Shown here: piece by piece, positions 1-63,524 of the stretch
How positions within the stretch are numbered: the first letter of the stretch is position 1
How the letters are laid out: each line of letters begins with the position of its first letter
From: Oscillospiraceae bacterium
Lineage (GTDB): Bacteria; Bacillota; Clostridia; Oscillospirales; Ruminococcaceae
DNA: 63,524 nucleotides
Assembly (NCBI GenBank): GCA_017442085.1
Contig: JAFSAW010000074.1
Coordinates: 1-63,524, forward strand
Direction: 5' to 3'
Program-made: the position numbers and the translations under genes
Notes under the pieces: generated by a model
What the model saw: the letters and a program-made list of their open reading frames with translations, nothing else
Told to the model about the DNA's origin: nothing
The model's database searches: none

Positions 1-2
1 GC

Positions 3-896
3 AAGTCCCTGATGGATTTACCTCCACAGGTTAAAAAGCTTCAGCTTTTGTTCTGTGTTGCCGACCGCAACGGCGATGTATGTATACCAAAAGGTTCGTT
101 TGTTCCTAAAGCAGGTGACAAACTTTATATCATCGGTCAGCCTTTTGGTCTTGACAAGTTTTTCCGCATGCTTGGCAGATATACACCAAAAATCAAAAAA
201 GTATTTTTGGTTGGTGGCGGCAAAATTTCAGCTTATCTTATTGAAATGCTGCACAATATGAATATCAAACTTAAAGTTGTTGACCGTGACGAGACAAAAT
301 GCCGCGAAATTGCACAGCTTTTTCCTGATGTTATCACAATAAACGGTGACGGCAGTGACCATGAACTGTTGGAAGAGGAAAACCTGCAGTCTTATGATGC
401 CTTTGTTGCCCTTACCGGACGTGACGAAGATAATCTTATCATTTCTCTTTACGCCATGCAGCAGGGTGTTTCAAAAACAATAACCAAATGCAACAGACAA
501 AACTATATCGGTATTGCAAGAAGCATGGGGCTTAACAGCATTGTTTCGGCAAAGTATGTTACTGCTTCCCACATTCTGCATCTTGTAAGAGGTATGAAAA
601 ACAGTCAGGGCAGCGTTATGAACAGCTTGCACAGAATTGCTGACGGAGATGCCGAAGCAATGGAATTTAAAGTTACATCCAACACAAAAAACCTTGGTAT
701 TCCTCTTAAAGACCTTAAGCTTAAACCTGATGTTCTGCTGGCTGTTATTATGCGCAAGGGTACAATCATAATTCCTGAAGGTTCCACCTGTCTTGAACCT
801 GATGATAATGTAATTATCATCACCAGCGGCAGCTTTATTCTTGACCTTAATGATATTTATATAGACAATGACACAAACAGCGGAGGTTATAACTGA
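3..896 (+). CDS. trkA: Trk system K+ uptake protein TrkA (NAD-binding RCK protein), 5'-truncated at window edge
   Basis: Frame is open from the window edge. Rossmann motif VFLVGGGKISAYL is followed by a TrkA_C-like domain. The stop overlaps the trkH ATG (TGATG at 894-898). Confidence 0.85.
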   Translation, partial: KSLMDLPPQVKKLQLLFCVADRNGDVCIPKGSFVPKAGDKLYIIGQPFGLDKFFRMLGRYTPKIKKVFLVGGGKISAYLIEMLHNMNIKLKVVDRDETKCREIAQLFPDVITINGDGSDHELLEEENLQSYDAFVALTGRDEDNLIISLYAMQQGVSKTITKCNRQNYIGIARSMGLNSIVSAKYVTASHILHLVRGMKNSQGSVMNSLHRIADGDAEAMEFKVTSNTKNLGIPLKDLKLKPDVLLAVIMRKGTIIIPEGSTCLEPDDNVIIITSGSFILDLNDIYIDNDTNSGGYN

Positions 897-2332
897 TGAA
901 TCTCAAGGTTGTTTTAAAAATTGTCGGCCGTGTTATAACAATGGAAGCCATTGTTATGCTTATTCCTACTTTGGTGGCATTTTTTTACGGCGAAAGTCTT
1001 GAACCATTTTTCATCACCATTCTTCTGATGCTTTTTACCGGTATTATTCTTGCCAGCATCAATGCCACAAAAGAATTTTTTATCAGAGAAGGCTTTTTTA
1101 CGGTTGGGCTTATATGGCTTGCAACAGGCTTTTTCGGTGCTTTGCCATTTTATTATTCGGGATATTTTCCATCTTTTATGGTTTGTCTGTTTGAATCCTG
1201 CTCCGGTTTTACAACCACCGGTTCTTCAATACTGACAAATATCGAGGCTTTGCCAAAGGGCATTCTGTTCTGGCGTTCTCTCACACACTGGCTTGGCGGC
1301 ATGGGTGTGCTTGTGCTTGCCACAGCACTTATTCCAACTATAGGCATACGCACAAAATATCTTACTCAGGCAGAATCTCCAGGTCCTGTTTTCTCAAAAC
1401 TTGTTCCAAAACAGGCGCAGACATCCAAAATTCTTTATGCCATCTACTGTTTTCTTACTGTAGCTGAAGCTATATGTCTGCGTATTGCAGGAATGCCCTG
1501 GTATGACAGCTTTATCCATGCATTCGGCACTGCCGGCACCGGCGGCTTTTCTAATATGAACGCCAGCGTTGGTGCTTATGACAGCATGGCAATAGATATG
1601 ATTATATCTGTATTTATTCTGCTGTTCTCCATTAACTTTGCAATGTATTTCCTGCTTCTTACCCGCAGATTTAAAGAAATTATAAAGAGTGACGAACTTA
1701 GATTTTTTATCTTTATAGTTGCATCTGCAACTGCAATAGTATGTCTGAATATCCGTCCGCTGTATGCAGACTGGACAGAAACTTTCCGCTATGCATTTTT
1801 CCAGGTTTGTTCTATAATCTCTACCACCGGGTTTGCTACAACTGACTGGCTGTACTGGCCACAAATCTGTCAGATGATATTTATTATGCTTATGTTCTGC
1901 GGCGCATGTGCAGGCAGTACCGGCGGCGGTATGAAATGTTCACGTATTCTGGTTATCTTCAGAACCATAAGACGTGAAATCCATCATATCATTCATCCAC
2001 GTTCTGTTGAAGTTATAAAGCTTGACGGCAAAGTTGTAGAAGAAAAAACCATAAATTCTATCCTCACCTTTGCCTGCTGTTATGTTATGATTATACTTGC
2101 AGGTGCTTTGGTTGTTTGCCTTGACGGATTTGGTTTCAATGAATCATTTACCGCTGCACTTACATGTGTAAGTAATATTGGGCCTGGTTTGGGTGTATTT
2201 GGTCCTGCCGGCAACTTTGCAACGCTTTCGGGCTTTTCCAAAGGATTTTTATCCTTCTGCATGATAATCGGCAGATTGGAAATATTCCCGATTTTAGTAT
2301 TGCTCAGTCCTTCAGCATGGCATCGTGCTTAA
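896..2332 (+). CDS. trkH: Trk/Ktr-type K+ transporter membrane subunit TrkH
   Basis: 478-aa polytopic membrane protein with repeated pore-loop motifs (TTTGSS, GTGGFS, TTGFAT, STGGGMK) typical of TrkH/KtrB. Translationally coupled to trkA. Confidence 0.9.
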   Translation: MNLKVVLKIVGRVITMEAIVMLIPTLVAFFYGESLEPFFITILLMLFTGIILASINATKEFFIREGFFTVGLIWLATGFFGALPFYYSGYFPSFMVCLFESCSGFTTTGSSILTNIEALPKGILFWRSLTHWLGGMGVLVLATALIPTIGIRTKYLTQAESPGPVFSKLVPKQAQTSKILYAIYCFLTVAEAICLRIAGMPWYDSFIHAFGTAGTGGFSNMNASVGAYDSMAIDMIISVFILLFSINFAMYFLLLTRRFKEIIKSDELRFFIFIVASATAIVCLNIRPLYADWTETFRYAFFQVCSIISTTGFATTDWLYWPQICQMIFIMLMFCGACAGSTGGGMKCSRILVIFRTIRREIHHIIHPRSVEVIKLDGKVVEEKTINSILTFACCYVMIILAGALVVCLDGFGFNESFTAALTCVSNIGPGLGVFGPAGNFATLSGFSKGFLSFCMIIGRLEIFPILVLLSPSAWHRA

Positions 2333-2348
2333 AAATTAATAAAAAGTT

Positions 2349-2386
2349 AACAGCCTTTCCATTTATCTGGAAAGGCTGTTTTTTTA
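2349..2386. terminator. Bidirectional Rho-independent terminator between trkH and nfnB
   Basis: 12-bp perfect stem aacagcctttcc/ggaaaggctgtt with a 7-8 nt loop, flanked by an A-run and a T-run. Confidence 0.8.
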
Positions 2387-2391
2387 CAGTA

Positions 2392-3780
2392 TTATTTTTC
2401 GCTTAACATTTTGTCTATAGCTGCCGCTGCCTGTTTGCCTGCACCCATTGCAAGAATAACAGTTGCCGCACCGGTAACGGCATCACCGCCTGCATAAACT
2501 GCATCCCGTGTTGTCAGACCGTCTTCGCCGTTTGTTACTATACATCCCCATTTGTCTGTTTCCAGACCATCTGTGGTTGATGAAATAAGCGGATTAGGGC
2601 TTGTGCCGATAGACATAATCATTGTGTCTATATCTATTACAAATTCGCTGTCAGGCTTTACCACAGGACGTCTGCGGCCTGATGCATCAGGTTCGCCCAG
2701 CATCATTTCCACACATTTTATCGCCTTTACTTCGCCGTTTTCGTCACCGATAACTTCCACAGGGTTTGTGAGAAGCTTAAAGATAATGCCCTCTTCCTGT
2801 GCATGTTCAATTTCTTCCAGACGGGCAGGCAGTTCCTGCATACCGCGACGGTAAACTATGTAAACATTTTCTGCACCAAGGCGTTTTGCACTGCGGGCTG
2901 CATCCATTGCAACGTTGCCGCCGCCCACAACTGCAACATTGCGGCTTTTGCGGATTGGTGTTTTGCTGGTTGGCAGATAGGCTTTCATAAGGTTTACACG
3001 GGTAAGATACTCGTTTGCACTGTATACGCCTTTAAGGCTTTCACCAGGTATGCCCATAAACTTTGGCAGACCTGCACCGCTGCCGATATAAACTGCTTCA
3101 AAACCATTTTCAAACAATTCGTCTATTGTAAGGATTTTGCCGATAACCATATTGGTTTCGATTTTAACGCCAAGTGCTTTAAGATTGTCAATTTCGTATT
3201 TTACGATATCTTTTGGCAGACGGAATTCCGGAATGCCATATACCAATACGCCGCCTGCTGTGTGCAAAGCTTCGTAAATTGTAACATCATAACCTTTTTT
3301 TGCCAGTTCGCCTGCACAGGTAAGCCCTGTAGGGCCTGCACCGATAACTGCCACCTTTTTGCCGTTTGACTGAACAGGCTGTGGTTTTTCTGTGCAGTGT
3401 TCACGATGCCAGTCGGCAACAAAGCGTTCCAGACGGCCAATAGCCACGCTTTCGCCTTTTAATGCACGCACACATTTGCCTTCGCACTGTGTTTCCTGCG
3501 GACATACACGGCCGCATACAGCAGGCAGGCTTGTCTGCTGTGACAGAATTTCGTAGGCTTTTTCTATATCACCCTTTGCAACTTCTGCAATAAAAGCAGG
3601 AATATCAATAAAAACAGGACATCCGCTGATACACGGCTTATGCTTGCAGTTGAGACAGCGTTTTGCCTCGTCCATTGCCATTTCCAGTGTGTAGCCAAGT
3701 GCAACCTCGCCGAAATTTTTATTGCGAACCATTGGGTCCTGACTTGGCATAGGGCATTTGTTTGGATTTGTATTTACCAT
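2392..3780 (-). CDS. nfnB: NADH-dependent reduced ferredoxin:NADP+ oxidoreductase large subunit (NfnB / GltD / SudA family)
   Basis: Two N-terminal Cys clusters (CLNCKHKPCISGCP, CGRVCPQETQCEGKC) and two dinucleotide-binding motifs (VAVIGAGPTGL, VAVVGGGNVAMD). 1-nt TAATG overlap with the upstream PyrK-like subunit. Confidence 0.8.
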   Translation of the reverse strand: MVNTNPNKCPMPSQDPMVRNKNFGEVALGYTLEMAMDEAKRCLNCKHKPCISGCPVFIDIPAFIAEVAKGDIEKAYEILSQQTSLPAVCGRVCPQETQCEGKCVRALKGESVAIGRLERFVADWHREHCTEKPQPVQSNGKKVAVIGAGPTGLTCAGELAKKGYDVTIYEALHTAGGVLVYGIPEFRLPKDIVKYEIDNLKALGVKIETNMVIGKILTIDELFENGFEAVYIGSGAGLPKFMGIPGESLKGVYSANEYLTRVNLMKAYLPTSKTPIRKSRNVAVVGGGNVAMDAARSAKRLGAENVYIVYRRGMQELPARLEEIEHAQEEGIIFKLLTNPVEVIGDENGEVKAIKCVEMMLGEPDASGRRRPVVKPDSEFVIDIDTMIMSIGTSPNPLISSTTDGLETDKWGCIVTNGEDGLTTRDAVYAGGDAVTGAATVILAMGAGKQAAAAIDKMLSEK

Positions 3781-4628
3781 TATTCTGCCTCCTTGCTGAA
3801 AAGGTTGCAGGCTGCTTCCCTTTTGCGTGTTTCAAATTCTTTATACATTGAAGAACGGCTGATAGCTTCGTCAAAATCCACCTTGTGACCGTCAAAGTCA
3901 GGGCCGTCAACGCAGGCAAACTGTGTTTTGCCGTCAACAGTAAGGCGGCAGCCACCGCACATACCTGTGCCGTCAACCATAACAGGATTCATTGACACTG
4001 TGGTTTTAATACCGTATTTTTCGGTAACTCTGCAGACAAATTTCATCATAACCAAAGGACCGATTGCAATAACCTCATCATACTGTTCGCCGCTGTTGAT
4101 AAGCGCTTCCAGCGCATTGGTAACAAGACCTTTTTCGCCATATGAGCCGTCGTCTGTCATAATAACCAGTTTATCACTTGCTGCCCTGAACTCATCTTCA
4201 AGTATAAGCAGGTCTTTATTTCTGAAACCTACAACACTGTGAACACAGCAGCCGTTTTCTTTAAGTTTTTTTGCAACAGGATAAGCAATTGCACAGCCCA
4301 CACCGCCGCCGATAACAGCAACTTTTTTAAGCCCGTCAAGCTGACTTGGTTTGCCCAAAGGGCCTGCAAAGTCACATATATTATCGTTTTCACATAGTGT
4401 GGCAAGTTCCATTGTGCCCTCGCCTACAAGCTGAAAAATAATTGTTACTGTACCGTTTTCTGCATCGTAGTCAGAAATTGTAAGCGGTATTCTCTCGCTG
4501 TCTTCCAATGCACGCAGAATAACAAACTGCCCCGGCTGTGCTTTTTTTGCAATCAGCGGTGCATCTATAACCATTTTGCAAACGGTTGGATTTAAAAAAT
4601 CTTTTTTAAGAATTTTGTACATAATCAA
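3780..4628 (-). CDS. nfnA: NfnA / SudB-type flavoprotein subunit (ferredoxin-NADP reductase-like, 2Fe-2S)
   Basis: 282-aa PyrK-like FAD/NAD-binding fold with a C-terminal Cys motif (GMCGGCRLTVDGKTQFACVDGP). Paired with nfnB. Confidence 0.8.
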   Translation of the reverse strand: MIMYKILKKDFLNPTVCKMVIDAPLIAKKAQPGQFVILRALEDSERIPLTISDYDAENGTVTIIFQLVGEGTMELATLCENDNICDFAGPLGKPSQLDGLKKVAVIGGGVGCAIAYPVAKKLKENGCCVHSVVGFRNKDLLILEDEFRAASDKLVIMTDDGSYGEKGLVTNALEALINSGEQYDEVIAIGPLVMMKFVCRVTEKYGIKTTVSMNPVMVDGTGMCGGCRLTVDGKTQFACVDGPDFDGHKVDFDEAISRSSMYKEFETRKREAACNLFSKEAE

Positions 4629-4715
4629 AAGTTCCTTTGTAAAAACTGTATCTATAAAATTATACTATATTTATAACAATCTCTGCAAGACAGTAAATAT
4701 GGAAATATACATCAT

Positions 4716-4751
4716 AAAAACCGAACTGCTTACAGTTAAACAGTCCGGTTT
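4716..4751 (-). terminator. Terminator downstream of the lipoprotein gene
   Basis: Minus strand reads aaaccggactg-loop-cagttcggttttt (one mismatch in the stem) followed by a T-run. Confidence 0.6.
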
Positions 4752-4756
4752 GAATT

Positions 4757-5398
4757 TTACTTTGATATTTCTGCTGCTGTTACAGTGCCGTCAAAGAAAT
4801 CTGCAATCTGCTGTGCAGAATCAGTTGGAAATTCGTCATAGGAAATAAACATGGCTGAAGCCGAAACCGTACTGTCTTCCCCTGCGGTAAAGGTTACTGC
4901 CACAGGAAAACCGTTTTCGTAAACGTAAATATAGATAGCGGTATCATTTATTTCACTGTTTACAAAGGTTTTGCCCGCTGTGCATACAGTGGTTGCCGCA
5001 AGATTTTCGGCACCGCCCATCGCGTTAACCTGTGTTATCAGTGCTGCAATTGTTTTGTTTGAAATCATATCTTTTAGATCTTCTGACAGACCACTGATTT
5101 CGTCTGATGATTTATACAAAGTCAGAAATTCTGCGGCAGGAGCAAGCCCGTAAACTGTTTTTGGCGATGAATAATCACCCTTTCCAAACTCTGAAGCAAT
5201 TTCGCTTATTCTTGGGCTGCCTGTATAAATCGCCATATATTCTTCGCTTTTTGCCATTTCCTCCACCAAAGCAACAAGCTCAAGGCCGTGGTCATAAAGG
5301 CTTTTTTCGCTGTTGTTTTCATTATCTGAGCAACCCGCAAAATACAGTATCATTATTGCAGCCAAAGTTGCAAATATTATTGTTATTATCTTTTTCAT
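4757..5398 (-). CDS. Uncharacterised lipoprotein
   Basis: Signal peptide with lipobox (ILYFAGC-SD). GGGAGA RBS 8 nt upstream. Last gene of a co-directional string. Confidence 0.6.
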   Translation of the reverse strand: MKKIITIIFATLAAIMILYFAGCSDNENNSEKSLYDHGLELVALVEEMAKSEEYMAIYTGSPRISEIASEFGKGDYSSPKTVYGLAPAAEFLTLYKSSDEISGLSEDLKDMISNKTIAALITQVNAMGGAENLAATTVCTAGKTFVNSEINDTAIYIYVYENGFPVAVTFTAGEDSTVSASAMFISYDEFPTDSAQQIADFFDGTVTAAEISK

Positions 5399-5421
5399 TT
5401 ATTTTCTCCCATTGAATATTA

Positions 5422-6309
5422 TCAGAAAATACCAGGTATTATATGCGCAAGCCATAAGCCTGTGGCAAAGCTGGCAAGGTTTGCGGCAAAGGCATATGCT
5501 GCAGCTTTACCCCGTTTTGCAGGTTTTGACGAAAACTTTTTAAGCAGTAGGCTGTATACAGCAGCTTCAATTGCAAAAACTGCAATTTCGAACAGTATAA
5601 AATAAAAAGTAAACGCCATTGAACCGCTGTTGTAATTAACAATATTGAGTGACACATTAAGCACTATCTGTGTGATAATATTTACCACTGCAATAAAAGT
5701 GAGGGTTTTCTTTTCGCGGTAACCAAACATAAACGCTATTGCAATTTCCAGCAGAATTGTTGCCACAATGCGCGCCGCAAGAGAAATTATTTCCCAGGTG
5801 AAGTCATAGCTTTTTTCTGCTTTCAGCATCTGCCCGGCATACATATCCGAAATAATATCCACTGTATAATAACTGTCAAAAGCGTATCTTTCGTAGATAT
5901 CACTCATAAAGTATATATCTGTTTCAGGAAAATAAAGCAGAATTTTAAATTTAGATGGCGGATAATATGTCCAGTCAAGCTGATGAGTTTCGGTGCAGTC
6001 CCATACTTCCTGCAGAAAATAATATCCGTCTTTGTCAACATAATCCGCAAAAGCCTGCCATATTTCTTTGCTGTAATTGTAGTGCTGCTCGTGCCCTGCA
6101 ACACCGTCCCAGGCCGATGACGGCCCCGTGGATTTGCGCTCTGAAAGCAAAGTTGCATAGTACACTGTGCCGTTTTCATATATTGTGCTGTCATTTACAC
6201 CATTAAAGGTTATATGTACCGACGGCTTTGGCCCGATATCTGCCGAAGCTGTAAACGCAAAGGAAAAGATAACTATAAAAGGTAATATTACAGATAAAAG
6301 TTTTTTCAT
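5422..6309 (-). CDS. Uncharacterised secreted-domain plus 4-5 TM membrane protein
   Basis: I place the start at ATG 6309 (MKKLLSVILPFIVIFSFAFTASA signal peptide, RBS AGGGTGAG). A Trp/Tyr-rich extracytoplasmic domain is followed by a C-terminal TM bundle. The longer track ORF to 6450 overlaps the upstream gene. Confidence 0.55.
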   Translation of the reverse strand: MKKLLSVILPFIVIFSFAFTASADIGPKPSVHITFNGVNDSTIYENGTVYYATLLSERKSTGPSSAWDGVAGHEQHYNYSKEIWQAFADYVDKDGYYFLQEVWDCTETHQLDWTYYPPSKFKILLYFPETDIYFMSDIYERYAFDSYYTVDIISDMYAGQMLKAEKSYDFTWEIISLAARIVATILLEIAIAFMFGYREKKTLTFIAVVNIITQIVLNVSLNIVNYNSGSMAFTFYFILFEIAVFAIEAAVYSLLLKKFSSKPAKRGKAAAYAFAANLASFATGLWLAHIIPGIF

Positions 6310-6314
6310 TTGGC

Positions 6315-6569
6315 TCACCCTTTCATCTTTTTTATTTTGCCTGCAAGTATAACAATATATCCTGCAAATATAACTGCTGACAAAACAACCAGACTGTATC
6401 TGCCTGTGCCAACACCTGCCCTGAACAGCAGAATGCACAGCCCCAGCCACAATGCTATTAAAAATACAGCCAGAACAATCTGTATAATCATCGGCACTTT
6501 TTTGCCTGCTGCCGCACTTACTGCACCATCAAGTATTATCTCAAGCACTAAAGTCAGCAAATTGTCCAT
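6315..6569 (-). CDS. Small 2-TM membrane protein (84 aa)
   Basis: RBS AAGAGGT upstream. Two hydrophobic helices. Tightly packed between its neighbours. Confidence 0.4.
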   Translation of the reverse strand: MDNLLTLVLEIILDGAVSAAAGKKVPMIIQIVLAVFLIALWLGLCILLFRAGVGTGRYSLVVLSAVIFAGYIVILAGKIKKMKG

Positions 6570-6595
6570 AGGTACCTCTTTTATATCTGTACTGT

Positions 6596-7114
6596 TTATA
6601 TTTTCTGTATTTCCAAGCCTGTTTTCTTTTCGATGAATTTACAAAATTCCTTTGGTGTGCCGTTGGTCATAGCTGTAAGGTCGTAAACCTGCGCGTGACG
6701 GCGGCTGAAAACAAAAACTATATAGTCGCCGCGTTTAGCTATTGCTTCAATATTTTTATATTTAAACTCGGTTGTGCCCACTTCGGTTGATGACACATAG
6801 TTGTCATCGTTGAATGTAACAACACCCTTTTCGCTGCCTTTTATCATTCGCTTTAACGCTATATATGCGTTAAGCCTGTCTTCAAAGATAAGTGCCATAA
6901 TTATGATTATGCCTGCAAGAGCTGTTACAAATGTGTTGAAACTGAATTTGTCTGCAAGCACAGATACTGCCACCAGCAGCACTGCCAAAGCAACAACAAT
7001 GATGCCAAATATATGGCTGCGCTTTGACCGTTTTTTGTGGGTTGTTTTGCGCACCGCCCTTGCCATAGCAGTGAGAGAATCCATATCGTAAACTGTATTG
7101 AAAACAAAATTCAT
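6596..7114 (-). CDS. YcxB-like membrane protein
   Basis: Start chosen at ATG 7114 (GGAGG 6 nt upstream). Two central TM helices are followed by a soluble C-terminal domain; the architecture resembles the YcxB family. Confidence 0.5.
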   Translation of the reverse strand: MNFVFNTVYDMDSLTAMARAVRKTTHKKRSKRSHIFGIIVVALAVLLVAVSVLADKFSFNTFVTALAGIIIIMALIFEDRLNAYIALKRMIKGSEKGVVTFNDDNYVSSTEVGTTEFKYKNIEAIAKRGDYIVFVFSRRHAQVYDLTAMTNGTPKEFCKFIEKKTGLEIQKI

Positions 7115-7189
7115 ATCTGCACCTCCGTTAATATACTTTTTCATATTAATTGTAAACAATCAAAGTGTATATTGTGTGTATGATGGATT

Positions 7190-7621
7190 TTATTTGCCAT
7201 TTGACTGTCCGTTTGCAAGTGTTATAAGACTGAATATCATTATTGTAAAAGAAATCAGCGCCGAGAGCATATAAAACACAGGATAGCTGCCGATGATTCT
7301 TAAACCGTAAAACAAGGCATCAGGCGGAAAAATAATTGGTACAAGAAGCACCGTGACTATACCGCCGCTCCAGTTGCCCATTACAGAACAAAAGCCGATT
7401 ATACATCCGACCATAGTATAAATGCCAAGAAATGCCGATGCCTTTGCCGCAGGTTTAAAGCGCAACATAAGCACCCAGAAGATAAGGTAAAAAACTGTTG
7501 CCGTAATGTTTGCCGCTGTTGGCGGACCGCCCATAAAGCCTGCAGAAAAGTTTATTGCCATAACTGCAACAGCACCAAGCAGAAGTGCCACCGTGCAGAT
7601 TGTCTGTATTTTGTTTTTCAT
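7190..7621 (-). CDS. 4-TM membrane protein, uncharacterised
   Basis: Start at ATG 7621 (MKNKIQT, GAGG RBS), 20 nt after the DUF2812 gene stop. Four predicted TM helices. Confidence 0.5.
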   Translation of the reverse strand: MKNKIQTICTVALLLGAVAVMAINFSAGFMGGPPTAANITATVFYLIFWVLMLRFKPAAKASAFLGIYTMVGCIIGFCSVMGNWSGGIVTVLLVPIIFPPDALFYGLRIIGSYPVFYMLSALISFTIMIFSLITLANGQSNGK

Positions 7622-7641
7622 ATAATTCGCCTCATTTCTTA

Positions 7642-9057
7642 TTAATGACATACTATTACACCACCAAGCTTTGCCCCGATATTGGCTTTTGCCTGCAATG
7701 TTATCTCCATATCAAAATCCGGCCGCAGGATAATTATGCTGTCGCTGTAGCAAAGCATATATTCGTTTTGCGGTTCATCACCAAGATAAAGCTGATAGGC
7801 ATATTCTGCACCCCATTCTGATGCAGGTATTTCCACTGCTCTTTCAAAAATTTCCCATTCTTCGTAAGTTACACCAAAATTGCGCGGAAAATCTTTGAGC
7901 ATCTGTTTGTGTGCAAAATTGTATAAAAACGGTGCTTTTATCTTTACCAGTGTGTACTGCAAATCCGGCTGTTCAAGGTCGTCCATTCTGGGGCGCTGAT
8001 AGGCATTGTGCTTTGACATAATCAGGGATTCATCACCATACCAGCTGGTTGAGTAGCCATCGTAGTTGGTTTCGATAATATCTTCCACCCTCAAAGGCAG
8101 TTCATCGTCATAAACCTTCCACTGCATACCCTTGTATTCGTAGGTATAGGCAGCTTCCTTGTCAAACCAGCCTGCATCCATAACTTTGTTGGTAACAGTA
8201 AAAAGCAAAACACCTGTAACGCCAAATGCCATAACAATGGTTATAACTATTGTTGCCACCTTGTTTGCCGCAGCCGAAACCCTGAACCTTTTAAGCAGGT
8301 TGGAAAATCCCCACACCGCCATGGACATAACAGCCACAACGCAGGAAGATATAACCGCTATAAATGCAAATCTTGGCTCTATGGTTAACAGGAAAACCGC
8401 AAATATGGCCAGAACAAACCACATAAGTGCAATTTCTATTTTTCGGTATCCCTTTGTATCGGTAAAGCTGTTTGTTTCTTCAACAGCTTTTCGGGCCTTT
8501 TTGCGCCAGCTGAAGTAACCCAGAATTTCTATAAGGCACATTGCCAGCATAATGCTCCAGCAAAGTACCGAAAACAGGCTTGAGTTGCGGGACAGCCAGT
8601 CCAATGGGTCTGTGGAAAACTGCCACAGCTGAAGCAACAGCTGAAGCACACCGCAGGCGGTAAGTATATAAAAACTTGGCAGATAGCTCTTTTTAGCAGA
8701 TTTTTCAATAGTTTCCAATTCTGTCTGAGGGTCGGTTTCGATAGGTACAGGATTTTCTGTTTCGTTGTAAAAAATCTGCATCTGTGCATTGTTTGATGCA
8801 AGCTTCCAGCCCGTGTGCTCGCAAAGCTCCCAAAAGCTTTTTTGATTTTCGCCCGGTACAGGGTCAAAAATTGATGCCTCTGGGAAATATGTAACTGAAA
8901 AATGTATTTTCTGTGGCTCTGTGCGGCGGAATTTCCAGCCATAAGAAGATATTTTTTCCAGCATCCAGCCCTTTTGTGCCTGCTTTTCCAAAAAAGCCTG
9001 AATACCCGTGCGGTCAAAAAATGTAAACTGCGCAAAAACACGTTTTGTCTTTCTCAT
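7642..9057 (-). CDS. DUF2812 domain-containing membrane protein (PadR-associated)
   Basis: N-terminus MRKTKRVFAQFTFFDRTGIQAFLEKQAQKGWMLEK is typical of DUF2812. Central TM cluster. 4-nt overlap with the upstream padR. Confidence 0.7.
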   Translation of the reverse strand: MRKTKRVFAQFTFFDRTGIQAFLEKQAQKGWMLEKISSYGWKFRRTEPQKIHFSVTYFPEASIFDPVPGENQKSFWELCEHTGWKLASNNAQMQIFYNETENPVPIETDPQTELETIEKSAKKSYLPSFYILTACGVLQLLLQLWQFSTDPLDWLSRNSSLFSVLCWSIMLAMCLIEILGYFSWRKKARKAVEETNSFTDTKGYRKIEIALMWFVLAIFAVFLLTIEPRFAFIAVISSCVVAVMSMAVWGFSNLLKRFRVSAAANKVATIVITIVMAFGVTGVLLFTVTNKVMDAGWFDKEAAYTYEYKGMQWKVYDDELPLRVEDIIETNYDGYSTSWYGDESLIMSKHNAYQRPRMDDLEQPDLQYTLVKIKAPFLYNFAHKQMLKDFPRNFGVTYEEWEIFERAVEIPASEWGAEYAYQLYLGDEPQNEYMLCYSDSIIILRPDFDMEITLQAKANIGAKLGGVIVCH

Positions 9058-9377
9058 TGCTGTTCCCCCTCTTCAAATATATTTTTGTAGTCTGTAAGCT
9101 GAGCTTTAAGTCTCTCGATTTCTTTATCCAGCGTTTCTTTGCCTTTTGGTGATATTATATAACTGCGTCGGCGGCCCTCCACCTTTGTTTCTTCGATATA
9201 TCCTTCTTCCAGAAACTGTTCCAGAAGGTTGTAAAGGGTGCCCGACCCCACATTAACCCTGCCATTTGTCATTGCAGGCACTTTATCCAGTATATCCATA
9301 CCGCAGCATTCGTCCTTTAAACACAGCAGTATATAGAACATCTGCTCTGTAAGTGTGTGGAATTTGGCTCTTGGCAA
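9054..9377 (-). CDS. PadR family transcriptional regulator (108 aa, TTG start)
   Basis: wHTH with GTLYNLLEQFLEEGYI and a C-terminal coiled coil. GGGAGG RBS lies 8 nt upstream of TTG 9377. The track model from 9491 reads through the operator repeats. Confidence 0.8.
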   Translation of the reverse strand: MPRAKFHTLTEQMFYILLCLKDECCGMDILDKVPAMTNGRVNVGSGTLYNLLEQFLEEGYIEETKVEGRRRSYIISPKGKETLDKEIERLKAQLTDYKNIFEEGEQQ

Positions 9378-9391
9378 TGAAGACACCTCCC

Positions 9392-9451
9392 ATTCTCGAT
9401 ATTCGAGATTATTTTCACTTTCAGTATATTCTCGATATTCGAGATTGTCAA
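9392..9451 (-). promoter_or_regulatory. padR promoter with two 19-bp operator-like repeats
   Basis: Minus strand: TTGACA (9451-9446), 17 nt, TATACT (9428-9423). attctcgatattcgagatt occurs at 9392-9410 and 9428-9446, each with the inverted repeat TCTCGA-N3-TCGAGA. One copy fills the -35/-10 spacer; the other lies in the leader. Confidence 0.65.
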
Positions 9452-9645
9452 CAAAATTTTTATATTCACAATGCCGCTGCCGCATAAACACTTCTTATTT
9501 TGCATCAATTTATAAAACAGATTAAATGCAAATGTTTATAAAATATAATTCTGTACAAAACTTTATAACAAATAAAAGAGTTTTTAAGCAAAACGCTTAA
9601 TTTTAACTTTTTTGAAAAAAATCGCAAATTTTTTCCAAAAAACCC

Positions 9646-9674
9646 TTTACAAAATCAAAATGATGTGCTATTAT
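9646..9674 (+). promoter_or_regulatory. Sigma-A-type promoter of tRNA-Gln
   Basis: TTTACA (9646-9651), 17 nt, TATTAT (9669-9674), about 18 nt before the tRNA 5' end. Confidence 0.6.
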
Positions 9675-9691
9675 ATATGAGCGTTAGTCAT

Positions 9692-9767
9692 TGGGGTATC
9701 GCCAAGCGGTAAGGCATTGGACTCTGACTCCAACATTCCCTAGGTTCGAATCCTAGTACCCCAGCCA
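9692..9767 (+). tRNA. tRNA-Gln: tRNA-Gln (anticodon CUG), CCA encoded
   Basis: Cloverleaf folded by hand: acceptor TGGGGTA/TACCCCA (U1-A72, typical of bacterial tRNA-Gln), anticodon arm TTGGA-CTCTGAC-TCCAA, T arm CTAGG-TTCGAAT-CCTAG. Near-identical to E. coli tRNA-Gln2 as I recall it. Confidence 0.85.
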
Positions 9768-9772
9768 ATGAG

Positions 9773-9808
9773 AACCACTAAGTTAATTCTTAGTGGTTTT
9801 TATTTTTT
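9773..9808 (+). terminator. Terminator after tRNA-Gln
   Basis: aaccactaag-ttaatt-cttagtggtt followed by tttattttt. Confidence 0.75.
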
Positions 9809-9942
9809 GTACAAACTGTGCGGATTCGAACCTGCGAAGGTTTTTGCGTTAAGAAAACAGTGTGGTACACTGTTTTCAGCAAAAAGAGTTTGAGCGGCAG
9901 CGAAAGCCAGTCAGTATGCAAGGCCACGGCCGCAGCAGACGG

Positions 9943-9967
9943 CGAATCCTAGTACCCCAGCCAATGA
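9943..9967 (+). pseudogene. Duplicated 3' fragment of tRNA-Gln (T-loop 3' half, acceptor, CCA and 4 nt)
   Basis: cgaatcctagtaccccagccaatga at 9943-9967 is identical to 9747-9771. Sequence upstream of it cannot form the T stem, so it is not a functional tRNA. Confidence 0.8.
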
Positions 9968-9969
9968 AG

Positions 9970-10005
9970 ACCACTGAACATCAGTTCGGTGGTTTTTATT
10001 TTTTT
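9970..10005 (+). terminator. Second diverged copy of the tRNA terminator
   Basis: accactgaac-atca-gttcggtggt plus T-run. Same architecture as 9773-9808, with a mostly different inner stem and loop that still fold. Confidence 0.7.
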
Positions 10006-10102
10006 GCAAATTTTATTTTCGTTGTAAATACAACATACTTTATCATACTTTTATATTATAATGTAGCCATAAAGTTAAAATACTGCTGTAAGGAGAAAAG
10101 AT

Positions 10103-10810
10103 ATGATAAGAAGAATTATTAAAATTGACGAAGATAAATGCAACGGCTGTGGCCTTTGTGCCAATGCCTGCCACGAAGGTGCAATAGAAATGATTGACGG
10201 CAAAGCCAGACTTACAAGAGAAGATTATTGTGACGGATTGGGTGACTGTCTCCCTGCTTGTCCTACAGGTGCCATTACCTTTGAAGAACGTGAAGCCCCT
10301 GCCTATGACGAAGCTGCTGTGCTGGCTGCAAAGGCAAAAAAAGAAGAAAAACCTCTTGCCTGCGGATGCCCTGGTACTGCTGCAAAAACATTCAGACGAG
10401 ACAGCAGCCTTAATTCTGCCTGCGAAACAGCTTCTGCGGTAACAAGCCAGCTTACACAGTGGCCTGTGCAGATTAAGCTTCTGCCGATAAGAGCACCTTA
10501 TTATGACAATGCAAACCTGCTTGTTGCTGCCGACTGCACAGCATTTGCCTATGGCAATTTCCACAACGAGTTTATCCGCAACCACGTTACTGTTATAGGC
10601 TGTCCAAAGCTGGATATGGTTGACTACACTGAAAAGCTTACACAGATTATTGCAAATAATAATATAAAAAGTGTAAAGGTTGTAAGAATGGAAGTTCCTT
10701 GCTGCGGCGGCATTGAAAATGCTGTCAAACAGGCACTTATGGCCAGCGGCAAGTTTATTCCATGGCAGGTTGTGACAATCTCAACTGACGGCAGAATTAT
10801 TGACAGATAA
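10103..10810 (+). CDS. 4Fe-4S dicluster domain protein with Cys-rich C-terminal domain
   Basis: CNGCGLCANACHEGA and CDGLGDCLPACPTGA ferredoxin motifs, plus C-terminal GCPKLD and EVPCCGG motifs. Function unknown. Confidence 0.7.
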   Translation: MIRRIIKIDEDKCNGCGLCANACHEGAIEMIDGKARLTREDYCDGLGDCLPACPTGAITFEEREAPAYDEAAVLAAKAKKEEKPLACGCPGTAAKTFRRDSSLNSACETASAVTSQLTQWPVQIKLLPIRAPYYDNANLLVAADCTAFAYGNFHNEFIRNHVTVIGCPKLDMVDYTEKLTQIIANNNIKSVKVVRMEVPCCGGIENAVKQALMASGKFIPWQVVTISTDGRIIDR

Positions 10811-10873
10811 TATCAGACTAAAAAACAAAAACTTCGGAATGATAACTCATCCGAAGCTTTTTTGTTATAATAA

Positions 10874-11704
10874 TCAGATTAAATCCGGCAGCTGGCAGTA
10901 TTCGCACAGCTGTACAAACATCTCGCTGTATTTATTAAGCATAAAATCCGACGCCTTGCTTTTCAGTATAGCTGTTTCGTCGCTGTATTCAGGAATGGAG
11001 ATAACAATATTTACACCGCTGCCAAACTGTGACTGCATAAGGATTGTGCCCCCTGCCTGATTTACCGCCTGTTTTGCAATATACAGACCTATGCCAAGCT
11101 TTGTGCTTATTTCACCGTCATTGTAAGGGTCTGAGGAATAAAACGGCTCGAACACTCTGCCGATTATTTCCGGCTTTATACCTTTGGAATTGTCACGGTA
11201 TGTCAGTACACATCTGCCGTTTTCCCTTTTAAGTTCAACAGATACCTGAACATCGTCTTCTTTGCGGTATTCAAAACTGTTCAGCAGTATATTGAACAGT
11301 GCCATACTCAGCAAAGGCTGACTGCCCATAATAATACAGCCGCCGTCAACATAGCAGTTCAGTGAATAATATGCCGGCAGCACCATCTGTGAACTTTGAA
11401 ACGCATTTTTTACCAACTGTGAAAAATCTATTGCTGTCTTTTCGTACTGATAACCGCTTTGAAGCTTTGACACCGCAGTAAGATTGTTTACACATTTAAT
11501 TATAGAATATGTGCGTCTGTATACAGCATTCAGATTTTCCAGTGCTGACTCGGTATTTGCACTGCTGATATTATCAGCCATAATCGGCAGTGAAGCAAAT
11601 ATATTTGCAACAGGCTCTCTCAGCTGATAGTTTACAATGTCAATGTACTCGATAAATTTTTCTGAAGCTGTTTGATTGTTTTGCTTTATTTCTTTTTCGG
11701 GCAT
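10874..11704 (-). CDS. Histidine-kinase-like protein lacking any histidine (DHp-like plus HATPase_c; Tyr at H-box position)
   Basis: N box LFNILLNSFEY, G1-like RDNSKGI, F box VFEPFY, G2 LGIGLYIAKQ. The H-box-aligned segment reads NYQLREPV. Start at ATG 11704 (AAAGGTG RBS) rather than the track start at 11797. Confidence 0.75.
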   Translation of the reverse strand: MPEKEIKQNNQTASEKFIEYIDIVNYQLREPVANIFASLPIMADNISSANTESALENLNAVYRRTYSIIKCVNNLTAVSKLQSGYQYEKTAIDFSQLVKNAFQSSQMVLPAYYSLNCYVDGGCIIMGSQPLLSMALFNILLNSFEYRKEDDVQVSVELKRENGRCVLTYRDNSKGIKPEIIGRVFEPFYSSDPYNDGEISTKLGIGLYIAKQAVNQAGGTILMQSQFGSGVNIVISIPEYSDETAILKSKASDFMLNKYSEMFVQLCEYCQLPDLI

Positions 11705-11716
11705 AGCAGACACCTT

Positions 11717-11733
11717 TTCGACATTTTTCGACA
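11717..11733 (-). promoter_or_regulatory. Tandem Spo0A-box-like repeat (TGTCGAA x2, 10-bp period)
   Basis: Minus strand TGTCGAAAAATGTCGAAAAGGTG, immediately upstream of and abutting the RBS of the HK-like gene. It matches the 0A-box consensus TGTCGAA. Confidence 0.4.
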
Positions 11734-11950
11734 AATAGTTGTTATTTATCATTTTATAATATATATATTTTTTTGTAAAGTATAAAGTATTGTGCAATAT
11801 TATTACTTATTTATGACATTATGGTGTAAATTGCCTTTTGCGCTTTACTAAAGCAAAAAATTGTTGTATAATTAAATTTGTCAGATAATTTAACAAAATA
11901 ATATGGTTTAAAAGTACAAATTTAAGGGTGATATTTTAATCGCTTAAATG

Positions 11951-11979
11951 TTGACTGAAAACCGCAAATCGGGTATCAT
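11951..11979 (+). promoter_or_regulatory. Candidate gap promoter
   Basis: TTGACT (11951-11956), 17 nt, TATCAT (11974-11979). A second TTGACA...TATATT candidate lies at about 12000-12026. Confidence 0.5.
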
Positions 11980-12018
11980 ATATACAGTAAGTTAATTTTT
12001 TGACAATCTTTAAATTAA

Positions 12019-13071
<1,053 letters not shown>

Positions 13072-13090
13072 TTTTTATTACACAATAATT

Positions 13091-13118
13091 AAAGCCTCGG
13101 TTAATCCGAGGCTTTTTT
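13091..13118. terminator. Bidirectional terminator between gap and queT
   Basis: aaagcctcgg-ttaat-ccgaggcttt followed by ttt. Confidence 0.8.
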
Positions 13119-13143
13119 GTTTGCTGTTTTTATAAATATACTG

Positions 13144-13683
13144 TCAATTGCTTATAAGTTCCTTAAGCACAGCATTTTTATTTATAATATTTACCGTAAC
13201 AAGCCCTATAAGACCACAGCTTACAGCCTGCCCTGCTGCCACGCTTGCCGCCTGTGCGGCAAAAACCACTGTGTTAAAACCGCCGTTTATAAGCACGCAG
13301 AGTTCCCAGCCAACCACAACAGCATTAAACAGTATGGGCGGAACAGCCGAAAGCACCGGCAGGCCTTTGAATTTTATATTTCGCAGCAGATACGATGCAG
13401 CCGCAGCCGCAAAGGTTGCCATTGTACCGAAAATTATGTCAAGTGAGCCAAGGATATTTGCCCCGGTAAAAAATCCGATGAGATTGGTAAGAAAACAGCC
13501 TATTGTTACCCCCCAGACATTATTGAATGCAAAAACAGGCAGCAAAGTGAGTGCCTCGCTTATTCTGACCTGTACAGGTCCATAAGTTATTGCCGAAAAA
13601 CATACACTTACAACTGTGTAAATTGCAGCTATCATAGCCTGCTTTGAGATAACAGATGATTTTTTTGATACTTTTTTATTCAT
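13144..13683 (-). CDS. queT: Queuosine precursor transporter QueT (ECF S-component-like)
   Basis: 179-aa, 5-6 TM protein. The segment SAITYGPVQVRISEALTLLPVF is typical of the QueT family (COG4708). Confidence 0.75.
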   Translation of the reverse strand: MNKKVSKKSSVISKQAMIAAIYTVVSVCFSAITYGPVQVRISEALTLLPVFAFNNVWGVTIGCFLTNLIGFFTGANILGSLDIIFGTMATFAAAAASYLLRNIKFKGLPVLSAVPPILFNAVVVGWELCVLINGGFNTVVFAAQAASVAAGQAVSCGLIGLVTVNIINKNAVLKELISN

Positions 13684-13733
13684 AAAATTTAAACTCCTCT
13701 GATGTATTTGCCACGGAGCTTTTATAAAACAAA

Positions 13734-13811
13734 TAAAAAAGGTACGGTCAGCTGATAACCGTACCTTATCTGTTTAGTTAAAAGCTTTATATACTGACGG
13801 CAGAAAAGCTT
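13734..13811 (-). promoter_or_regulatory. queT leader: intrinsic terminator plus upstream stem-loop with A-rich tail (candidate preQ1-type riboswitch)
   Basis: Minus strand: P1-like aagcttt/aaagctt, tail ttaactaaacagataagg, then terminator ggtacggt-tatcagctg-accgtacc-tttttt, about 50 nt before the queT RBS. Confidence 0.35.
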
Positions 13812-13890
13812 GAAGGCTGCCGCAGGTGTTATTTGCAACGAAAATAATATTAACACAATATTATTTTAAAATCAATAGTCTGTGATATGT

Positions 13891-14745
13891 TTATTTGCAC
13901 AGATACATCATACCTATGCTGTGCGGGCCTGCATTGATGGAAACCGCGCTGCCAAGATGACAGACAAGTTTTGGCGGATAGCCCATAGCTTCTGTACAGG
14001 CTGCAACAAGTTCGTCCCTTGCTTCAACATCCGCTGTGTAACCAACCACATAATCAGCAGGGTTGGCATTTCTTTCTCTAAGTTTTGCAACAAGGCCCGG
14101 AATAAGCAGTTTATCCCCTCTTGCTTTCAGAAGAACTTCTGTTTTGCCGTGTTTCATAAGAATAACAGGTCTCAGGCCCATAAGTTCACCTGCAAAAGCT
14201 GCTGCTGCAGAAATTCTGCCGGATTTTTTCATAAATTTAAGTGAATATGTGCCCAGAAGAATTTCTGTTTTTTCAAAGCGTTCTTCCAGATATTCGATAA
14301 TTTCAGCGGCAGATGCGCCATCATTTATCATTTTATCTGCACACATAATCGGATAACCGTAACCTACAGAATAACATTTGCTGTCAAGGACTGTGATGTT
14401 CATATGGCTGTTTGGATTTTCGTCATAAAACATCTGTCTTGCCATAACTGCTGCATCATGTGTTGCACTTGCACCTTTGTTGATTGAAACATGAATAATA
14501 TCTGTCACGCCCTCTTTTGCAAGCTGACAGTATTTATCATAAAAATCAATCATTGTAATATGTGCTGTGGTAGGAATTTTTTCGCAGGCTTCAAGTTCTG
14601 CATAAAACTGTTCCATTGTATAGTCAACACGTTCTTCACAGTCTTTGCCGTTTATATTTATATGGAAGTTCATAATTTCCACATTTTCAAGATTAGTATC
14701 AAAAGGTATATCGCACGCTGAATCGGTAACTATTCTGATATTCAA
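13891..14745 (-). CDS. DegV family fatty-acid-binding protein
   Basis: 284 aa. N-terminal IRIVTDSACDIP and overall DegV layout. Confidence 0.85.
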   Translation of the reverse strand: MNIRIVTDSACDIPFDTNLENVEIMNFHININGKDCEERVDYTMEQFYAELEACEKIPTTAHITMIDFYDKYCQLAKEGVTDIIHVSINKGASATHDAAVMARQMFYDENPNSHMNITVLDSKCYSVGYGYPIMCADKMINDGASAAEIIEYLEERFEKTEILLGTYSLKFMKKSGRISAAAAFAGELMGLRPVILMKHGKTEVLLKARGDKLLIPGLVAKLRERNANPADYVVGYTADVEARDELVAACTEAMGYPPKLVCHLGSAVSINAGPHSIGMMYLCK

Positions 14746-14751
14746 AACAAA

Positions 14752-15252
14752 TCACTCCCAATTGTATTTTGTCAGGTTGCCAAAAGCTTCAAAACCTTCA
14801 AAATCCCACTGTCGCAGAATTTCGTATGTAGCAATTGCCACCGTGTTTGATAAATTTAAGCTGCGTATATTTGAAAGCATAGGCATTCTTACACAGTTTT
14901 CAGGGTTTGCATACAGGATATCTTCGTCTATGCCCTTATCCTCTCTGCCAAACACTATATACACATTATCTTCATAGCTGACATCAGTATATCTGTGCCG
15001 TGCTTTTGTGGTAAAATAATAAAATTTGCCACCGCTGTTTTTACTGAAAAAATCTTCTGTGCTCTCATAATATGATACGCCCAATTTATCCCAATAGTCA
15101 AGCCCTGCACGTTTCAGCTTTTTATCTTCAATAACAAACCCAAGCGGGCCTACAAGATGCAGATGTGCACCCGTTGCCGCACAGGTTCTTGCTATATTGC
15201 CTGTGTTCTGTGGTATCTGAGGCTGAAGTAATACTATGTTGATAGATTTCAT
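14752..15252 (-). CDS. trmL: tRNA (cytidine/uridine-2'-O)-methyltransferase TrmL (SpoU family)
   Basis: 166 aa. IVLLQPQIPQNTGNIARTCAATGAHLHLV and the C-terminal SpoU knot motif LNLSNTVAI. Confidence 0.85.
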   Translation of the reverse strand: MKSINIVLLQPQIPQNTGNIARTCAATGAHLHLVGPLGFVIEDKKLKRAGLDYWDKLGVSYYESTEDFFSKNSGGKFYYFTTKARHRYTDVSYEDNVYIVFGREDKGIDEDILYANPENCVRMPMLSNIRSLNLSNTVAIATYEILRQWDFEGFEAFGNLTKYNWE

Positions 15253-15387
15253 ATCTTGCCTTCTTAAAATGCTTATTTAAAATATTATATATTGTAAAAG
15301 TGAAAACACTGTGAATATTTTAACACATAATGTGCAAACTATCAATTATAACTTTAACATTATGTGATATAAAAGGAGAAATTTAAT

Positions 15388-15582
15388 ATGAACAACAGTG
15401 TTATGAATATGATGCGCTCCGGCCTTATAGGTATGGCAGTTGGCACAGCCGTTACCGTTGCAGGTGTTATGTATGTTTCGGAAAACAAATCAGCTGCAAA
15501 CAAGGTTATGAACAAGGCAAAAAATTCCAAAAGAATCATCACCCGTGCAGGTGAAAATGTTATCAAAGAGATAACCGATTAA
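15388..15582 (+). CDS. Small membrane-anchored protein (64 aa), uncharacterised
   Basis: Strong RBS AAAGGAG 8 nt upstream. One Gly/Ala-rich TM helix and a basic tail. The antisense 68-aa ORF lacks an RBS. Confidence 0.45.
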   Translation: MNNSVMNMMRSGLIGMAVGTAVTVAGVMYVSENKSAANKVMNKAKNSKRIITRAGENVIKEITD

Positions 15583-15617
15583 TCTTTTAAATATTCCTTA
15601 AATACAGTATAACACAT

Positions 15618-15654
15618 TCCCTTTTGGTTTATATCTGCCAAAAGGGATTTTTTT
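15618..15654 (+). terminator. Terminator after the 64-aa gene
   Basis: tcccttttgg-loop-ccaaaaggga followed by ttttttt. Confidence 0.8.
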
Positions 15655-15700
15655 GTAATGCCGTGCATAAAAATAAACTAAACAGCAAGAGGTGATAATT

Positions 15701-16531
15701 ATGTTTAAACTGCGCAAAGGAATTTTTTTATATTTATTGATTGCAACAGCTTTTGTCTTTACAGCAGGAGGTTATTTTTATGTGGAAGAAGTGCCGTCGG
15801 AATATGAAAAGGCAATGGCACAAATCAAATATCAGTTCGGATATAGCAACGTTTATGCTGTAAACAGAAACAGTACCAATGGTGAAAAAGCCGTACAGTC
15901 GGATGCTGACAGGGCAAAAACTGTGTATCTCACCTTTGATGACGGGCCCAGCGCCAGAACTCTGGAAATTCTTGATATTTTAAAAAAACACAATATCAAA
16001 GCCACATTTTTTGTTATCAGTGATGAAAAGGAAACCAGCAGGGAAATTGTTAAAAAGATTTATGACGAAGGGCATTCCATAGGTGTGCACAGTGCAAGCC
16101 ACTCTTACGAAACCATATACAAAAGTGTGGAACATTTTCTTAAAGATTTTGAACAGTGCCTTGAATATATAAAGGATATCACAGGAGAAGTGCCCAATAT
16201 ATTCCGTTTTCCCGGCGGAAGTGTAAACAGCTATAATAAAAAAATATGCAAGGAACTTACCGACGAAATGGTTCGGCGCGGTTTTACATATTTTGACTGG
16301 AATGTCAGCAGCGATGATGCCGTGAAAGGATATACCGAGGAAAGCATCTACAGCAATGTGATGAACGGCTGTAAAAATCACAGCGTTTCGGTGGTGCTTA
16401 TGCACGACTCTGCCCCCAAAAAAGCAACTGTTGCGGCACTTGAAAGGATTATTCCCGACCTTCTGGAACAGGGGTACACCTTTGACCGCCTTGACGAAAC
16501 CGCACAGCCAACGGTTTTCAGAATAGAATAA
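15701..16531 (+). CDS. Polysaccharide deacetylase (NodB homology domain), membrane-anchored
   Basis: YLTFDDGPS and GVHSASHSY motifs, N-terminal TM helix. ATG 15701 has an AGAGGTG RBS. Confidence 0.85.
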   Translation: MFKLRKGIFLYLLIATAFVFTAGGYFYVEEVPSEYEKAMAQIKYQFGYSNVYAVNRNSTNGEKAVQSDADRAKTVYLTFDDGPSARTLEILDILKKHNIKATFFVISDEKETSREIVKKIYDEGHSIGVHSASHSYETIYKSVEHFLKDFEQCLEYIKDITGEVPNIFRFPGGSVNSYNKKICKELTDEMVRRGFTYFDWNVSSDDAVKGYTEESIYSNVMNGCKNHSVSVVLMHDSAPKKATVAALERIIPDLLEQGYTFDRLDETAQPTVFRIE

Positions 16532-16571
16532 GCCAAATATATATTTCCAAATATTATCAAACCAACAAAAT

Positions 16572-16612
16572 TTGTCATTCTTCGGCATCAATGCCTGGGA
16601 ATGACAATTTTT
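16572..16612 (+). terminator. Terminator after the deacetylase gene
   Basis: ttgtcattc...gaatgacaa stem followed by ttttt. Confidence 0.7.
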
Positions 16613-16750
16613 ATTTTAAACTGTTTATTTTCTCAGTAAAAGTTAATGTAATGACTTTTTCTTTGCAATTTTGCATTTAATGCTGTTTTATTGATAATAA
16701 TGCCATTTTGTGATAAAATATAATTTAACCGATTTTTTACAGGAGATATT

Positions 16751-17401
16751 ATGAGATACGCAATATTTGACTTTGACGGCACACTTATCGACAGTATGAC
16801 AATGTGGCGCAATATGGGCAATATATTTTTGAAAGAGAACAACCTGCCACCCCTTAAATATCAGAAAAAAATGCGCAACGACACTTGGGAAGTTGAATTT
16901 TTAAAAGCAGTAAATGAACAGCTGGGGCTGGATATCAGTCAGGAGTTTTTCTTCAAGTGGTTTTCCGATTATGTTATTGATGCTTATGACAAGCACCTGC
17001 CTCTTAAACCTACTGCATATGAATTTCTGGAAAAACTGCACAATGACGGGGTAAAAATGTGTATCTGTTCTTCCACCCACCGTTTTATGATGGAGCCTGC
17101 CCTTAAACGTCTTGACCTGCTTAAATTTTTTGAATTCACCTGTCACTGCAACGATTTTGGCATGGAAAAGGACAAGCCTGATATATATCTGCACTGTGCC
17201 GAAAAACTTGGTGCTGCATCTCCGGCTGAAGTTGCTGTATTTGAAGATGCTTTATATGCCGTAAAAACTGTGTCTGAAGCAGGCTTTTACACTGTCGGCA
17301 TATACGATGTAACTGAAAAGAACACCGAAGAAGTAAAACGATACTGTCATCAGTACATAGAAAACTACAACCAGCTTGATTTTGATAAACTGCCTTTATA
17401 A
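16751..17401 (+). CDS. HAD family hydrolase
   Basis: Motif I IFDFDGTL, motif III/IV region FEDALYAV, 216 aa. Confidence 0.8.
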   Translation: MRYAIFDFDGTLIDSMTMWRNMGNIFLKENNLPPLKYQKKMRNDTWEVEFLKAVNEQLGLDISQEFFFKWFSDYVIDAYDKHLPLKPTAYEFLEKLHNDGVKMCICSSTHRFMMEPALKRLDLLKFFEFTCHCNDFGMEKDKPDIYLHCAEKLGAASPAEVAVFEDALYAVKTVSEAGFYTVGIYDVTEKNTEEVKRYCHQYIENYNQLDFDKLPL

Positions 17402-17413
17402 CAGGGAGAATGT

Positions 17414-18046
17414 ATGAAATATAAAGTTATTTTATTTGACCTTGACGGAACACTGACCGACCCGCAGGAGGGTATATGCAAAAGCATAAACCACGCACTT
17501 GGCTATTATGGCATTGAAAAGCCTTTGGGTGAACTTACCAAATATATCGGTCCTCCGCTTTTAAAAAGTTTTTCAGAACTTGTTGGCGAAGAAAATGCTG
17601 CCGATGCAGTGAAATATTATCGGGAAAGATTTTCTGTTGTAGGTCTGTACGAAAACCGGATTTACCCTAACGTAAAAGAAACCCTTGCACTGCTTAAAGA
17701 AAAAGGATACATCCTTTGCACTGCAAGCAGCAAACCGCAGGTTTTTGTGGAAAAGATTTTGCAGCATTTTGATATAGCGCAGTATTTTACCGTTATAGGC
17801 GGTGCAACCCTTGACGGCAAAATAGGAGAAAAAGAACAGGTTATCGAAATGGTTCTTGATGCTGTAAAAGCCGATAAAGCCGATACCGTTATGGTTGGAG
17901 ACACAAAATTTGACCTTATAGGTGCAGAAATAATGGGGCTTGATGCAATTGGCGTCACCTATGGCTTTGCTTCAAAAAATGAACTGGCACAGTACAGACA
18001 TATTGCTTTGATTGATGATATATCACAGATTTTTGATGTACTTTAA
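17414..18046 (+). CDS. HAD family hydrolase (phosphoglycolate phosphatase-like)
   Basis: LFDLDGTLTD motif I, TASSK motif II, VGDTKFD motif IV. Confidence 0.8.
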   Translation: MKYKVILFDLDGTLTDPQEGICKSINHALGYYGIEKPLGELTKYIGPPLLKSFSELVGEENAADAVKYYRERFSVVGLYENRIYPNVKETLALLKEKGYILCTASSKPQVFVEKILQHFDIAQYFTVIGGATLDGKIGEKEQVIEMVLDAVKADKADTVMVGDTKFDLIGAEIMGLDAIGVTYGFASKNELAQYRHIALIDDISQIFDVL

Positions 18047-18057
18047 GGTGTAAATAT

Positions 18058-18906
18058 ATGTTTTTTAAGAAAAAAATATTCTATATAATTTTAATGATTA
18101 TCTGCATTGCCGCTTTCAGCGTTATAACTATAAGCGCCCTTGACAGTTCAGAATATCAAACGCCGCCTCCCCCTGCCGAACCCGAAACAGAACAGCCAAA
18201 CACTGCAGCACAGGCGGAAATTGACCCTTATGACAAAACGGTTTATGAAAACGAAATTGTAAGCTATACCGATGTTATACTGCCGTTAAATGGCAGCAAC
18301 TCCGATGTTTACCTTGGCGAAACACTGTTTGTGGGAGACTCCAACACCGAGGGCATAGGCGCATTTGAACATCTGCCAATGCAGAATGTACTTGGCAAGC
18401 ACTCTATGAGTATTCAGGGATTTACCGCAGATGATTATCTTATGATTGCTGAAGACAATCCCGAAACAGAAGAAGACGAAAGCCAGTACATCACTATGTT
18501 CAACGTATTGGCAGGCCGTCAGCCAAAAAGAATAATCATCAATTTCGGCACAAACAATGCAGGTGCACACGCTGTACCGCAGCAGTTTGCAGCTGTTTAC
18601 CGCAGCACTCTTGAGCAGATACAGTCCGCCTGCCCCAACACCAAAATTGTTGTGGCGGCCATTCTGCCCGTGTGCAAGGACCGTGACTATCCAAAAATCA
18701 AACAGGATGTTATAGACCTGTTCAATCTTGAACTTGCACAGCTTTGCAGAGAAAAAGGCTATGGTTTTCTGCATTATCCCGAAATATTCAAGGACAGCGA
18801 AACAGGATATGCCAACCCCGCATATTTTTCGGCAGACGGCATACACCTTAACGGCGACGGATATCGCATTTTGCTTGATTATGCAGGCAAACATCAGTAT
18901 AATTAA
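18058..18906 (+). CDS. SGNH/GDSL hydrolase family protein, membrane-anchored
   Basis: N-terminal TM helix, Pro-rich linker, block I FVGDSNTEG, block V DGIHLN. Confidence 0.7.
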   Translation: MFFKKKIFYIILMIICIAAFSVITISALDSSEYQTPPPPAEPETEQPNTAAQAEIDPYDKTVYENEIVSYTDVILPLNGSNSDVYLGETLFVGDSNTEGIGAFEHLPMQNVLGKHSMSIQGFTADDYLMIAEDNPETEEDESQYITMFNVLAGRQPKRIIINFGTNNAGAHAVPQQFAAVYRSTLEQIQSACPNTKIVVAAILPVCKDRDYPKIKQDVIDLFNLELAQLCREKGYGFLHYPEIFKDSETGYANPAYFSADGIHLNGDGYRILLDYAGKHQYN

Positions 18907-18970
18907 AATAGAATAATATTTTTTATTGCAGCAAATACCTTTTATTTTAAGTAAAGAAAGGAATTTTAAT

Positions 18971-19939
18971 ATGAATGTTACAGTTTTAGGCTCCGGCAGA
19001 TGGGGCACATTTCTGGCAGTATACCATTCCCGCAGAAACAATGTAAAACTGTGGGGTCTTGCTGAAGCACCTGATTTTCAGGAGCTTATGGCAACAAGAA
19101 AAAATGCATATCTTGAACTGCCTGACAACCTTGAACTTGAACCTGACCTTGAAAAAGCGCTTAATCACGCTGATTATATTGTTATTTCCATCAGCGCACA
19201 GCAGCTGCGCAATTTCTGCCAGCGCATCAACCAGTATGATGTAAGCGGCAAAACATTTATCCTTTGCATGAAGGGCATCGAATCTGAAACAGGCAAACGA
19301 CTGACAACAATCGTTAAAGAAAATATCACCCAGGACATCAACGTATGTGTGTGGGTTGGCCCGGGACACGTGCAGGACTTTATGGCCGGCATACCTAACT
19401 GTATGGTTGTTGACAGTGAAGACAAGGCAGTTATCGACGATGTTGTAAACACATTCTCCAGCGACCTTATCCGCCTTTATCTTGGTGATGACATTATCGG
19501 CACAGAAATTGGTGCTGCAGCCAAAAACGTTGTGGGTATTGCCGCTGGTATGCTGGACGGCGCAGGCTTATCCAGCCTTAAAGGCGCACTCATGGCACGC
19601 GGTGCAAGAGAGGTTGCAAGACTTATACACGCTATGGGCGGCAATGAGCTTTCTGCATACGGTCTTTGCCATCTTGGTGACTATGAAGCAACATTGTTCT
19701 CTCTCCACAGTCAGAACAGAAAATTTGGCGAAAGTTTTATAAAGCAGGAACCATATTCCAAACTTGCCGAAGGTGCTGCAACAGTTAAGGCTCTTATGAA
19801 ACTCAGTGAAGAATACAATGTTGAAATGCCTATTTCCAAGCTTGTTTACGATGTTATCTACAACGGCGTTGACTATAAAGAAGCAATGGATGCACTGTTC
19901 ACAAGAAATGTAAAAACAGAGTTCTCCAAAGACTATTAA
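18971..19939 (+). CDS. gpsA: NAD(P)H-dependent glycerol-3-phosphate dehydrogenase
   Basis: MNVTVLGSGRWGT Rossmann start. GpsA-type C-terminal domain (GAAAKNV..AGM). Confidence 0.9.
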   Translation: MNVTVLGSGRWGTFLAVYHSRRNNVKLWGLAEAPDFQELMATRKNAYLELPDNLELEPDLEKALNHADYIVISISAQQLRNFCQRINQYDVSGKTFILCMKGIESETGKRLTTIVKENITQDINVCVWVGPGHVQDFMAGIPNCMVVDSEDKAVIDDVVNTFSSDLIRLYLGDDIIGTEIGAAAKNVVGIAAGMLDGAGLSSLKGALMARGAREVARLIHAMGGNELSAYGLCHLGDYEATLFSLHSQNRKFGESFIKQEPYSKLAEGAATVKALMKLSEEYNVEMPISKLVYDVIYNGVDYKEAMDALFTRNVKTEFSKDY

Positions 19940-19968
19940 GTTTATAATCTGCTTAAAGGAGGGTTTGT

Positions 19969-20505
19969 ATGAAAGTTAAAGACAACACAAAGATTTTTAC
20001 AAGAATTTGCCTTGCAATTATTCTTGCCGCTATTGCCTTTATGTTCTATAAACTCCAATTTAAAGGCAGTGATGTGTGGTTTATCAACAGCATTGATGAA
20101 ACATATACAATAACTGTGGAAAAGGAAGCAAGCCTTATCGACAACAGCGAATACAAACGCCTGCACCTTGGTGATGAATACACAACCTACTTGCTTAAAG
20201 GCGAAAATGCTGTTAAATTCAGGGATTATTTTTCTTCCCTTAAAATCCGCAAACTTCTTAGAAGTTCTGTTGGAACAAAACATGTTGAAGACTTTGTGTA
20301 TTACAGAATTACCATTACTGATGCAAAAGGAAATGTGAACAGAGTTACCACCCACGGTGATTATATTGTTGGTATGGATGATTATACTATGCTGTTCTGC
20401 AAGCCTTACGGCAGCAACTGGCGAAACGGTCTTGAAACTGTACTTGCAGATGCTGAAATTGTTGAGTATTATATTCAGGATAGTCCATATGTAAACCAAT
20501 CATAA
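19969..20505 (+). CDS. Hypothetical membrane-anchored protein (178 aa)
   Basis: GGAGGG RBS and a single N-terminal TM helix. No recognisable motif. Confidence 0.5.
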   Translation: MKVKDNTKIFTRICLAIILAAIAFMFYKLQFKGSDVWFINSIDETYTITVEKEASLIDNSEYKRLHLGDEYTTYLLKGENAVKFRDYFSSLKIRKLLRSSVGTKHVEDFVYYRITITDAKGNVNRVTTHGDYIVGMDDYTMLFCKPYGSNWRNGLETVLADAEIVEYYIQDSPYVNQS

Positions 20506-20510
20506 CCTAA

Positions 20511-20545
20511 AAAATCCTGCAGACACTATGAGTCTGCAGGATTTT
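20511..20545. terminator. Bidirectional terminator
   Basis: aaaatcctgcagac-actatga-gtctgcaggatttt. Confidence 0.8.
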
Positions 20546-20551
20546 CTTGTT

Positions 20552-21373
20552 TTATTCTTTTTTATAAACATAAACAATAAAATGGGCATTTACTGTTAAA
20601 TTTTTAGCTTTAAGCAGCACCTCCTGTGCTTCTTTTGGACTGCGGTAAACATACGGTGTCATTTTAAAGAGATTGTTTATGTCTGTATTGTTACCGATAA
20701 ATATTTCTTTTTCGGCCTTTACTGTTTCTATCAGTTTAAACCCTTCGTACTGTTCTTCCTTAAGTGGATTTTCGTACGGTTTTTCATAAAGTGCCTCTTT
20801 AAGCTGCCACAGATGCTTTGGTGCCGGCACAACATAGAGAAATACCCCACCCTTTTTAAGCACACGGCTGAATTCCTTAAGGCACAGCGGCGAAAAACAG
20901 TTTATAAGCACATTGATGCTTTTATCTTCTATTGGCAGATGGAATGATGATGCCACCGCAAACTGCCCTTCCCTGAGGCGTTTTGCCGCAATAGCCACTG
21001 CATCCTTTGATATGTCAATGCCTTTTACTTGGGCGTTTTTGCCCTGCTGTACAAGCTTCTGATATACTCCCTGTGTGTAATATCCCTCGCCGCAGCCGCA
21101 GTCGAGAATACTTGTGGTTTTATCGGAATATTTATCACACAGATTTTCCAGGGTTTCTTTAAGATGACTGTAATAACCCAAAGACAAGAAATTGTTTCTT
21201 GCCACCACCATAAGTCTGTCATCACCAGGTGCGGCAGAATGCTTTTTGTTGGCAGGCAGCAGATTTACATACCCCTTTGCCGATATATCAAAGCTGTGGC
21301 GGTTTTTGCATACATATGATTTTTCTTTTATATTAAGCGGCTGTGAACAGACCGGACAGATAAAATTTGCCAT
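20552..21373 (-). CDS. rlmA: 23S rRNA (guanine-N1)-methyltransferase RlmA-like
   Basis: N-terminal Zn-finger FICPVCSQPL..CKNRHSFD and SAM motif ILDCGCGEGYY. Start placed at MANFICP. Confidence 0.75.
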   Translation of the reverse strand: MANFICPVCSQPLNIKEKSYVCKNRHSFDISAKGYVNLLPANKKHSAAPGDDRLMVVARNNFLSLGYYSHLKETLENLCDKYSDKTTSILDCGCGEGYYTQGVYQKLVQQGKNAQVKGIDISKDAVAIAAKRLREGQFAVASSFHLPIEDKSINVLINCFSPLCLKEFSRVLKKGGVFLYVVPAPKHLWQLKEALYEKPYENPLKEEQYEGFKLIETVKAEKEIFIGNNTDINNLFKMTPYVYRSPKEAQEVLLKAKNLTVNAHFIVYVYKKE

Positions 21374-21495
21374 AACAAAATTCCTTTTATAATTTTCTGT
21401 ACAGAATAATACCATATTTTCGGCATACTTACAATCGTTTGAAAATTTGCTGTATTTGCTGTATACTTAAGTAAACTTATCTGCGGAGGTAAATT

Positions 21496-22032
21496 ATGTT
21501 TACAGATGTAAGAAGCAAAAAAGTGATATTTGTAGCACACTGCATTTTAAACCAGAACTCCATATCTGACGGCACTGCAGTGCATCCTGCTGCTTTTAAG
21601 GATATAATAAATTTATTTTTAAATAATGACATCGGTATCGTTCAGCTTCCCTGCCCCGAACTTTGCTGTCTTGGCCTTGACCGCGGCAACATTTATGGTG
21701 CTGACAGCCCTGTAACTGTGGAAAACACCCGCATACGCAGAGAAATGGAAAATTCAGACACACAGCAGAAGCTTAAAATACTTGTGGATTATACAATGCT
21801 GCAGATTGATGAATATGTAAAGCACGGTTTTGAAATCAAGGGAATTATCGGTGCCAACCGCAGCCCTAACTGCGGAGTGGAAAGCACAAGCGACAATGAT
21901 GTGGAAATTGACGGAATGGGCGTTTTTATGACAGCCTTGCACAAAGAAATAACCTCCCGTGGTTTGAACATCAGAATGACAGGCATAAAAGGCAGCGACA
22001 ATTTTGCAGAAAAGTTGAAAGATTTTATCTGA
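21496..22032 (+). CDS. DUF523/TudS-related Cys-rich protein (putative desulfidase family)
   Basis: VAHCILNQNS, LPCPELCCLG and NRSPNCGV motifs resemble the TudS-related family. Assignment is from memory only. Confidence 0.5.
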   Translation: MFTDVRSKKVIFVAHCILNQNSISDGTAVHPAAFKDIINLFLNNDIGIVQLPCPELCCLGLDRGNIYGADSPVTVENTRIRREMENSDTQQKLKILVDYTMLQIDEYVKHGFEIKGIIGANRSPNCGVESTSDNDVEIDGMGVFMTALHKEITSRGLNIRMTGIKGSDNFAEKLKDFI

Positions 22033-22078
22033 AATCAGGCACTGATGCAGTATTTATATAAAGGATGACATTGTTGTT

Positions 22079-22447
22079 ATGAAGGACAAGGATATTGTAA
22101 AAGAATTTGTTCAGAGAAGAGTTTTTTACAGAAAAATTAGTATGTTTACCATATTCGGAGTTATTATCCCTGTACTGCTTATCGACCGGATTATACCAAA
22201 TTCTGTAATGCAGTACAGCTCAAGCAAGATATATATTCTGATTGTTGTATCCTGGGCGGTGCTCAATTATCTTTTATCCAACTATATCGGCGTTAAACTG
22301 TCCATATGCCCAATATGTTTTACGCCTATAAAAACCTTGCCGCCTAACAGAAGAAGCCGTTTCTGGCGGTTTGGCAATGGACCTTTGCCGGAGCGATGCC
22401 CTCACTGCGGCACAGACTTTTCGAAATATGACAGTTACCGCTATTGA
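22079..22447 (+). CDS. Hypothetical 2-TM protein with C-terminal zinc ribbon
   Basis: Two TM helices, then CPICF...CPHCG. Confidence 0.45.
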   Translation: MKDKDIVKEFVQRRVFYRKISMFTIFGVIIPVLLIDRIIPNSVMQYSSSKIYILIVVSWAVLNYLLSNYIGVKLSICPICFTPIKTLPPNRRSRFWRFGNGPLPERCPHCGTDFSKYDSYRY

Positions 22448-22508
22448 TATAAAAATATAATCTGTAACTTACTGGTTTTCCATATAAATAAACAAGTATT
22501 TCACATAC

Positions 22509-22541
22509 AAAAAAGCACGCTGAAATCAGCGTGCTTTTTTT
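22509..22541. terminator. Bidirectional terminator (end of mal operon)
   Basis: aaaaaagcacgct-gaaatc-agcgtgctttttt. Confidence 0.85.
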
Positions 22542-22599
22542 GTTTTCAATTACCGTTTGTGCTAAAAGTAATCTTCTTTTTGATTTCCAAATAATTTAA

Positions 22600-23838
22600 T
22601 TATTTAGCTGCTCTGAGAGCAATGATTCTCTGCATTTCGTTGTAAACGATCATGAAGCCTTCGTCAACACCCATACCTGGTTTAGCAAGGATCTGTGTTG
22701 GTTTTGTAGCCATAGCGCAGTTTACGCAGATCTGTGCAGAACGGTCTGTTTCGTTACATGTACCACCCTGGTATGCGCCGATGCCTTTTTCTTTGCAGTA
22801 AAGAACAGCTTCACATGTGTTGTTGATACCGCCAAGGTCAGGTGTTTTGATCTGGATCATATGACCAGCTTTGTTGTCTGCGAAGTATTTGATATCTTCG
22901 AGAGTGTTGCACCATTCGTCAGCAACGAGTTCTACTGTAGAACCACGTTTGTCGAGTTCTGCTGTAAGACCTTTGAGGCAGAGCATCTGTTTTTCTCTTT
23001 CTTCAGCATCCATTGGGCCTTCAATGCGAAGTTTGAATGGTTTTGCTGTTTCTTCGAGTTCCTGGATGTAGTCAGCCATTGCTGTAAAGTTATCAACGCC
23101 GAATGCAGCACCGATTGTGCCGTATACGTCGATGTGGAATGTTGGCATATATTCTTCGCCGCCGAGGTGTTTTACACGGTCACGGAGCCAAGCAACATAT
23201 TCTTTAAGGATTTCACCGTTTTTACCAAGTTTTGTTTCAACGTGGTTGATAAGAGCGTGTGGAAGAACAGCTGCACCTTTAAGGATCATTTTGTCAGAGT
23301 TTTCATATCTGTTGTCGCCGGACTGTGTGAAGATTGGCACTGGTTCTGTGGAAACTTCTGTGCCGTATTCTTCAGCAACAACTTCGCACATCATCATTTT
23401 TTTGGATTTTGCTACTGCGTCGAGGATAGCCTGTGTTACGCCGTAACGGATAGCTGTGTGAAGTCTTTTGCCTTCAACTTCGATTGCTTCAACATCTCTG
23501 GAGAGGTTTCTGAAGCTGTCTGCTTCTTTGCCTACGAGGAATGGTTTGATGTACTGGTCGATAACTGGAATGAAGTCTTCAGCAAGGAAGAGTGGGTCAC
23601 GTCCGCCAGCACCGGAGTACTGTACAGCTGCACAGTCACCGTATGCAACCTGACCGTCTTCGAGAACGATCATAACGGAGATAGCTTCGCCAGCCTGACG
23701 AACTGTTTTAAAACCTGGTGTTACTGTTTCGCCGATGTAAGCTGCACCGTCGGAAACTGCACCTTTTTTGATAGCTCTCTGGTCGTCGAAGAAGAAACCT
23801 GTACGGCCTTTAGCACAAACAACATTTACGATTTTCAT
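22600..23838 (-). CDS. mal: 3-Methylaspartate ammonia-lyase
   Basis: 412 aa. N-terminus MKIVNVVCAKGRTGFFFDDQRAIKKGA closely resembles clostridial MAL as I recall it. Located directly after glmE. Confidence 0.9.
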   Translation of the reverse strand: MKIVNVVCAKGRTGFFFDDQRAIKKGAVSDGAAYIGETVTPGFKTVRQAGEAISVMIVLEDGQVAYGDCAAVQYSGAGGRDPLFLAEDFIPVIDQYIKPFLVGKEADSFRNLSRDVEAIEVEGKRLHTAIRYGVTQAILDAVAKSKKMMMCEVVAEEYGTEVSTEPVPIFTQSGDNRYENSDKMILKGAAVLPHALINHVETKLGKNGEILKEYVAWLRDRVKHLGGEEYMPTFHIDVYGTIGAAFGVDNFTAMADYIQELEETAKPFKLRIEGPMDAEEREKQMLCLKGLTAELDKRGSTVELVADEWCNTLEDIKYFADNKAGHMIQIKTPDLGGINNTCEAVLYCKEKGIGAYQGGTCNETDRSAQICVNCAMATKPTQILAKPGMGVDEGFMIVYNEMQRIIALRAAK

Positions 23839-23945
23839 GATAAATTCCTCTTTTCATTTTTAAAAATCTTTATTTGTGCAGGCGGGGTGTGTTCCCCACC
23901 TGCTTATAAACTTATAATAACTTTGTAATTTAAACAGCGTTTAAA

Positions 23946-25394
23946 TTATTCTGGACGACCAACAAGGCGGCCACGGCTGATGGAGTAAACGTCATCAACA
24001 AGCATGTTGAAGGAAACAGGTCTGTTTTCTGTTGCACTTCTTGCTGCAAGTTTGCCAGCGTGGAAGTCTTTGAGTTCTTTTGTGAATGGGAGGTTGCCCA
24101 TTTCAAGAATTCTGATTGCGCCGTCGTTGTCACGAGCTGGGAGCATAAGACCCATGTTGTGACGGGATGGACCAAATGGGATGTCGATAACACCAGCTTT
24201 AACTGCTGCGATTGTACCAAGAGCAAGGTCGCCGTTGCCAAGTTCAAATGTTTTGTCAACGATACATCTTGTTTCAGCCATGATGATTTCTTTTTCATCT
24301 TTGATGCTCATTGGGTTAAGCTGCTGTTCAGCAAGCATGGAGATAACCTGTTTTGTACATCTGAGGCCTTCTGCGTTTGCTTCTTTTGTTGGAACGCCAG
24401 CTGCTTCGTGTGGTGTTTTAACGATAACTTTTGTAGCTTTGGAAAGAGCTGCTACTGCAGAACCCCAAGCGATAACGCCAAATGCGCGAGCTTCGTCAGC
24501 TGGGAAGCCGCCCATCCACTGATGGAGAACTGTTGTAACTGTTACATCGTTGTAACCGTATTTAGCAAGGTATTCTTCTGTAAGTTCTTCGAGGGAACGG
24601 ATAGCTGCAACGTCCTGTACAAGGTTACCGCACTGGCCGTAACCAACTGTAACGTTTTTAACACCCTGTTCTGCAGCAAGAAGAGCTTCGATGATAGCAA
24701 CAGCGTGGGATACACATGCTGGTACCAATGTACCTGTAAGTGGGCCGTATGGTTCGCGGTTGATCTGGATGCCAGCTTCTTCGTAGATACCTGTAAGACG
24801 GTCTACATACTGCCAGTCATAGATTGTTTTTTCCATTGGAACATCTTTTGTGTATGGGATGTTGTAGGAGATACCGCCGCCTTCGTAGGATGTGAAACCG
24901 CCAGCGTATGTGATTTCAGCAAGGAGACGAGCGTCTGGTGTACCATGACGAACCTGAAGTGGTGTTTCGAGAGCTTCTACAACTCTGCGGCAGTTTGCAA
25001 CACCGTGGTTAACAGCTGGGAAGCCGTTGAGCATGGAACGGCCTTCTTTGATGGATTCTTCGATACCGTGCTGTGCTTCTTTAAATCTGTTCTGACGTGT
25101 GTAGCTGTCGATTGTGGATGGGAGGAGATCTGCGCCGCCTTCGTCCTGAAGGTGTTTGAGAAGTTCGATGTGTTCATCAACAAGAGCAACACCTGCACGT
25201 GGCTGGATAAGTGTGATACCTGCTTCTTTAGCAGCGTTCAATTTTTTTGTAAAGTTTTTGTGGTCTGGAATAGCTTTCTGGTATTCTACGCCATCTTCGA
25301 TTTTGAGGCCTGCGCCTGTTGGCCACTGGTTGAGAACTTCTTCACGAACTTTGTAAAAATGTTCGTCGGACCATTTTTTATTCATTATTTCCAT
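23946..25394 (-). CDS. glmE: Glutamate mutase (methylaspartate mutase) epsilon subunit
   Basis: 482 aa. The start [13 protein letters not shown] resembles GlmE/MutE. Sits between glmL and mal. Confidence 0.9.
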
Positions 25395-26775
25395 CTTTAA
25401 TTAACTCCTTTTTCATAATTCTGAGTGCAACTTCAGGGTAGTTTGTGCTCAAAAGACCCATAGCTGCGAGGATGTATTTTCTGTCTACTAAAACATCTGC
25501 TTTTTTAGGTCTCAGTGACATTGCCTGCATATCGCTGTACAGTGCATAGGATGCAATTTCCGCTGTTTTTTCAGTGTGGATAAGTGCACCGCCTGTCACA
25601 ATAACCTTTTTAACCTGGGTAAGGTCTTTACCTAACTGCATATAGGTAATGCCCATTGGTGTAAAAATCTGCTCTAAATGACCTGCATGACGTGCTACTG
25701 CTGTTTCGATTGCCAGAGAAGCAAGTGCTTTGTCCAGCATAATCAGTTCTTCATCGCCGTTAGGAACAACGTCGGTGTGTACAGAAAGATAATCGATAAG
25801 TTCTGTTGCCCTGTCTTCATCAAGACCGGAGATTTCACAGACACGGTCGATATCTGTTGCTTCAACAATACCTTTGATGCTGTAACGCATGCCGATATCG
25901 CCTTCAACTGTACGCTTTGCATAGGTTTCGCGCAAACCTTTGAGAACTGTGCCCGACTGGCTTGGCAAACCCTGACACATAGAATAAATGTCAGTTGTTG
26001 CGCCGCCAAGGTCAACACCTACAAGGTCGCCTATGCCTTCTTCCTTCTTTGTGCCTTTAGCCAGAAGTTTCATGGCTGTAAGCATTGCGGAAGGTGTTGG
26101 CATAAGGATATCGCCGATAAGTTCTTCTGCATCGGAAAGGCCTTTTGCCTTAACGATTTCCTGCAGGAAGATTTCGCGTATCTGTTTCTGTGCAGGTTCG
26201 ATATTTGGCTGTTCCAGCTTTGGCATAACGTTTTCGCAAACGTAGCAGTCCTTGCCCGCCTGTGTAAGAATATCCTTGCATACAGAAGCACAGTTTCTGT
26301 TGCCTGCATATACGATTGGGAAATTCTTTGCAGATTTTGCAAGCATACCTGCATTGTATACGATAACTTCCTTGTTGCCGCCGTCGATGCCGCCTGTGAG
26401 AAGTGCGATATCAGGATTGATTTCGTCAATTTCTTCCAGGTCAGCTTCTGTAAGCTGGTAGGAGTAGGTTTTCATAACCTTTGCACCTGCACCGAGAGAA
26501 GCCATTTTTGCAGCCTTTGCTGTAAGTTCCGGCACAAGACCGATGGCAACCATTTTAAGACCGCCTGCAGCAGAGGAACATGCATACTGTTCGCTGAATT
26601 CTATATCACCGATTTTTTCTCTGAGAATCTTTACCGCATTGTTGAGACCGTCATTGATGTCGGTTTCGATTGTTGTAAAGCTCTGTGAAGTACCGATTAT
26701 TTCTTCTGTGTCCAAATCAACCGCAGTAACCTTTGTATATGTACTGCCAAAGTCAATCAATAATACAGCTTTCAT
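25378..26775 (-). CDS. glmL: Glutamate mutase accessory protein GlmL/MutL (ASKHA-fold chaperone)
   Basis: 465 aa. [11 protein letters not shown] and VDLGGATTD actin-fold phosphate motifs. Positioned between glmS and glmE. Confidence 0.85.
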
Positions 26776-26805
26776 TTATAAAGCCTTTCTTTACCGTTTA
26801 GTCAA

Positions 26806-27216
26806 TTAGCAACCGAGGTCTGCTTTAAGGTCAGCAATTGTTGTTTCTGCAGATGTTCCTGGAGGATATGCTCTGTCGAAGCCCATTGCTTTGAAGCGTT
26901 TTTCAACTTCGTTGAAGTCCTGTTTACCAACAACGATGTTGCCGCCAACATAGAGAAGGATACCTTTGAGGCCTGCTTCGTCACATTTTTCTCTGAGACC
27001 TGCACAGTCAAGTTCGCCGTGGCCGTAGAGAGAAGATACGCAGATTGCGTCTGCACCGGATTCGATTGCAGCCTGGATGTATTCTTCCTGAGAAACCATA
27101 ACGCCGAGGTTGATAACTTCGAAGCCAGCCTGTTTGAAAGCGTTGTTCAAAATTGTATTACCTACTGCGTGTACATCAGCGCCGATAACGCCGATAACCA
27201 ATTTTTTCTTTTCCAT
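26806..27216 (-). CDS. glmS: Glutamate mutase sigma subunit (B12-binding)
   Basis: 136 aa. DxHxxG cobalamin motif (GADVHAVGN). Confidence 0.9.
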
Positions 27217-27266
27217 TTTTTCTACCTCACTTTAATATTTAACTTAAATGTTAAAATGCCTAAAAT

Positions 27267-27827
27267 TTATTTGTTCGCAAATTCAAGATATTCTTTGCGA
27301 CCAATTTCGTAAAGATTGTTGCCTTCGCTGTCGATGATAACGAAAGCCGGGAGGTTTTCTACCTCGAGACGACGGAGAGCTTCTGCGCCAAGGTCATCAT
27401 AAGCAATAACTTCTGCTTTTTTGATACACTGGCTGAGAAGTGCGCCTGCGCCGCCGATAGCACCAAAGTATACTGCACCAACTTCTTTCATTGCTGCGAT
27501 AACTTCCGGGCTGCGTTTGCCTTTGCCAAGCATACCGCGCTGGCCAAGACGAATCATTGTTGGAGAGTAAGCATCCATTCTGTAGGAAGTTGTAGGACCT
27601 GCAGAACCGATAACCTGACCTGGCTGAGCAGGTGCCGGACCAACGTAGTAAACGATTGTATCTTTTACATCGTATGGAAGTTCTTCTCCTCTTTCGTGTG
27701 CTTCTACAAGACGTTTGTGAGCTGCGTCACGGGAAGTGTAGATAACACCGGAAATCATAACATTGTCGCCGCATTTAAGGTCTTTTACTTTTTCGTAAGT
27801 AAGCGGAGTTGTAATGTGTTTTACCAT
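27267..27827 (-). CDS. Fe-S hydro-lyase beta subunit (class I fumarase/tartrate dehydratase family); by context, mesaconase beta
   Basis: 186 aa, FumA C-terminal-type domain (GVIYTSRDAAHKR..GPTTS). Operonic with glmSLE-mal. Confidence 0.8.
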   Translation of the reverse strand: MVKHITTPLTYEKVKDLKCGDNVMISGVIYTSRDAAHKRLVEAHERGEELPYDVKDTIVYYVGPAPAQPGQVIGSAGPTTSYRMDAYSPTMIRLGQRGMLGKGKRSPEVIAAMKEVGAVYFGAIGGAGALLSQCIKKAEVIAYDDLGAEALRRLEVENLPAFVIIDSEGNNLYEIGRKEYLEFANK

Positions 27828-27841
27828 AATTGTTCTCCTCC

Positions 27842-28681
27842 TTATAAGCTTGCGTGTTTGTGGCGTGTTACGTGGCAGTTGATGTTAACTGCAACCGGCA
27901 GACCAGCAATATGTGTTGGAAGTGTTTCGATGTTTACGCAAAGTGCTGTTGTAAGACCGCCAACACCCTGTGGGCCAAGACCAAGTGCATTGATTTTTTC
28001 GAGAAGTTCTTTTTCAAGATCAGCATAGAATGGGTTTGCATTTCTTTCGTCTGTGCTTCTCATCAAAGCTTTCTTTGCGAGCAAAGCTGCTTTATCGAAT
28101 GTGCCGCCGATGCCTACGCCAACAACGATTGGCGGACATGGGTTTGGACCTGCATCTTCAACACATTTGATAACAAAGTCTTTAACGCCCTGAAGACCGT
28201 CGGAAGGTTTGAGCATTTTAATCTGGCTCATATTTTCGCTGCCGAAGCCTTTTGGTGCAACCATAATGTCGAATGTGTCACCAGGTACGATGTTGTAGTA
28301 AATCATAGCAGGTGTGTTGTCTTTTGTGTTAACACGGTCAAGTGGGTCTTTAACTACAGATTTTCTGAGACAACCTTCTACATAGCCCTGTCTTACACCC
28401 TCGTTAACAGCATCTTCGATGTTGCCGTTTACATGAACTTCCTGACCGATGTCAAGGAACACACAAGCCATACCTGTATCCTGACAGATTGGCACTGCTT
28501 TGTCGAGAGAGATTTCGTAGTTTTCTTTGATTACGCCCAAAATGCTCTGTGCAAGTGGCCATGGTTCATTGTCGCATGCCTTGCAGATTTTGTCCTGGAT
28601 ATCTTCCGGCAAAAAGTAGTTTGCTTCCATACAAAGCTTTTTAACTACAGCAGTGATATCCTGTGCATTTATTTCTCTCAT
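27842..28681 (-). CDS. Fe-S hydro-lyase alpha subunit; by context, mesaconase alpha
   Basis: FumA N-terminal-type domain (CQDTGMA, GVGIGGT). Start at MREINAQ (28681). Confidence 0.8.
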   Translation of the reverse strand: MREINAQDITAVVKKLCMEANYFLPEDIQDKICKACDNEPWPLAQSILGVIKENYEISLDKAVPICQDTGMACVFLDIGQEVHVNGNIEDAVNEGVRQGYVEGCLRKSVVKDPLDRVNTKDNTPAMIYYNIVPGDTFDIMVAPKGFGSENMSQIKMLKPSDGLQGVKDFVIKCVEDAGPNPCPPIVVGVGIGGTFDKAALLAKKALMRSTDERNANPFYADLEKELLEKINALGLGPQGVGGLTTALCVNIETLPTHIAGLPVAVNINCHVTRHKHASL

Positions 28682-28943
28682 TTTTCTGCCTCCTATTTTA
28701 TTTTTTAAAGTTTTCTGCGTCATAAAAGCATCTAACCGCTTTTATACATAATACCTTGTATATCATTATATAACTTTTCGCAAATTTGTACAATATATAT
28801 TATTTAACATATCTATAACATAAAATTATAGAAATCGCATAGCTATAAATAAAATTTAATTCGCTCTATAAATTTTTTTGATACCAGATATTAAATTTCA
28901 TTTTAAATATATACAGCTGTATCAAAAAAATACAAAAAAATAC

Positions 28944-28980
28944 AAAAATCCTGCAGATGCAAATCCGCAGGATTTTTTTT
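28944..28980. terminator. Bidirectional terminator after the 506-aa membrane protein gene
   Basis: aaaatcctgc-loop-gcaggatttt flanked by an A-run and a T-run. Confidence 0.7.
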
Positions 28981-28983
28981 GTT

Positions 28984-30465
28984 TTATTTTGGTTTTTTGT
29001 ACACTACTTTTTTGGTATCATTTTTTGTTTTCGATACTTTCGGCTGTGCTGCAGCAAATGTCTTTTTATCCGGCAGCTCTGGCTGTTTCAGAACAATATC
29101 TTCTTTTCTTTCAGATTTTAAAGCTGTTTCTTTTATTTTTACTGATTTTTCCTTTTTTGCCCCGAATAGAGAACGTTTTTTATCCGCCTTTGTTTCTTCT
29201 GCCTGCGGCACGTCATACTGCGAGGTGTCCTCACCTCTGAACATACTTTTAAGCATATCATATTCCGGTGCGGTTTCGTCCAGCTTTGGTGCTGCAAATC
29301 TTTTGAAAGAACGTGTCTCGCTGAGTATTCCCTGGGGCTGCGGTACGGATATTTCGGTTTTTGTGTCTGAGCCGAAAAGTTCTGAGAACATTTCGTGTTT
29401 TAAAACTTCATCTTCTGCATTTTCATTAAGAACAACTTTTTCTGCAAGGTATTCTGCAGATGTATCATTTTGCTGAATATGTTCAGATTTTTCTTCTGCA
29501 AAATCATCAAACATCTGTGCCAGTTCTGCCCCTGCAAATGTATCCACAAAGCCTTTTTCCTGATTATTGCTTTCTGCTTTTAAAAAAGTCTCTGTATGCT
29601 GTACAACTCTATCCTTTTCCTGCACTGCATTTTTTTCTTTTTCAGCGGTTTCTTCAGGTGCTTCAAATCTTTTTGCTTCAATTTTCTTTTTAGCTTTGGA
29701 TATCTCTTTTTTATCCGGTATTGCCGAAACCGCATTGTCAAAGGCGTAAACACCAAACAGTGCAACAGCTATCTTCATAAGCAGATACACAAGACTCTGC
29801 CCACCATCGATGATATAGCAGATTATATCCGCAAGGCTCATCATTGAACACACTGCAAATGACAGCATACCCGCAACATATATCATCATTCGGGAAAACT
29901 TTGACGGAACATATACATTTTTAAGCACAGTAAGCATAAAAGCTATTATGCACATATAGGACAGTACCTTGGTGAGAAACTGTGTGTTATGGTAGGTAAA
30001 CACATTAAATGTAACCACATCCATACACAGTCCCGCCGCAAATGCAAGCAGCAGTACCATAACAAGATAATCGCTTTTCTTTTTGCCAAGACCTGCCCCT
30101 GCCATAATCAAAAGTGCCATACCGCCTGCAATAAAAAACGGTGCCTCAACCTTGTATGGAGCTGCCAGAATGCCTGCCACAGCCATTGCTGCACCTGCAA
30201 TAAAAGCGGTGTATTTTGAGGTGTGTGAATAATAAGGTTCAACCACTTTGTACTGGCTGAAAATGATTATACCGCAGCACAGCGTGATAACCGCCACCAG
30301 TGCAAGTATATACGGGTTCATAACAACACCGCCCACAAGCAGAAACCCTGTGGCCGCATCTGTTAAGTTCAGTATTTCATAAACACGGCCTGCAAGAATT
30401 GCTGCCGATATCAGACTTAATAAAACAGTGAGGGTAAGTGACATAATCATTATCCTTTTAAACAT
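28984..30465 (-). CDS. Polytopic membrane protein with a roughly 250-aa Lys/Glu-rich disordered C-terminal tail
   Basis: About 7-8 TM helices, then low-complexity charged sequence to the stop. Start uncertain: ATG 30465, 30450 or 30444. The track start at 30504 is TTG. Confidence 0.55.
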   Translation of the reverse strand: MFKRIMIMSLTLTVLLSLISAAILAGRVYEILNLTDAATGFLLVGGVVMNPYILALVAVITLCCGIIIFSQYKVVEPYYSHTSKYTAFIAGAAMAVAGILAAPYKVEAPFFIAGGMALLIMAGAGLGKKKSDYLVMVLLLAFAAGLCMDVVTFNVFTYHNTQFLTKVLSYMCIIAFMLTVLKNVYVPSKFSRMMIYVAGMLSFAVCSMMSLADIICYIIDGGQSLVYLLMKIAVALFGVYAFDNAVSAIPDKKEISKAKKKIEAKRFEAPEETAEKEKNAVQEKDRVVQHTETFLKAESNNQEKGFVDTFAGAELAQMFDDFAEEKSEHIQQNDTSAEYLAEKVVLNENAEDEVLKHEMFSELFGSDTKTEISVPQPQGILSETRSFKRFAAPKLDETAPEYDMLKSMFRGEDTSQYDVPQAEETKADKKRSLFGAKKEKSVKIKETALKSERKEDIVLKQPELPDKKTFAAAQPKVSKTKNDTKKVVYKKPK

Positions 30466-30562
30466 ATAATTTTTAGTTAATTCATAGTATGTATTGTATA
30501 CCAAATATTATAAAAAGGCAACTGCGGCTTATCTGCGGTTGTTTAAAAACGTGAGGATTATT

Positions 30563-31582
30563 ATGAAAAAATTTATAGGAATTTTTATATTTTTATTCTG
30601 TATAAACGCCTTTGTGCCTGTAGTATATTACCACATTTATTACAGCGACGCCCTGCGTCAGTTTACAGAATCCGAAATGCCAGAATCCACAGACGATTTT
30701 TTGCAGGAGAACAGCGAAAGCAATAACCTGACTGCAGAAACTGACACCAAATACAATCTGTACAACCTTGCCACCCAGGAAATGTGCACAATGGACCGCA
30801 CTGCCTTTCTGATTGGCAGCGCCGCCTGCGAAATGCCTGCAAGCTACAGCGAAGAAGCTATAAAGGCTCAGATGATTGCCTGCCACAGCTATTACATATA
30901 CTGCACTGAAAACGGCGTTCCGAGTGAAGATATGAACCTGAGCTTTGACGAAAGATATATGAAAAAATATGCCTCCAAACAGCGGCTACAGGAATACTGG
31001 GGTATGAGTTTTAACGAGTACTACGAAAAGTTTCTGCGGTGCGCTGATGATGTGAGCGATATCATTCTTAAATACAACGGAAAACCTGCACTTACGCCAT
31101 ACTATGCCGTATCCTGCGGCAAAACCCAGAGCAGCGAAGCCGAATGGGGCACTTATGTCCCCTATCTTGACTGTGTGGACAGCAAGGAAGATGCCCTGAG
31201 TGATGATTATCTTAAGGTTACAACATACAGTGTGCAGGATATGTACGACCGTTTTATGACATATTTTACAGGTTTTGAACTGAACCGCGAACATCCCGAA
31301 GAATGGTTTGGAGATACAGTTTATAATCAGTCAGGATATGTTACAACTATAGATGTTGCGGACATAAAAATAACAGGCAGAGAGTTCCGCAACTGTTTTG
31401 AGCTGCCCTCTGCCTGTTTTATGATATTTTATGAAAATGAAGAATTTTCCATAGCAACCAAAGGCTACGGACACGGTGTAGGCCTGAGCCAGTTTGGTGC
31501 AAACACTATGGCGGAAAACGGAAAAAGCTGCAGCGAAATATTGCAGCATTATTTCCCCGGCACTGTTATGGATAAAATTTAA
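30563..31582 (+). CDS. spoIID: Stage II sporulation protein D (SpoIID/LytB family lytic transglycosylase)
   Basis: Signal-anchor MKKFIGIFIFLF. GYGHGVGLSQFGA signature near the C-terminus. Confidence 0.85.
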   Translation: MKKFIGIFIFLFCINAFVPVVYYHIYYSDALRQFTESEMPESTDDFLQENSESNNLTAETDTKYNLYNLATQEMCTMDRTAFLIGSAACEMPASYSEEAIKAQMIACHSYYIYCTENGVPSEDMNLSFDERYMKKYASKQRLQEYWGMSFNEYYEKFLRCADDVSDIILKYNGKPALTPYYAVSCGKTQSSEAEWGTYVPYLDCVDSKEDALSDDYLKVTTYSVQDMYDRFMTYFTGFELNREHPEEWFGDTVYNQSGYVTTIDVADIKITGREFRNCFELPSACFMIFYENEEFSIATKGYGHGVGLSQFGANTMAENGKSCSEILQHYFPGTVMDKI

Positions 31583-32385
31583 TAGTAAAGTTCCGGGTCT
31601 ATTTTAAGGCTTATCTGGTTTGGCAGATACTGTGAATTGAGTATCTTTGTGCGGTACGAAACCGGTGTTTCTCCCGTTGCTTTTTTAAATGCCTTGCACA
31701 GATAGTTATCGCCCGAAAAACCTGTACGCAGTGCTATTGCATTAAGAGAAAGACTGCTGTCAACCAAAAGCTGTTTGACTGCTTCTATGCGCACATTTGA
31801 CAGATATTTGCCCGGTGTGATGCCTGTATATTTATAGAACTCACGCACCAGATGGCTTTTTGAAACGTTAAGGTCTTCGGCAAGTTCTTCCACACCATAG
31901 TTGCGGGAGTAATTCTGTTTGATAAGGGATACTGCCTGGGAAATGATTTTTGATGCAACAACGCTCTTTTTATCTACGCTGTTGAGGGTGTTTATAATTT
32001 CAAATGCAACGTTGCAAAGATAGCTTTCGGAAACAAAATCATAGTTTGCAGCAATCTGCATAATCTGCTGTGGTAAAAACGGCGCAAAAATGCCGCTGGT
32101 TACAAATGCTCCGGAATATTCCTTGCAGAATTTCTGTGCAATTGCACCGTCGATATTAAATCCGTCAATATGGCTTTCTTTTGATATGTTCACCTTTACA
32201 GGTCCCGTTGTATAAACAATTTCACCTGTGTTTACAACAATATCCTTGTCCCCCCAGCATACATTGAGACTGCCGCTGGAAACCATAAATATATTTATAC
32301 CGCTGTGATCATAAGTTATTGTGTTTTCCCCTTTTTCGCTTATGGGGAATCTGCAATAACAGTAATCCTGAAGATTAAGTGCCAT
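31579..32385 (-). CDS. AraC family transcriptional regulator (cupin plus HTH)
   Basis: C-terminal double HTH (VEELAEDLNVSKSHLVREFYKYTGITPGKYL...). Confidence 0.8.
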   Translation of the reverse strand: MALNLQDYCYCRFPISEKGENTITYDHSGINIFMVSSGSLNVCWGDKDIVVNTGEIVYTTGPVKVNISKESHIDGFNIDGAIAQKFCKEYSGAFVTSGIFAPFLPQQIMQIAANYDFVSESYLCNVAFEIINTLNSVDKKSVVASKIISQAVSLIKQNYSRNYGVEELAEDLNVSKSHLVREFYKYTGITPGKYLSNVRIEAVKQLLVDSSLSLNAIALRTGFSGDNYLCKAFKKATGETPVSYRTKILNSQYLPNQISLKIDPELYY

Positions 32386-32601
32386 AGCCGCTACCTCTTA
32401 CATCAATATTTTCCCATTGATATGTAATTTTCCTTATAAACAGTATAATATAGCATTTTAAAAATATCAATATTTTCTTATTCTCTTAATGTGCTTTTTT
32501 GTTTATATGTGTAAATAATGTTAAAAATATGTGTAAATACACTTTTATTTCACACAGAACTGTATATAATTTTTCACACTTATATCAAAGGAGTTTTTAA
32601 C

Positions 32602-33405
32602 TTGAATATACTTGTAACACTGAACAGCGGATATATAAAACCGCTGTGCGTTATGCTTCGCTCGCTGCTGAAAGCACATCCGCACACTGATTTTGAAATA
32701 TATGTTATAAACAAATCCCTTTCACAGCAGGATTTTGAATATTTGCAGGATAAAATAGAGGATAACAACTATCGCCTGCACGATATCAAGATTTGTGATG
32801 ATATGCTTGAAGACGCACCGGTTACCGACCGTTATCCCCACGAAATGTACTACCGCATATTTGCCGCACGATTTCTGCCCGAAAATGTGGATAAAATTTT
32901 ATATCTTGACCCCGACCTTGTAGTGCTGAAAACTCTGGAAAACCTGTACAATACAGACCTTGGCCAAAACTTTTTTGCCGCTGCAAGCCACGTAAACAAA
33001 CCTTTGCAGAAGATAAACGAGATACGTCTGCAGATGGAAACCAAAGGGCCGTATATCAATTCCGGCGTAATGCTTATGAATATAAAACTGCTGCGCGAAC
33101 AGCAGGATTATGCCGAGATTTTTGAATATATCGAAAAGAACAAAAACATTCTTTTTCTTCCCGATCAGGATATTATAAGTGCGGTTTACAGCAACAGAAT
33201 CATTGCCATAGATCCTTATATCTACAATATGACCGAGCGTATGCTATTATCCCCTAAAAGTATAAAAAATGATGTTGATGCACAGTGGGTAAAGGAAAAC
33301 AGCGCCATTGTGCATTACTGCGGCCGAAACAAGCCGTGGAAAGACAACTATATAGGATTTCTTGACGGGTTTTACAAAGAATATGCCTATGGTATAGACA
33401 TTTAA
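32602..33405 (+). CDS. Glycosyltransferase family 8
   Basis: NILVTLNSGY start (TTG 32602, AAGGAG RBS), DxD motif YLDPDLVV, HYCGRNKPW motif. Confidence 0.8.
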   Translation: MNILVTLNSGYIKPLCVMLRSLLKAHPHTDFEIYVINKSLSQQDFEYLQDKIEDNNYRLHDIKICDDMLEDAPVTDRYPHEMYYRIFAARFLPENVDKILYLDPDLVVLKTLENLYNTDLGQNFFAAASHVNKPLQKINEIRLQMETKGPYINSGVMLMNIKLLREQQDYAEIFEYIEKNKNILFLPDQDIISAVYSNRIIAIDPYIYNMTERMLLSPKSIKNDVDAQWVKENSAIVHYCGRNKPWKDNYIGFLDGFYKEYAYGIDI

Positions 33406-33479
33406 TGGCAGAATAAAAGATATCCAAACCGCCAATAATACAGTTGACCGAAAGGAATATTACTGCTAACGGAGGAAAT

Positions 33480-33665
33480 ATGAAATTTTTTGTAAACAGC
33501 GACTGTATCGGCTGCGGCCTTTGCCCATCGGTATGCCCGGAAGTATTTTCCATGACTGATGAAAATGTTGCACAGGCGGTTGATGCCGAACTGACAGGAC
33601 AGACGGCAGTGCTTGCACAGCAGGCAATGGAACAGTGTCCTGTAAGTGCAATTGAACACTCATAA
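33480..33665 (+). CDS. Small ferredoxin (61 aa)
   Basis: CIGCGLCPSVCP plus a distal Cys (CPVSAI). GGAGGA RBS before ATG 33480. Confidence 0.8.
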   Translation: MKFFVNSDCIGCGLCPSVCPEVFSMTDENVAQAVDAELTGQTAVLAQQAMEQCPVSAIEHS

Positions 33666-33672
33666 ACAATTC

Positions 33673-33697
33673 AAGGGCGGAAAAACCGCCCTTTTTT
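33673..33697. terminator. Terminator between the ferredoxin and M15 peptidase genes
   Basis: aagggcgg-aaaaa-ccgccctt followed by tttt. Confidence 0.8.
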
Positions 33698-33716
33698 CCT
33701 GTATACCGCAATCATA

Positions 33717-34397
33717 TCAAGGGTCAACCGTTGTGGAGCTTGAACCGTTTCCCTTTACCTTGCTGCACAGCTTTTCCCATGTGGCGCAGCCAACTATGCC
33801 GTCACGGGTAAGATTATAGTCCCCCTGAAAATTCTGCACGGCACGGTAAGTTGCAGGGCCAAAACGGCCGTCCAGTCCCGCCGTGGCATAGCCAAGTGTA
33901 TTAAGGGCATCCTGCAGTATAAGCACATAGCACCCGCGGGAATTAAGCCTTAATGTGCTGTAGCCCGTGGAGCAGGCAGGACGGCCGTAGCGGCGGTCAA
34001 AATGCACCCAGGTAGGTGTGAGGGACAATGGCTCCACATAGCCCCACAGTCCGCTGTCTCTTGCCACATTGTATATGCGGCGCCGCTGGGCTGAACTTAA
34101 AGCCTGCCCCACATCAAAGGAAATACCGGCATAGTGCTGACTCATAAGGCCGTGGCCACCCTCCCATATTCTTTTAAATGCATAGCGGAAAGGAATTGGT
34201 GCGCCATATGCCGCACGGGTGCGGTTCCAGGCTTCCATTGCCTGCCGCGTGGTCCACAGAACACTGCTGTCGGAAGACCCTCGGAACTCTCTTACCCTCA
34301 TTGTTCCGTTTGTATTGTATGGCATAAAATCGCTTTCGCTTCTTTCATATGTCTGCAGGATATTCTGCTGTGTATCATAAACAAATATTTTTGCCAC
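33717..34397 (-). CDS. M15-family (LAS) peptidoglycan peptidase with C-terminal PG_binding_1 domain, no signal peptide (endolysin-like)
   Basis: SQHYAGISFD (SxHxxGxAxD-like) and WVHFD metal motifs. C-terminal LQDALNTLGY..DGRFGPATYRAVQNFQ repeat. GC visibly higher than the flanks. Confidence 0.7.
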   Translation of the reverse strand: MAKIFVYDTQQNILQTYERSESDFMPYNTNGTMRVREFRGSSDSSVLWTTRQAMEAWNRTRAAYGAPIPFRYAFKRIWEGGHGLMSQHYAGISFDVGQALSSAQRRRIYNVARDSGLWGYVEPLSLTPTWVHFDRRYGRPACSTGYSTLRLNSRGCYVLILQDALNTLGYATAGLDGRFGPATYRAVQNFQGDYNLTRDGIVGCATWEKLCSKVKGNGSSSTTVDP

Positions 34398-34513
34398 CCT
34401 ATAACCTCCTTTAAGGTTTTATTACAGTATATGAATCTGAAAAAAGTTATGTTAATCTCTGATTGTTAAAAATATAACGTATTTGTAATTTTGTTGCAAA
34501 TGTTTCTATACTG

Positions 34514-34541
34514 TTGAAAATAAAATGTAATTTGATATAAT
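34514..34541 (+). promoter_or_regulatory. Candidate pgk operon promoter (extended -10)
   Basis: TTGAAA (34514-34519), 16 nt, TGATATAAT (-10 at 34536-34541). Confidence 0.55.
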
Positions 34542-34607
34542 GATACTTAAGAATTGTATATTAAATATTAATATAAATTTATTTTAAAAGTTTAAAGGAG
34601 TTTTATT

Positions 34608-35801
34608 ATGGCTGGTTTGGGCAAAAAAACAGTAGAAGATATCAATGTTAAAGGCAAAAAATGTATCGTTCGCTGTGACTTCAATGTTCCTATGAGTGAT
34701 GGTGTTATCACAGATGACAAACGTATCCGTGAAGCACTTAAAACAGTTAAATACCTTAAAGAAAACGGCGCAAAAATTATTCTTTGCAGCCATATGGGCA
34801 GACCAAAGGGCGAATTCAATATGAAATATTCTCTCGCACCTGTTGCTGAAAGAATCAGCGAACTTATGGGTTGCCCTGTTGCAATGGCAACAGATGTTAT
34901 CGGCGAAGATGCAAAAGCAAAAGCTGCTGCACTTGGCGAAGGAGAAATTCTTCTTCTTGAAAACCTGCGTTTCCACAAGGAAGAAGAAAAAAATGCACCT
35001 GAATTTGCAAAAGCACTTGCAGACTTTGCAGAAATCTATGTAAATGATGCATTTGGCACAGCACACCGTGCACACGCTTCCACAGCAGGTATCGCTGATT
35101 ATCTGCCTGCAGTTTGCGGCTATCTTATCCAGAAAGAAATCGATGTTATGGGCAAAGCTCTCAACGACCCTGCAAGACCATTTGTTGCTATCCTTGGCGG
35201 CGCTAAAGTAAGTGACAAAATCGGTGTTATCGAAAACCTTATCGACAAAGTTGACAGCCTTGTTATCGGCGGCGGTATGGCTTATACATTCTTTAAAGCA
35301 AAAGGCTGGACAGTTGGCGATTCCATCTGTGAAGATGACAAAGTTGAACTTGCAAAAGAACTTATGGCTAAAGCTGAAGCAAAAGGCGTAAAAATGCTTT
35401 TGCCTGTTGACACAGTTGTTGGCAAAGAATTTAAAGAAGACACAGAACATATGACAGTTGACTCCAGTGCTATTCCTGATTCCTGGCAGGGCCTTGACAT
35501 TGGTCCTAAATCCGTTGAACTGTTCAGCGATGCAATCAAAAATGCAGAAACAGTTGTATGGAATGGTCCTATGGGCGTATTTGAATTTGAAGCATTTGCA
35601 GTTGGCACAAAAGCAGTTGCAAAAGCAGTTGCAGAAAGTGGCGCAATCAGCATCATCGGCGGCGGCGACAGTGCTGCAGCAGTTGAACAGCTTGGCTATG
35701 CAGACAAGATGACACACATCTCCACAGGCGGCGGTGCTTCCCTTGAATTCCTTGAAGGCCTTGAACTTCCTGGCATTGCAGCACTTAACGACAAAGAATA
35801 A
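34608..35801 (+). CDS. pgk: Phosphoglycerate kinase
   Basis: 397 aa. [17 protein letters not shown] and GGGDSAAA motifs. Confidence 0.95.
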
Positions 35802-35906
35802 TTTTTGTCGTTACACTCTTAAAAAAAAGATAGCGGCAGTATATTCTGCCGCTATTATTACTTAAAATACAATGATATGTTTTTAACATATCCAAGGAGA
35901 ATTATT

Positions 35907-36671
35907 ATGGATAAATCCAAAAGACAGGTTGTTATTGCAGGCAACTGGAAGATGAACAAAAATGCAGAAGAAACAAAGGCTCTGCTTGCTGAAATGACAC
36001 AGACAATAAAAGATGCTGACTGCAAAGTATTGCTTTGCGTGCCTGCAATCAACATCAGCACAGCAGTTGAAGCAACAAAAAACAGCATTATCGAAATTGG
36101 CGCACAGAACTGCCACTGGGCTGCAAACGGCGCTTATACAGGCGAAATCAGCGCAGATATGCTTAAATGCTTTGGCATTAAATATGCAATTATCGGCCAC
36201 AGCGAAAGAAGACAGTATTTTGGCGAAACAGACAAAACTGTAAATATGCGCGCTCTTGCCTGCCACGAAAACGGCATCACACCAATTATCTGTGTTGGTG
36301 AAAACCTTGAAGAACGCGAAAAAGATATCACAAAAGATGTTATCAGAACACAGATTACAGAAGGTCTTGCAAACTTTACAAAAGAACAGCTGCACAACAC
36401 AATTATCGCTTACGAACCTGTATGGGCAATCGGCACAGGCAAAACAGCAACTGCACAGCAGGCTGAAGAAGTTTGTGCATATATCAGAGAACTGCTTGGC
36501 GAAATGTTCTGCCCTGTATGTGCACAGAAGGTTACAATCCAGTACGGCGGCAGTATGAATGCAGGCAATGCAAAAGAACTTCTCGCTATGCCAAATATCG
36601 ACGGTGGCCTTATCGGCGGTGCATCCCTTAAAGCAGCAGACTTTAACACAATTGTTGAAAGTGCAGAATAA
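35907..36671 (+). CDS. tpiA: Triose-phosphate isomerase
   Basis: AGNWKMN, GHSERR and AYEPVWAIGTG motifs. Start at MDKSKRQ (GGAGAA RBS). Confidence 0.95.
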   Translation: MDKSKRQVVIAGNWKMNKNAEETKALLAEMTQTIKDADCKVLLCVPAINISTAVEATKNSIIEIGAQNCHWAANGAYTGEISADMLKCFGIKYAIIGHSERRQYFGETDKTVNMRALACHENGITPIICVGENLEEREKDITKDVIRTQITEGLANFTKEQLHNTIIAYEPVWAIGTGKTATAQQAEEVCAYIRELLGEMFCPVCAQKVTIQYGGSMNAGNAKELLAMPNIDGGLIGGASLKAADFNTIVESAE

Positions 36672-36683
36672 GAGGTAAAACAG

Positions 36684-38198
36684 ATGAAAAAACCATTGGT
36701 ACTTTGTATTATGGACGGCTATGCCTTTGCCGACAAAACAGAAGGCAACGCAATCTGCGCAGCAAAAACACCAAGACTTGATGAAATTTTTGCAAAATAT
36801 CCTACTGTAACTCTGGGCGCAAGCGGTATGAGTGTTGGCCTGCCTGACGGTCAGATGGGCAACAGCGAGGTTGGCCATACAAATATGGGTGCAGGCCGCA
36901 TTGTTTATCAGGAACTTACAAGAATTACAAAATCCATAAAGGACGGCGATTTCTTTGCCAACGAAGCTATGACAAAAGCTATCGGCAAAGCAAAGGAAAA
37001 CGACAAGGCTGTTCACGTTATGGGGCTTATGAGTGACGGCGGCGTACACAGCCACATCGAACACTGTCTTGCAGTTGTTGAAATGTGCAAACGTATGGGT
37101 GTTGAAAAGGTTTTTGTGCATGCATTTATGGACGGCCGTGACGTAAGCCCTACAAGCGGTGCAGATTTTCTGCGTCAGCTTAACAAAGAAATGGGCGCAA
37201 TCGGCGTTGGCAAAATAGGTACTGTTCACGGCAGATTTTACATTATGGACCGTGACAAACGCTGGGACCGTGTTGAAACAGCATATAAAACACTTGTTTA
37301 CGGCGAAGGTGAGGTTTGCCCTGACGCTGCTGTAAAGCTGGAAGAAAACTATAAAAACGATGTTACAGACGAATTTACAGTGCCGTTTGTGGTTACACCT
37401 GACAGCAATATCAAACAGGGTGACAGCGTGATTTTCTTTAACTTCCGCCCTGACAGAGCAAGAGAAATCACAAGAAGCCTTGTGGACACAGACTTTGACG
37501 GTTTTGCAAGAAAAGACAACAACCTTTTGCTTAACTATGTATGCTTTACACAGTATGATGCAACAATGCCTAACGTTGATGTTGCATTTAAACCACAGAG
37601 CCTTGACAATACTTTGGGTGAATATCTCTCCAAAATGGGCAAAACCCAGCTGAGAATCGCCGAGACAGAAAAATATGCCCACGTTACATTCTTCTTTAAC
37701 GGCGGTGTTGAAGCTGTAAGCGAAGGCGAAGACAGAGCACTTATCAACAGTCCTAAAGTTGCAACCTACGACCTTAAACCTGAGATGAGCGCTTATGAAG
37801 TGACCGAAGAAATGCTGACTCGCCTTGACAGTGGCAAATACGATGTGGTTATCCTCAACTTTGCAAACTGTGATATGGTTGGCCATACAGGTGTTTTCAG
37901 TGCAGCTGTTAAAGCTGTGGAAACTGTTGACGAATGTGTTGGCAAGGTGCTGGACAAAACAATGGAAATGGGCGGTGTGTTCCTTTTGACTGCCGACCAC
38001 GGCAATGCAGACAAACTGCTGGACGAAGACGGCAGTGTGTTTACAGCACACACAACTAACCCTGTTCCGTTTACTGTTTGCGGCTATGAATGTGCACTGC
38101 ACGAAGACGGCGTACTTGCAGATATTGCGCCAACAATGCTGCAGATTCTTGGCCTTGAACAGCCGGAAGAAATGACAGGCAAGTCACTTATTAAATAA
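36684..38198 (+). CDS. gpmI: 2,3-bisphosphoglycerate-independent phosphoglycerate mutase
   Basis: 504 aa. ILDG-type start (CIMDGYA), GNSEVGH, ADHGNA motifs. Confidence 0.95.
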   Translation: MKKPLVLCIMDGYAFADKTEGNAICAAKTPRLDEIFAKYPTVTLGASGMSVGLPDGQMGNSEVGHTNMGAGRIVYQELTRITKSIKDGDFFANEAMTKAIGKAKENDKAVHVMGLMSDGGVHSHIEHCLAVVEMCKRMGVEKVFVHAFMDGRDVSPTSGADFLRQLNKEMGAIGVGKIGTVHGRFYIMDRDKRWDRVETAYKTLVYGEGEVCPDAAVKLEENYKNDVTDEFTVPFVVTPDSNIKQGDSVIFFNFRPDRAREITRSLVDTDFDGFARKDNNLLLNYVCFTQYDATMPNVDVAFKPQSLDNTLGEYLSKMGKTQLRIAETEKYAHVTFFFNGGVEAVSEGEDRALINSPKVATYDLKPEMSAYEVTEEMLTRLDSGKYDVVILNFANCDMVGHTGVFSAAVKAVETVDECVGKVLDKTMEMGGVFLLTADHGNADKLLDEDGSVFTAHTTNPVPFTVCGYECALHEDGVLADIAPTMLQILGLEQPEEMTGKSLIK

Positions 38199-38209
38199 AA
38201 CAATTAATT

Positions 38210-38246
38210 AAGCCTGAACGGATAAACCGTTCAGGCTTTTGTGTTT
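38210..38246 (+). terminator. Terminator after gpmI
   Basis: aagcctgaacgg-ataaa-ccgttcaggctt followed by ttgtgtttt. Confidence 0.8.
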
Positions 38247-38313
38247 TATTGGTGTTCTATACCCGTTATATCATAATGACCCGGTAAAATTTTTGGTTCA
38301 CCACCGATAATAT

Positions 38314-39288
38314 TTATTCTTGTTCAATTACTTCTGACCATACATTACCTTCGATTTCTCTCATATCTGTAAGTTCAAAATTTTCTGATAAATATTCCGC
38401 TAAATACCTGGAAATCTTTTTTGCTCCTACATCGTTCAGATGCCCTTCGTCAGCAAAATCTGTTTTAACATCTATTCCTATTTCATTCACCTTTTCAAAT
38501 AAATCTATATATGTACACCCTCTGTCTGCAGCATATTCGGTAAGGGCTTTATTATAGTTGTTCCCATAATTGTATGGGGCTGTAAAAAGAATTAATTCTA
38601 TATTGTTTTCTTTACAGCGTTCAACTATATTGTCAAGCACCCTTTGTCCTTCTTCAACCACCGGAATCTGATGTATTATTTCAGGATCCCATATTTCAAT
38701 CTCTGTTACACCTTTTAATGGATAATACCCCATTTGAGAATACATAGTTTCCACAGCTTCTTTTGAATTAAAATTCCAGTTACTTACATCGCTCCAGTTT
38801 TCATGAAAAATATATATAGGAAAATAATAGGAAACATATTTTTTCCAGTCTTTCTGAAAACACGACTCGAGATAGTCTTTCTTTTCCGGAACACCTTTTA
38901 TTTCTCGCGTATAATAAATTTCCCCCTCAAGCTCAACATCTATAAGCGGTTCTGTTCGCACACATTCTATGAGAATTACTTTGGGAGACTGGGTTTGTAA
39001 AGAATCGTAAACAAAAAGCTCTGTTGTGTTTATATGCTGCCAGCTGCTTGCATAGTTATATGCACCTACACCCCGATGCTTATACATTTCAATAGGATCG
39101 ATACTATTCCATGCGTGACTGGATCCGTATATCATTACCTCAACTGTATTTTCCGGTAATTTTTCAAAAGCCTTTTGGGTAGCTATACAACTATTAACAT
39201 TTTTAGTACCAATAAAATTTCCCCACCATTGTACCAAAATAAAAGTAATCACACCACACAAAATTGCTGCAAACAATTTTTTACGCAT
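38314..39288 (-). CDS. SGNH-like hydrolase / acyl-transfer partner of the MBOAT protein (DltD/AlgX-like role), membrane-anchored
   Basis: N-terminal TM helix, GSSH block I-like (IYGSSHAWNS), DxxH block V-like (ADEGHLND). ATG 39288 with AGAGGT RBS, 14 nt after the MBOAT stop. Confidence 0.6.
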   Translation of the reverse strand: MRKKLFAAILCGVITFILVQWWGNFIGTKNVNSCIATQKAFEKLPENTVEVMIYGSSHAWNSIDPIEMYKHRGVGAYNYASSWQHINTTELFVYDSLQTQSPKVILIECVRTEPLIDVELEGEIYYTREIKGVPEKKDYLESCFQKDWKKYVSYYFPIYIFHENWSDVSNWNFNSKEAVETMYSQMGYYPLKGVTEIEIWDPEIIHQIPVVEEGQRVLDNIVERCKENNIELILFTAPYNYGNNYNKALTEYAADRGCTYIDLFEKVNEIGIDVKTDFADEGHLNDVGAKKISRYLAEYLSENFELTDMREIEGNVWSEVIEQE

Positions 39289-39302
39289 ATTTTTACCTCT
39301 TA

Positions 39303-40802
39303 TCAAAACTGAAAATAAATAAAGGCTGCTTTATCAACACCAACACCATATACTCCAAATGTAAGCACAGCAACAATACTGAATGATACAAATAACACCT
39401 GGAACAATCCTGATTGATTCATAATAAAATCTCTAATCTTTATACCTTTGGTTTTGCAGTAATCCGCAAAAATTATCAGTATAATAGATATTATCATAAA
39501 CCAAAAATTTTTCTCATCCAATCCACATTCATATAATGAGCCATCAAATAATACTTTTGCTGTCTCACAATTTAATATTCTTTCTATAATTTTTACTGCA
39601 GATGTAAAAGAATCTGCTCTAAAAAAAATCCATGAAAAATCTACCATTATAAATGTTATAACAGTCTGAAATAATCTGTGACTAAAATTGTTTATATTTA
39701 TTTTATATTTTTCCACAACCTTAGCTCTTAATGGTGCTGTCACTTCTTCCATTATCTGATACAGGCCATTGATTCCTCCCCAAGCTATAAAAGATATTTT
39801 TGCACCATGCCATAATCCACTTACAAGGAAAACTATCATTTTATTTATGTATTTTCTAAATTTGCCTTTTCTGCTTCCCCCCAAAGGAATATACAGATAA
39901 TCTTTGAACCATGATGTCAAAGAGATATGCCATCTGCGCCAAAAATCTGATACTGATGTGGCAAAATAAGGTGCATCAAAGTTCTCCATCAAATTTATTC
40001 CTAAAAATTTTGCTGCACCTATGGCGATGATAGAATATCCGGAAAAGTCACAATATATCTGTATAGCAAACAAAATTGTAGCTACTATAAGATATGTTCC
40101 GTCAAAGTTATAATAATTACCATATATATTATCTACAAATATGGCAATTCTATCTGCTACTACAATTTTAAGAAACCAGCCCCATAACATAAGTAAAAAG
40201 CCTTCATAAGCTTTATCAAAATCAAATCTTTTAGGTTCTGCAAGCTGACATAACAAATTTTTTGAACGTTCTATTGGGCCTGCTACAAGCTGTGGAAAGA
40301 AGGACACAAACAAAGCATATCTGAAAAAGTTTTTTTCTGCATATATATCATCTCTGTACACATCCATTGTATAACTTAATGCCTGGAAAGTATAAAATGA
40401 AATTCCTACCGGTAATACTATATCAAATGCAGGTGTATTAAGCTGTACGGAAAATACTGAAAAAATATCTTGTAAAATGCCTAATGCAAAATTTATATAT
40501 TTAAAATAAAACAATATTGCCAAATTTATTGCAAAACTCAATAATACAATAATTTTTTTACATATTACTCTGGTGTCTTCTTTCGCAAAATCATATCTTT
40601 TAACTTTTTCAATGAATATACCACTAAAGAAAGTAATTATTGTAGAAAACAAAATTAAAACAGCATATTTTGCATTCCAACACATATAAAAATAATAACT
40701 TGCTATTAACAGCCATATGTTTTTTATTTTTTTAGGTACAGCAAAATATATTATAAGTACAACTGGAAAAAAAATTAAAAACTCCAGTGAATTAAATAAC
40801 AT
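39303..40802 (-). CDS. MBOAT family O-acyltransferase (AlgI/DltB-like)
   Basis: 499-aa polytopic protein. WRRWHISL and SGLWHG signatures. Confidence 0.85.
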   Translation of the reverse strand: MLFNSLEFLIFFPVVLIIYFAVPKKIKNIWLLIASYYFYMCWNAKYAVLILFSTIITFFSGIFIEKVKRYDFAKEDTRVICKKIIVLLSFAINLAILFYFKYINFALGILQDIFSVFSVQLNTPAFDIVLPVGISFYTFQALSYTMDVYRDDIYAEKNFFRYALFVSFFPQLVAGPIERSKNLLCQLAEPKRFDFDKAYEGFLLMLWGWFLKIVVADRIAIFVDNIYGNYYNFDGTYLIVATILFAIQIYCDFSGYSIIAIGAAKFLGINLMENFDAPYFATSVSDFWRRWHISLTSWFKDYLYIPLGGSRKGKFRKYINKMIVFLVSGLWHGAKISFIAWGGINGLYQIMEEVTAPLRAKVVEKYKININNFSHRLFQTVITFIMVDFSWIFFRADSFTSAVKIIERILNCETAKVLFDGSLYECGLDEKNFWFMIISIILIIFADYCKTKGIKIRDFIMNQSGLFQVLFVSFSIVAVLTFGVYGVGVDKAAFIYFQF

Positions 40803-40863
40803 CTGTTCTCCCCCTTAATCATTATATCAACTTTGTTAAGTATACAGACAATTATAAAAAAAA

Positions 40864-42549
40864 TCAATTAAAACTACTTTCTTCTTTACCTATAACCATC
40901 TCCAGCGGCACGAATTTGTGCTGATACTGCCCTGTCACCTTATCCTGCTGTGTATAGTCTGCAAGGATAACCTGTTCTTCTCCGTTTGAATATAGAATTG
41001 CAAAACCTATTTTGCCCTGTTTTGCCTTTTCGCGCTGATTTTCAAATATACCCATATCAACATTGTTAAGTGCTATACGGATATATTTCATTCTGTCGTC
41101 GGTAATATGCAGGCAGTGATACAGCTTGCCTGTGCGGTCTGTGATAATTCTGTCGGTAGCCATTGCGTCGCGCAGCTGTGCTTTGTCCACATTTTGCAAA
41201 CTACCAAAATAATCCAGCATAACCGATGTGTAATTATCAAGTGACGGTGACTGCAGCCCGGTTTTATTGCAGTATTCCCCCATACCATAGAAAAGACTGT
41301 ACGGAGACATTTTTGTTGTGTCCAGCACATATTTCAATGTATTCGGAAAACGATTGGAATTGTAAATACGTTCTGTTGCATCTTCGGCCAGTTTAAGCTT
41401 AAGCAAATCGCTGTAACCGATATAATTATTGCTTATAACCTGATATGGTGCATAGGACCAGTATTTATAGCCGTGTTTGTCCTTTTCGGCTGCCAATGGC
41501 GAACCGTTGAGCAGTTTTAAGAATCCCAGCTGGATAACCTCGGCACCTATTTCAAAAGCAAGGTCAAAACCTTTTGCAAAACTGTCGTAATCTTCGTATG
41601 GCAGGCCTGCAATAAGGTCTATATGCAGGTGAATATTTTTCATCTGTGCAATCTCTTTAAGGTTGTGCACCAGCCGTTCTATGTTGTGACGGCGGTCAAC
41701 AGCTTTGAGTGTCTGCGTGTTAAAGGACTGCAAACCTGCCTCGAACTGGAAGAGACCTTTTGGCATTGTTTTAAGGTAATCCAGTGTTTCCTGACTGAAC
41801 AGGTCTGCTTCCACTTCGCAGTGGAAAACCACATCTTCCGGAATATTGCCCAATGTGCGTTGTGTGTAGATAAACTCAAAAATTTCCCGTGCACGTCTGT
41901 CGTTGCAGTTAAAGGTGCGGTCTACAAATTTAACCGTCTGTGTGCCGCAGTTTGCAAGTTTAATGATATTCTGCTTTGAAATATCCATATCAAAAAACCG
42001 CACATTTTCATCACGTCCCGAAAGGCAGAACGCACAGTGGAACGGACAGCCACGGCTGGTTTCCAGATAGACAATTCTGCCGTTTAAAGCAGCAAAATAT
42101 TCTTCTGAATACGGATTGAAATAATCGGTTACAGGTGCCAAAACCACCTTTTCTGCCGCTGTGAAATCGTTTTTCAGCAGATTGATAAATGCCTGTTCAC
42201 CTTCACCTTTTATAATGCAGTCAACATCACATATTTCAAGCAGATGCTCTGCATCAAAGCTTGCTTCAGGGCCGCCAAAGAAAACTTTAAGCTGCGGATT
42301 GATTTTTTTGAGACATTCGGTAATTCTTTTTACATATTCAATATTCCAGATATAGCAGGAAAAACCCACCACATCAGGATTGAGATTGTATATATCCGCA
42401 ACAATATCATCAATATGATTATTTATTGTGCTTTCGTAAACTTCCACTGTGTGTGGTGTATCCGCTGATTTTGCGGCAGAATACAGATACCACACCCCAA
42501 GAGAAGAATGTATATATTTGCTGTTTATGCTTGCCAAAACAATTTTCAT
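40864..42549 (-). CDS. B12-binding domain radical SAM protein with DUF4080-type C-terminal domain
   Basis: N-terminal MKIVLASINSKYIHSSLG (cobalamin-binding-like domain), CxxxCxxC (RGCPFHCAFC), long C-terminal extension. Confidence 0.85.
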   Translation of the reverse strand: MKIVLASINSKYIHSSLGVWYLYSAAKSADTPHTVEVYESTINNHIDDIVADIYNLNPDVVGFSCYIWNIEYVKRITECLKKINPQLKVFFGGPEASFDAEHLLEICDVDCIIKGEGEQAFINLLKNDFTAAEKVVLAPVTDYFNPYSEEYFAALNGRIVYLETSRGCPFHCAFCLSGRDENVRFFDMDISKQNIIKLANCGTQTVKFVDRTFNCNDRRAREIFEFIYTQRTLGNIPEDVVFHCEVEADLFSQETLDYLKTMPKGLFQFEAGLQSFNTQTLKAVDRRHNIERLVHNLKEIAQMKNIHLHIDLIAGLPYEDYDSFAKGFDLAFEIGAEVIQLGFLKLLNGSPLAAEKDKHGYKYWSYAPYQVISNNYIGYSDLLKLKLAEDATERIYNSNRFPNTLKYVLDTTKMSPYSLFYGMGEYCNKTGLQSPSLDNYTSVMLDYFGSLQNVDKAQLRDAMATDRIITDRTGKLYHCLHITDDRMKYIRIALNNVDMGIFENQREKAKQGKIGFAILYSNGEEQVILADYTQQDKVTGQYQHKFVPLEMVIGKEESSFN

Positions 42550-42574
42550 ATTTTACTGTCCTTTCCGGCAGAAT

Positions 42575-43054
42575 TTATATAGATATGCTTTCTTTAAATT
42601 TAATAAGTTTATTCCTTATCTCACAGATTTCATTATTGCTTACAACAACTTCATCCTTATATACAATATCATCAGTCCCCCTGTACTCTGCCAAGACAAA
42701 TCTGACAGATTTATCTGTGCATATCATAAACAGATAATATCCTGCATCTTCAAGTTCCTGCAAAGGAAGCTGAAAGCGGTAATCACCGTTTTCAAAGGCG
42801 GTTATGTACATCTGCTCTGCTATCTTCTGCGAAGACAGCTTAAACAGGCTTTCATTTTCAGGCATGGCAACAAGGGGTGAGCTGTCGCTCAGAATGCTGT
42901 TTATCTCACCGTCCACCGCCACTGTCCTGAGTTCTTTTGGATACTGAATGCCGTTTATATAAAGCTGCATAATACCATTGGTGCATCCGCAGGTGCTCCA
43001 ATCGGATACTTTTTCAAATATAAAAGCAATTTTATCCGGGTTTCCTGCAACCAT
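42575..43054 (-). CDS. Hypothetical cytoplasmic protein (159 aa)
   Basis: Strong GGAGGAG RBS. Ends 25 nt before the radical SAM start. No motif I recognise. Confidence 0.45.
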   Translation of the reverse strand: MVAGNPDKIAFIFEKVSDWSTCGCTNGIMQLYINGIQYPKELRTVAVDGEINSILSDSSPLVAMPENESLFKLSSQKIAEQMYITAFENGDYRFQLPLQELEDAGYYLFMICTDKSVRFVLAEYRGTDDIVYKDEVVVSNNEICEIRNKLIKFKESISI

Positions 43055-43116
43055 ATTGCTCCTCCGTTTATTGTACAGTTAAATTAATATGTATTATATC
43101 ATATATTTCCTCAAAC

Positions 43117-43152
43117 TTAAAAGAGTATTGCATTTTTGCCTGCAATACTCTT
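43117..43152 (-). terminator. Terminator after dut
   Basis: 12-bp stem aagagtattgca/tgcaatactctt. Short T-run on the minus strand. Confidence 0.55.
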
Positions 43153-43161
43153 TGGTTTTCA

Positions 43162-43614
43162 TTATTTGTTTGTAGAACCAAAACCGCCCATACGCTGTGC
43201 ATCGGTGTTGCCGCTGTCTGCAACAAGATAATTGATAAACATACACTGAGCAATGCGGTCGCCTGCTTTGATAACATAATCTGTTGTGCCAAAGTTGATA
43301 AGGTTTACACCCAGATTGCCGTCATTGTCAGGGTTGCCATAATAATCACATTCCACCCAGCCCTGGCTGTTTGCTATCATAACCGGCTGTTTGCCCATAG
43401 ATGAACGCACATTGATAAGCAATGCTTCATCATTGCCGAAGTATGCTTTGACATCTGTCCAGATAAGCTGTTTTTCCATTGGTTTTATCACCGCATCAAC
43501 CGGTGAATATATATCATATGCAACTGCATATCTGCTGCCCCTTGTCGGCAGTTTTATTTCAACATCAGGGTGTTTACGTTTTGCATCAGTTACAATTTCA
43601 AAGCCTCTTGCCAT
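43162..43614 (-). CDS. dut: dUTP diphosphatase
   Basis: GDRIAQ and C-terminal RMGGFGSTNK (motif V). ATG 43614 lies 2 nt after the nrdG stop, with a GGGAGA RBS inside nrdG. Confidence 0.75.
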   Translation of the reverse strand: MARGFEIVTDAKRKHPDVEIKLPTRGSRYAVAYDIYSPVDAVIKPMEKQLIWTDVKAYFGNDEALLINVRSSMGKQPVMIANSQGWVECDYYGNPDNDGNLGVNLINFGTTDYVIKAGDRIAQCMFINYLVADSGNTDAQRMGGFGSTNK

Positions 43615-43616
43615 AT

Positions 43617-44111
43617 TTATTTCTCCCATAAAACTATCTTATTTTCCTTTAAAGTTTTCTGCACATCAATTATGCGCTGGTTTGCACTGCCGCGGAATAA
43701 AAGCCGCATATCTTTCTGTGCCTCGATAAACGGACCGTCCACAAGTACATCGATGTGTTTTACTATTTCCATCTGCTTTTCGTTGAGATTTTCAAATATA
43801 TGACCTGTCCACAGCCATATTGTTTTATCTGTCTGTTCTTTTATTGCCTTTACCGTGCGCAGCAGAGTGTCGTCATACAGCTGGTCCAGCGGCTCACCGC
43901 CAAGAAAAGAAAAACCGCTTATGCTTGGATTTTTGCCAAGGTCAATAAACTTCTGCATTTCTTCATCAGTAAATTCTTTGCCGAAAGAAAAATCCTGATA
44001 CTCCTTATTGAAACAGCCCGGGCAGTTGAAGTGACAACCCGACACAAACAGTGTTGCACGGATGCCAACTCCGTTTGCCACATCGTATTTTCTTATCTGT
44101 GCATAGTTCAT
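43617..44111 (-). CDS. nrdG: Anaerobic ribonucleoside-triphosphate reductase activating protein
   Basis: GCHFNCPGCFN radical SAM cluster motif, 164 aa. Confidence 0.9.
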   Translation of the reverse strand: MNYAQIRKYDVANGVGIRATLFVSGCHFNCPGCFNKEYQDFSFGKEFTDEEMQKFIDLGKNPSISGFSFLGGEPLDQLYDDTLLRTVKAIKEQTDKTIWLWTGHIFENLNEKQMEIVKHIDVLVDGPFIEAQKDMRLLFRGSANQRIIDVQKTLKENKIVLWEK

Positions 44112-44188
44112 ATATACTGCCCCCTTGCAACTTGAATAGATGTTTAAAGTATACCATCAATATGTTATATTTTCAAACACTTTGCTGC

Positions 44189-44220
44189 AAAAAAAGATGA
44201 AAGGCAGAAATTGCCTTTCA
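44189..44220 (-). terminator. Terminator after the ABC exporter pair
   Basis: Minus strand tgaaaggca-atttc-tgcctttca followed by tcttttttt. Confidence 0.8.
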
Positions 44221-44232
44221 CCTTTGATAAAT

Positions 44233-46173
44233 TTAATCAAGTTCCAGATTTCCCGTATAAAGCTGATAGTATTTGCCGCCCTGTTCAATAAGGCTGTCGT
44301 GGTCGCCGCGTTCGATAATGCGGCCTGCCTCCAGCACCATAATTGCATTGGAGTTGCGCACTGTGGAAAGTCGGTGAGCGATAACGAATACTGTTCTGCC
44401 GTACATAAGAGAATCCATCGCTTTCTGAACTATAAGTTCGGTGCGGGTATCGATGCTTGATGTTGCTTCGTCAAGGATAAGCACAGGCGGGTTTGCAACT
44501 GCTGCACGGGCAATTGCAAGCAGCTGACGCTGACCCTGGGACAAGCTTGCACCATCCTGAGTAAGCATAGTATTGTAGCCGTCAGGCAGATGGGAGATAA
44601 AGCCGTGTGCATTTGCTATCTTTGCTGCCGCAATAACTTCTTCGTCTGTTGCCTCTAGCCTGCCATAACGGATATTTTCCATAATAGTTCCTGTAAACAG
44701 ATGTGTATCCTGCAGAACTATACCCAATGATTTGCGCAGTGAAGCCTTGCTTATCTGATTTACATTTATGCCGTCATAACGGATTTTGCCGTCCTGAATG
44801 TCGTAAAAACGGTTGATAAGGTTTGTAATTGTGGTTTTGCCTGCGCCGGTTGAGCCAACAAATGCAATCTTCTGCCCCGGTTTTGCATAAAGCGAAATGT
44901 TGTGCAGAACAATTTTTTCATCTGTGTAACCAAAATCCACATCGTCAAACACCACATTGCCTGTAACGGGAACATAATGGAATGTTTCTTCGTCTATCGG
45001 TATCTTCCACGCCCATGTGTTTGTATCCCAGTCTGCTTCTTCTATTGTGCCGTCAGCTTTTTCGATAGAACGCACAAGGGTGATATTGCCCTCGTCAAGT
45101 TCCTGTTTTTCGTCCATAATCTCAAAAATTCTGCCCGCGCCCGCCATTGCCATAACAACAGTGTTGAACTGCTGTGTAACCTGCTGTATAGGCATATTGA
45201 AGCTGCGCACAAGCTGCAGGAAGGAAGCAATTGTACCAACTGTAACTGCACCTATGCCATTTACGGCAAGAAAACCGCCTACAATGGCAATAACGCTGAA
45301 GTTGAGATGTCCCATATTGTTGGAAATAGGTCCCATTATATTGGCATAGCTGTTTGCCTTTGTCATACTGTCACAAAGTTCTTCGTTGAAACGGTCAAAT
45401 TCTTCCTTTGCCTTTTCTTCGTGAGTAAACACCTTGATAACCTTCTGGCCGTCCATCATTTCTTCTACATATCCGTTGAGTTTGCCTACATCAGCCTGCT
45501 GTTTTGCAAAGAACATACCTGACATGGAACCGACCTTGCCGCTGACCTTAAGCATAATAAACACCATAAAAAAGCTTATAAGTGTCATCTGCCAGCTTAG
45601 CATAATCATAGATACTGCAACCGAAACAATGGTAACCACACTGTTTACCAGCTGCGGCACTGTCTGGCTGGTCATCTGACGCAGGGTATCAACGTCGTTT
45701 GTATAACGGCTCATAAGTTCGCCGTGTGTATGGGTATCAAAAAACTTTACAGGCAGCTTCTGCATATGGCAGAACATATCATCGCGTATGCGTTTAAGTG
45801 TGCCCTGTGTTACATACATCATTATCATATGATATGTATATGTGGATATTATGCCCAGGCAGTAAATACCTGCCATTTTAAGCAAAGCCTGTGCAAGCCC
45901 TGACATATCAGGGTTCTGCATACCTATAAAAGGCGCAATATATGTATCTATCAGGGTTTTAAGAAACATCGTGCCCATAACCCCTGCTATTGCAGAGATG
46001 AAAATGCAGACGATAACAACCGCAAAATGCAGTTTGTAGTTTTTGAAGATAATGGAGAAAAGTCTGCCAAGGGTTGCCCTTGATTTTTTGTCCATCTTCA
46101 TTGGTTTTGCACCGCGTGGTGCGCCGCCTCTGCCGTGAGGGCCAACAGGTGGTCCATTGCGTTTTTCTGCCAT
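44233..46173 (-). CDS. ABC transporter permease/ATP-binding protein (type I exporter half-transporter)
   Basis: 6-TM domain plus Walker A GSTGAGKTT, signature LSQGQRQ, Walker B ILILDEATS. Gly/Pro/Arg-rich N-terminal extension. Confidence 0.9.
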   Translation of the reverse strand: MAEKRNGPPVGPHGRGGAPRGAKPMKMDKKSRATLGRLFSIIFKNYKLHFAVVIVCIFISAIAGVMGTMFLKTLIDTYIAPFIGMQNPDMSGLAQALLKMAGIYCLGIISTYTYHMIMMYVTQGTLKRIRDDMFCHMQKLPVKFFDTHTHGELMSRYTNDVDTLRQMTSQTVPQLVNSVVTIVSVAVSMIMLSWQMTLISFFMVFIMLKVSGKVGSMSGMFFAKQQADVGKLNGYVEEMMDGQKVIKVFTHEEKAKEEFDRFNEELCDSMTKANSYANIMGPISNNMGHLNFSVIAIVGGFLAVNGIGAVTVGTIASFLQLVRSFNMPIQQVTQQFNTVVMAMAGAGRIFEIMDEKQELDEGNITLVRSIEKADGTIEEADWDTNTWAWKIPIDEETFHYVPVTGNVVFDDVDFGYTDEKIVLHNISLYAKPGQKIAFVGSTGAGKTTITNLINRFYDIQDGKIRYDGINVNQISKASLRKSLGIVLQDTHLFTGTIMENIRYGRLEATDEEVIAAAKIANAHGFISHLPDGYNTMLTQDGASLSQGQRQLLAIARAAVANPPVLILDEATSSIDTRTELIVQKAMDSLMYGRTVFVIAHRLSTVRNSNAIMVLEAGRIIERGDHDSLIEQGGKYYQLYTGNLELD

Positions 46174-47900
46174 TATTCTTCACTTCCTTTCATCTGTGTT
46201 TCGTATACTTCTCTGTAGATTGCATTTGTTTTTACAAGTTCTTCATGACAGCCTATACCATTTATTCTGCCGTCATCAAGAACAATTATCACATCTGCAT
46301 CCTGCACCGAAGAAATGCGCTGTGCAATAATAAATTTTGTTGTATCCGGAATTTCTTCGCGGAATGCCTTGCGTATCATAGCATCGGTTGCTGTGTCAAC
46401 CGCCGATGTGGAGTCGTCAAGAATAAGTATCTTTGGTTTTTTAAGCAGTGCACGGGCTATGCAAAGGCGCTGTTTCTGACCGCCCGAAACATTTGTGCCG
46501 CCCTGCTCGATATATGTATCGTATTTATCAGGGAAAGACTGTATAAAGCTGTCTGCCTGTGCCAGTTTACAGGCGTGTATAAGTTCTTCGTCTGTTGCGT
46601 TTTCGTTGCCCCAGCGCAGATTTTCCTTGATTGTACCGCTGAAAAGCACGTTTTTCTGCAGCACCATCGCCACGCTTTCGCGCAGGGAGTCAAGGTCGTA
46701 TTCCTTTACATCTCTGCCGCCTACATACACAGTGCCCTCTGTGGCATCATAAAGGCGCGGTATAAGCTGCACCAGCGTTGTTTTGGAAGAACCCGTACCG
46801 CCGATAATGCCCACAGTCTGCCCCGCTTTTATGTCAAAGCTGACATCTTCAAGTGCAAGCTTGTTCATATCCTTTGAATAGCTGAAGGAAACGTTTTCAA
46901 ATTTAACCGAGCCGTCACAAACCTCTTTTTCAGGATTGTCACAGTTTTTAAGGTCAACTGTTTCGTCCAGAACTTCGATAATACGGTCGCCGCTTGTTTT
47001 TGCCATAGACATCATTACCACGCTCATGGATATCATCATCAGGCTGGAAAGTATCTGCTGAACATATGTAAACATACTCATAAGCTGACCTGTGCTGAGT
47101 GTGGAATCAATAACCAGCTGTGCACCAATCCAGGATATAAGCAGCATTGTAATGTACATGGAAAACTGCATAAGCGGAGATGTAAGGTTGAGCAGTTTTT
47201 CAGCTTTTATGGAATAGCTGTACAACTCGCCTGTGGCATCTTCAAATTTATCTGTCTCAAAATCTTCTCTTACAAAGGCTTTTACTGTGCGCACATTTGT
47301 CAGGTTTTCCTGTACAACACGGTTTACAATGTCATATCGTGTAAACATTTTCTGAAAGCTTGGCATGGCCTTAAGCATAATAAATATAAGGGCTGCTGCC
47401 ATAAAAGGCACCACTGCCATAAATATAAGCGAAAGCTTTAAGCTTAATGTAAAGCACATAAACAAAGCAGAAACAAGCATCATAGGCGAACGCACAAGCA
47501 TGCGGATAATCATGGAAAACGCCATCTGCACGTTGTTTACATCTGTTGTAAGACGTGTTACAAGGCTTGCTGTGGAAAATTTGTCTATATTGGCAAAAGA
47601 CAGCTCCTGCACTTTGTAAAAAAGTGCCTTACGCAGATTTTTTGAAAACCCTGCGCCTGCCTTTGCCGCATTTCTGCCCGATGCCACACCAAACAAAAGT
47701 GACATCATAGCCATAAATATCATCAGTATGCCTGTTTTTGTTATAAAAGCACTGTCGCTGTTTGGCAGGCCTATATCGATTATTTTTGCCATACACTGCG
47801 GTATAAGCACTTCCAGTACAACTTCCAGTGCAACAAACACACTGGTAAGCACGGCCGCCTTTTTATACTCCTTAACATAGGATGAAAGTTTTTTAATCAT
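46173..47900 (-). CDS. ABC transporter permease/ATP-binding protein (heterodimer partner)
   Basis: Walker A GGTGSSKTT, signature VSGGQKQ, Walker B ILILDDSTS. Start at MIKKLSS (GGGAGGGG RBS). Confidence 0.9.
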   Translation of the reverse strand: MIKKLSSYVKEYKKAAVLTSVFVALEVVLEVLIPQCMAKIIDIGLPNSDSAFITKTGILMIFMAMMSLLFGVASGRNAAKAGAGFSKNLRKALFYKVQELSFANIDKFSTASLVTRLTTDVNNVQMAFSMIIRMLVRSPMMLVSALFMCFTLSLKLSLIFMAVVPFMAAALIFIMLKAMPSFQKMFTRYDIVNRVVQENLTNVRTVKAFVREDFETDKFEDATGELYSYSIKAEKLLNLTSPLMQFSMYITMLLISWIGAQLVIDSTLSTGQLMSMFTYVQQILSSLMMISMSVVMMSMAKTSGDRIIEVLDETVDLKNCDNPEKEVCDGSVKFENVSFSYSKDMNKLALEDVSFDIKAGQTVGIIGGTGSSKTTLVQLIPRLYDATEGTVYVGGRDVKEYDLDSLRESVAMVLQKNVLFSGTIKENLRWGNENATDEELIHACKLAQADSFIQSFPDKYDTYIEQGGTNVSGGQKQRLCIARALLKKPKILILDDSTSAVDTATDAMIRKAFREEIPDTTKFIIAQRISSVQDADVIIVLDDGRINGIGCHEELVKTNAIYREVYETQMKGSEE

Positions 47901-48348
47901 CTTTATCCCCTCCCGAAACTGCTGCATTTTCCAGCACTTTATTCAATAAATATTTAAGAGTTTCTGTTTCCTGAACAGATATATTTTTTGTAAGGTTTTC
48001 TTCAAACCTGTCTATTGCATCCCGGTGCTGCTGTCCCATTTTATCTGCCTTTTCGGTAAGCAAAATCTGTTTGAGCCTTGCATCGTGCCGGGACTGACAG
48101 CGGATTATATACCCGTTTTTTTCCATAGTATCCAGAACACTGCTTACAGAAGAACGGCGGATTTTAAACTCTGCTTCAATATCACGCTGATATACAGATT
48201 TGCCTGATTTATTATTATGTTCAACAAACCCAAGTATGCGCGCCTGCAGGCCGTTAAGGTCTGCATCTTCAAAAGATGCGTCAAGTATAACTTTAAGCTG
48301 GTGAGCTGTATCAAATATACATTTGCCGATACGTTTTGAACTGTCCAT
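47893..48348 (-). CDS. MarR family transcriptional regulator
   Basis: 151-aa wHTH (IRRSSVSSVLDTMEKNGYI). First gene of the exporter cassette. Confidence 0.85.
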   Translation of the reverse strand: MDSSKRIGKCIFDTAHQLKVILDASFEDADLNGLQARILGFVEHNNKSGKSVYQRDIEAEFKIRRSSVSSVLDTMEKNGYIIRCQSRHDARLKQILLTEKADKMGQQHRDAIDRFEENLTKNISVQETETLKYLLNKVLENAAVSGGDKDD

Positions 48349-48361
48349 AAGCCCTCCTTTG

Positions 48362-48430
48362 TTAGATTTCTAATTGTTAGACTTCTTACTAATCACAGAT
48401 ATATTATACCACCCACATTATTTTTTTCAA
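48362..48430 (-). promoter_or_regulatory. marR promoter and palindromic operator candidates
   Basis: Minus strand TTGAAA (48430-48425), 16 nt, TGGTATAAT (-10 at 48408-48403). The leader carries TTAG-N8-CTAA (48377-48392) and TTAGA-N2-TCTAA (48362-48373). Confidence 0.55.
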
Positions 48431-48479
48431 TATGTAAAAAGTGAAAATAAAATGAAACAATCCAAATGATATATATCAT

Positions 48480-48515
48480 AAAAATATCTCCCGTCCAGAT
48501 TTAAACGGGAGATAT
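48480..48515 (-). terminator. Terminator after nrdD
   Basis: Minus strand atatctcccgt-loop-acgggagatat followed by ttttt. Confidence 0.85.
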
Positions 48516-48543
48516 TCTGTATTGTATTTATGTTTGTTTTACG

Positions 48544-50685
48544 TTACAGATGCATAACACGTTCTTTGATTTCCTGTGTTCTGCCCTCGTTCCAGTAGTT
48601 TTCACCAAGATAACCGCAGGTGCGGCGCACAACATTCATACGGGATTTGTCGCGGTTTCCGCAGTTTGGACAGTACCATTCAAGGTTGTCGTCACAGAGG
48701 ATTTCGCCTTCATAACCGCATTCCATACAGAAGTCAAGCTTTGTGTTCATCTCGGCATACTGCACGTTTTCGTACATATATTTGATGAGTGTCAGGATAA
48801 CTTCAGGGTTCTGTGCAAGGTTTGGCAGTTCAACATAGCTGATTGCACCGCCGGAAGAAATAGGATGGAACTGGCTTTCGAATTTAAGTTTTTCAAAAGC
48901 GTCAATTTCTTCGCCAACATAAACGTGATAGCTGTTTGTAAGGTAGTTGCGGTCGGTAATGCCTTTAATAACACCAAAACGGCGCTGGAGACATTTTGCA
49001 AAACGTTCGGTAAGAGATTCGCTTGGTGTGCCGTAAAGGGCAAAGCCAAGGCCTGTTTCTTCTTTCCATTTTACAATGTGAGCCTTGAGGTTTTTCATAA
49101 TTTCAACGCCCAGCTTTTCACCTTCAGGTGTTGTGTGGCTTTTGCCGATAAGTGCCATAACACATTCGTAAAGGCCGATATACCCAAGTGTGATGGTTGC
49201 ATAACCGTTCTGAAGCAGCGGATAAATTGGTTCGTGGGGTTTAAGACGTGCAATTGCACCGTGCTGCCAGTGGATTGGAGAAACATCGCTTGTTACGTTT
49301 TTAAGCTTTTCATAGCGAAGCATAAGGCTTTCGCGGCAGAGTTCCAGACGGTCTTCCAGAATTTTCCAGAATTTGTCCATATCTCCCTGTGCGGAAAGAC
49401 CGACGTCGGCAAGGTTGAGAGATGTAAGGCCCATATTGAAACGGCCATACCATTTGTATGTGCCTTCTTCGTTGTTGATTGGTCCTTTGTACGGAGACAG
49501 CCATGCACGGCAGCCCATACAGCCGAAAACGTTGCCCTCGTAGTTTGCGCGCATATGCTTTGCACTGATAAAGTCCGGCATCATACGTTTGGAAACACAT
49601 ACAGCGGCAAGCTGTGTAAGTCCATAGTATTTGCTGTCTTCACGGATGTTGTTTTCGTCTGTTACATAAAGCAATTTTGGAAATGCAGGGGTAATCCATG
49701 CGCCAACTTCATTTTTAATGCCCTGAATGCGCTGATGCAGCACTTCTTCGATAAGCATAACAGTTTCTTTTTCGTATTCAGGATATTCGCTGATGTACAT
49801 AAACACACTTAAAAACGGGCTCTGGCCGTTGGATGTCTGCAGTGTGTTAATCTGATACTGAATTGTCTGGATACCTGCTTTAACTTCTTCTTTAAGGCGG
49901 CGCTGAACAATTTTTTCAAGCTGTTCTTCGTTGTACATAAAACCGTTTTCGTTCCATTCGATAACAAGGTCACGGCGGATTTTTTCTTCGGAAATGCGCA
50001 CAAACGGAGACAGATGTGCCAAAGACATTGTCTGGCCGCCAAACTGGCCGGAGGCAACCTGTGCAATAATCTGTGTTGCAATTGTGCAGGCTGTGCGGAA
50101 GGTTTTTGGTCTTTCAATCATCTTGCCGTTGATAACTGTGCCGTTTTCCAGCATATCCTTAAGGTTGATAAGGCAGCAGTTGAAGGACGGATTGAGGTAA
50201 TGGCCAAGGTCGTGAATGTGGATAAGGCCGTTGTCGTGTGCCTGTGCAATGTGCGGCGGCAGCATCATACGTTTTGCAACGTCCTTGGAAACTTCTTCTG
50301 CAACAAGGTCACGCTGTGTGGAGATAAGGTTTTCCTGCTTGTTGGAGTTTTCCATAAGGCTTTCTTTGTTTTCGCCGTTGATAAGGCCGATAACCTTGTT
50401 GTCGATTGTGTTGCGCTGGCGCTGATATTCGCGCACGGCACGGTATGCTTCGTAACATTTTGCAGTGAGCATATCACCGCTTTCGATAAGTGCGGCATAA
50501 ACATAATCTTCGATTTCTTTGATTGTAACAATCATTTTATCTGTGGAAAAATTTTCCGCAATCTTTTTTGCAAGTTCTTCATTTACAATACCGCTGCCAT
50601 AGCGCATTGCCTTGAGAATTGCTATTTCTATTTTAGAGGCATCAAACTGTACCTGTCTGCCATCTCTTTTGATAACTACATACAT
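48544..50685 (-). CDS. nrdD: Anaerobic ribonucleoside-triphosphate reductase (class III)
   Basis: ATP-cone N-terminus (VIKRDGRQVQFD), C-terminal Zn ribbon (CMECGY..CPNCG) and glycyl-radical motif RRTCGYLG. Confidence 0.95.
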   Translation of the reverse strand: MYVVIKRDGRQVQFDASKIEIAILKAMRYGSGIVNEELAKKIAENFSTDKMIVTIKEIEDYVYAALIESGDMLTAKCYEAYRAVREYQRQRNTIDNKVIGLINGENKESLMENSNKQENLISTQRDLVAEEVSKDVAKRMMLPPHIAQAHDNGLIHIHDLGHYLNPSFNCCLINLKDMLENGTVINGKMIERPKTFRTACTIATQIIAQVASGQFGGQTMSLAHLSPFVRISEEKIRRDLVIEWNENGFMYNEEQLEKIVQRRLKEEVKAGIQTIQYQINTLQTSNGQSPFLSVFMYISEYPEYEKETVMLIEEVLHQRIQGIKNEVGAWITPAFPKLLYVTDENNIREDSKYYGLTQLAAVCVSKRMMPDFISAKHMRANYEGNVFGCMGCRAWLSPYKGPINNEEGTYKWYGRFNMGLTSLNLADVGLSAQGDMDKFWKILEDRLELCRESLMLRYEKLKNVTSDVSPIHWQHGAIARLKPHEPIYPLLQNGYATITLGYIGLYECVMALIGKSHTTPEGEKLGVEIMKNLKAHIVKWKEETGLGFALYGTPSESLTERFAKCLQRRFGVIKGITDRNYLTNSYHVYVGEEIDAFEKLKFESQFHPISSGGAISYVELPNLAQNPEVILTLIKYMYENVQYAEMNTKLDFCMECGYEGEILCDDNLEWYCPNCGNRDKSRMNVVRRTCGYLGENYWNEGRTQEIKERVMHL

Positions 50686-50747
50686 CTGTGTTTCTCCTTT
50701 CGTCTTCTATATATAAACAATTACTATATGTTGAAAAGTACTTTTTT

Positions 50748-50776
50748 AGTTTAACACAATATATTGTGGTTTTCAA
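50748..50776 (-). promoter_or_regulatory. nrdD promoter with embedded NrdR-box-like palindrome
   Basis: Minus strand TTGAAA (50776-50771), 17 nt, TAAACT (50753-50748). The spacer contains the perfect 14-bp palindrome cacaatatattgtg (within 50754-50769), matching the NrdR box consensus acaCwAtATaTwGtgt. Confidence 0.65.
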
Positions 50777-50814
50777 CGGCAATATTTACTATAAATTCAA
50801 TTTTGGCACAATAA

Positions 50815-50843
50815 ACAAAAAACGGACTTTGATAAGTCCGTTT
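50815..50843 (-). terminator. Terminator after the flavin reductase gene
   Basis: Minus strand aaaacggactt-atca-aagtccgtttt followed by ttg. Confidence 0.75.
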
Positions 50844-50853
50844 TCTACAAATA

Positions 50854-51501
50854 TTATTTTTTTGCTGTTTTTTTCTTGACATAAGGTTTTGATGAAGCGT
50901 GTTTCTGCTGAAAACTTTTTGCCTTTTTTTTCGCCTGTTTTTCCGGTTTTTTAACGCTGAAACCAAAGCTGCCTATTTTTTTGCCAAGTTCAAAATACTG
51001 GCCGTGGGCATATGCCATAAGCCCCGCCTTTTCAATTTCCAGGCGGCCTTTTTCGTCCAGCATATCTTCGTTTACCACAACATTTACAATATCGGCCATA
51101 AACATATCGTGGCTGCCCAGCGGAATTATATCGGTAACCCTGCAGGTAAGCGCAAGGGGAATTTCCTCTATTGCAGGGCAGTTGAAGCCGTCAACTGCAT
51201 AAGGGGTAAAATTCATAGCCTTGAATTTATCCTCATTTGCACCGCTGCGCACACCGCACCAGTCAATCTCTTTTACCAGCTTTGCTGTAGGCATATTGAT
51301 GATAAACTCGCCGCTTTCCTTAATGATATTGTAGGAATATCTTTCGGGGCGGATGCTGATATAAGTTTTGGGCGGATGGCTGTTTAAAATGCCCGTCCAG
51401 CCAATTGTTATTGCATTTGGTTTTTCCATACTGCCGCAGGTTACTATCACGGGCGGTACAGGTGCAAGCAGAGTGGCACCGGGCCAGATAAGTTTTTTCA
51501 T
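50854..51501 (-). CDS. Flavin reductase-like (FMN-binding split barrel) protein with Lys-rich C-terminal tail
   Basis: LLAPVPPVIVTCG..NAITIGW is typical of the Flavin_Reduct domain. ATG 51501 with AAGGTG RBS. Last roughly 35 aa are K-rich. Confidence 0.75.
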   Translation of the reverse strand: MKKLIWPGATLLAPVPPVIVTCGSMEKPNAITIGWTGILNSHPPKTYISIRPERYSYNIIKESGEFIINMPTAKLVKEIDWCGVRSGANEDKFKAMNFTPYAVDGFNCPAIEEIPLALTCRVTDIIPLGSHDMFMADIVNVVVNEDMLDEKGRLEIEKAGLMAYAHGQYFELGKKIGSFGFSVKKPEKQAKKKAKSFQQKHASSKPYVKKKTAKK

Positions 51502-51550
51502 ATACAATCACCTTGTGTGTTTATTTAACAAGATAATTATACATTAACCG

Positions 51551-51808
51551 TTATACAAAAACAAGATTAAGCAGCACAAGGCCCACAACACCAGGCAGAG
51601 ACAGCACTGTTGCCACAAAGGCGGTAAAATGATTGACCGCTATGTAACAGCCTGTAGCCGCAGATGTAAGGTTGACAAGCAGCAGTGCACTTATACCGCA
51701 CAGTGCACTTCTGGCCGCTGTTGAAAAGGGTTTTCTGCATCTGGAAAACATATATACAACACACAGTGATAAACCGCACAAAATACACATCAGAATTTTT
51801 GCTGCCAT
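51551..51808 (-). CDS. bofA: Pro-sigma-K processing inhibitor BofA
   Basis: 85-aa 2-TM protein, LVNLTSAATGCYIAVN..VLSLPGVVGL is like BofA. Directly downstream of a yaaL-like gene, as in Bacillus. Confidence 0.8.
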   Translation of the reverse strand: MAAKILMCILCGLSLCVVYMFSRCRKPFSTAARSALCGISALLLVNLTSAATGCYIAVNHFTAFVATVLSLPGVVGLVLLNLVFV

Positions 51809-51809
51809 T

Positions 51810-52064
51810 CTATTCCCCCACCTTTACCTTTTCAGATGCCACAGCACAGTTTTCCTTTTCTTTAAGCTGGCGCAACAGATAGTTGTACTGACAGCGCAGA
51901 GACTCTCGTTCGTATATCTGGCTGGCTATCAGATTTTCGTCACTTGCCATATTGAAATGTATTTCGTTGCGCATCATAAGAAAACGGCAGTTATCAAGTT
52001 CTTTTTTAAGATTGTCTATTTCAATTTCCTGCTGTGTTTTTTTCTTTCTGAATATTTCTGTCAT
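51810..52064 (-). CDS. YaaL-like protein (DUF2508)
   Basis: 84-aa helical protein (start MTEIFRKKK). Conserved yaaL-bofA adjacency. Confidence 0.6.
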   Translation of the reverse strand: MTEIFRKKKTQQEIEIDNLKKELDNCRFLMMRNEIHFNMASDENLIASQIYERESLRCQYNYLLRQLKEKENCAVASEKVKVGE

Positions 52065-52279
52065 AAAAATTACCCTTTCTGTTTTAGAAAAGTTTTGGCA
52101 ATTTCTATATTTATATTCAAAAATTTTCCAATAATGATAAAGCACAGCAATATTTTGGATAGAACAATACAGTTGGTAATTTACATCAGATTGAGCCACT
52201 GTGACTATTCTTGTATGCCGGGCCCGTTTATGATAACATATAATCAGTTATAAAAATTTGAACTTGACGAGGTAAATAT

Positions 52280-52750
52280 ATGGATATACAGTTAGTTAGA
52301 GTTGATATTAACGAAGCCAATGATTTATGGGAGATGCAGGTTGCGTCTTTTCTTGATTTGTATGAGAAGTATCAAGATACGGATACTAGTCCTGCAACAG
52401 AAAGTGTTGATAAAATATTGATGCGATTAAATCAGCCATTTACTTATTACTATTTTATTAAAGTTGATGATGCCAAAGTGGGTGCTATCAGAGTGGTTGA
52501 TAAATGTGAAGAGGGTAAGGCTAAGAGAATATCGCCTATCTTTATTATGCCTGAATATAGAAACAAAGGATTTGCACAGAGAGCAATACAGTTAGCAGAA
52601 GAAATTCATGGATTTTCTAATTGGGAACTTGATACAATTCTACAAGAAAAAGGGAATTGCTATTTATACGAGAAAATGGGGTATTATCAAACAGGCAAAA
52701 CAGAAAAAATAAATGAAAACTTGACATTAGTTTTCTATAAAAAGGATTAA
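52280..52750 (+). CDS. GNAT family N-acetyltransferase
   Basis: RNKGFAQRAIQ acetyl-CoA-binding motif, 156 aa. AT-rich, with TTA/AGA/ATA codons unlike the flanks. Confidence 0.8.
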   Translation: MDIQLVRVDINEANDLWEMQVASFLDLYEKYQDTDTSPATESVDKILMRLNQPFTYYYFIKVDDAKVGAIRVVDKCEEGKAKRISPIFIMPEYRNKGFAQRAIQLAEEIHGFSNWELDTILQEKGNCYLYEKMGYYQTGKTEKINENLTLVFYKKD

Positions 52751-52826
52751 CACAAATTCCAATTTTTTGAACAGTAAGGGTGCATTTCTATATATAATAC
52801 TCTGCCATATATTGCTGATAACGATA

Positions 52827-52857
52827 AAAGCCAAGCTGCGTTTTGCAGCTTGGCTTT
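52827..52857. terminator. Bidirectional terminator between the GNAT gene and rnr
   Basis: aaagccaagctgc-gtttt-gcagcttggcttt. Confidence 0.85.
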
Positions 52858-52899
52858 AACTGTTTTATAACCACACTTTACGTCGGGTATTTTTAATTA

Positions 52900-55068
52900 T
52901 TATACAAAATCAAAATCCACATTTCCTTTAAGGATATCTGTGCCAAGCACTTTAACCTTTACTGTATCTCCGATTGTATAGCGCTTGCCCGTTACAGGAC
53001 AGTATAAGCGGAAGCCTTCCTGCAGAATCGGGTTTACCATATCGATAAGAGAAATGTGCACAAGACCTTCGGCTGTATTTGGCAGTGCAACATACACACC
53101 AAAGCTCATTACAGAAGTAACTGTGCCTTCAAATTCTTCACCTATATGCTGCTGCATATATTCTGCAACATATATATCTGTTGCCTGACGCTCGGTCTGC
53201 ATTGCGTTAAGCTCGGTATCAGAGGACTGTTTAGCCGCTAATTTTGCAAATTTTTCGTATTTCTTTTTGATTTTATCCTTTGGTACACCGTTTACCACAT
53301 CGGTGAGAATGCGGTGGATTGCAAGGTCAGGATAACGGCGGATAGGGCTGGTAAAGTGTGCATAGTCATCAAGTGACAAGCCAAAATGCCCCTGCGGCAG
53401 TTCCAGATATTTTGCCTTGCTCTGTGTGCGCAGTACACCGCTGTGTACAAACTGCTGCAGATTTGTACCACGGGTTTTATCAAGCAGACGTGAAAATGCA
53501 GCCTGCAGGCTTTCGCCCTGCTTACGCTCGATTTTAAGGCCGAACTTGCGCAGATTTTCCTTGAAAGTGTACATTTTTTCCGCTTCCGGTTCTTCGTGAA
53601 CACGGTATACAAACGGGATATCCATTTTGCGTGCAAGGTTTGCACTGCAGCCGTTTGCAAGCAGCATAAATTCTTCAATCATCTTTTCGCTTTCGCCGCG
53701 CTCACGTTTTTTTATGTCCACAGCACGCTTGTTTTCGTCAAAAACAATATATGCTTCATCGCTTTCGATGTCCATAGCACCGCGCTGAATGCGCTTTCTG
53801 TTCAGCTTTGCATACAGCTCCATCATCAGCATAATGCTGTCATATACTTCGCCGTATTTTTCACGCAGCTGTGGTGTAACTTTGCTGTGGGCAGTTTGGT
53901 CCAGCGGTTTATCAAGGCTGTATTTCTGTGTGATTTCGGGTTTTACGGTATCCTCAAAAAGAATATCATTGATTTCGCTGTAAACACCTTTGACGCGGGA
54001 CTTTATAACAGATTTATAAAACAGATAATTTGTCACATTGCCGTTGCTGTCCAGCTGCATATCACAGGTAAACGCAAGACGTTCCACGCCCTCGTTAAGT
54101 GAACAGGCTCCGTTTGAAAGTGCTTTTGGCAGCATTGGGATAACACTGTCGCCAAAATAAACCGATGTGCCGCGGTTGTATGCCGCCTGATTTACAAAGC
54201 TGGCTGGTTTTACAAAGTGGCTTACGTCGGCAATGTGCACGCCCAGATTGTAGCCGTTTTCTGTCTTTTCGATGGAAATTGCATCGTCAATATCCTTTGT
54301 GGAAGCAGAGTCGATGGTAAAGATTATCTTATCAGTAAGGTCCTTGCGGAATTTATACTCGGTTGCCATATCAATGCGGCTGATAACTTCGTTTACTTCG
54401 TCTTCCACCTTTGGCTCAAATTCGGCAGTCATCTGTTTTTCTGCAAGCAGAAGTTCCACAGATTTCTGGCTGTCACTTACCTGACCCATATTTTCCTTGA
54501 TTTTAGCTGTCAGTGCACGGTGGCTGCGGCCGCGGCCGTATATGTCCACGATGATAATATCACCGCGCTGCAAGGTGCGGCGGCGGTTTTCGATTGGCAG
54601 ATAAAGCACAGGGCAGTCACGCAGAACTGCATAAAAATTGCCGTGTTCCTTTTCCACTGTTGCAACAAGGTTTGTTTTTTCTTCAATAATTGCGGTGATT
54701 TCACCCTCGTACTGATGGCGCTTTGACGGAATTCTTTTAAGTTCCACCTTGTCACCCACAACGGTGCCCATCATAAATTTACCTGCAACAAAAACGTCCT
54801 TGTCAAATTCTTCAACGCGTACAAAGCCGTAATTTTCGGTAAGTTTTACCACAACACCTTCAAACACGTCTTTTGGGCGCTGTTTCTTTTCGGCTTTGCT
54901 GCCTTTAAGCAGGATGATAAGGCCGTTTACCTCGTCAATTATGCCCTGCTGATACAGTTCTTCCATAGCTGCAAAAAACTTTTTGTTGGCTTTGAATTTT
55001 GTTTTTAAAGCCTTGTACTTTTTAGGGCCGTTTTTTAGTTCGTTTATAATTCTTTCTTTTATTGGCAT
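52900..55068 (-). CDS. rnr: Ribonuclease R
   Basis: 722 aa. N-terminal OB/CSD region, RNB domain (DIDDAISI), C-terminal S1 domain. Confidence 0.9.
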   Translation of the reverse strand: MPIKERIINELKNGPKKYKALKTKFKANKKFFAAMEELYQQGIIDEVNGLIILLKGSKAEKKQRPKDVFEGVVVKLTENYGFVRVEEFDKDVFVAGKFMMGTVVGDKVELKRIPSKRHQYEGEITAIIEEKTNLVATVEKEHGNFYAVLRDCPVLYLPIENRRRTLQRGDIIIVDIYGRGRSHRALTAKIKENMGQVSDSQKSVELLLAEKQMTAEFEPKVEDEVNEVISRIDMATEYKFRKDLTDKIIFTIDSASTKDIDDAISIEKTENGYNLGVHIADVSHFVKPASFVNQAAYNRGTSVYFGDSVIPMLPKALSNGACSLNEGVERLAFTCDMQLDSNGNVTNYLFYKSVIKSRVKGVYSEINDILFEDTVKPEITQKYSLDKPLDQTAHSKVTPQLREKYGEVYDSIMLMMELYAKLNRKRIQRGAMDIESDEAYIVFDENKRAVDIKKRERGESEKMIEEFMLLANGCSANLARKMDIPFVYRVHEEPEAEKMYTFKENLRKFGLKIERKQGESLQAAFSRLLDKTRGTNLQQFVHSGVLRTQSKAKYLELPQGHFGLSLDDYAHFTSPIRRYPDLAIHRILTDVVNGVPKDKIKKKYEKFAKLAAKQSSDTELNAMQTERQATDIYVAEYMQQHIGEEFEGTVTSVMSFGVYVALPNTAEGLVHISLIDMVNPILQEGFRLYCPVTGKRYTIGDTVKVKVLGTDILKGNVDFDFV

Positions 55069-55121
55069 TAATGTTACCTTTCAAATTATATATGTAACTG
55101 TTATTATACTCTGTATATAAC

Positions 55122-55149
55122 AAAAAACTCGCCGCTATAACGGGCGAGT
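55122..55149 (-). terminator. Stem-loop/terminator between secG and rnr
   Basis: Minus strand actcgcc-loop-ggcgagt followed by tttttt. Confidence 0.6.
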
Positions 55150-55164
55150 CTCTTATTTGTTGGA

Positions 55165-55410
55165 TTATTTTGCAAGAAGTGCGATAACGTTAACGATTAC
55201 TGTAAGCACAACAAATGCAATAGCAGCATATTTTGTAAGCTTTGCAAGCTTAGCATCTGCTGTTCTGGACTGCATTTCGCCGTAAACGTCGCTGCCGCCT
55301 GTCATTGCGGACATACCGCTTGTTTTAGCCTGCTGAGACATAACCAGCATTATAATGATAACGCCGCATGCAATAAGCAGTACACCGGCAATAATTTCCA
55401 AGATACTCAT
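55165..55410 (-). CDS. secG: Preprotein translocase subunit SecG
   Basis: 81-aa 2-TM protein with a Gly/Ser-rich loop. GGAGG RBS 9 nt upstream of ATG 55410. secG-rnr synteny. Confidence 0.85.
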   Translation of the reverse strand: MSILEIIAGVLLIACGVIIIMLVMSQQAKTSGMSAMTGGSDVYGEMQSRTADAKLAKLTKYAAIAFVVLTVIVNVIALLAK

Positions 55411-55514
55411 CTGACACAACCTCCGTCCTTTGTGGTATATGACCTAATAATGATAACATATTAAAAACAATTATGCAAGAACAAATTTGCATATTATTAC
55501 CATATTATCTGTTT

Positions 55515-57767
55515 TTACAGTGTAAGCTGCTGCGCAATATCCTCTTCTTTAAGAAAACTGCCGGCTGCAGGGATATTTTTTGTTTTGTATTTTGCAGGAT
55601 TTGCAAACTGTGCTTCTGCTGCAGGTTTAACTGTTTTTATATACTGGTTCTTTTTGAGTGTCTGCACCTGAATGCCTGCAGAGTTTTTGGTTGTTTTTTC
55701 GCTTATCTGGCTTGTATTCACAACAAGTGCACGGTTTACCGATGTTATAAAGGCAACATCAATGTTTTCTTCGCTGCTTATGATACTTACAAGCTTGGCT
55801 TTGTCAGAATAAGCATTGATAAGTTTTTTGCGGTTGGTTTTTGTTTCGTATGCAGAAAGCGGCACCTTGGTTGCCTTGCCGTTATCAAAGCTGAACAATA
55901 CAAAGCCCTTGTAATCTTTTGTATGCACAACCTTTACCACTTCTTCGCCTTCGTCCATACCAAGTTTTGCAGGGGCATATTCGCCCAGAACAGAAGTTTT
56001 GGTATCTTCAAAAACTGCTGCCTTGCATTTGTAAACCTGCTGCTTGCTTGTGAAGAACAGCAAATCGATATCGTTTGCGGTTTCGATATGCTGTGTGATA
56101 AAGTCATCTGCTTTAAGCTTGTGTTCACCGCTCATACGCAGAGACTGCGGAGTAATCTTTTTAACATAACCCTGCTGTGTTACAAAGATGTTTACAGGAT
56201 AGCTTGGAATTGCTTCTTCCTGTTCTTCCTCAACATCCATAACAGATTCGTACACAACCTGTGTTCTGCGGGGTTTTGCATATTTTTTGATTACATTTTC
56301 CAGCTCAGAAATAATAATCTTTTTAACTTTTTTATCGTTTTTAAGTATATCTTCCAGCTCGGCAATCTCTTTGATAAGGTTGTCTTTTTCTTCTATGCGC
56401 TTGAGGATATAGTTGCGGTTAAGCTGACGCAGACGGATTTCGGCAACGTATTCTGCCTGAATTTCGTCAATGCCAAAGCCAATCATAAGATTTGGCACAA
56501 CCTCTTTTTCGTCCTCGGTATTGCGGACAATTTCGATTGCCTTGTCGATATCAAGAAGAATATATTCAAGGCCCTGCACAAGATGCAGACGGTCTTTTTT
56601 GATGCCGAGATTGTGGTATGTGCGGCGTTTTACACAGTCGGTGCGGAAAGCCACCCATTCTTCGATAATTTCGCCAACACCCATAACTCTTGGTGCACCT
56701 GCTATAAGCACATTGAAGTTTGCACTGAAGCTGTCTTCCAGCGGTGTAAGCTTAAACAGTTTCTGCATAAGCTTTTCGGGGTCGGTGCCGCGTTTGATAT
56801 CTATGGCAATTTTAAGGCCTTTAAGGTCGGTTTCGTCACGGATACCGCTTATTTCCTTGATTTTGCCCTGCTTCCACAGGTCTGCAATTTTATCGATAAT
56901 AGCTTCGACAGTTGTTGTCTGCGGGATTTCGGTAACTTCAATGATAGTGCCGCCATCCACCTTTACTGCCTGCCATTTGCTGCGCACACGTATGCTGCCT
57001 CGGCCTGTTTCGTAAACCTGGTCAATATCACTCTGGTCGTAAAGAACAATGCCGCCGCCTGCAAAGTCAGGTGCAATAAGTGTATCTTTGATATTGTGGT
57101 TTTTATCTTTTATAAGTGCAATTGTTGTGCGGCAAACTTCTTCCAGATTGAATGAACAGATGGAAGATGCCATACCAACAGCAATGCCAAGAGTGTTGTT
57201 TGTAAGAATGTTAGGGAAAGTTGTCGGCAGAAGTGTAGGCTCTTTGCGGGTAGAGTCATAGTTGTCCACAAAATCAACAGTATCGCTGTCAATATCACGG
57301 AACAGTTCTTCACATATCGGCTCCAGTTTTGCTTCGGTATAACGGGAAGCCGCACAGGCCATATCCCTTGAATAAGCCTTGCCAAAGTTACCCTTGCTGT
57401 CTACAAAAGGCACAAGCAGACTTTCGTTGCCGCGGGCAAGGCGGACCATAGTTTCGTAGATTGCCTGGTCACCGTGAGGGTTGAGGCGCATTGTCTGGCC
57501 AACAATATTTGCTGATTTTGTCTTTGCACCTTTAAGCAGACCCATATCGTACATTGTATAAAGCAGTTTGCGGTGGCTTGGCTTTAAACCGTCAATTTCC
57601 GGCAAAGCACGGGAAACAATAACGCTCATGGCGTAAGGCATATAGTTTTCGCGCAGGGTATCGGTGATTGGATTTTCCAGCACATCGCCTGCGGAGAGAA
57701 TTTCCACATTGTCAGGCAGTCCCTGGCTTTTTGGAACGCTGAGTTCTTTTTTAGTTTTTCTTGCCAT
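55515..57767 (-). CDS. parC: Type IIA topoisomerase subunit A (ParC-like; no GyrA box seen)
   Basis: Active-site Tyr region AASRYTEAKL, HPHGD-like NPHGDQAIYE. 750 aa, with a short C-terminal domain lacking a QRRGGKG-type motif. Confidence 0.75.
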   Translation of the reverse strand: MARKTKKELSVPKSQGLPDNVEILSAGDVLENPITDTLRENYMPYAMSVIVSRALPEIDGLKPSHRKLLYTMYDMGLLKGAKTKSANIVGQTMRLNPHGDQAIYETMVRLARGNESLLVPFVDSKGNFGKAYSRDMACAASRYTEAKLEPICEELFRDIDSDTVDFVDNYDSTRKEPTLLPTTFPNILTNNTLGIAVGMASSICSFNLEEVCRTTIALIKDKNHNIKDTLIAPDFAGGGIVLYDQSDIDQVYETGRGSIRVRSKWQAVKVDGGTIIEVTEIPQTTTVEAIIDKIADLWKQGKIKEISGIRDETDLKGLKIAIDIKRGTDPEKLMQKLFKLTPLEDSFSANFNVLIAGAPRVMGVGEIIEEWVAFRTDCVKRRTYHNLGIKKDRLHLVQGLEYILLDIDKAIEIVRNTEDEKEVVPNLMIGFGIDEIQAEYVAEIRLRQLNRNYILKRIEEKDNLIKEIAELEDILKNDKKVKKIIISELENVIKKYAKPRRTQVVYESVMDVEEEQEEAIPSYPVNIFVTQQGYVKKITPQSLRMSGEHKLKADDFITQHIETANDIDLLFFTSKQQVYKCKAAVFEDTKTSVLGEYAPAKLGMDEGEEVVKVVHTKDYKGFVLFSFDNGKATKVPLSAYETKTNRKKLINAYSDKAKLVSIISSEENIDVAFITSVNRALVVNTSQISEKTTKNSAGIQVQTLKKNQYIKTVKPAAEAQFANPAKYKTKNIPAAGSFLKEEDIAQQLTL

Positions 57768-57786
57768 AATTCAGACTGTCCTTTCT

Positions 57787-59772
57787 TTATGATAAATCCA
57801 GCTGGTCCAGATAATCTGCACCGAAATCCTGAATGTACTGTTTTCTGCCTGCAAGGTTGTCCCCCAGCAAAAGCTCAAACATTTCCTGTGTGCGTGCCGC
57901 ATCCTCCCTGCACACCTTGATAAGACGGCGTGTTTCGGGGTTCATTGTGGTTATCCACATCATTTCAGGTTCGTTTTCACCAAGACCTTTGGAACGCTGT
58001 ATTGTAAACTTCTGTTTTTCAATACGAGCCATAATGTTTTTCTTTTCTTCTTCTGTATAGGCAAAATATGTTTTGTCCTTTGTGTTGATTTCGTACAAAG
58101 GGCTTTCTGCGATATACACATAGCCGTCGTCAATAAGCTGCGGGCAAAGACGGTAAAGCATTGTAAGGATAAGTGTTCTTATCTGAAAGCCGTCAACGTC
58201 GGCATCGGTACATATAACAACCTTATTCCAGCGCAGATTTTCTATATTGAAGGTGGCGATACCTGCTTTCTGATACTTTGCAGGGCTTTCAACACCACAG
58301 CCAAGCACTTTGATAAGGTCTGTGATGATATCGCTTTTGAATATTCTGTCGTAGTCACATTTAAGGCAGTTGAGAATTTTGCCTCTTACAGGCATAAGTG
58401 CCTGAAATTCTGCATCACGGCTGGTTTTACAAGCGCCGAGAGCAGAGTCGCCTTCCACGATGTAAACTTCGCGTTTGGAAACATCCTTGCTGCGGCAGTC
58501 AACAAATTTCTGCACACGGTTTGCAAGGTCAATTTTTTCGCTGATTGTCTTTTTAAGGCTTATACGGGTTTTCTCGGCCTGTTCACGGGACTGTTTGTTT
58601 ACGATAACCTGCTGCACAACCTTTGTTGCTTCGTCAGGATTTTCGATAAAATAAACCTCCAGTGTGCGCTTTAAAAACTCGGTCATTGCCTGGGCAATAA
58701 ATTTGTTTGTGATAGCTTTTTTAGTCTGGTTTTCATAGCTTGTCATTGTGGAGAAGCCGCTGGAAACAAACACAAGGCAGTCTTCGATGTCCTGGAATGT
58801 AATTTTGCTTTCGTTCTTTTTGTAAAGGTTTTTCTGCTTTGCATAGGCATCAAACTGGCTTACAAATGCGGATTTGAGCGCTTTTTCAGGGCTGCCGCCG
58901 TATTCCAGAAAGCTGGAGTTGTGGTAATATTCAATTTTCTGTACCTTGTTGGAAAAAGAAAATGCAACATTCATCTTCACCTTGTATTCGGGCATATCGT
59001 CACGGTCTTTACCGCTTGCTTCTTCGCCCGCTGATACAACCTGTGTGAGATTGTCTCCGTTGCAGATTTCTTCCACATAGTCAACAATGCCTTTTTCGTA
59101 GTAGTATTCCTTTGTTTCGAAACCTTTATCCTTCTGATTTTTAAAGATAAAGAGAACATTAGGGTTTACAACCGCCTGACGTTTGAGCACTTCTTCAAAA
59201 TATTCCACAGGAATATTAATATCGCTGAAAACTGTATTGTCAGGTTTCCATCTGATTTTGGAGCCTGTCTGTTTTTTTGCTGTAGGTTCTTTTTGGAGAC
59301 CACCTACATTTTCGCCTTTTTCGAAATCAAGGTGGTAGGCAAAGCCATCGCGGACAATATCAACAGTCATATATTCGGATGCATACTGTGTTGCACACAG
59401 ACCCAAGCCGTTTAAACCCAGAGAAAATTCGTAGTTATCCCCTGAGTTGTTGTTGTATTTGCCGCCTGCATACATTTCGCAGAACAAAAGTTCCCAGTTG
59501 TAGCGGTCTTCGTTTTTGTTGTAGTCCACAGGGATACCGCGGGCAAAGTCTTCCACTTCGATGGAACCGTCGGAATATTTTGTCATAATGATTTTATTGC
59601 CGTGGCCTTCGCGGGCTTCGTCGATACTGTTGGACAGAATTTCAAAAACCGAATGCTGACAGCCTTCGATACCATCGGAGCCAAAGATAACTGCAGGGCG
59701 TTTGCGAACCCTGTCAGCCCCTTTAAGACTGCTGATGCTTTCGTTGCCGTAAACTGCTGACTTTCTTGCCAT
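57787..59772 (-). CDS. parE: Type IIA topoisomerase subunit B (ParE-like)
   Basis: GHKL ATPase N-terminus, TOPRIM EGDSALG, PVRGKILN motif, 661 aa. Confidence 0.75.
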   Translation of the reverse strand: MARKSAVYGNESISSLKGADRVRKRPAVIFGSDGIEGCQHSVFEILSNSIDEAREGHGNKIIMTKYSDGSIEVEDFARGIPVDYNKNEDRYNWELLFCEMYAGGKYNNNSGDNYEFSLGLNGLGLCATQYASEYMTVDIVRDGFAYHLDFEKGENVGGLQKEPTAKKQTGSKIRWKPDNTVFSDINIPVEYFEEVLKRQAVVNPNVLFIFKNQKDKGFETKEYYYEKGIVDYVEEICNGDNLTQVVSAGEEASGKDRDDMPEYKVKMNVAFSFSNKVQKIEYYHNSSFLEYGGSPEKALKSAFVSQFDAYAKQKNLYKKNESKITFQDIEDCLVFVSSGFSTMTSYENQTKKAITNKFIAQAMTEFLKRTLEVYFIENPDEATKVVQQVIVNKQSREQAEKTRISLKKTISEKIDLANRVQKFVDCRSKDVSKREVYIVEGDSALGACKTSRDAEFQALMPVRGKILNCLKCDYDRIFKSDIITDLIKVLGCGVESPAKYQKAGIATFNIENLRWNKVVICTDADVDGFQIRTLILTMLYRLCPQLIDDGYVYIAESPLYEINTKDKTYFAYTEEEKKNIMARIEKQKFTIQRSKGLGENEPEMMWITTMNPETRRLIKVCREDAARTQEMFELLLGDNLAGRKQYIQDFGADYLDQLDLS

Positions 59773-60000
59773 TATAATCTCCTAAAAAATTTAATCTATA
59801 TAAGTTTTATATTATTACCATAATTTAGTCATTAACCATTTAATTTTATCTTTTATAAAAAACTTTGTCAAGGCTGACAGATACACAGCATAAGCCTCGC
59901 TGTGTATTGCAATAACGATAATATATACCGATAACATTGATATATAACAACAATTATGATATATTTATCAGATAACCACAGAAAACGAGGTGAACAAACA

Positions 60001-60624
60001 ATGGCAATAGAAATAAATCCCAAAGATACTGCAAGGGCTTATGCTTTTGATATGTGGATGAAAGCGCCAAATCCTATGGTGACTTTTTTCAAAACTCTTG
60101 ATGTTACAAATCTTGTAAAAGTTTCAAAAAGAAAAAATCTTAAATTTAATATGCTGATTGACTACTGCATTGGCAAAGCTGCTGCCAGCATAAAAGAATT
60201 TTATATTCTTCCTGTTGATAACAAACTTATGCAGTATGACAATATTGCCGTTAATACCATCGTGAAAAACAAAAACAAGGAAGTAAGTTCCTGCGATATT
60301 AAGTATACAGATGATTTAAACGCATTTAACCTTGAATATCTTGAATATACTGCACAGGTTGCGGACAGCTGTGCAGACAGAGACCTTTCCGACAACTGCA
60401 TGGTGATTGGCACCTCTGCCATTGCTGATACCGAACTTGACGGCGTTGTGGGAATGTACAGCGGAATTTTCAACAATCCATTTATTTTCTGGGGTAAATA
60501 CCGCAAAAAGATGTTCAGATACTATCTGCCAATATCCTTTCAGTTTCACCATACCCAGATGGACGGTGCACACGCAGGCAGATTTTTAGAAAACCTGCAG
60601 AATGAAATAAACAAAATCAAATAG
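60001..60624 (+). CDS. Type A chloramphenicol O-acetyltransferase-like (CatA-like) acetyltransferase
   Basis: 207 aa, C-terminal FQFHHTQMDGAHAGRF (CAT catalytic HHxxxDG). GAGGTG RBS before ATG 60001. Confidence 0.8.
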   Translation: MAIEINPKDTARAYAFDMWMKAPNPMVTFFKTLDVTNLVKVSKRKNLKFNMLIDYCIGKAAASIKEFYILPVDNKLMQYDNIAVNTIVKNKNKEVSSCDIKYTDDLNAFNLEYLEYTAQVADSCADRDLSDNCMVIGTSAIADTELDGVVGMYSGIFNNPFIFWGKYRKKMFRYYLPISFQFHHTQMDGAHAGRFLENLQNEINKIK

Positions 60625-60657
60625 TTATTGCTAAACAAAATAGTATATAAAATAAAA

Positions 60658-60686
60658 AGGCGGTCATCTGACCGCCTTAATTTTTT
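60658..60686. terminator. Bidirectional terminator between the cat-like gene and ftsH
   Basis: aaggcggtca-tc-tgaccgcctt followed by aatttttt. Confidence 0.85.
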
Positions 60687-60687
60687 G

Positions 60688-62688
60688 TTATTCGTTTTCT
60701 TTTGGTTCTTCTGTTGTTTCTTCAACTATTGGTTCAACCACAGTTTCAACTGTTTCTGCAATTTCTTCGTTAGCTGTTTCCACAATTTCTGCAACTGCTT
60801 CTGCATTTTCAACAACCGGTGTTTCTTCTGTTGTTTCTTCAACTATTGGTTCAACTGCAGGTTCTTCGGTTTCTTCTACATAAACGTAGTCATCTGCCAT
60901 AATTTTTGCAAATTCATCACCGTCAATTTTTTCCTTTTTCATAAGGATTTTTGCAACGATGTGAAGTTTTTCGATATTGTCCTGCAAAATCTGCATACAG
61001 CGGTTGTAGCCTTCGTCTACAAGACGGCGGATTTCGCTGTCGATTTCGTTTGCAACAGCATCAGAATAACCCTGACCCTGACCGTAGTCTCGGCCGAGGA
61101 AGGTCTGCTGTGGGTCGTGGCCGTAAACCACGTTGCCAAGTCTGTCAGAGAAGCCGTAGCGCATAACCATTGATTTTGCAATAGCTGTTGTGCGTTCAAG
61201 GTCGTTGGAAGCACCTGTGGAGATAACTTCAAGAATAAGTTTTTCTGCACAGCGACCACCGAGGAGTGTAACAATTTCATCCAGCATCTCTTTCTTTGTG
61301 CGGTAGTTTGTATCTTCTTCAGGGATTGACAGTGTGTAACCGCCAGCCATACCGCGTGGAACAATGGAGATTTCTTTTACAGGGCTGGAAGTTTCGCATA
61401 CATATGTTGCAACTGCATGACCTGCTTCGTGATAGGAAACAAGTTTCTTTTCTTTTTCGGTAACAACCTTGGATTTCTTTTCAGGGCCTGCAATAACCTT
61501 GATAACTGCAGCATCCATATCTGCTTTTGTAATTGCTTTCTTGCCCTTTTTGGCTGCCATAAGTGCTGCTTCGTTGCAAAGGTTTTCAAGGTCTGCACCT
61601 GTAAAACCTGCTGTTGCCTGTGCAATAGCTTTTGTGTCAACATCAGGTGCAACAGGCTTGTTGCGCAGATGAACTGCAAGAATTTCCTGACGGCCTTTGA
61701 TATCAGGATGACCAACGTATACCTGACGGTCAAAACGGCCCGGACGGAGAAGTGCACGGTCAAGAATGTCTGCACGGTTTGTTGCTGCCATAACGATAAC
61801 GCCTGTGTTTGCACCAAAACCGTCCATTTCTACAAGCATCTGGTTAAGTGTCTGTTCTCTTTCGTCGTGACCGCCGCCAAGACCTGCACCACGCTGACGG
61901 CCAACTGCGTCGATTTCGTCTATAAAGATAATGGAAGGAGCTGCTTTTTTAGCCTTGTCAAAAAGGTCACGTACACGGGAAGCACCCACACCAACATACA
62001 TTTCAACAAAGTCGGAACCTGAAATTGAGAAGAACGGTACGCCTGCTTCGCCTGCAGTTGCCTTTGCAAGCAGAGTTTTACCTGTACCCGGAGGGCCCAC
62101 AAGCAGAACGCCTTTTGGAATTTTTGCACCCAGCGCATTGAATTTGCCCGGGTCCTTAAGAAATTCCACAATTTCCACAAGTTCTTCTTTTTCTTCATCT
62201 GCACCTGCAACATCTTTAAAATATTTGCGTTCAGACAAATCGCCTGCATCCTTTGTGCGCGCCTTTGCAAAAGCCATACCCTTGCCGCCGCCGTTTGCCT
62301 GGCTCATATTAAACAGCATAAAGCCTAAGAAACCAAGCAGGATAACATATGGAATTACCTGCAGCCATGCCGGAAAGGTTGTTGCAGGGATAAAGTCGTG
62401 AGGAACATTGTTCTGCTCAACATAAGGGTCGATTTTTTCTACAAAGTAGTTGATGCTTGGCACACGGTATACTGTGTTTTCTTCAACGCCTTTAAGGTCA
62501 ATTTCCAGATTGCCGTTGCCAAGATTGAGTTCGTAATATTCCACCTTGTTTTCTTTAAACAGGTCGATGGCTTCGCTCATCTTCATCTTGCTTACTTCGT
62601 TAGGCTGATTGAGCATAACAGCAATAAACACCAGTGAGATAAGCATAGCTATCAGCGGGAATACATTGTTGTTGTTCTTTTTAACCAA
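60688..62688 (-). CDS. ftsH: ATP-dependent zinc metalloprotease FtsH with acidic repeat tail
   Basis: Walker [12 protein letters not shown] region, HEAGH zinc motif. TTG start with AAGGAG RBS. Roughly 65-aa Glu/Val/Thr-rich C-terminal extension. Confidence 0.95.
60706..60855 (-). repeat. 33-nt perfect in-frame direct repeat in the ftsH 3' end
   Basis: ttcttctgttgtttcttcaactattggttcaac occurs at 60706-60738 and 60823-60855 (117 nt apart), encoding [11 protein letters not shown] twice. Confidence 0.9.
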
Positions 62689-62710
62689 GGGATTGTATCT
62701 CCTTTAAAAA

Positions 62711-63250
62711 TTATTTTTCGTATACTTCAGGTTTGAGAATACCTACAAACGGAAGATTTCTGTACTTTTCGTCAAAGTCAAGACCGTAACCCACAACAAA
62801 AGCATCAGGCACCCGCAGACCTATGTATTTTGCATACACATGTGCTGCACGGCGTTCCGGCTTGTCAAGAAGTGTACATACTTCAATGCTGTTTGGTCTT
62901 CTTTCTTCCAGCATTCTGATAAGGTTGGAAAGTGTGACACCGCTGTCGAGGATATCTTCTACGATAAGCACGTCTCTGCCTTCGATAGGCACATCAAGGT
63001 CTTTGATGATTTTAACATTGCCTGAAGTTTTTGTGCCTTTGCCGTAAGAGGAAACAACCATAAAGTCAATTTCACATTTCAGGTCAAGTGCACGCATAAA
63101 GTCTGCCATAAACACAACTGCACCTTTGAGCACAGAAACCAGCAGCACATTTTTGCCTGCATAGTCGCGGTTTACCTGTTCTGCAAGTTTTTTTACAGTT
63201 TCTTTAAGCTGTTCTTCGCTGATCAATACTTCTTTGATATCATTTAACAT
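62711..63250 (-). CDS. hpt: Hypoxanthine phosphoribosyltransferase
   Basis: PRPP motif VLIVEDILDSGVTL, 179 aa. tilS-hpt-ftsH synteny. Confidence 0.9.
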   Translation of the reverse strand: MLNDIKEVLISEEQLKETVKKLAEQVNRDYAGKNVLLVSVLKGAVVFMADFMRALDLKCEIDFMVVSSYGKGTKTSGNVKIIKDLDVPIEGRDVLIVEDILDSGVTLSNLIRMLEERRPNSIEVCTLLDKPERRAAHVYAKYIGLRVPDAFVVGYGLDFDEKYRNLPFVGILKPEVYEK

Positions 63251-63268
63251 AGTGTAAATTCCTTCCGT

Positions 63269-63523
63269 TTACTTGTTCTCCAAAACTAATACTCTTTTTG
63301 TATCTGCATTTACCCGCCAGGCTTTGTTTGTGCCGTAATTTTCCAGCCAGATTACGTTTTCACCGTCAGTAAGCACCGCCAGGCTGTCGCGGAGTTTAAG
63401 CGGAATTTTATCCTCTGTAAACAGCTTTTTAAGCGTCTTTGTCACCTTGCGGTCTGAAAATGTAAAACTGTCACCTGTCCTGCGGGTTCTTAAAAACAGT
63501 TTACAGTTTATTGTATCACAATC
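63269..63523 (-). CDS. tilS: tRNA(Ile)-lysidine synthetase TilS, C-terminal fragment (5' part outside the window)
   Basis: Not in the ORF track. My hand translation of the minus strand gives ...RTRRTGDSFTFSDRKVTKTLKKLFTEDKIPLKLRDSLAVLTDGENVIWLE...ENK*, typical of the TilS C-terminal domain. Stop at 63269-63271. Confidence 0.75.
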   Translation of the reverse strand, partial: DCDTINCKLFLRTRRTGDSFTFSDRKVTKTLKKLFTEDKIPLKLRDSLAVLTDGENVIWLENYGTNKAWRVNADTKRVLVLENK

Positions 63524-63524
63524 A

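Follow-up and report, generated by a model that had tools for sequence, protein, structure and literature searches.

A conserved pseudo-histidine-kinase family of Oscillospiraceae, encoded divergently from gap and often preceded by a putative tandem Spo0A-type operator

Introduction

To our knowledge, pseudo-histidine-kinases have been described in a few cases only, such as DivL, NifL, and RetS. DivL of Caulobacter crescentus (PDB 4q20), a membrane-anchored alphaproteobacterial protein with multiple PAS domains that binds DivK~P, combines the DHp and CA fold with a fixed Tyr as its non-His acceptor residue and signals without a His phosphorelay. NifL (PDB 9qq6), the anti-activator of NifA, is built of PAS, H, and GHKL domains; this proteobacterial, flavin-containing protein is co-transcribed with its target nifA, performs no phosphotransfer, binds nucleotide through its GHKL domain, and acts by protein–protein contact. 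Other GHKL proteins, namely SpoIIAB and RsbW and the Ser kinases of the PDK/BCK type, also act without phospho-His, and SpoIIAB and RsbW lack the DHp hairpin. In HisKA proteins, the kinase/phosphatase motif consists of an acidic residue at H+1 and a Thr or Asn at H+4.

PtpB of C. difficile and RetS-type kinases are HK-fold proteins of another kind, with a regulatory effect that does not require the conserved His, although they keep this His and the canonical CA residues and carry transmembrane or sensor domains. PtpB represses sporulation without needing its His, and a hetero-oligomer with PtpA has been proposed (PMC11210211). In Ruminococcaceae and Oscillospiraceae, where Spo0A is controlled without a phosphorelay, the pathway is uncharacterised (PMC11210211). 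As for its operators, Spo0A recognizes the core TGTCGAA, which it contacts at G2, C4, and G5 (PMC3485338), and it binds boxes in pairs, 3 bp lying between the two in the regions that it protects (PMC2731898). At abrB and the spo0A promoter Pv of Bacillus subtilis, 0A boxes lie just 3' of a sigma-A promoter, where Spo0A~P blocks transcription as a roadblock (PMC12090719). Here, we analyse a gene of an Oscillospiraceae bacterium that resembles each of these systems in part.

Results

The window, that is, the whole stretch of 63,524 nucleotides that was analysed (contig JAFSAW010000074.1), carries this gene on its reverse strand:

10874..11704, (-): His-less histidine-kinase-like coding sequence, 276 aa plus stop (homologues, conserved columns)
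11711..11716, (-): ribosome-binding site AAGGTG, 6 nt 5' of the ATG (read from the sequence)
10820..10856, (-): terminator, hairpin plus T-run (read directly from the sequence; not listed by the promoter/terminator scan)

The reading frame is as an earlier note, made from the sequence alone, had described it, with a start at ATG 11704 supported by the ribosome-binding site. Gene calls of 292 and 307 aa, which use upstream starts, were ruled out: the aligned Met is the start in most homologues, and the ribosome-binding site precedes ATG 11704. The product contains neither His nor Trp. Since His accounts for 2.0% of residues across the long ORFs of the window, the probability of finding none in 276 aa is about 0.004, and among the window's ORFs of 200 aa or more, a single other one is devoid of it. 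The count of zero given in the earlier note is correct for this protein; as a trait of its orthologues it does not hold, homologues carrying 0–7 His. The neighbours also agree with what had been reported, namely the divergent gap gene and a convergent Fer4 protein (10103–10810), with which the kinase-like gene has its terminator in common (cttcgga-11-tccgaag, then tttttgtttttt, 3' of the coding sequence). Neither a response-regulator gene nor a gene encoding a partner was seen in the local neighbourhood.

The N-terminal part of the protein comprises the following features:

11459..11668, (-): DHp-like helical hairpin, residues 13–82 (AF2, Foldseek, weak HisKA match)
11609..11632, (-): degenerate H box N-Y-Q-L-R-E-P-V, residues 25–32 (phmmer alignment to HK853)
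11627–11629, (-): codon of Tyr26, phospho-acceptor position (phmmer alignment to HK853)

In the AF2 model of the window protein (pLDDT 84.5), two DHp helices (residues 13–47 and 51–82) are predicted to precede a CA domain, as in canonical HisKA kinases, and the Foldseek matches include HK853 (TM-score 0.80), WalK, and DivL. The proposal that the N-terminal part is DHp-like is upheld by this model, with HisKA (Pfam) scoring 12.6 bits over residues 27–84, below the gathering score of 26.9; in the wider family, 8 of 58 members match HisKA at E<0.01. DivL was matched by sequence (E 8e-6, phmmer versus PDB) as well as by fold (Foldseek rank 19), and RetS was matched in the same sequence search at E 1e-4.

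In the phmmer alignment, IVNYQLREPV pairs with NISHELRTPL of HK853, and Tyr26 corresponds to His260, which confirms that a Tyr occupies the phospho-acceptor position. The DivL-like reading that the earlier note had attached to this substitution is not supported: among 56 close homologues, residue 26 is Tyr in 26, Ile in 6, Val in 5, Phe, Arg, and Gln in 4 each, His in 3, Ser in 2, and Cys and Met in 1 each, and in the wider family the position is mostly Ala, Ser, Asn, or Gly, with Tyr in 8 of 95. Because ten residue types occur at residue 26, neither His nor Tyr is selected there, and because the acceptor position is hypervariable, Tyr26 has no special meaning, whereas the Tyr of DivL is fixed.

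Around this free position, R29 and P31 never vary among the close homologues, where Q27 and E30 are at least 90% conserved, and the Arg at H+3 is invariant throughout the wider family. H+1 is Gln (Q27), not Glu or Asp, and H+4 is Glu (E30), a position that varies among E, D, T, Q, S, N, and K in the wider family. Since the phosphatase activity of histidine kinases does not strictly require the acceptor His, the well-kept Q-L-R-E-P surface could belong to a phosphatase devoted to some phosphorylated response regulator such as Spo0A~P. That C. difficile PtpA and PtpB are sporulation inhibitors (PMC11210211) would fit such an enzyme; the missing E/D-x-x-T/N motif of HisKA proteins and the variability of H+4 argue against it, leaving it in our eyes a slim chance.

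The ATP-binding part occupies most of the remaining protein:

10991..11437, (-): CA (Bergerat/GHKL) domain, residues 90–238 (Pfam HATPase_c, alignments, comparison with 124 canonical HKs)

Pfam HATPase_c matches residues 129–239 at 63.6 bits (cut-off 26.4, E 2.7e-17). Residues N138, N142, D171, G175, G204, and G206 are among the 31 invariant columns of a 29-sequence alignment (A2), and the N-box Asn, G1, and G2 are invariant in the wider family. The description of this domain as apparently intact stands for the N, G1, F, and G2 boxes, which lie where they had been placed, but not for its basic residues: family-wide, the N-box Lys has been exchanged, here for E145, and so has the Arg that follows the F box, here for S190. 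When the family was set against the reference of 124 canonical HKs, the N-box Lys position held Asp or Glu in 51 of 56 family members versus Lys or Arg in 117 of 119 canonical HKs, and the post-F-box position Ser or Thr versus Arg, Gln, or Lys in 93 of 110. In canonical HKs, these two residues are what we take to be the ATP-phosphate contacts, so that the basic phosphate-contact residues of GHKL proteins are missing here. Fold and lost catalytic residues together bear out the view of a soluble HK-fold protein incapable of conventional His phosphorelay.

With its adenine/Mg2+ pocket motifs (N, D, G1, G2) retained, the protein is a putative nucleotide binder, although in the window protein's subfamily a Ser stands in for the first Gly of G1, which makes even this binding questionable. 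Some unconventional catalysis may nevertheless take place in the conserved pocket, for instance that of a non-His kinase of the SpoIIAB/RsbW or PDK/BCK type acting on the protein's own Ser260 or on Ser, Thr, or Tyr of a partner, with GAPDH as one candidate. Such a kinase would agree with the invariant N-box Asn, G1 Asp and Gly, and G2 glycines, with a C-terminal Ser that is invariant over the wider family, and with the adjoining gap gene. We nonetheless consider it very unlikely, given the loss of the two presumed phosphate contacts, with charge reversal at the N-box Lys, and given that the window protein has no HATPase_c_2 or BCDHK match at E up to 10. The DHp hairpin likewise sets it apart from SpoIIAB and RsbW, which are HATPase_c_2 proteins of about 140–160 aa.

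The invariant Ser belongs to a last element of the protein:

10877..10990, (-): family-specific C-terminal tail, residues 239–276 (alignments, AF2)

Its signature is KS..DF.LNKYS..FVQLCEYC.LPDL, with a near-invariant CxxC and with Y259 and S260 as invariant residues, the Ser being still invariant when 58 members of the wider family are aligned. In the AF2 models, the pLDDT of the tail is 74–91 for the window protein and 89–97 for a long form of the family. One large canonical HK, P0148, had a match into the tail region; on inspection, it does not share the tail.

Beyond the 56 close homologues (37–99% identity), a much larger Oscillospiraceae family was found, for which NCBIfam and Pfam hold no specific model, generic HK equivalogs matching far below their cut-offs. 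Its members come from gut and rumen Oscillospiraceae, and the family genomes are all uncultured MAGs. The long form carries a predicted PAS-like domain (model, Foldseek), and NifL is among its Foldseek matches (rank 46). The ancestral layout is PAS, His-less DHp, CA, and conserved C-terminal tail, and the window protein's subfamily has lost the PAS domain. A word-indexed search with the wide alignment returned mostly ordinary kinases and added little.

From the lost His and the HisKA score under threshold, one might suppose that the gene is a decaying or nonfunctional remnant of an orphan kinase. This supposition has next to no chance of being right and is already refuted by the intact ORF of more than 100 divergent homologues, with their invariant motifs, and by the conservation of tail, promoter, and synteny. 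Judged by these alignments, the family is a conserved and previously undescribed pseudo-histidine-kinase, not the isolated decayed allele that the earlier note had envisaged as an alternative.

Upstream of the coding sequence, two elements were found on the same strand:

11751..11779, (-): sigma-A-type promoter TTTACA-17-TAAAAT of the kinase-like gene (promoter scan; alignment A3)
11717..11733, (-): tandem direct repeat TGTCGAA-AAA-TGTCGAA, two consensus 0A boxes (3-bp spacer, 10-bp period)

The CTTTACA and the -10 element of the promoter are conserved in alignment A3. The repeat is exact in the window (TGTCGAAAAATGTCGAA, 11717–11733, minus strand) and abuts the ribosome-binding site, as had been noticed; the expected number of exact tandems per window is 0.01, single TGTCGAA boxes not being enriched there (5 found, 6.3 expected). 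Among 22 orthologous loci, 12 have a tandem of at least 12/14 at the 10-bp offset, against 0–1 at other offsets, and in 17 the box score falls within the top 1% of the locus's own background. Compared between loci, the boxes yield TGTCGAA exactly as their consensus, spaced by 3 bp, and conservation is strongest at G2, C4, and G5. Conserved as a footprint in most AT-rich lineages, the tandem boxes are absent in L008, L017, L014, and most loci of the high-GC branch, and L033 has the distant variants TGTCGTT and TGTCACA. The -10 element and box 1 are 11–25 nt apart (13 loci), the boxes keeping their distance to the promoter and not to the ATG, the ribosome-binding site, or the reading frame. A coding explanation for the repeat was ruled out, the boxes standing in differing reading frames relative to the ATG among loci. 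Rfam returned nothing credible on 10700–12150, the repeat being no known RNA element.

The core, the 3-bp pairing, and the conservation in orthologous promoters, from which the high-GC branch is mostly excepted, are those of a Spo0A operator, and the conserved repeat with its specific 10-bp phasing strengthens the earlier proposal of a candidate operator of this type, to which Spo0A would bind. The repeat might instead be the operator of another direct-repeat regulator (e.g. of the OmpR/PhoB type) or a 5'-UTR RNA element: it is transcribed, the L033 variants resemble Pho-box-like repeats, and the Spo0A site is putative, tblastn having found no spo0A gene in the about 485 kb of sequence covered, where it met only generic receiver domains at unrelated loci. 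An element of this other kind seems unlikely in view of the exact cross-locus consensus and spacer, of best-kept bases that are the Spo0A contacts (PMC3485338), of boxes that follow the promoter and not the ribosome-binding site, and of the Rfam result. Because the boxes lie downstream of the promoter, repression by Spo0A~P is predicted rather than activation.

On the other side of the intergenic region lie:

12052..13071, (+): gap (GAPDH), conserved divergent neighbour (tblastn across family loci)
11844..11979, (+): two conserved promoter-like sites for gap, TTTACT-17-TATAAT and TTGACT-17-TATCAT (promoter scan, conservation)

In 29 of 30 evaluable family loci, gap is divergent from the kinase-like gene (tblastn), with GAPDH identities of 45–99% across the gap-paired loci, and the two genes are separated by 347 bp in the window and by 315–371 bp in 18 close-family loci. 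No conserved neighbour was found downstream of the kinase-like gene, which is followed by Fer4 in the window, a Glt symporter in L001, a gene of unknown function in L003, and DegV in L033. SpoIID-domain genes occur near some family loci and are the only sporulation hint there.

Because the boxes are missing in many loci and the adjacency of gap is near-universal, the core function may have to do with glycolysis and not with sporulation. The PAS and CA domains would then sense a metabolite, redox state, or nucleotide and regulate GAPDH activity or gap expression via a partner, the Spo0A-type boxes being a lineage-specific overlay. The pairing across such divergent GAPDHs, the constrained intergenic length, the box-poor high-GC branch, and the PAS-like domain of the ancestral form point in this direction. 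Set against them are the kinase-like protein's lack of a DNA-binding domain, the two conserved promoters that gap has of its own 110–250 bp away, and a synteny that, inside one bacterial family, may be partly inherited, contact with GAPDH being purely putative. A function tied to glycolysis in place of sporulation strikes us as doubtful.

Discussion

The reading that we favour, tentatively and at a little less than an even chance, is that of a non-catalytic, possibly nucleotide-gated growth-phase regulator that would be shut off by Spo0A~P and would hold back Spo0A activation. The soluble pseudo-histidine-kinase keeps the DHp and CA fold, presumably as a dimer, together with the adenine/Mg2+ pocket, having lost everything required for His autophosphorylation and phosphotransfer. 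Its gene would be transcribed from the sigma-A-type promoter, and the pair of 0A boxes, whose spacing suits a Spo0A~P dimer, begins about 10–20 nt after the predicted transcription start, where Spo0A~P would most likely silence the gene as a roadblock, in the manner of abrB. During growth, the conserved DHp surface or the C-terminal tail of the protein would be the docking site for a partner, most likely Spo0A or an orphan sporulation kinase. If the pseudo-kinase holds back Spo0A activation in this way, the circuit would therefore be a double-negative feedback loop.

A further reading, quite unlikely in our estimation, comes in two variants and brings gap into the picture. In one, a glycolysis-coupled sporulation brake, the HK-fold protein, devoid of phosphorelay chemistry, would be produced in sugar-fuelled growth from its gene back-to-back with gap, would read nucleotide or redox state via its CA pocket, CxxC tail, and, ancestrally, PAS domain, and would keep Spo0A, or the orphan kinases of Spo0A, from becoming active up to the point where Spo0A~P silences the gene. 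In the other, the pseudo-kinase would be a new regulator directed at GAPDH, which it would modify itself.

Whichever of these functions applies, the family differs from each described system. It belongs to Oscillospiraceae, has one PAS domain or none, bears a unique C-terminal tail, and is gap-linked, unlike DivL. The long form has the PAS and HK-like layout of NifL, but no partner gene adjoins it. In contrast to PtpB and RetS, its members have lost the His and the basic CA residues family-wide. With regard to abrB, the putative Spo0A target here is a pseudo-kinase and not a transition-state DNA-binding regulator, and the operator is a putative one.

The findings thus add to the few known pseudo-histidine-kinases a large conserved family, without a curated model, from abundant gut and rumen Clostridia. 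The signature of the family is distinctive: the acceptor position is free, the phosphate contacts are degraded while the adenine pocket is retained, and the unique tail carries a CxxC and an invariant Ser. In the genome, the gene is strongly associated both with gap and with a putative Spo0A-type operator. It is a concrete candidate node for Spo0A control and hints at a link between glycolysis and sporulation. If it were a sporulation brake or a GAPDH regulator as outlined above, sporulation initiation in Oscillospiraceae/Ruminococcaceae would have its first defined input. The homologues are presently annotated as "HAMP domain-containing histidine kinase," a name that is misleading.

Gene, Fold, and Acceptor Site of the Kinase-Like Protein

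The best-supported reading of the kinase-like gene and its homologs is that they encode a non-catalytic, probably nucleotide-binding regulator built on the histidine-kinase fold. The gene and the elements upstream of it are as follows:

10874..11704, minus strand: kinase-like coding sequence, ATG at 11704, product of 276 aa
6 nt upstream of ATG 11704, minus strand: ribosome-binding site AAGGTG, read from the sequence
11717-11733, minus strand: tandem repeat TGTCGAAAAATGTCGAA, two exact 0A-box cores 3 bp apart
11779-11751, minus strand: conserved sigma-A-type promoter TTTACA-17-TAnAAT, upstream of the boxes

An earlier note had described this ORF as RBS-supported and devoid of histidine, with which sequence and composition agree (His and Trp both count zero). 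Histidine accounts for 2.0% of residues in long ORFs of the window, which puts the chance of a protein this long having none at about 0.004; just one more window ORF of at least 200 aa lacks His. The Pfam search that the note had proposed was positive for HATPase_c (63.6 bits, E 2.7e-17, residues 129-239) and below threshold for HisKA (12.6 bits vs. a cut-off of 26.9). In phmmer searches against the PDB, HK853 was the top match (E 2.5e-14), DivL (4q20) and RetS were also matched, and “IVNYQLREPV” paired with “NISHELRTPL” of HK853; this places Tyr26 at His260, the phospho-acceptor position, as had been claimed, and the N, G1, F, and G2 boxes where the earlier note had read them. The expected DHp-like region and Bergerat domain were recovered in an AF2 model (29 homologs as input; pLDDT 84.5, pTM 0.84), in which a hairpin of two helices (13-47, 51-82) leads into an alpha/beta CA domain and then a short, structured tail; Foldseek searches with this model returned HK853 at TM 0.80 and DivL at rank 19. 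As first described, no transmembrane segment or sensor domain was found in the protein and no response-regulator gene beside its gene, which is flanked by a convergent Fer4 protein gene and a divergent gap.

A search of 5.8 billion proteins yielded a close family of 56 members (37-99% identity), and all those with a source name come from Ruminococcaceae or Oscillospiraceae MAGs. Around the acceptor column, R29 and P31 never vary, and conservation of Q27 and E30 is at least 90%; the column itself holds ten residue types (Y26, I6, V5, F4, R4, Q4, H3, S2, C1, M1). Judging from this alignment, selection there is for neither His nor Tyr, so the likeness to DivL drawn in the earlier note fails on its defining feature. 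Similarly, the “histidine-free” state is incidental, since His content varies from 0 to 7 per protein across the family.

Further catalytic residues are lost as well. H+1 is Gln in the family instead of Glu/Asp, and H+4 is Glu in the close family instead of Thr/Asn; a phosphatase-only role of the protein is weakened by the missing phosphatase motif. HK853 K383 and R430 are ATP-phosphate contacts. The former, in the N box, is replaced by D/E in 51/56 members (E145 in the window protein) and is K/R in 117/119 canonical kinases; the latter, after the F box, is S/T in the family (S190) and R/Q/K in 93/110 canonical kinases, these kinases being the ones returned by the homolog searches themselves. 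The absence of phosphate-contact residues also weakens the proposal of an unconventional Ser/Thr/Tyr kinase, for which tail Ser260 or GAPDH might be targets. The ATP-binding domain, previously called apparently intact, is so in its N, G1, and G2 motif residues (N138, N142, D171, G175, G204, and G206, all invariant in the close family) and not at these two replaced sites. Taken together, the residue pattern is that expected of a conserved pseudo-kinase, with the nucleotide pocket kept and phosphotransfer chemistry lost.

A Wider Family with a Conserved Tail

When 1.84 billion representatives were searched exhaustively with a family profile, many 340-390-aa proteins matched it as far as the C-terminus. 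They share the N, G1, and G2 motifs, a degenerate H box (x-S-x-Q-[LMF]-R-x-P) whose acceptor column is mostly A/S/N/G (His in 4/95), a common “PYFS” Ser, and the tail motif A-D-Y-L-x-N-R-[FY]-S-P-V-Y-V-Q-L-C-x-x-C-x-L-P. Invariant in a 58-member alignment are the H+3 Arg, the N-box Asn, the G1 Asp and Gly, the G2 glycines, the tail Ser, and one more Gly. The long form was modeled at pLDDT 91.5 with an N-terminal PAS-like domain of about 100 aa, and resembles PAS/LOV kinases as well as NifL; the window subfamily is a derivative of it without PAS. The tail C-x-x-C followed by L-P (window 10874-10990, minus strand) is near-invariant in the wider family too, and the four tail Cys of a dimer could meet in a metal or redox site. 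Members are annotated at source as “HAMP domain-containing histidine kinase” or “ATP-binding protein”, and Pfam and NCBIfam hold no family-specific model. The family is undescribed in the literature searched and in family libraries; pseudo-histidine-kinases as such are already known.

Tandem 0A Boxes and the Spo0A Reading

The tandem repeat with the Spo0A consensus TGTCGAA, also pointed out in the earlier note, is an exact pair expected 0.01 times per window. It is preserved in orthologous loci despite divergent flanks (e.g., TGTCGACatttTGTCGAA, AGTCGAAtttTGTCGAA, TGTCGGAtttTGTCGAA, TGTTGAAtttTGTTGAA, and, in the distant locus L033, TGTCGTTtttTGTCGTAttcTGTCACA). Box scores of at least 12/14 occur at the 10-bp offset in 12/22 loci and at offsets 7-9 or 11-14 in 0-1 loci, and the repeat lies within the top 1% of its own locus background in 17/22. 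Tandem boxes are absent from L008, L017, L014, and 4/6 loci of the high-GC branch. No Rfam match to the region was found, and a coding origin was rejected because the reading frame of the boxes relative to the ATG differs between loci. As box 1 lies 11-25 nt from the -10 element in 13 loci, a narrow range, and box 2 anywhere from 12 to 71 nt from the ATG, the sequences place the repeat with the promoter, not the RBS.

Bases G2, C4, and G5 of the 0A core are those contacted by Spo0A (PMC3485338), and are the best-kept ones across our loci. Spo0A~P acts as a dimer, with 25-30-bp footprints that hold two boxes 3 bp apart and include TGTtGAA variants (PMC2731898). Since the boxes lie downstream of the promoter, as at abrB and spo0A Pv, where they form a roadblock (PMC12090719), their geometry predicts, by analogy, repression of the kinase-like gene by Spo0A~P. 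A search of 485 kb of sequence brought up no spo0A gene, and SpoIID-domain genes are the only sporulation-type hints near the family (window 30494-31582, plus strand; L003 10166-11149 and L037 3937-4917, in both of these loci two genes downstream of the kinase-like gene).

Linkage to gap and a Possible Regulatory Circuit

In every close-family locus fetched, gap is divergent from the kinase-like gene (GAPDH 84-99% identical to the window copy; intergenic length 315-371 bp in the 18 loci measured). The same holds for distant loci (L033-L035, L036, L038, and L037, with the GAPDH N-terminus visible at the contig end) and for 5/6 evaluable high-GC loci (L039, L041, L042, L044, L045; exception L043), giving 29/30 evaluable loci overall, with GAPDH identity as low as 45%. 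The gene downstream of the kinase-like gene is not conserved. With such near-universal linkage and patchier 0A boxes, a glycolysis-centered function is a serious rival to the Spo0A reading.

In the window, gap is monocistronic, as pgk-tpi-gpmI sit 22 kb away in a cluster without an operator (34608-38198, plus strand); in L003, gap and the trio pgk, tpi, and gpmI are about 4 kb apart. The window ORFs scanned included no cggR-like gene. Two conserved promoter-like sites (TTTACT-17-TATAAT; TTGACT-17-TATCAT) lie in the gap upstream region (11844-12051, plus strand), together with the block TGGTTTAAAAGTACAAATTT and the leader block CAGTAAGTTAATTTTTTGACAA, both likewise conserved; because all are kept across 18 orthologous loci, they may include an operator for gap. 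In L033 (7700-7725), one lone consensus box (TTTCGACAAA on the plus strand, TGTCGAA on the gap strand) precedes the gap start codon by about 60 nt; the 18 close loci showed no gap-side box of this kind.

Under the Spo0A reading, growing cells would express the kinase-like gene from its promoter, which lies back-to-back with gap, and Spo0A~P would switch the gene off. Strong conservation of both the tail and the DHp surface round the free acceptor position suggests a conserved protein partner. By analogy with DivL, NifL, RetS, and C. difficile PtpB, we infer that the protein restrains Spo0A activation, which would close a double-negative loop; PtpB represses sporulation without needing its His (PMC11210211). 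The family offers a concrete candidate input to the uncharacterized sporulation-initiation pathway of Oscillospiraceae/Ruminococcaceae.

Other Genes in the Window

Three long minus-strand ORFs had no Pfam match: 28984-30504 (506 aa) and 38314-39306 (330 aa) at E<=1e-5, and 5422-6450 (342 aa) at E<=0.001. An Imm42 immunity-protein gene (42575-43054, minus strand, E 1e-19) adjoins a dUTPase gene; none of the window ORFs scanned is an obvious toxin partner. A methylaspartate-route cluster for glutamate fermentation (22600-28723, minus strand) encodes methylaspartate ammonia-lyase, mutase E chain, MutL, and a two-subunit fumarase/mesaconase-like hydratase. At 7642-9491 (minus strand), the stop codon of a PadR-family regulator gene overlaps the start codon of the next gene, which encodes a 471-aa DUF2812 membrane protein; the pairing is a typical one.
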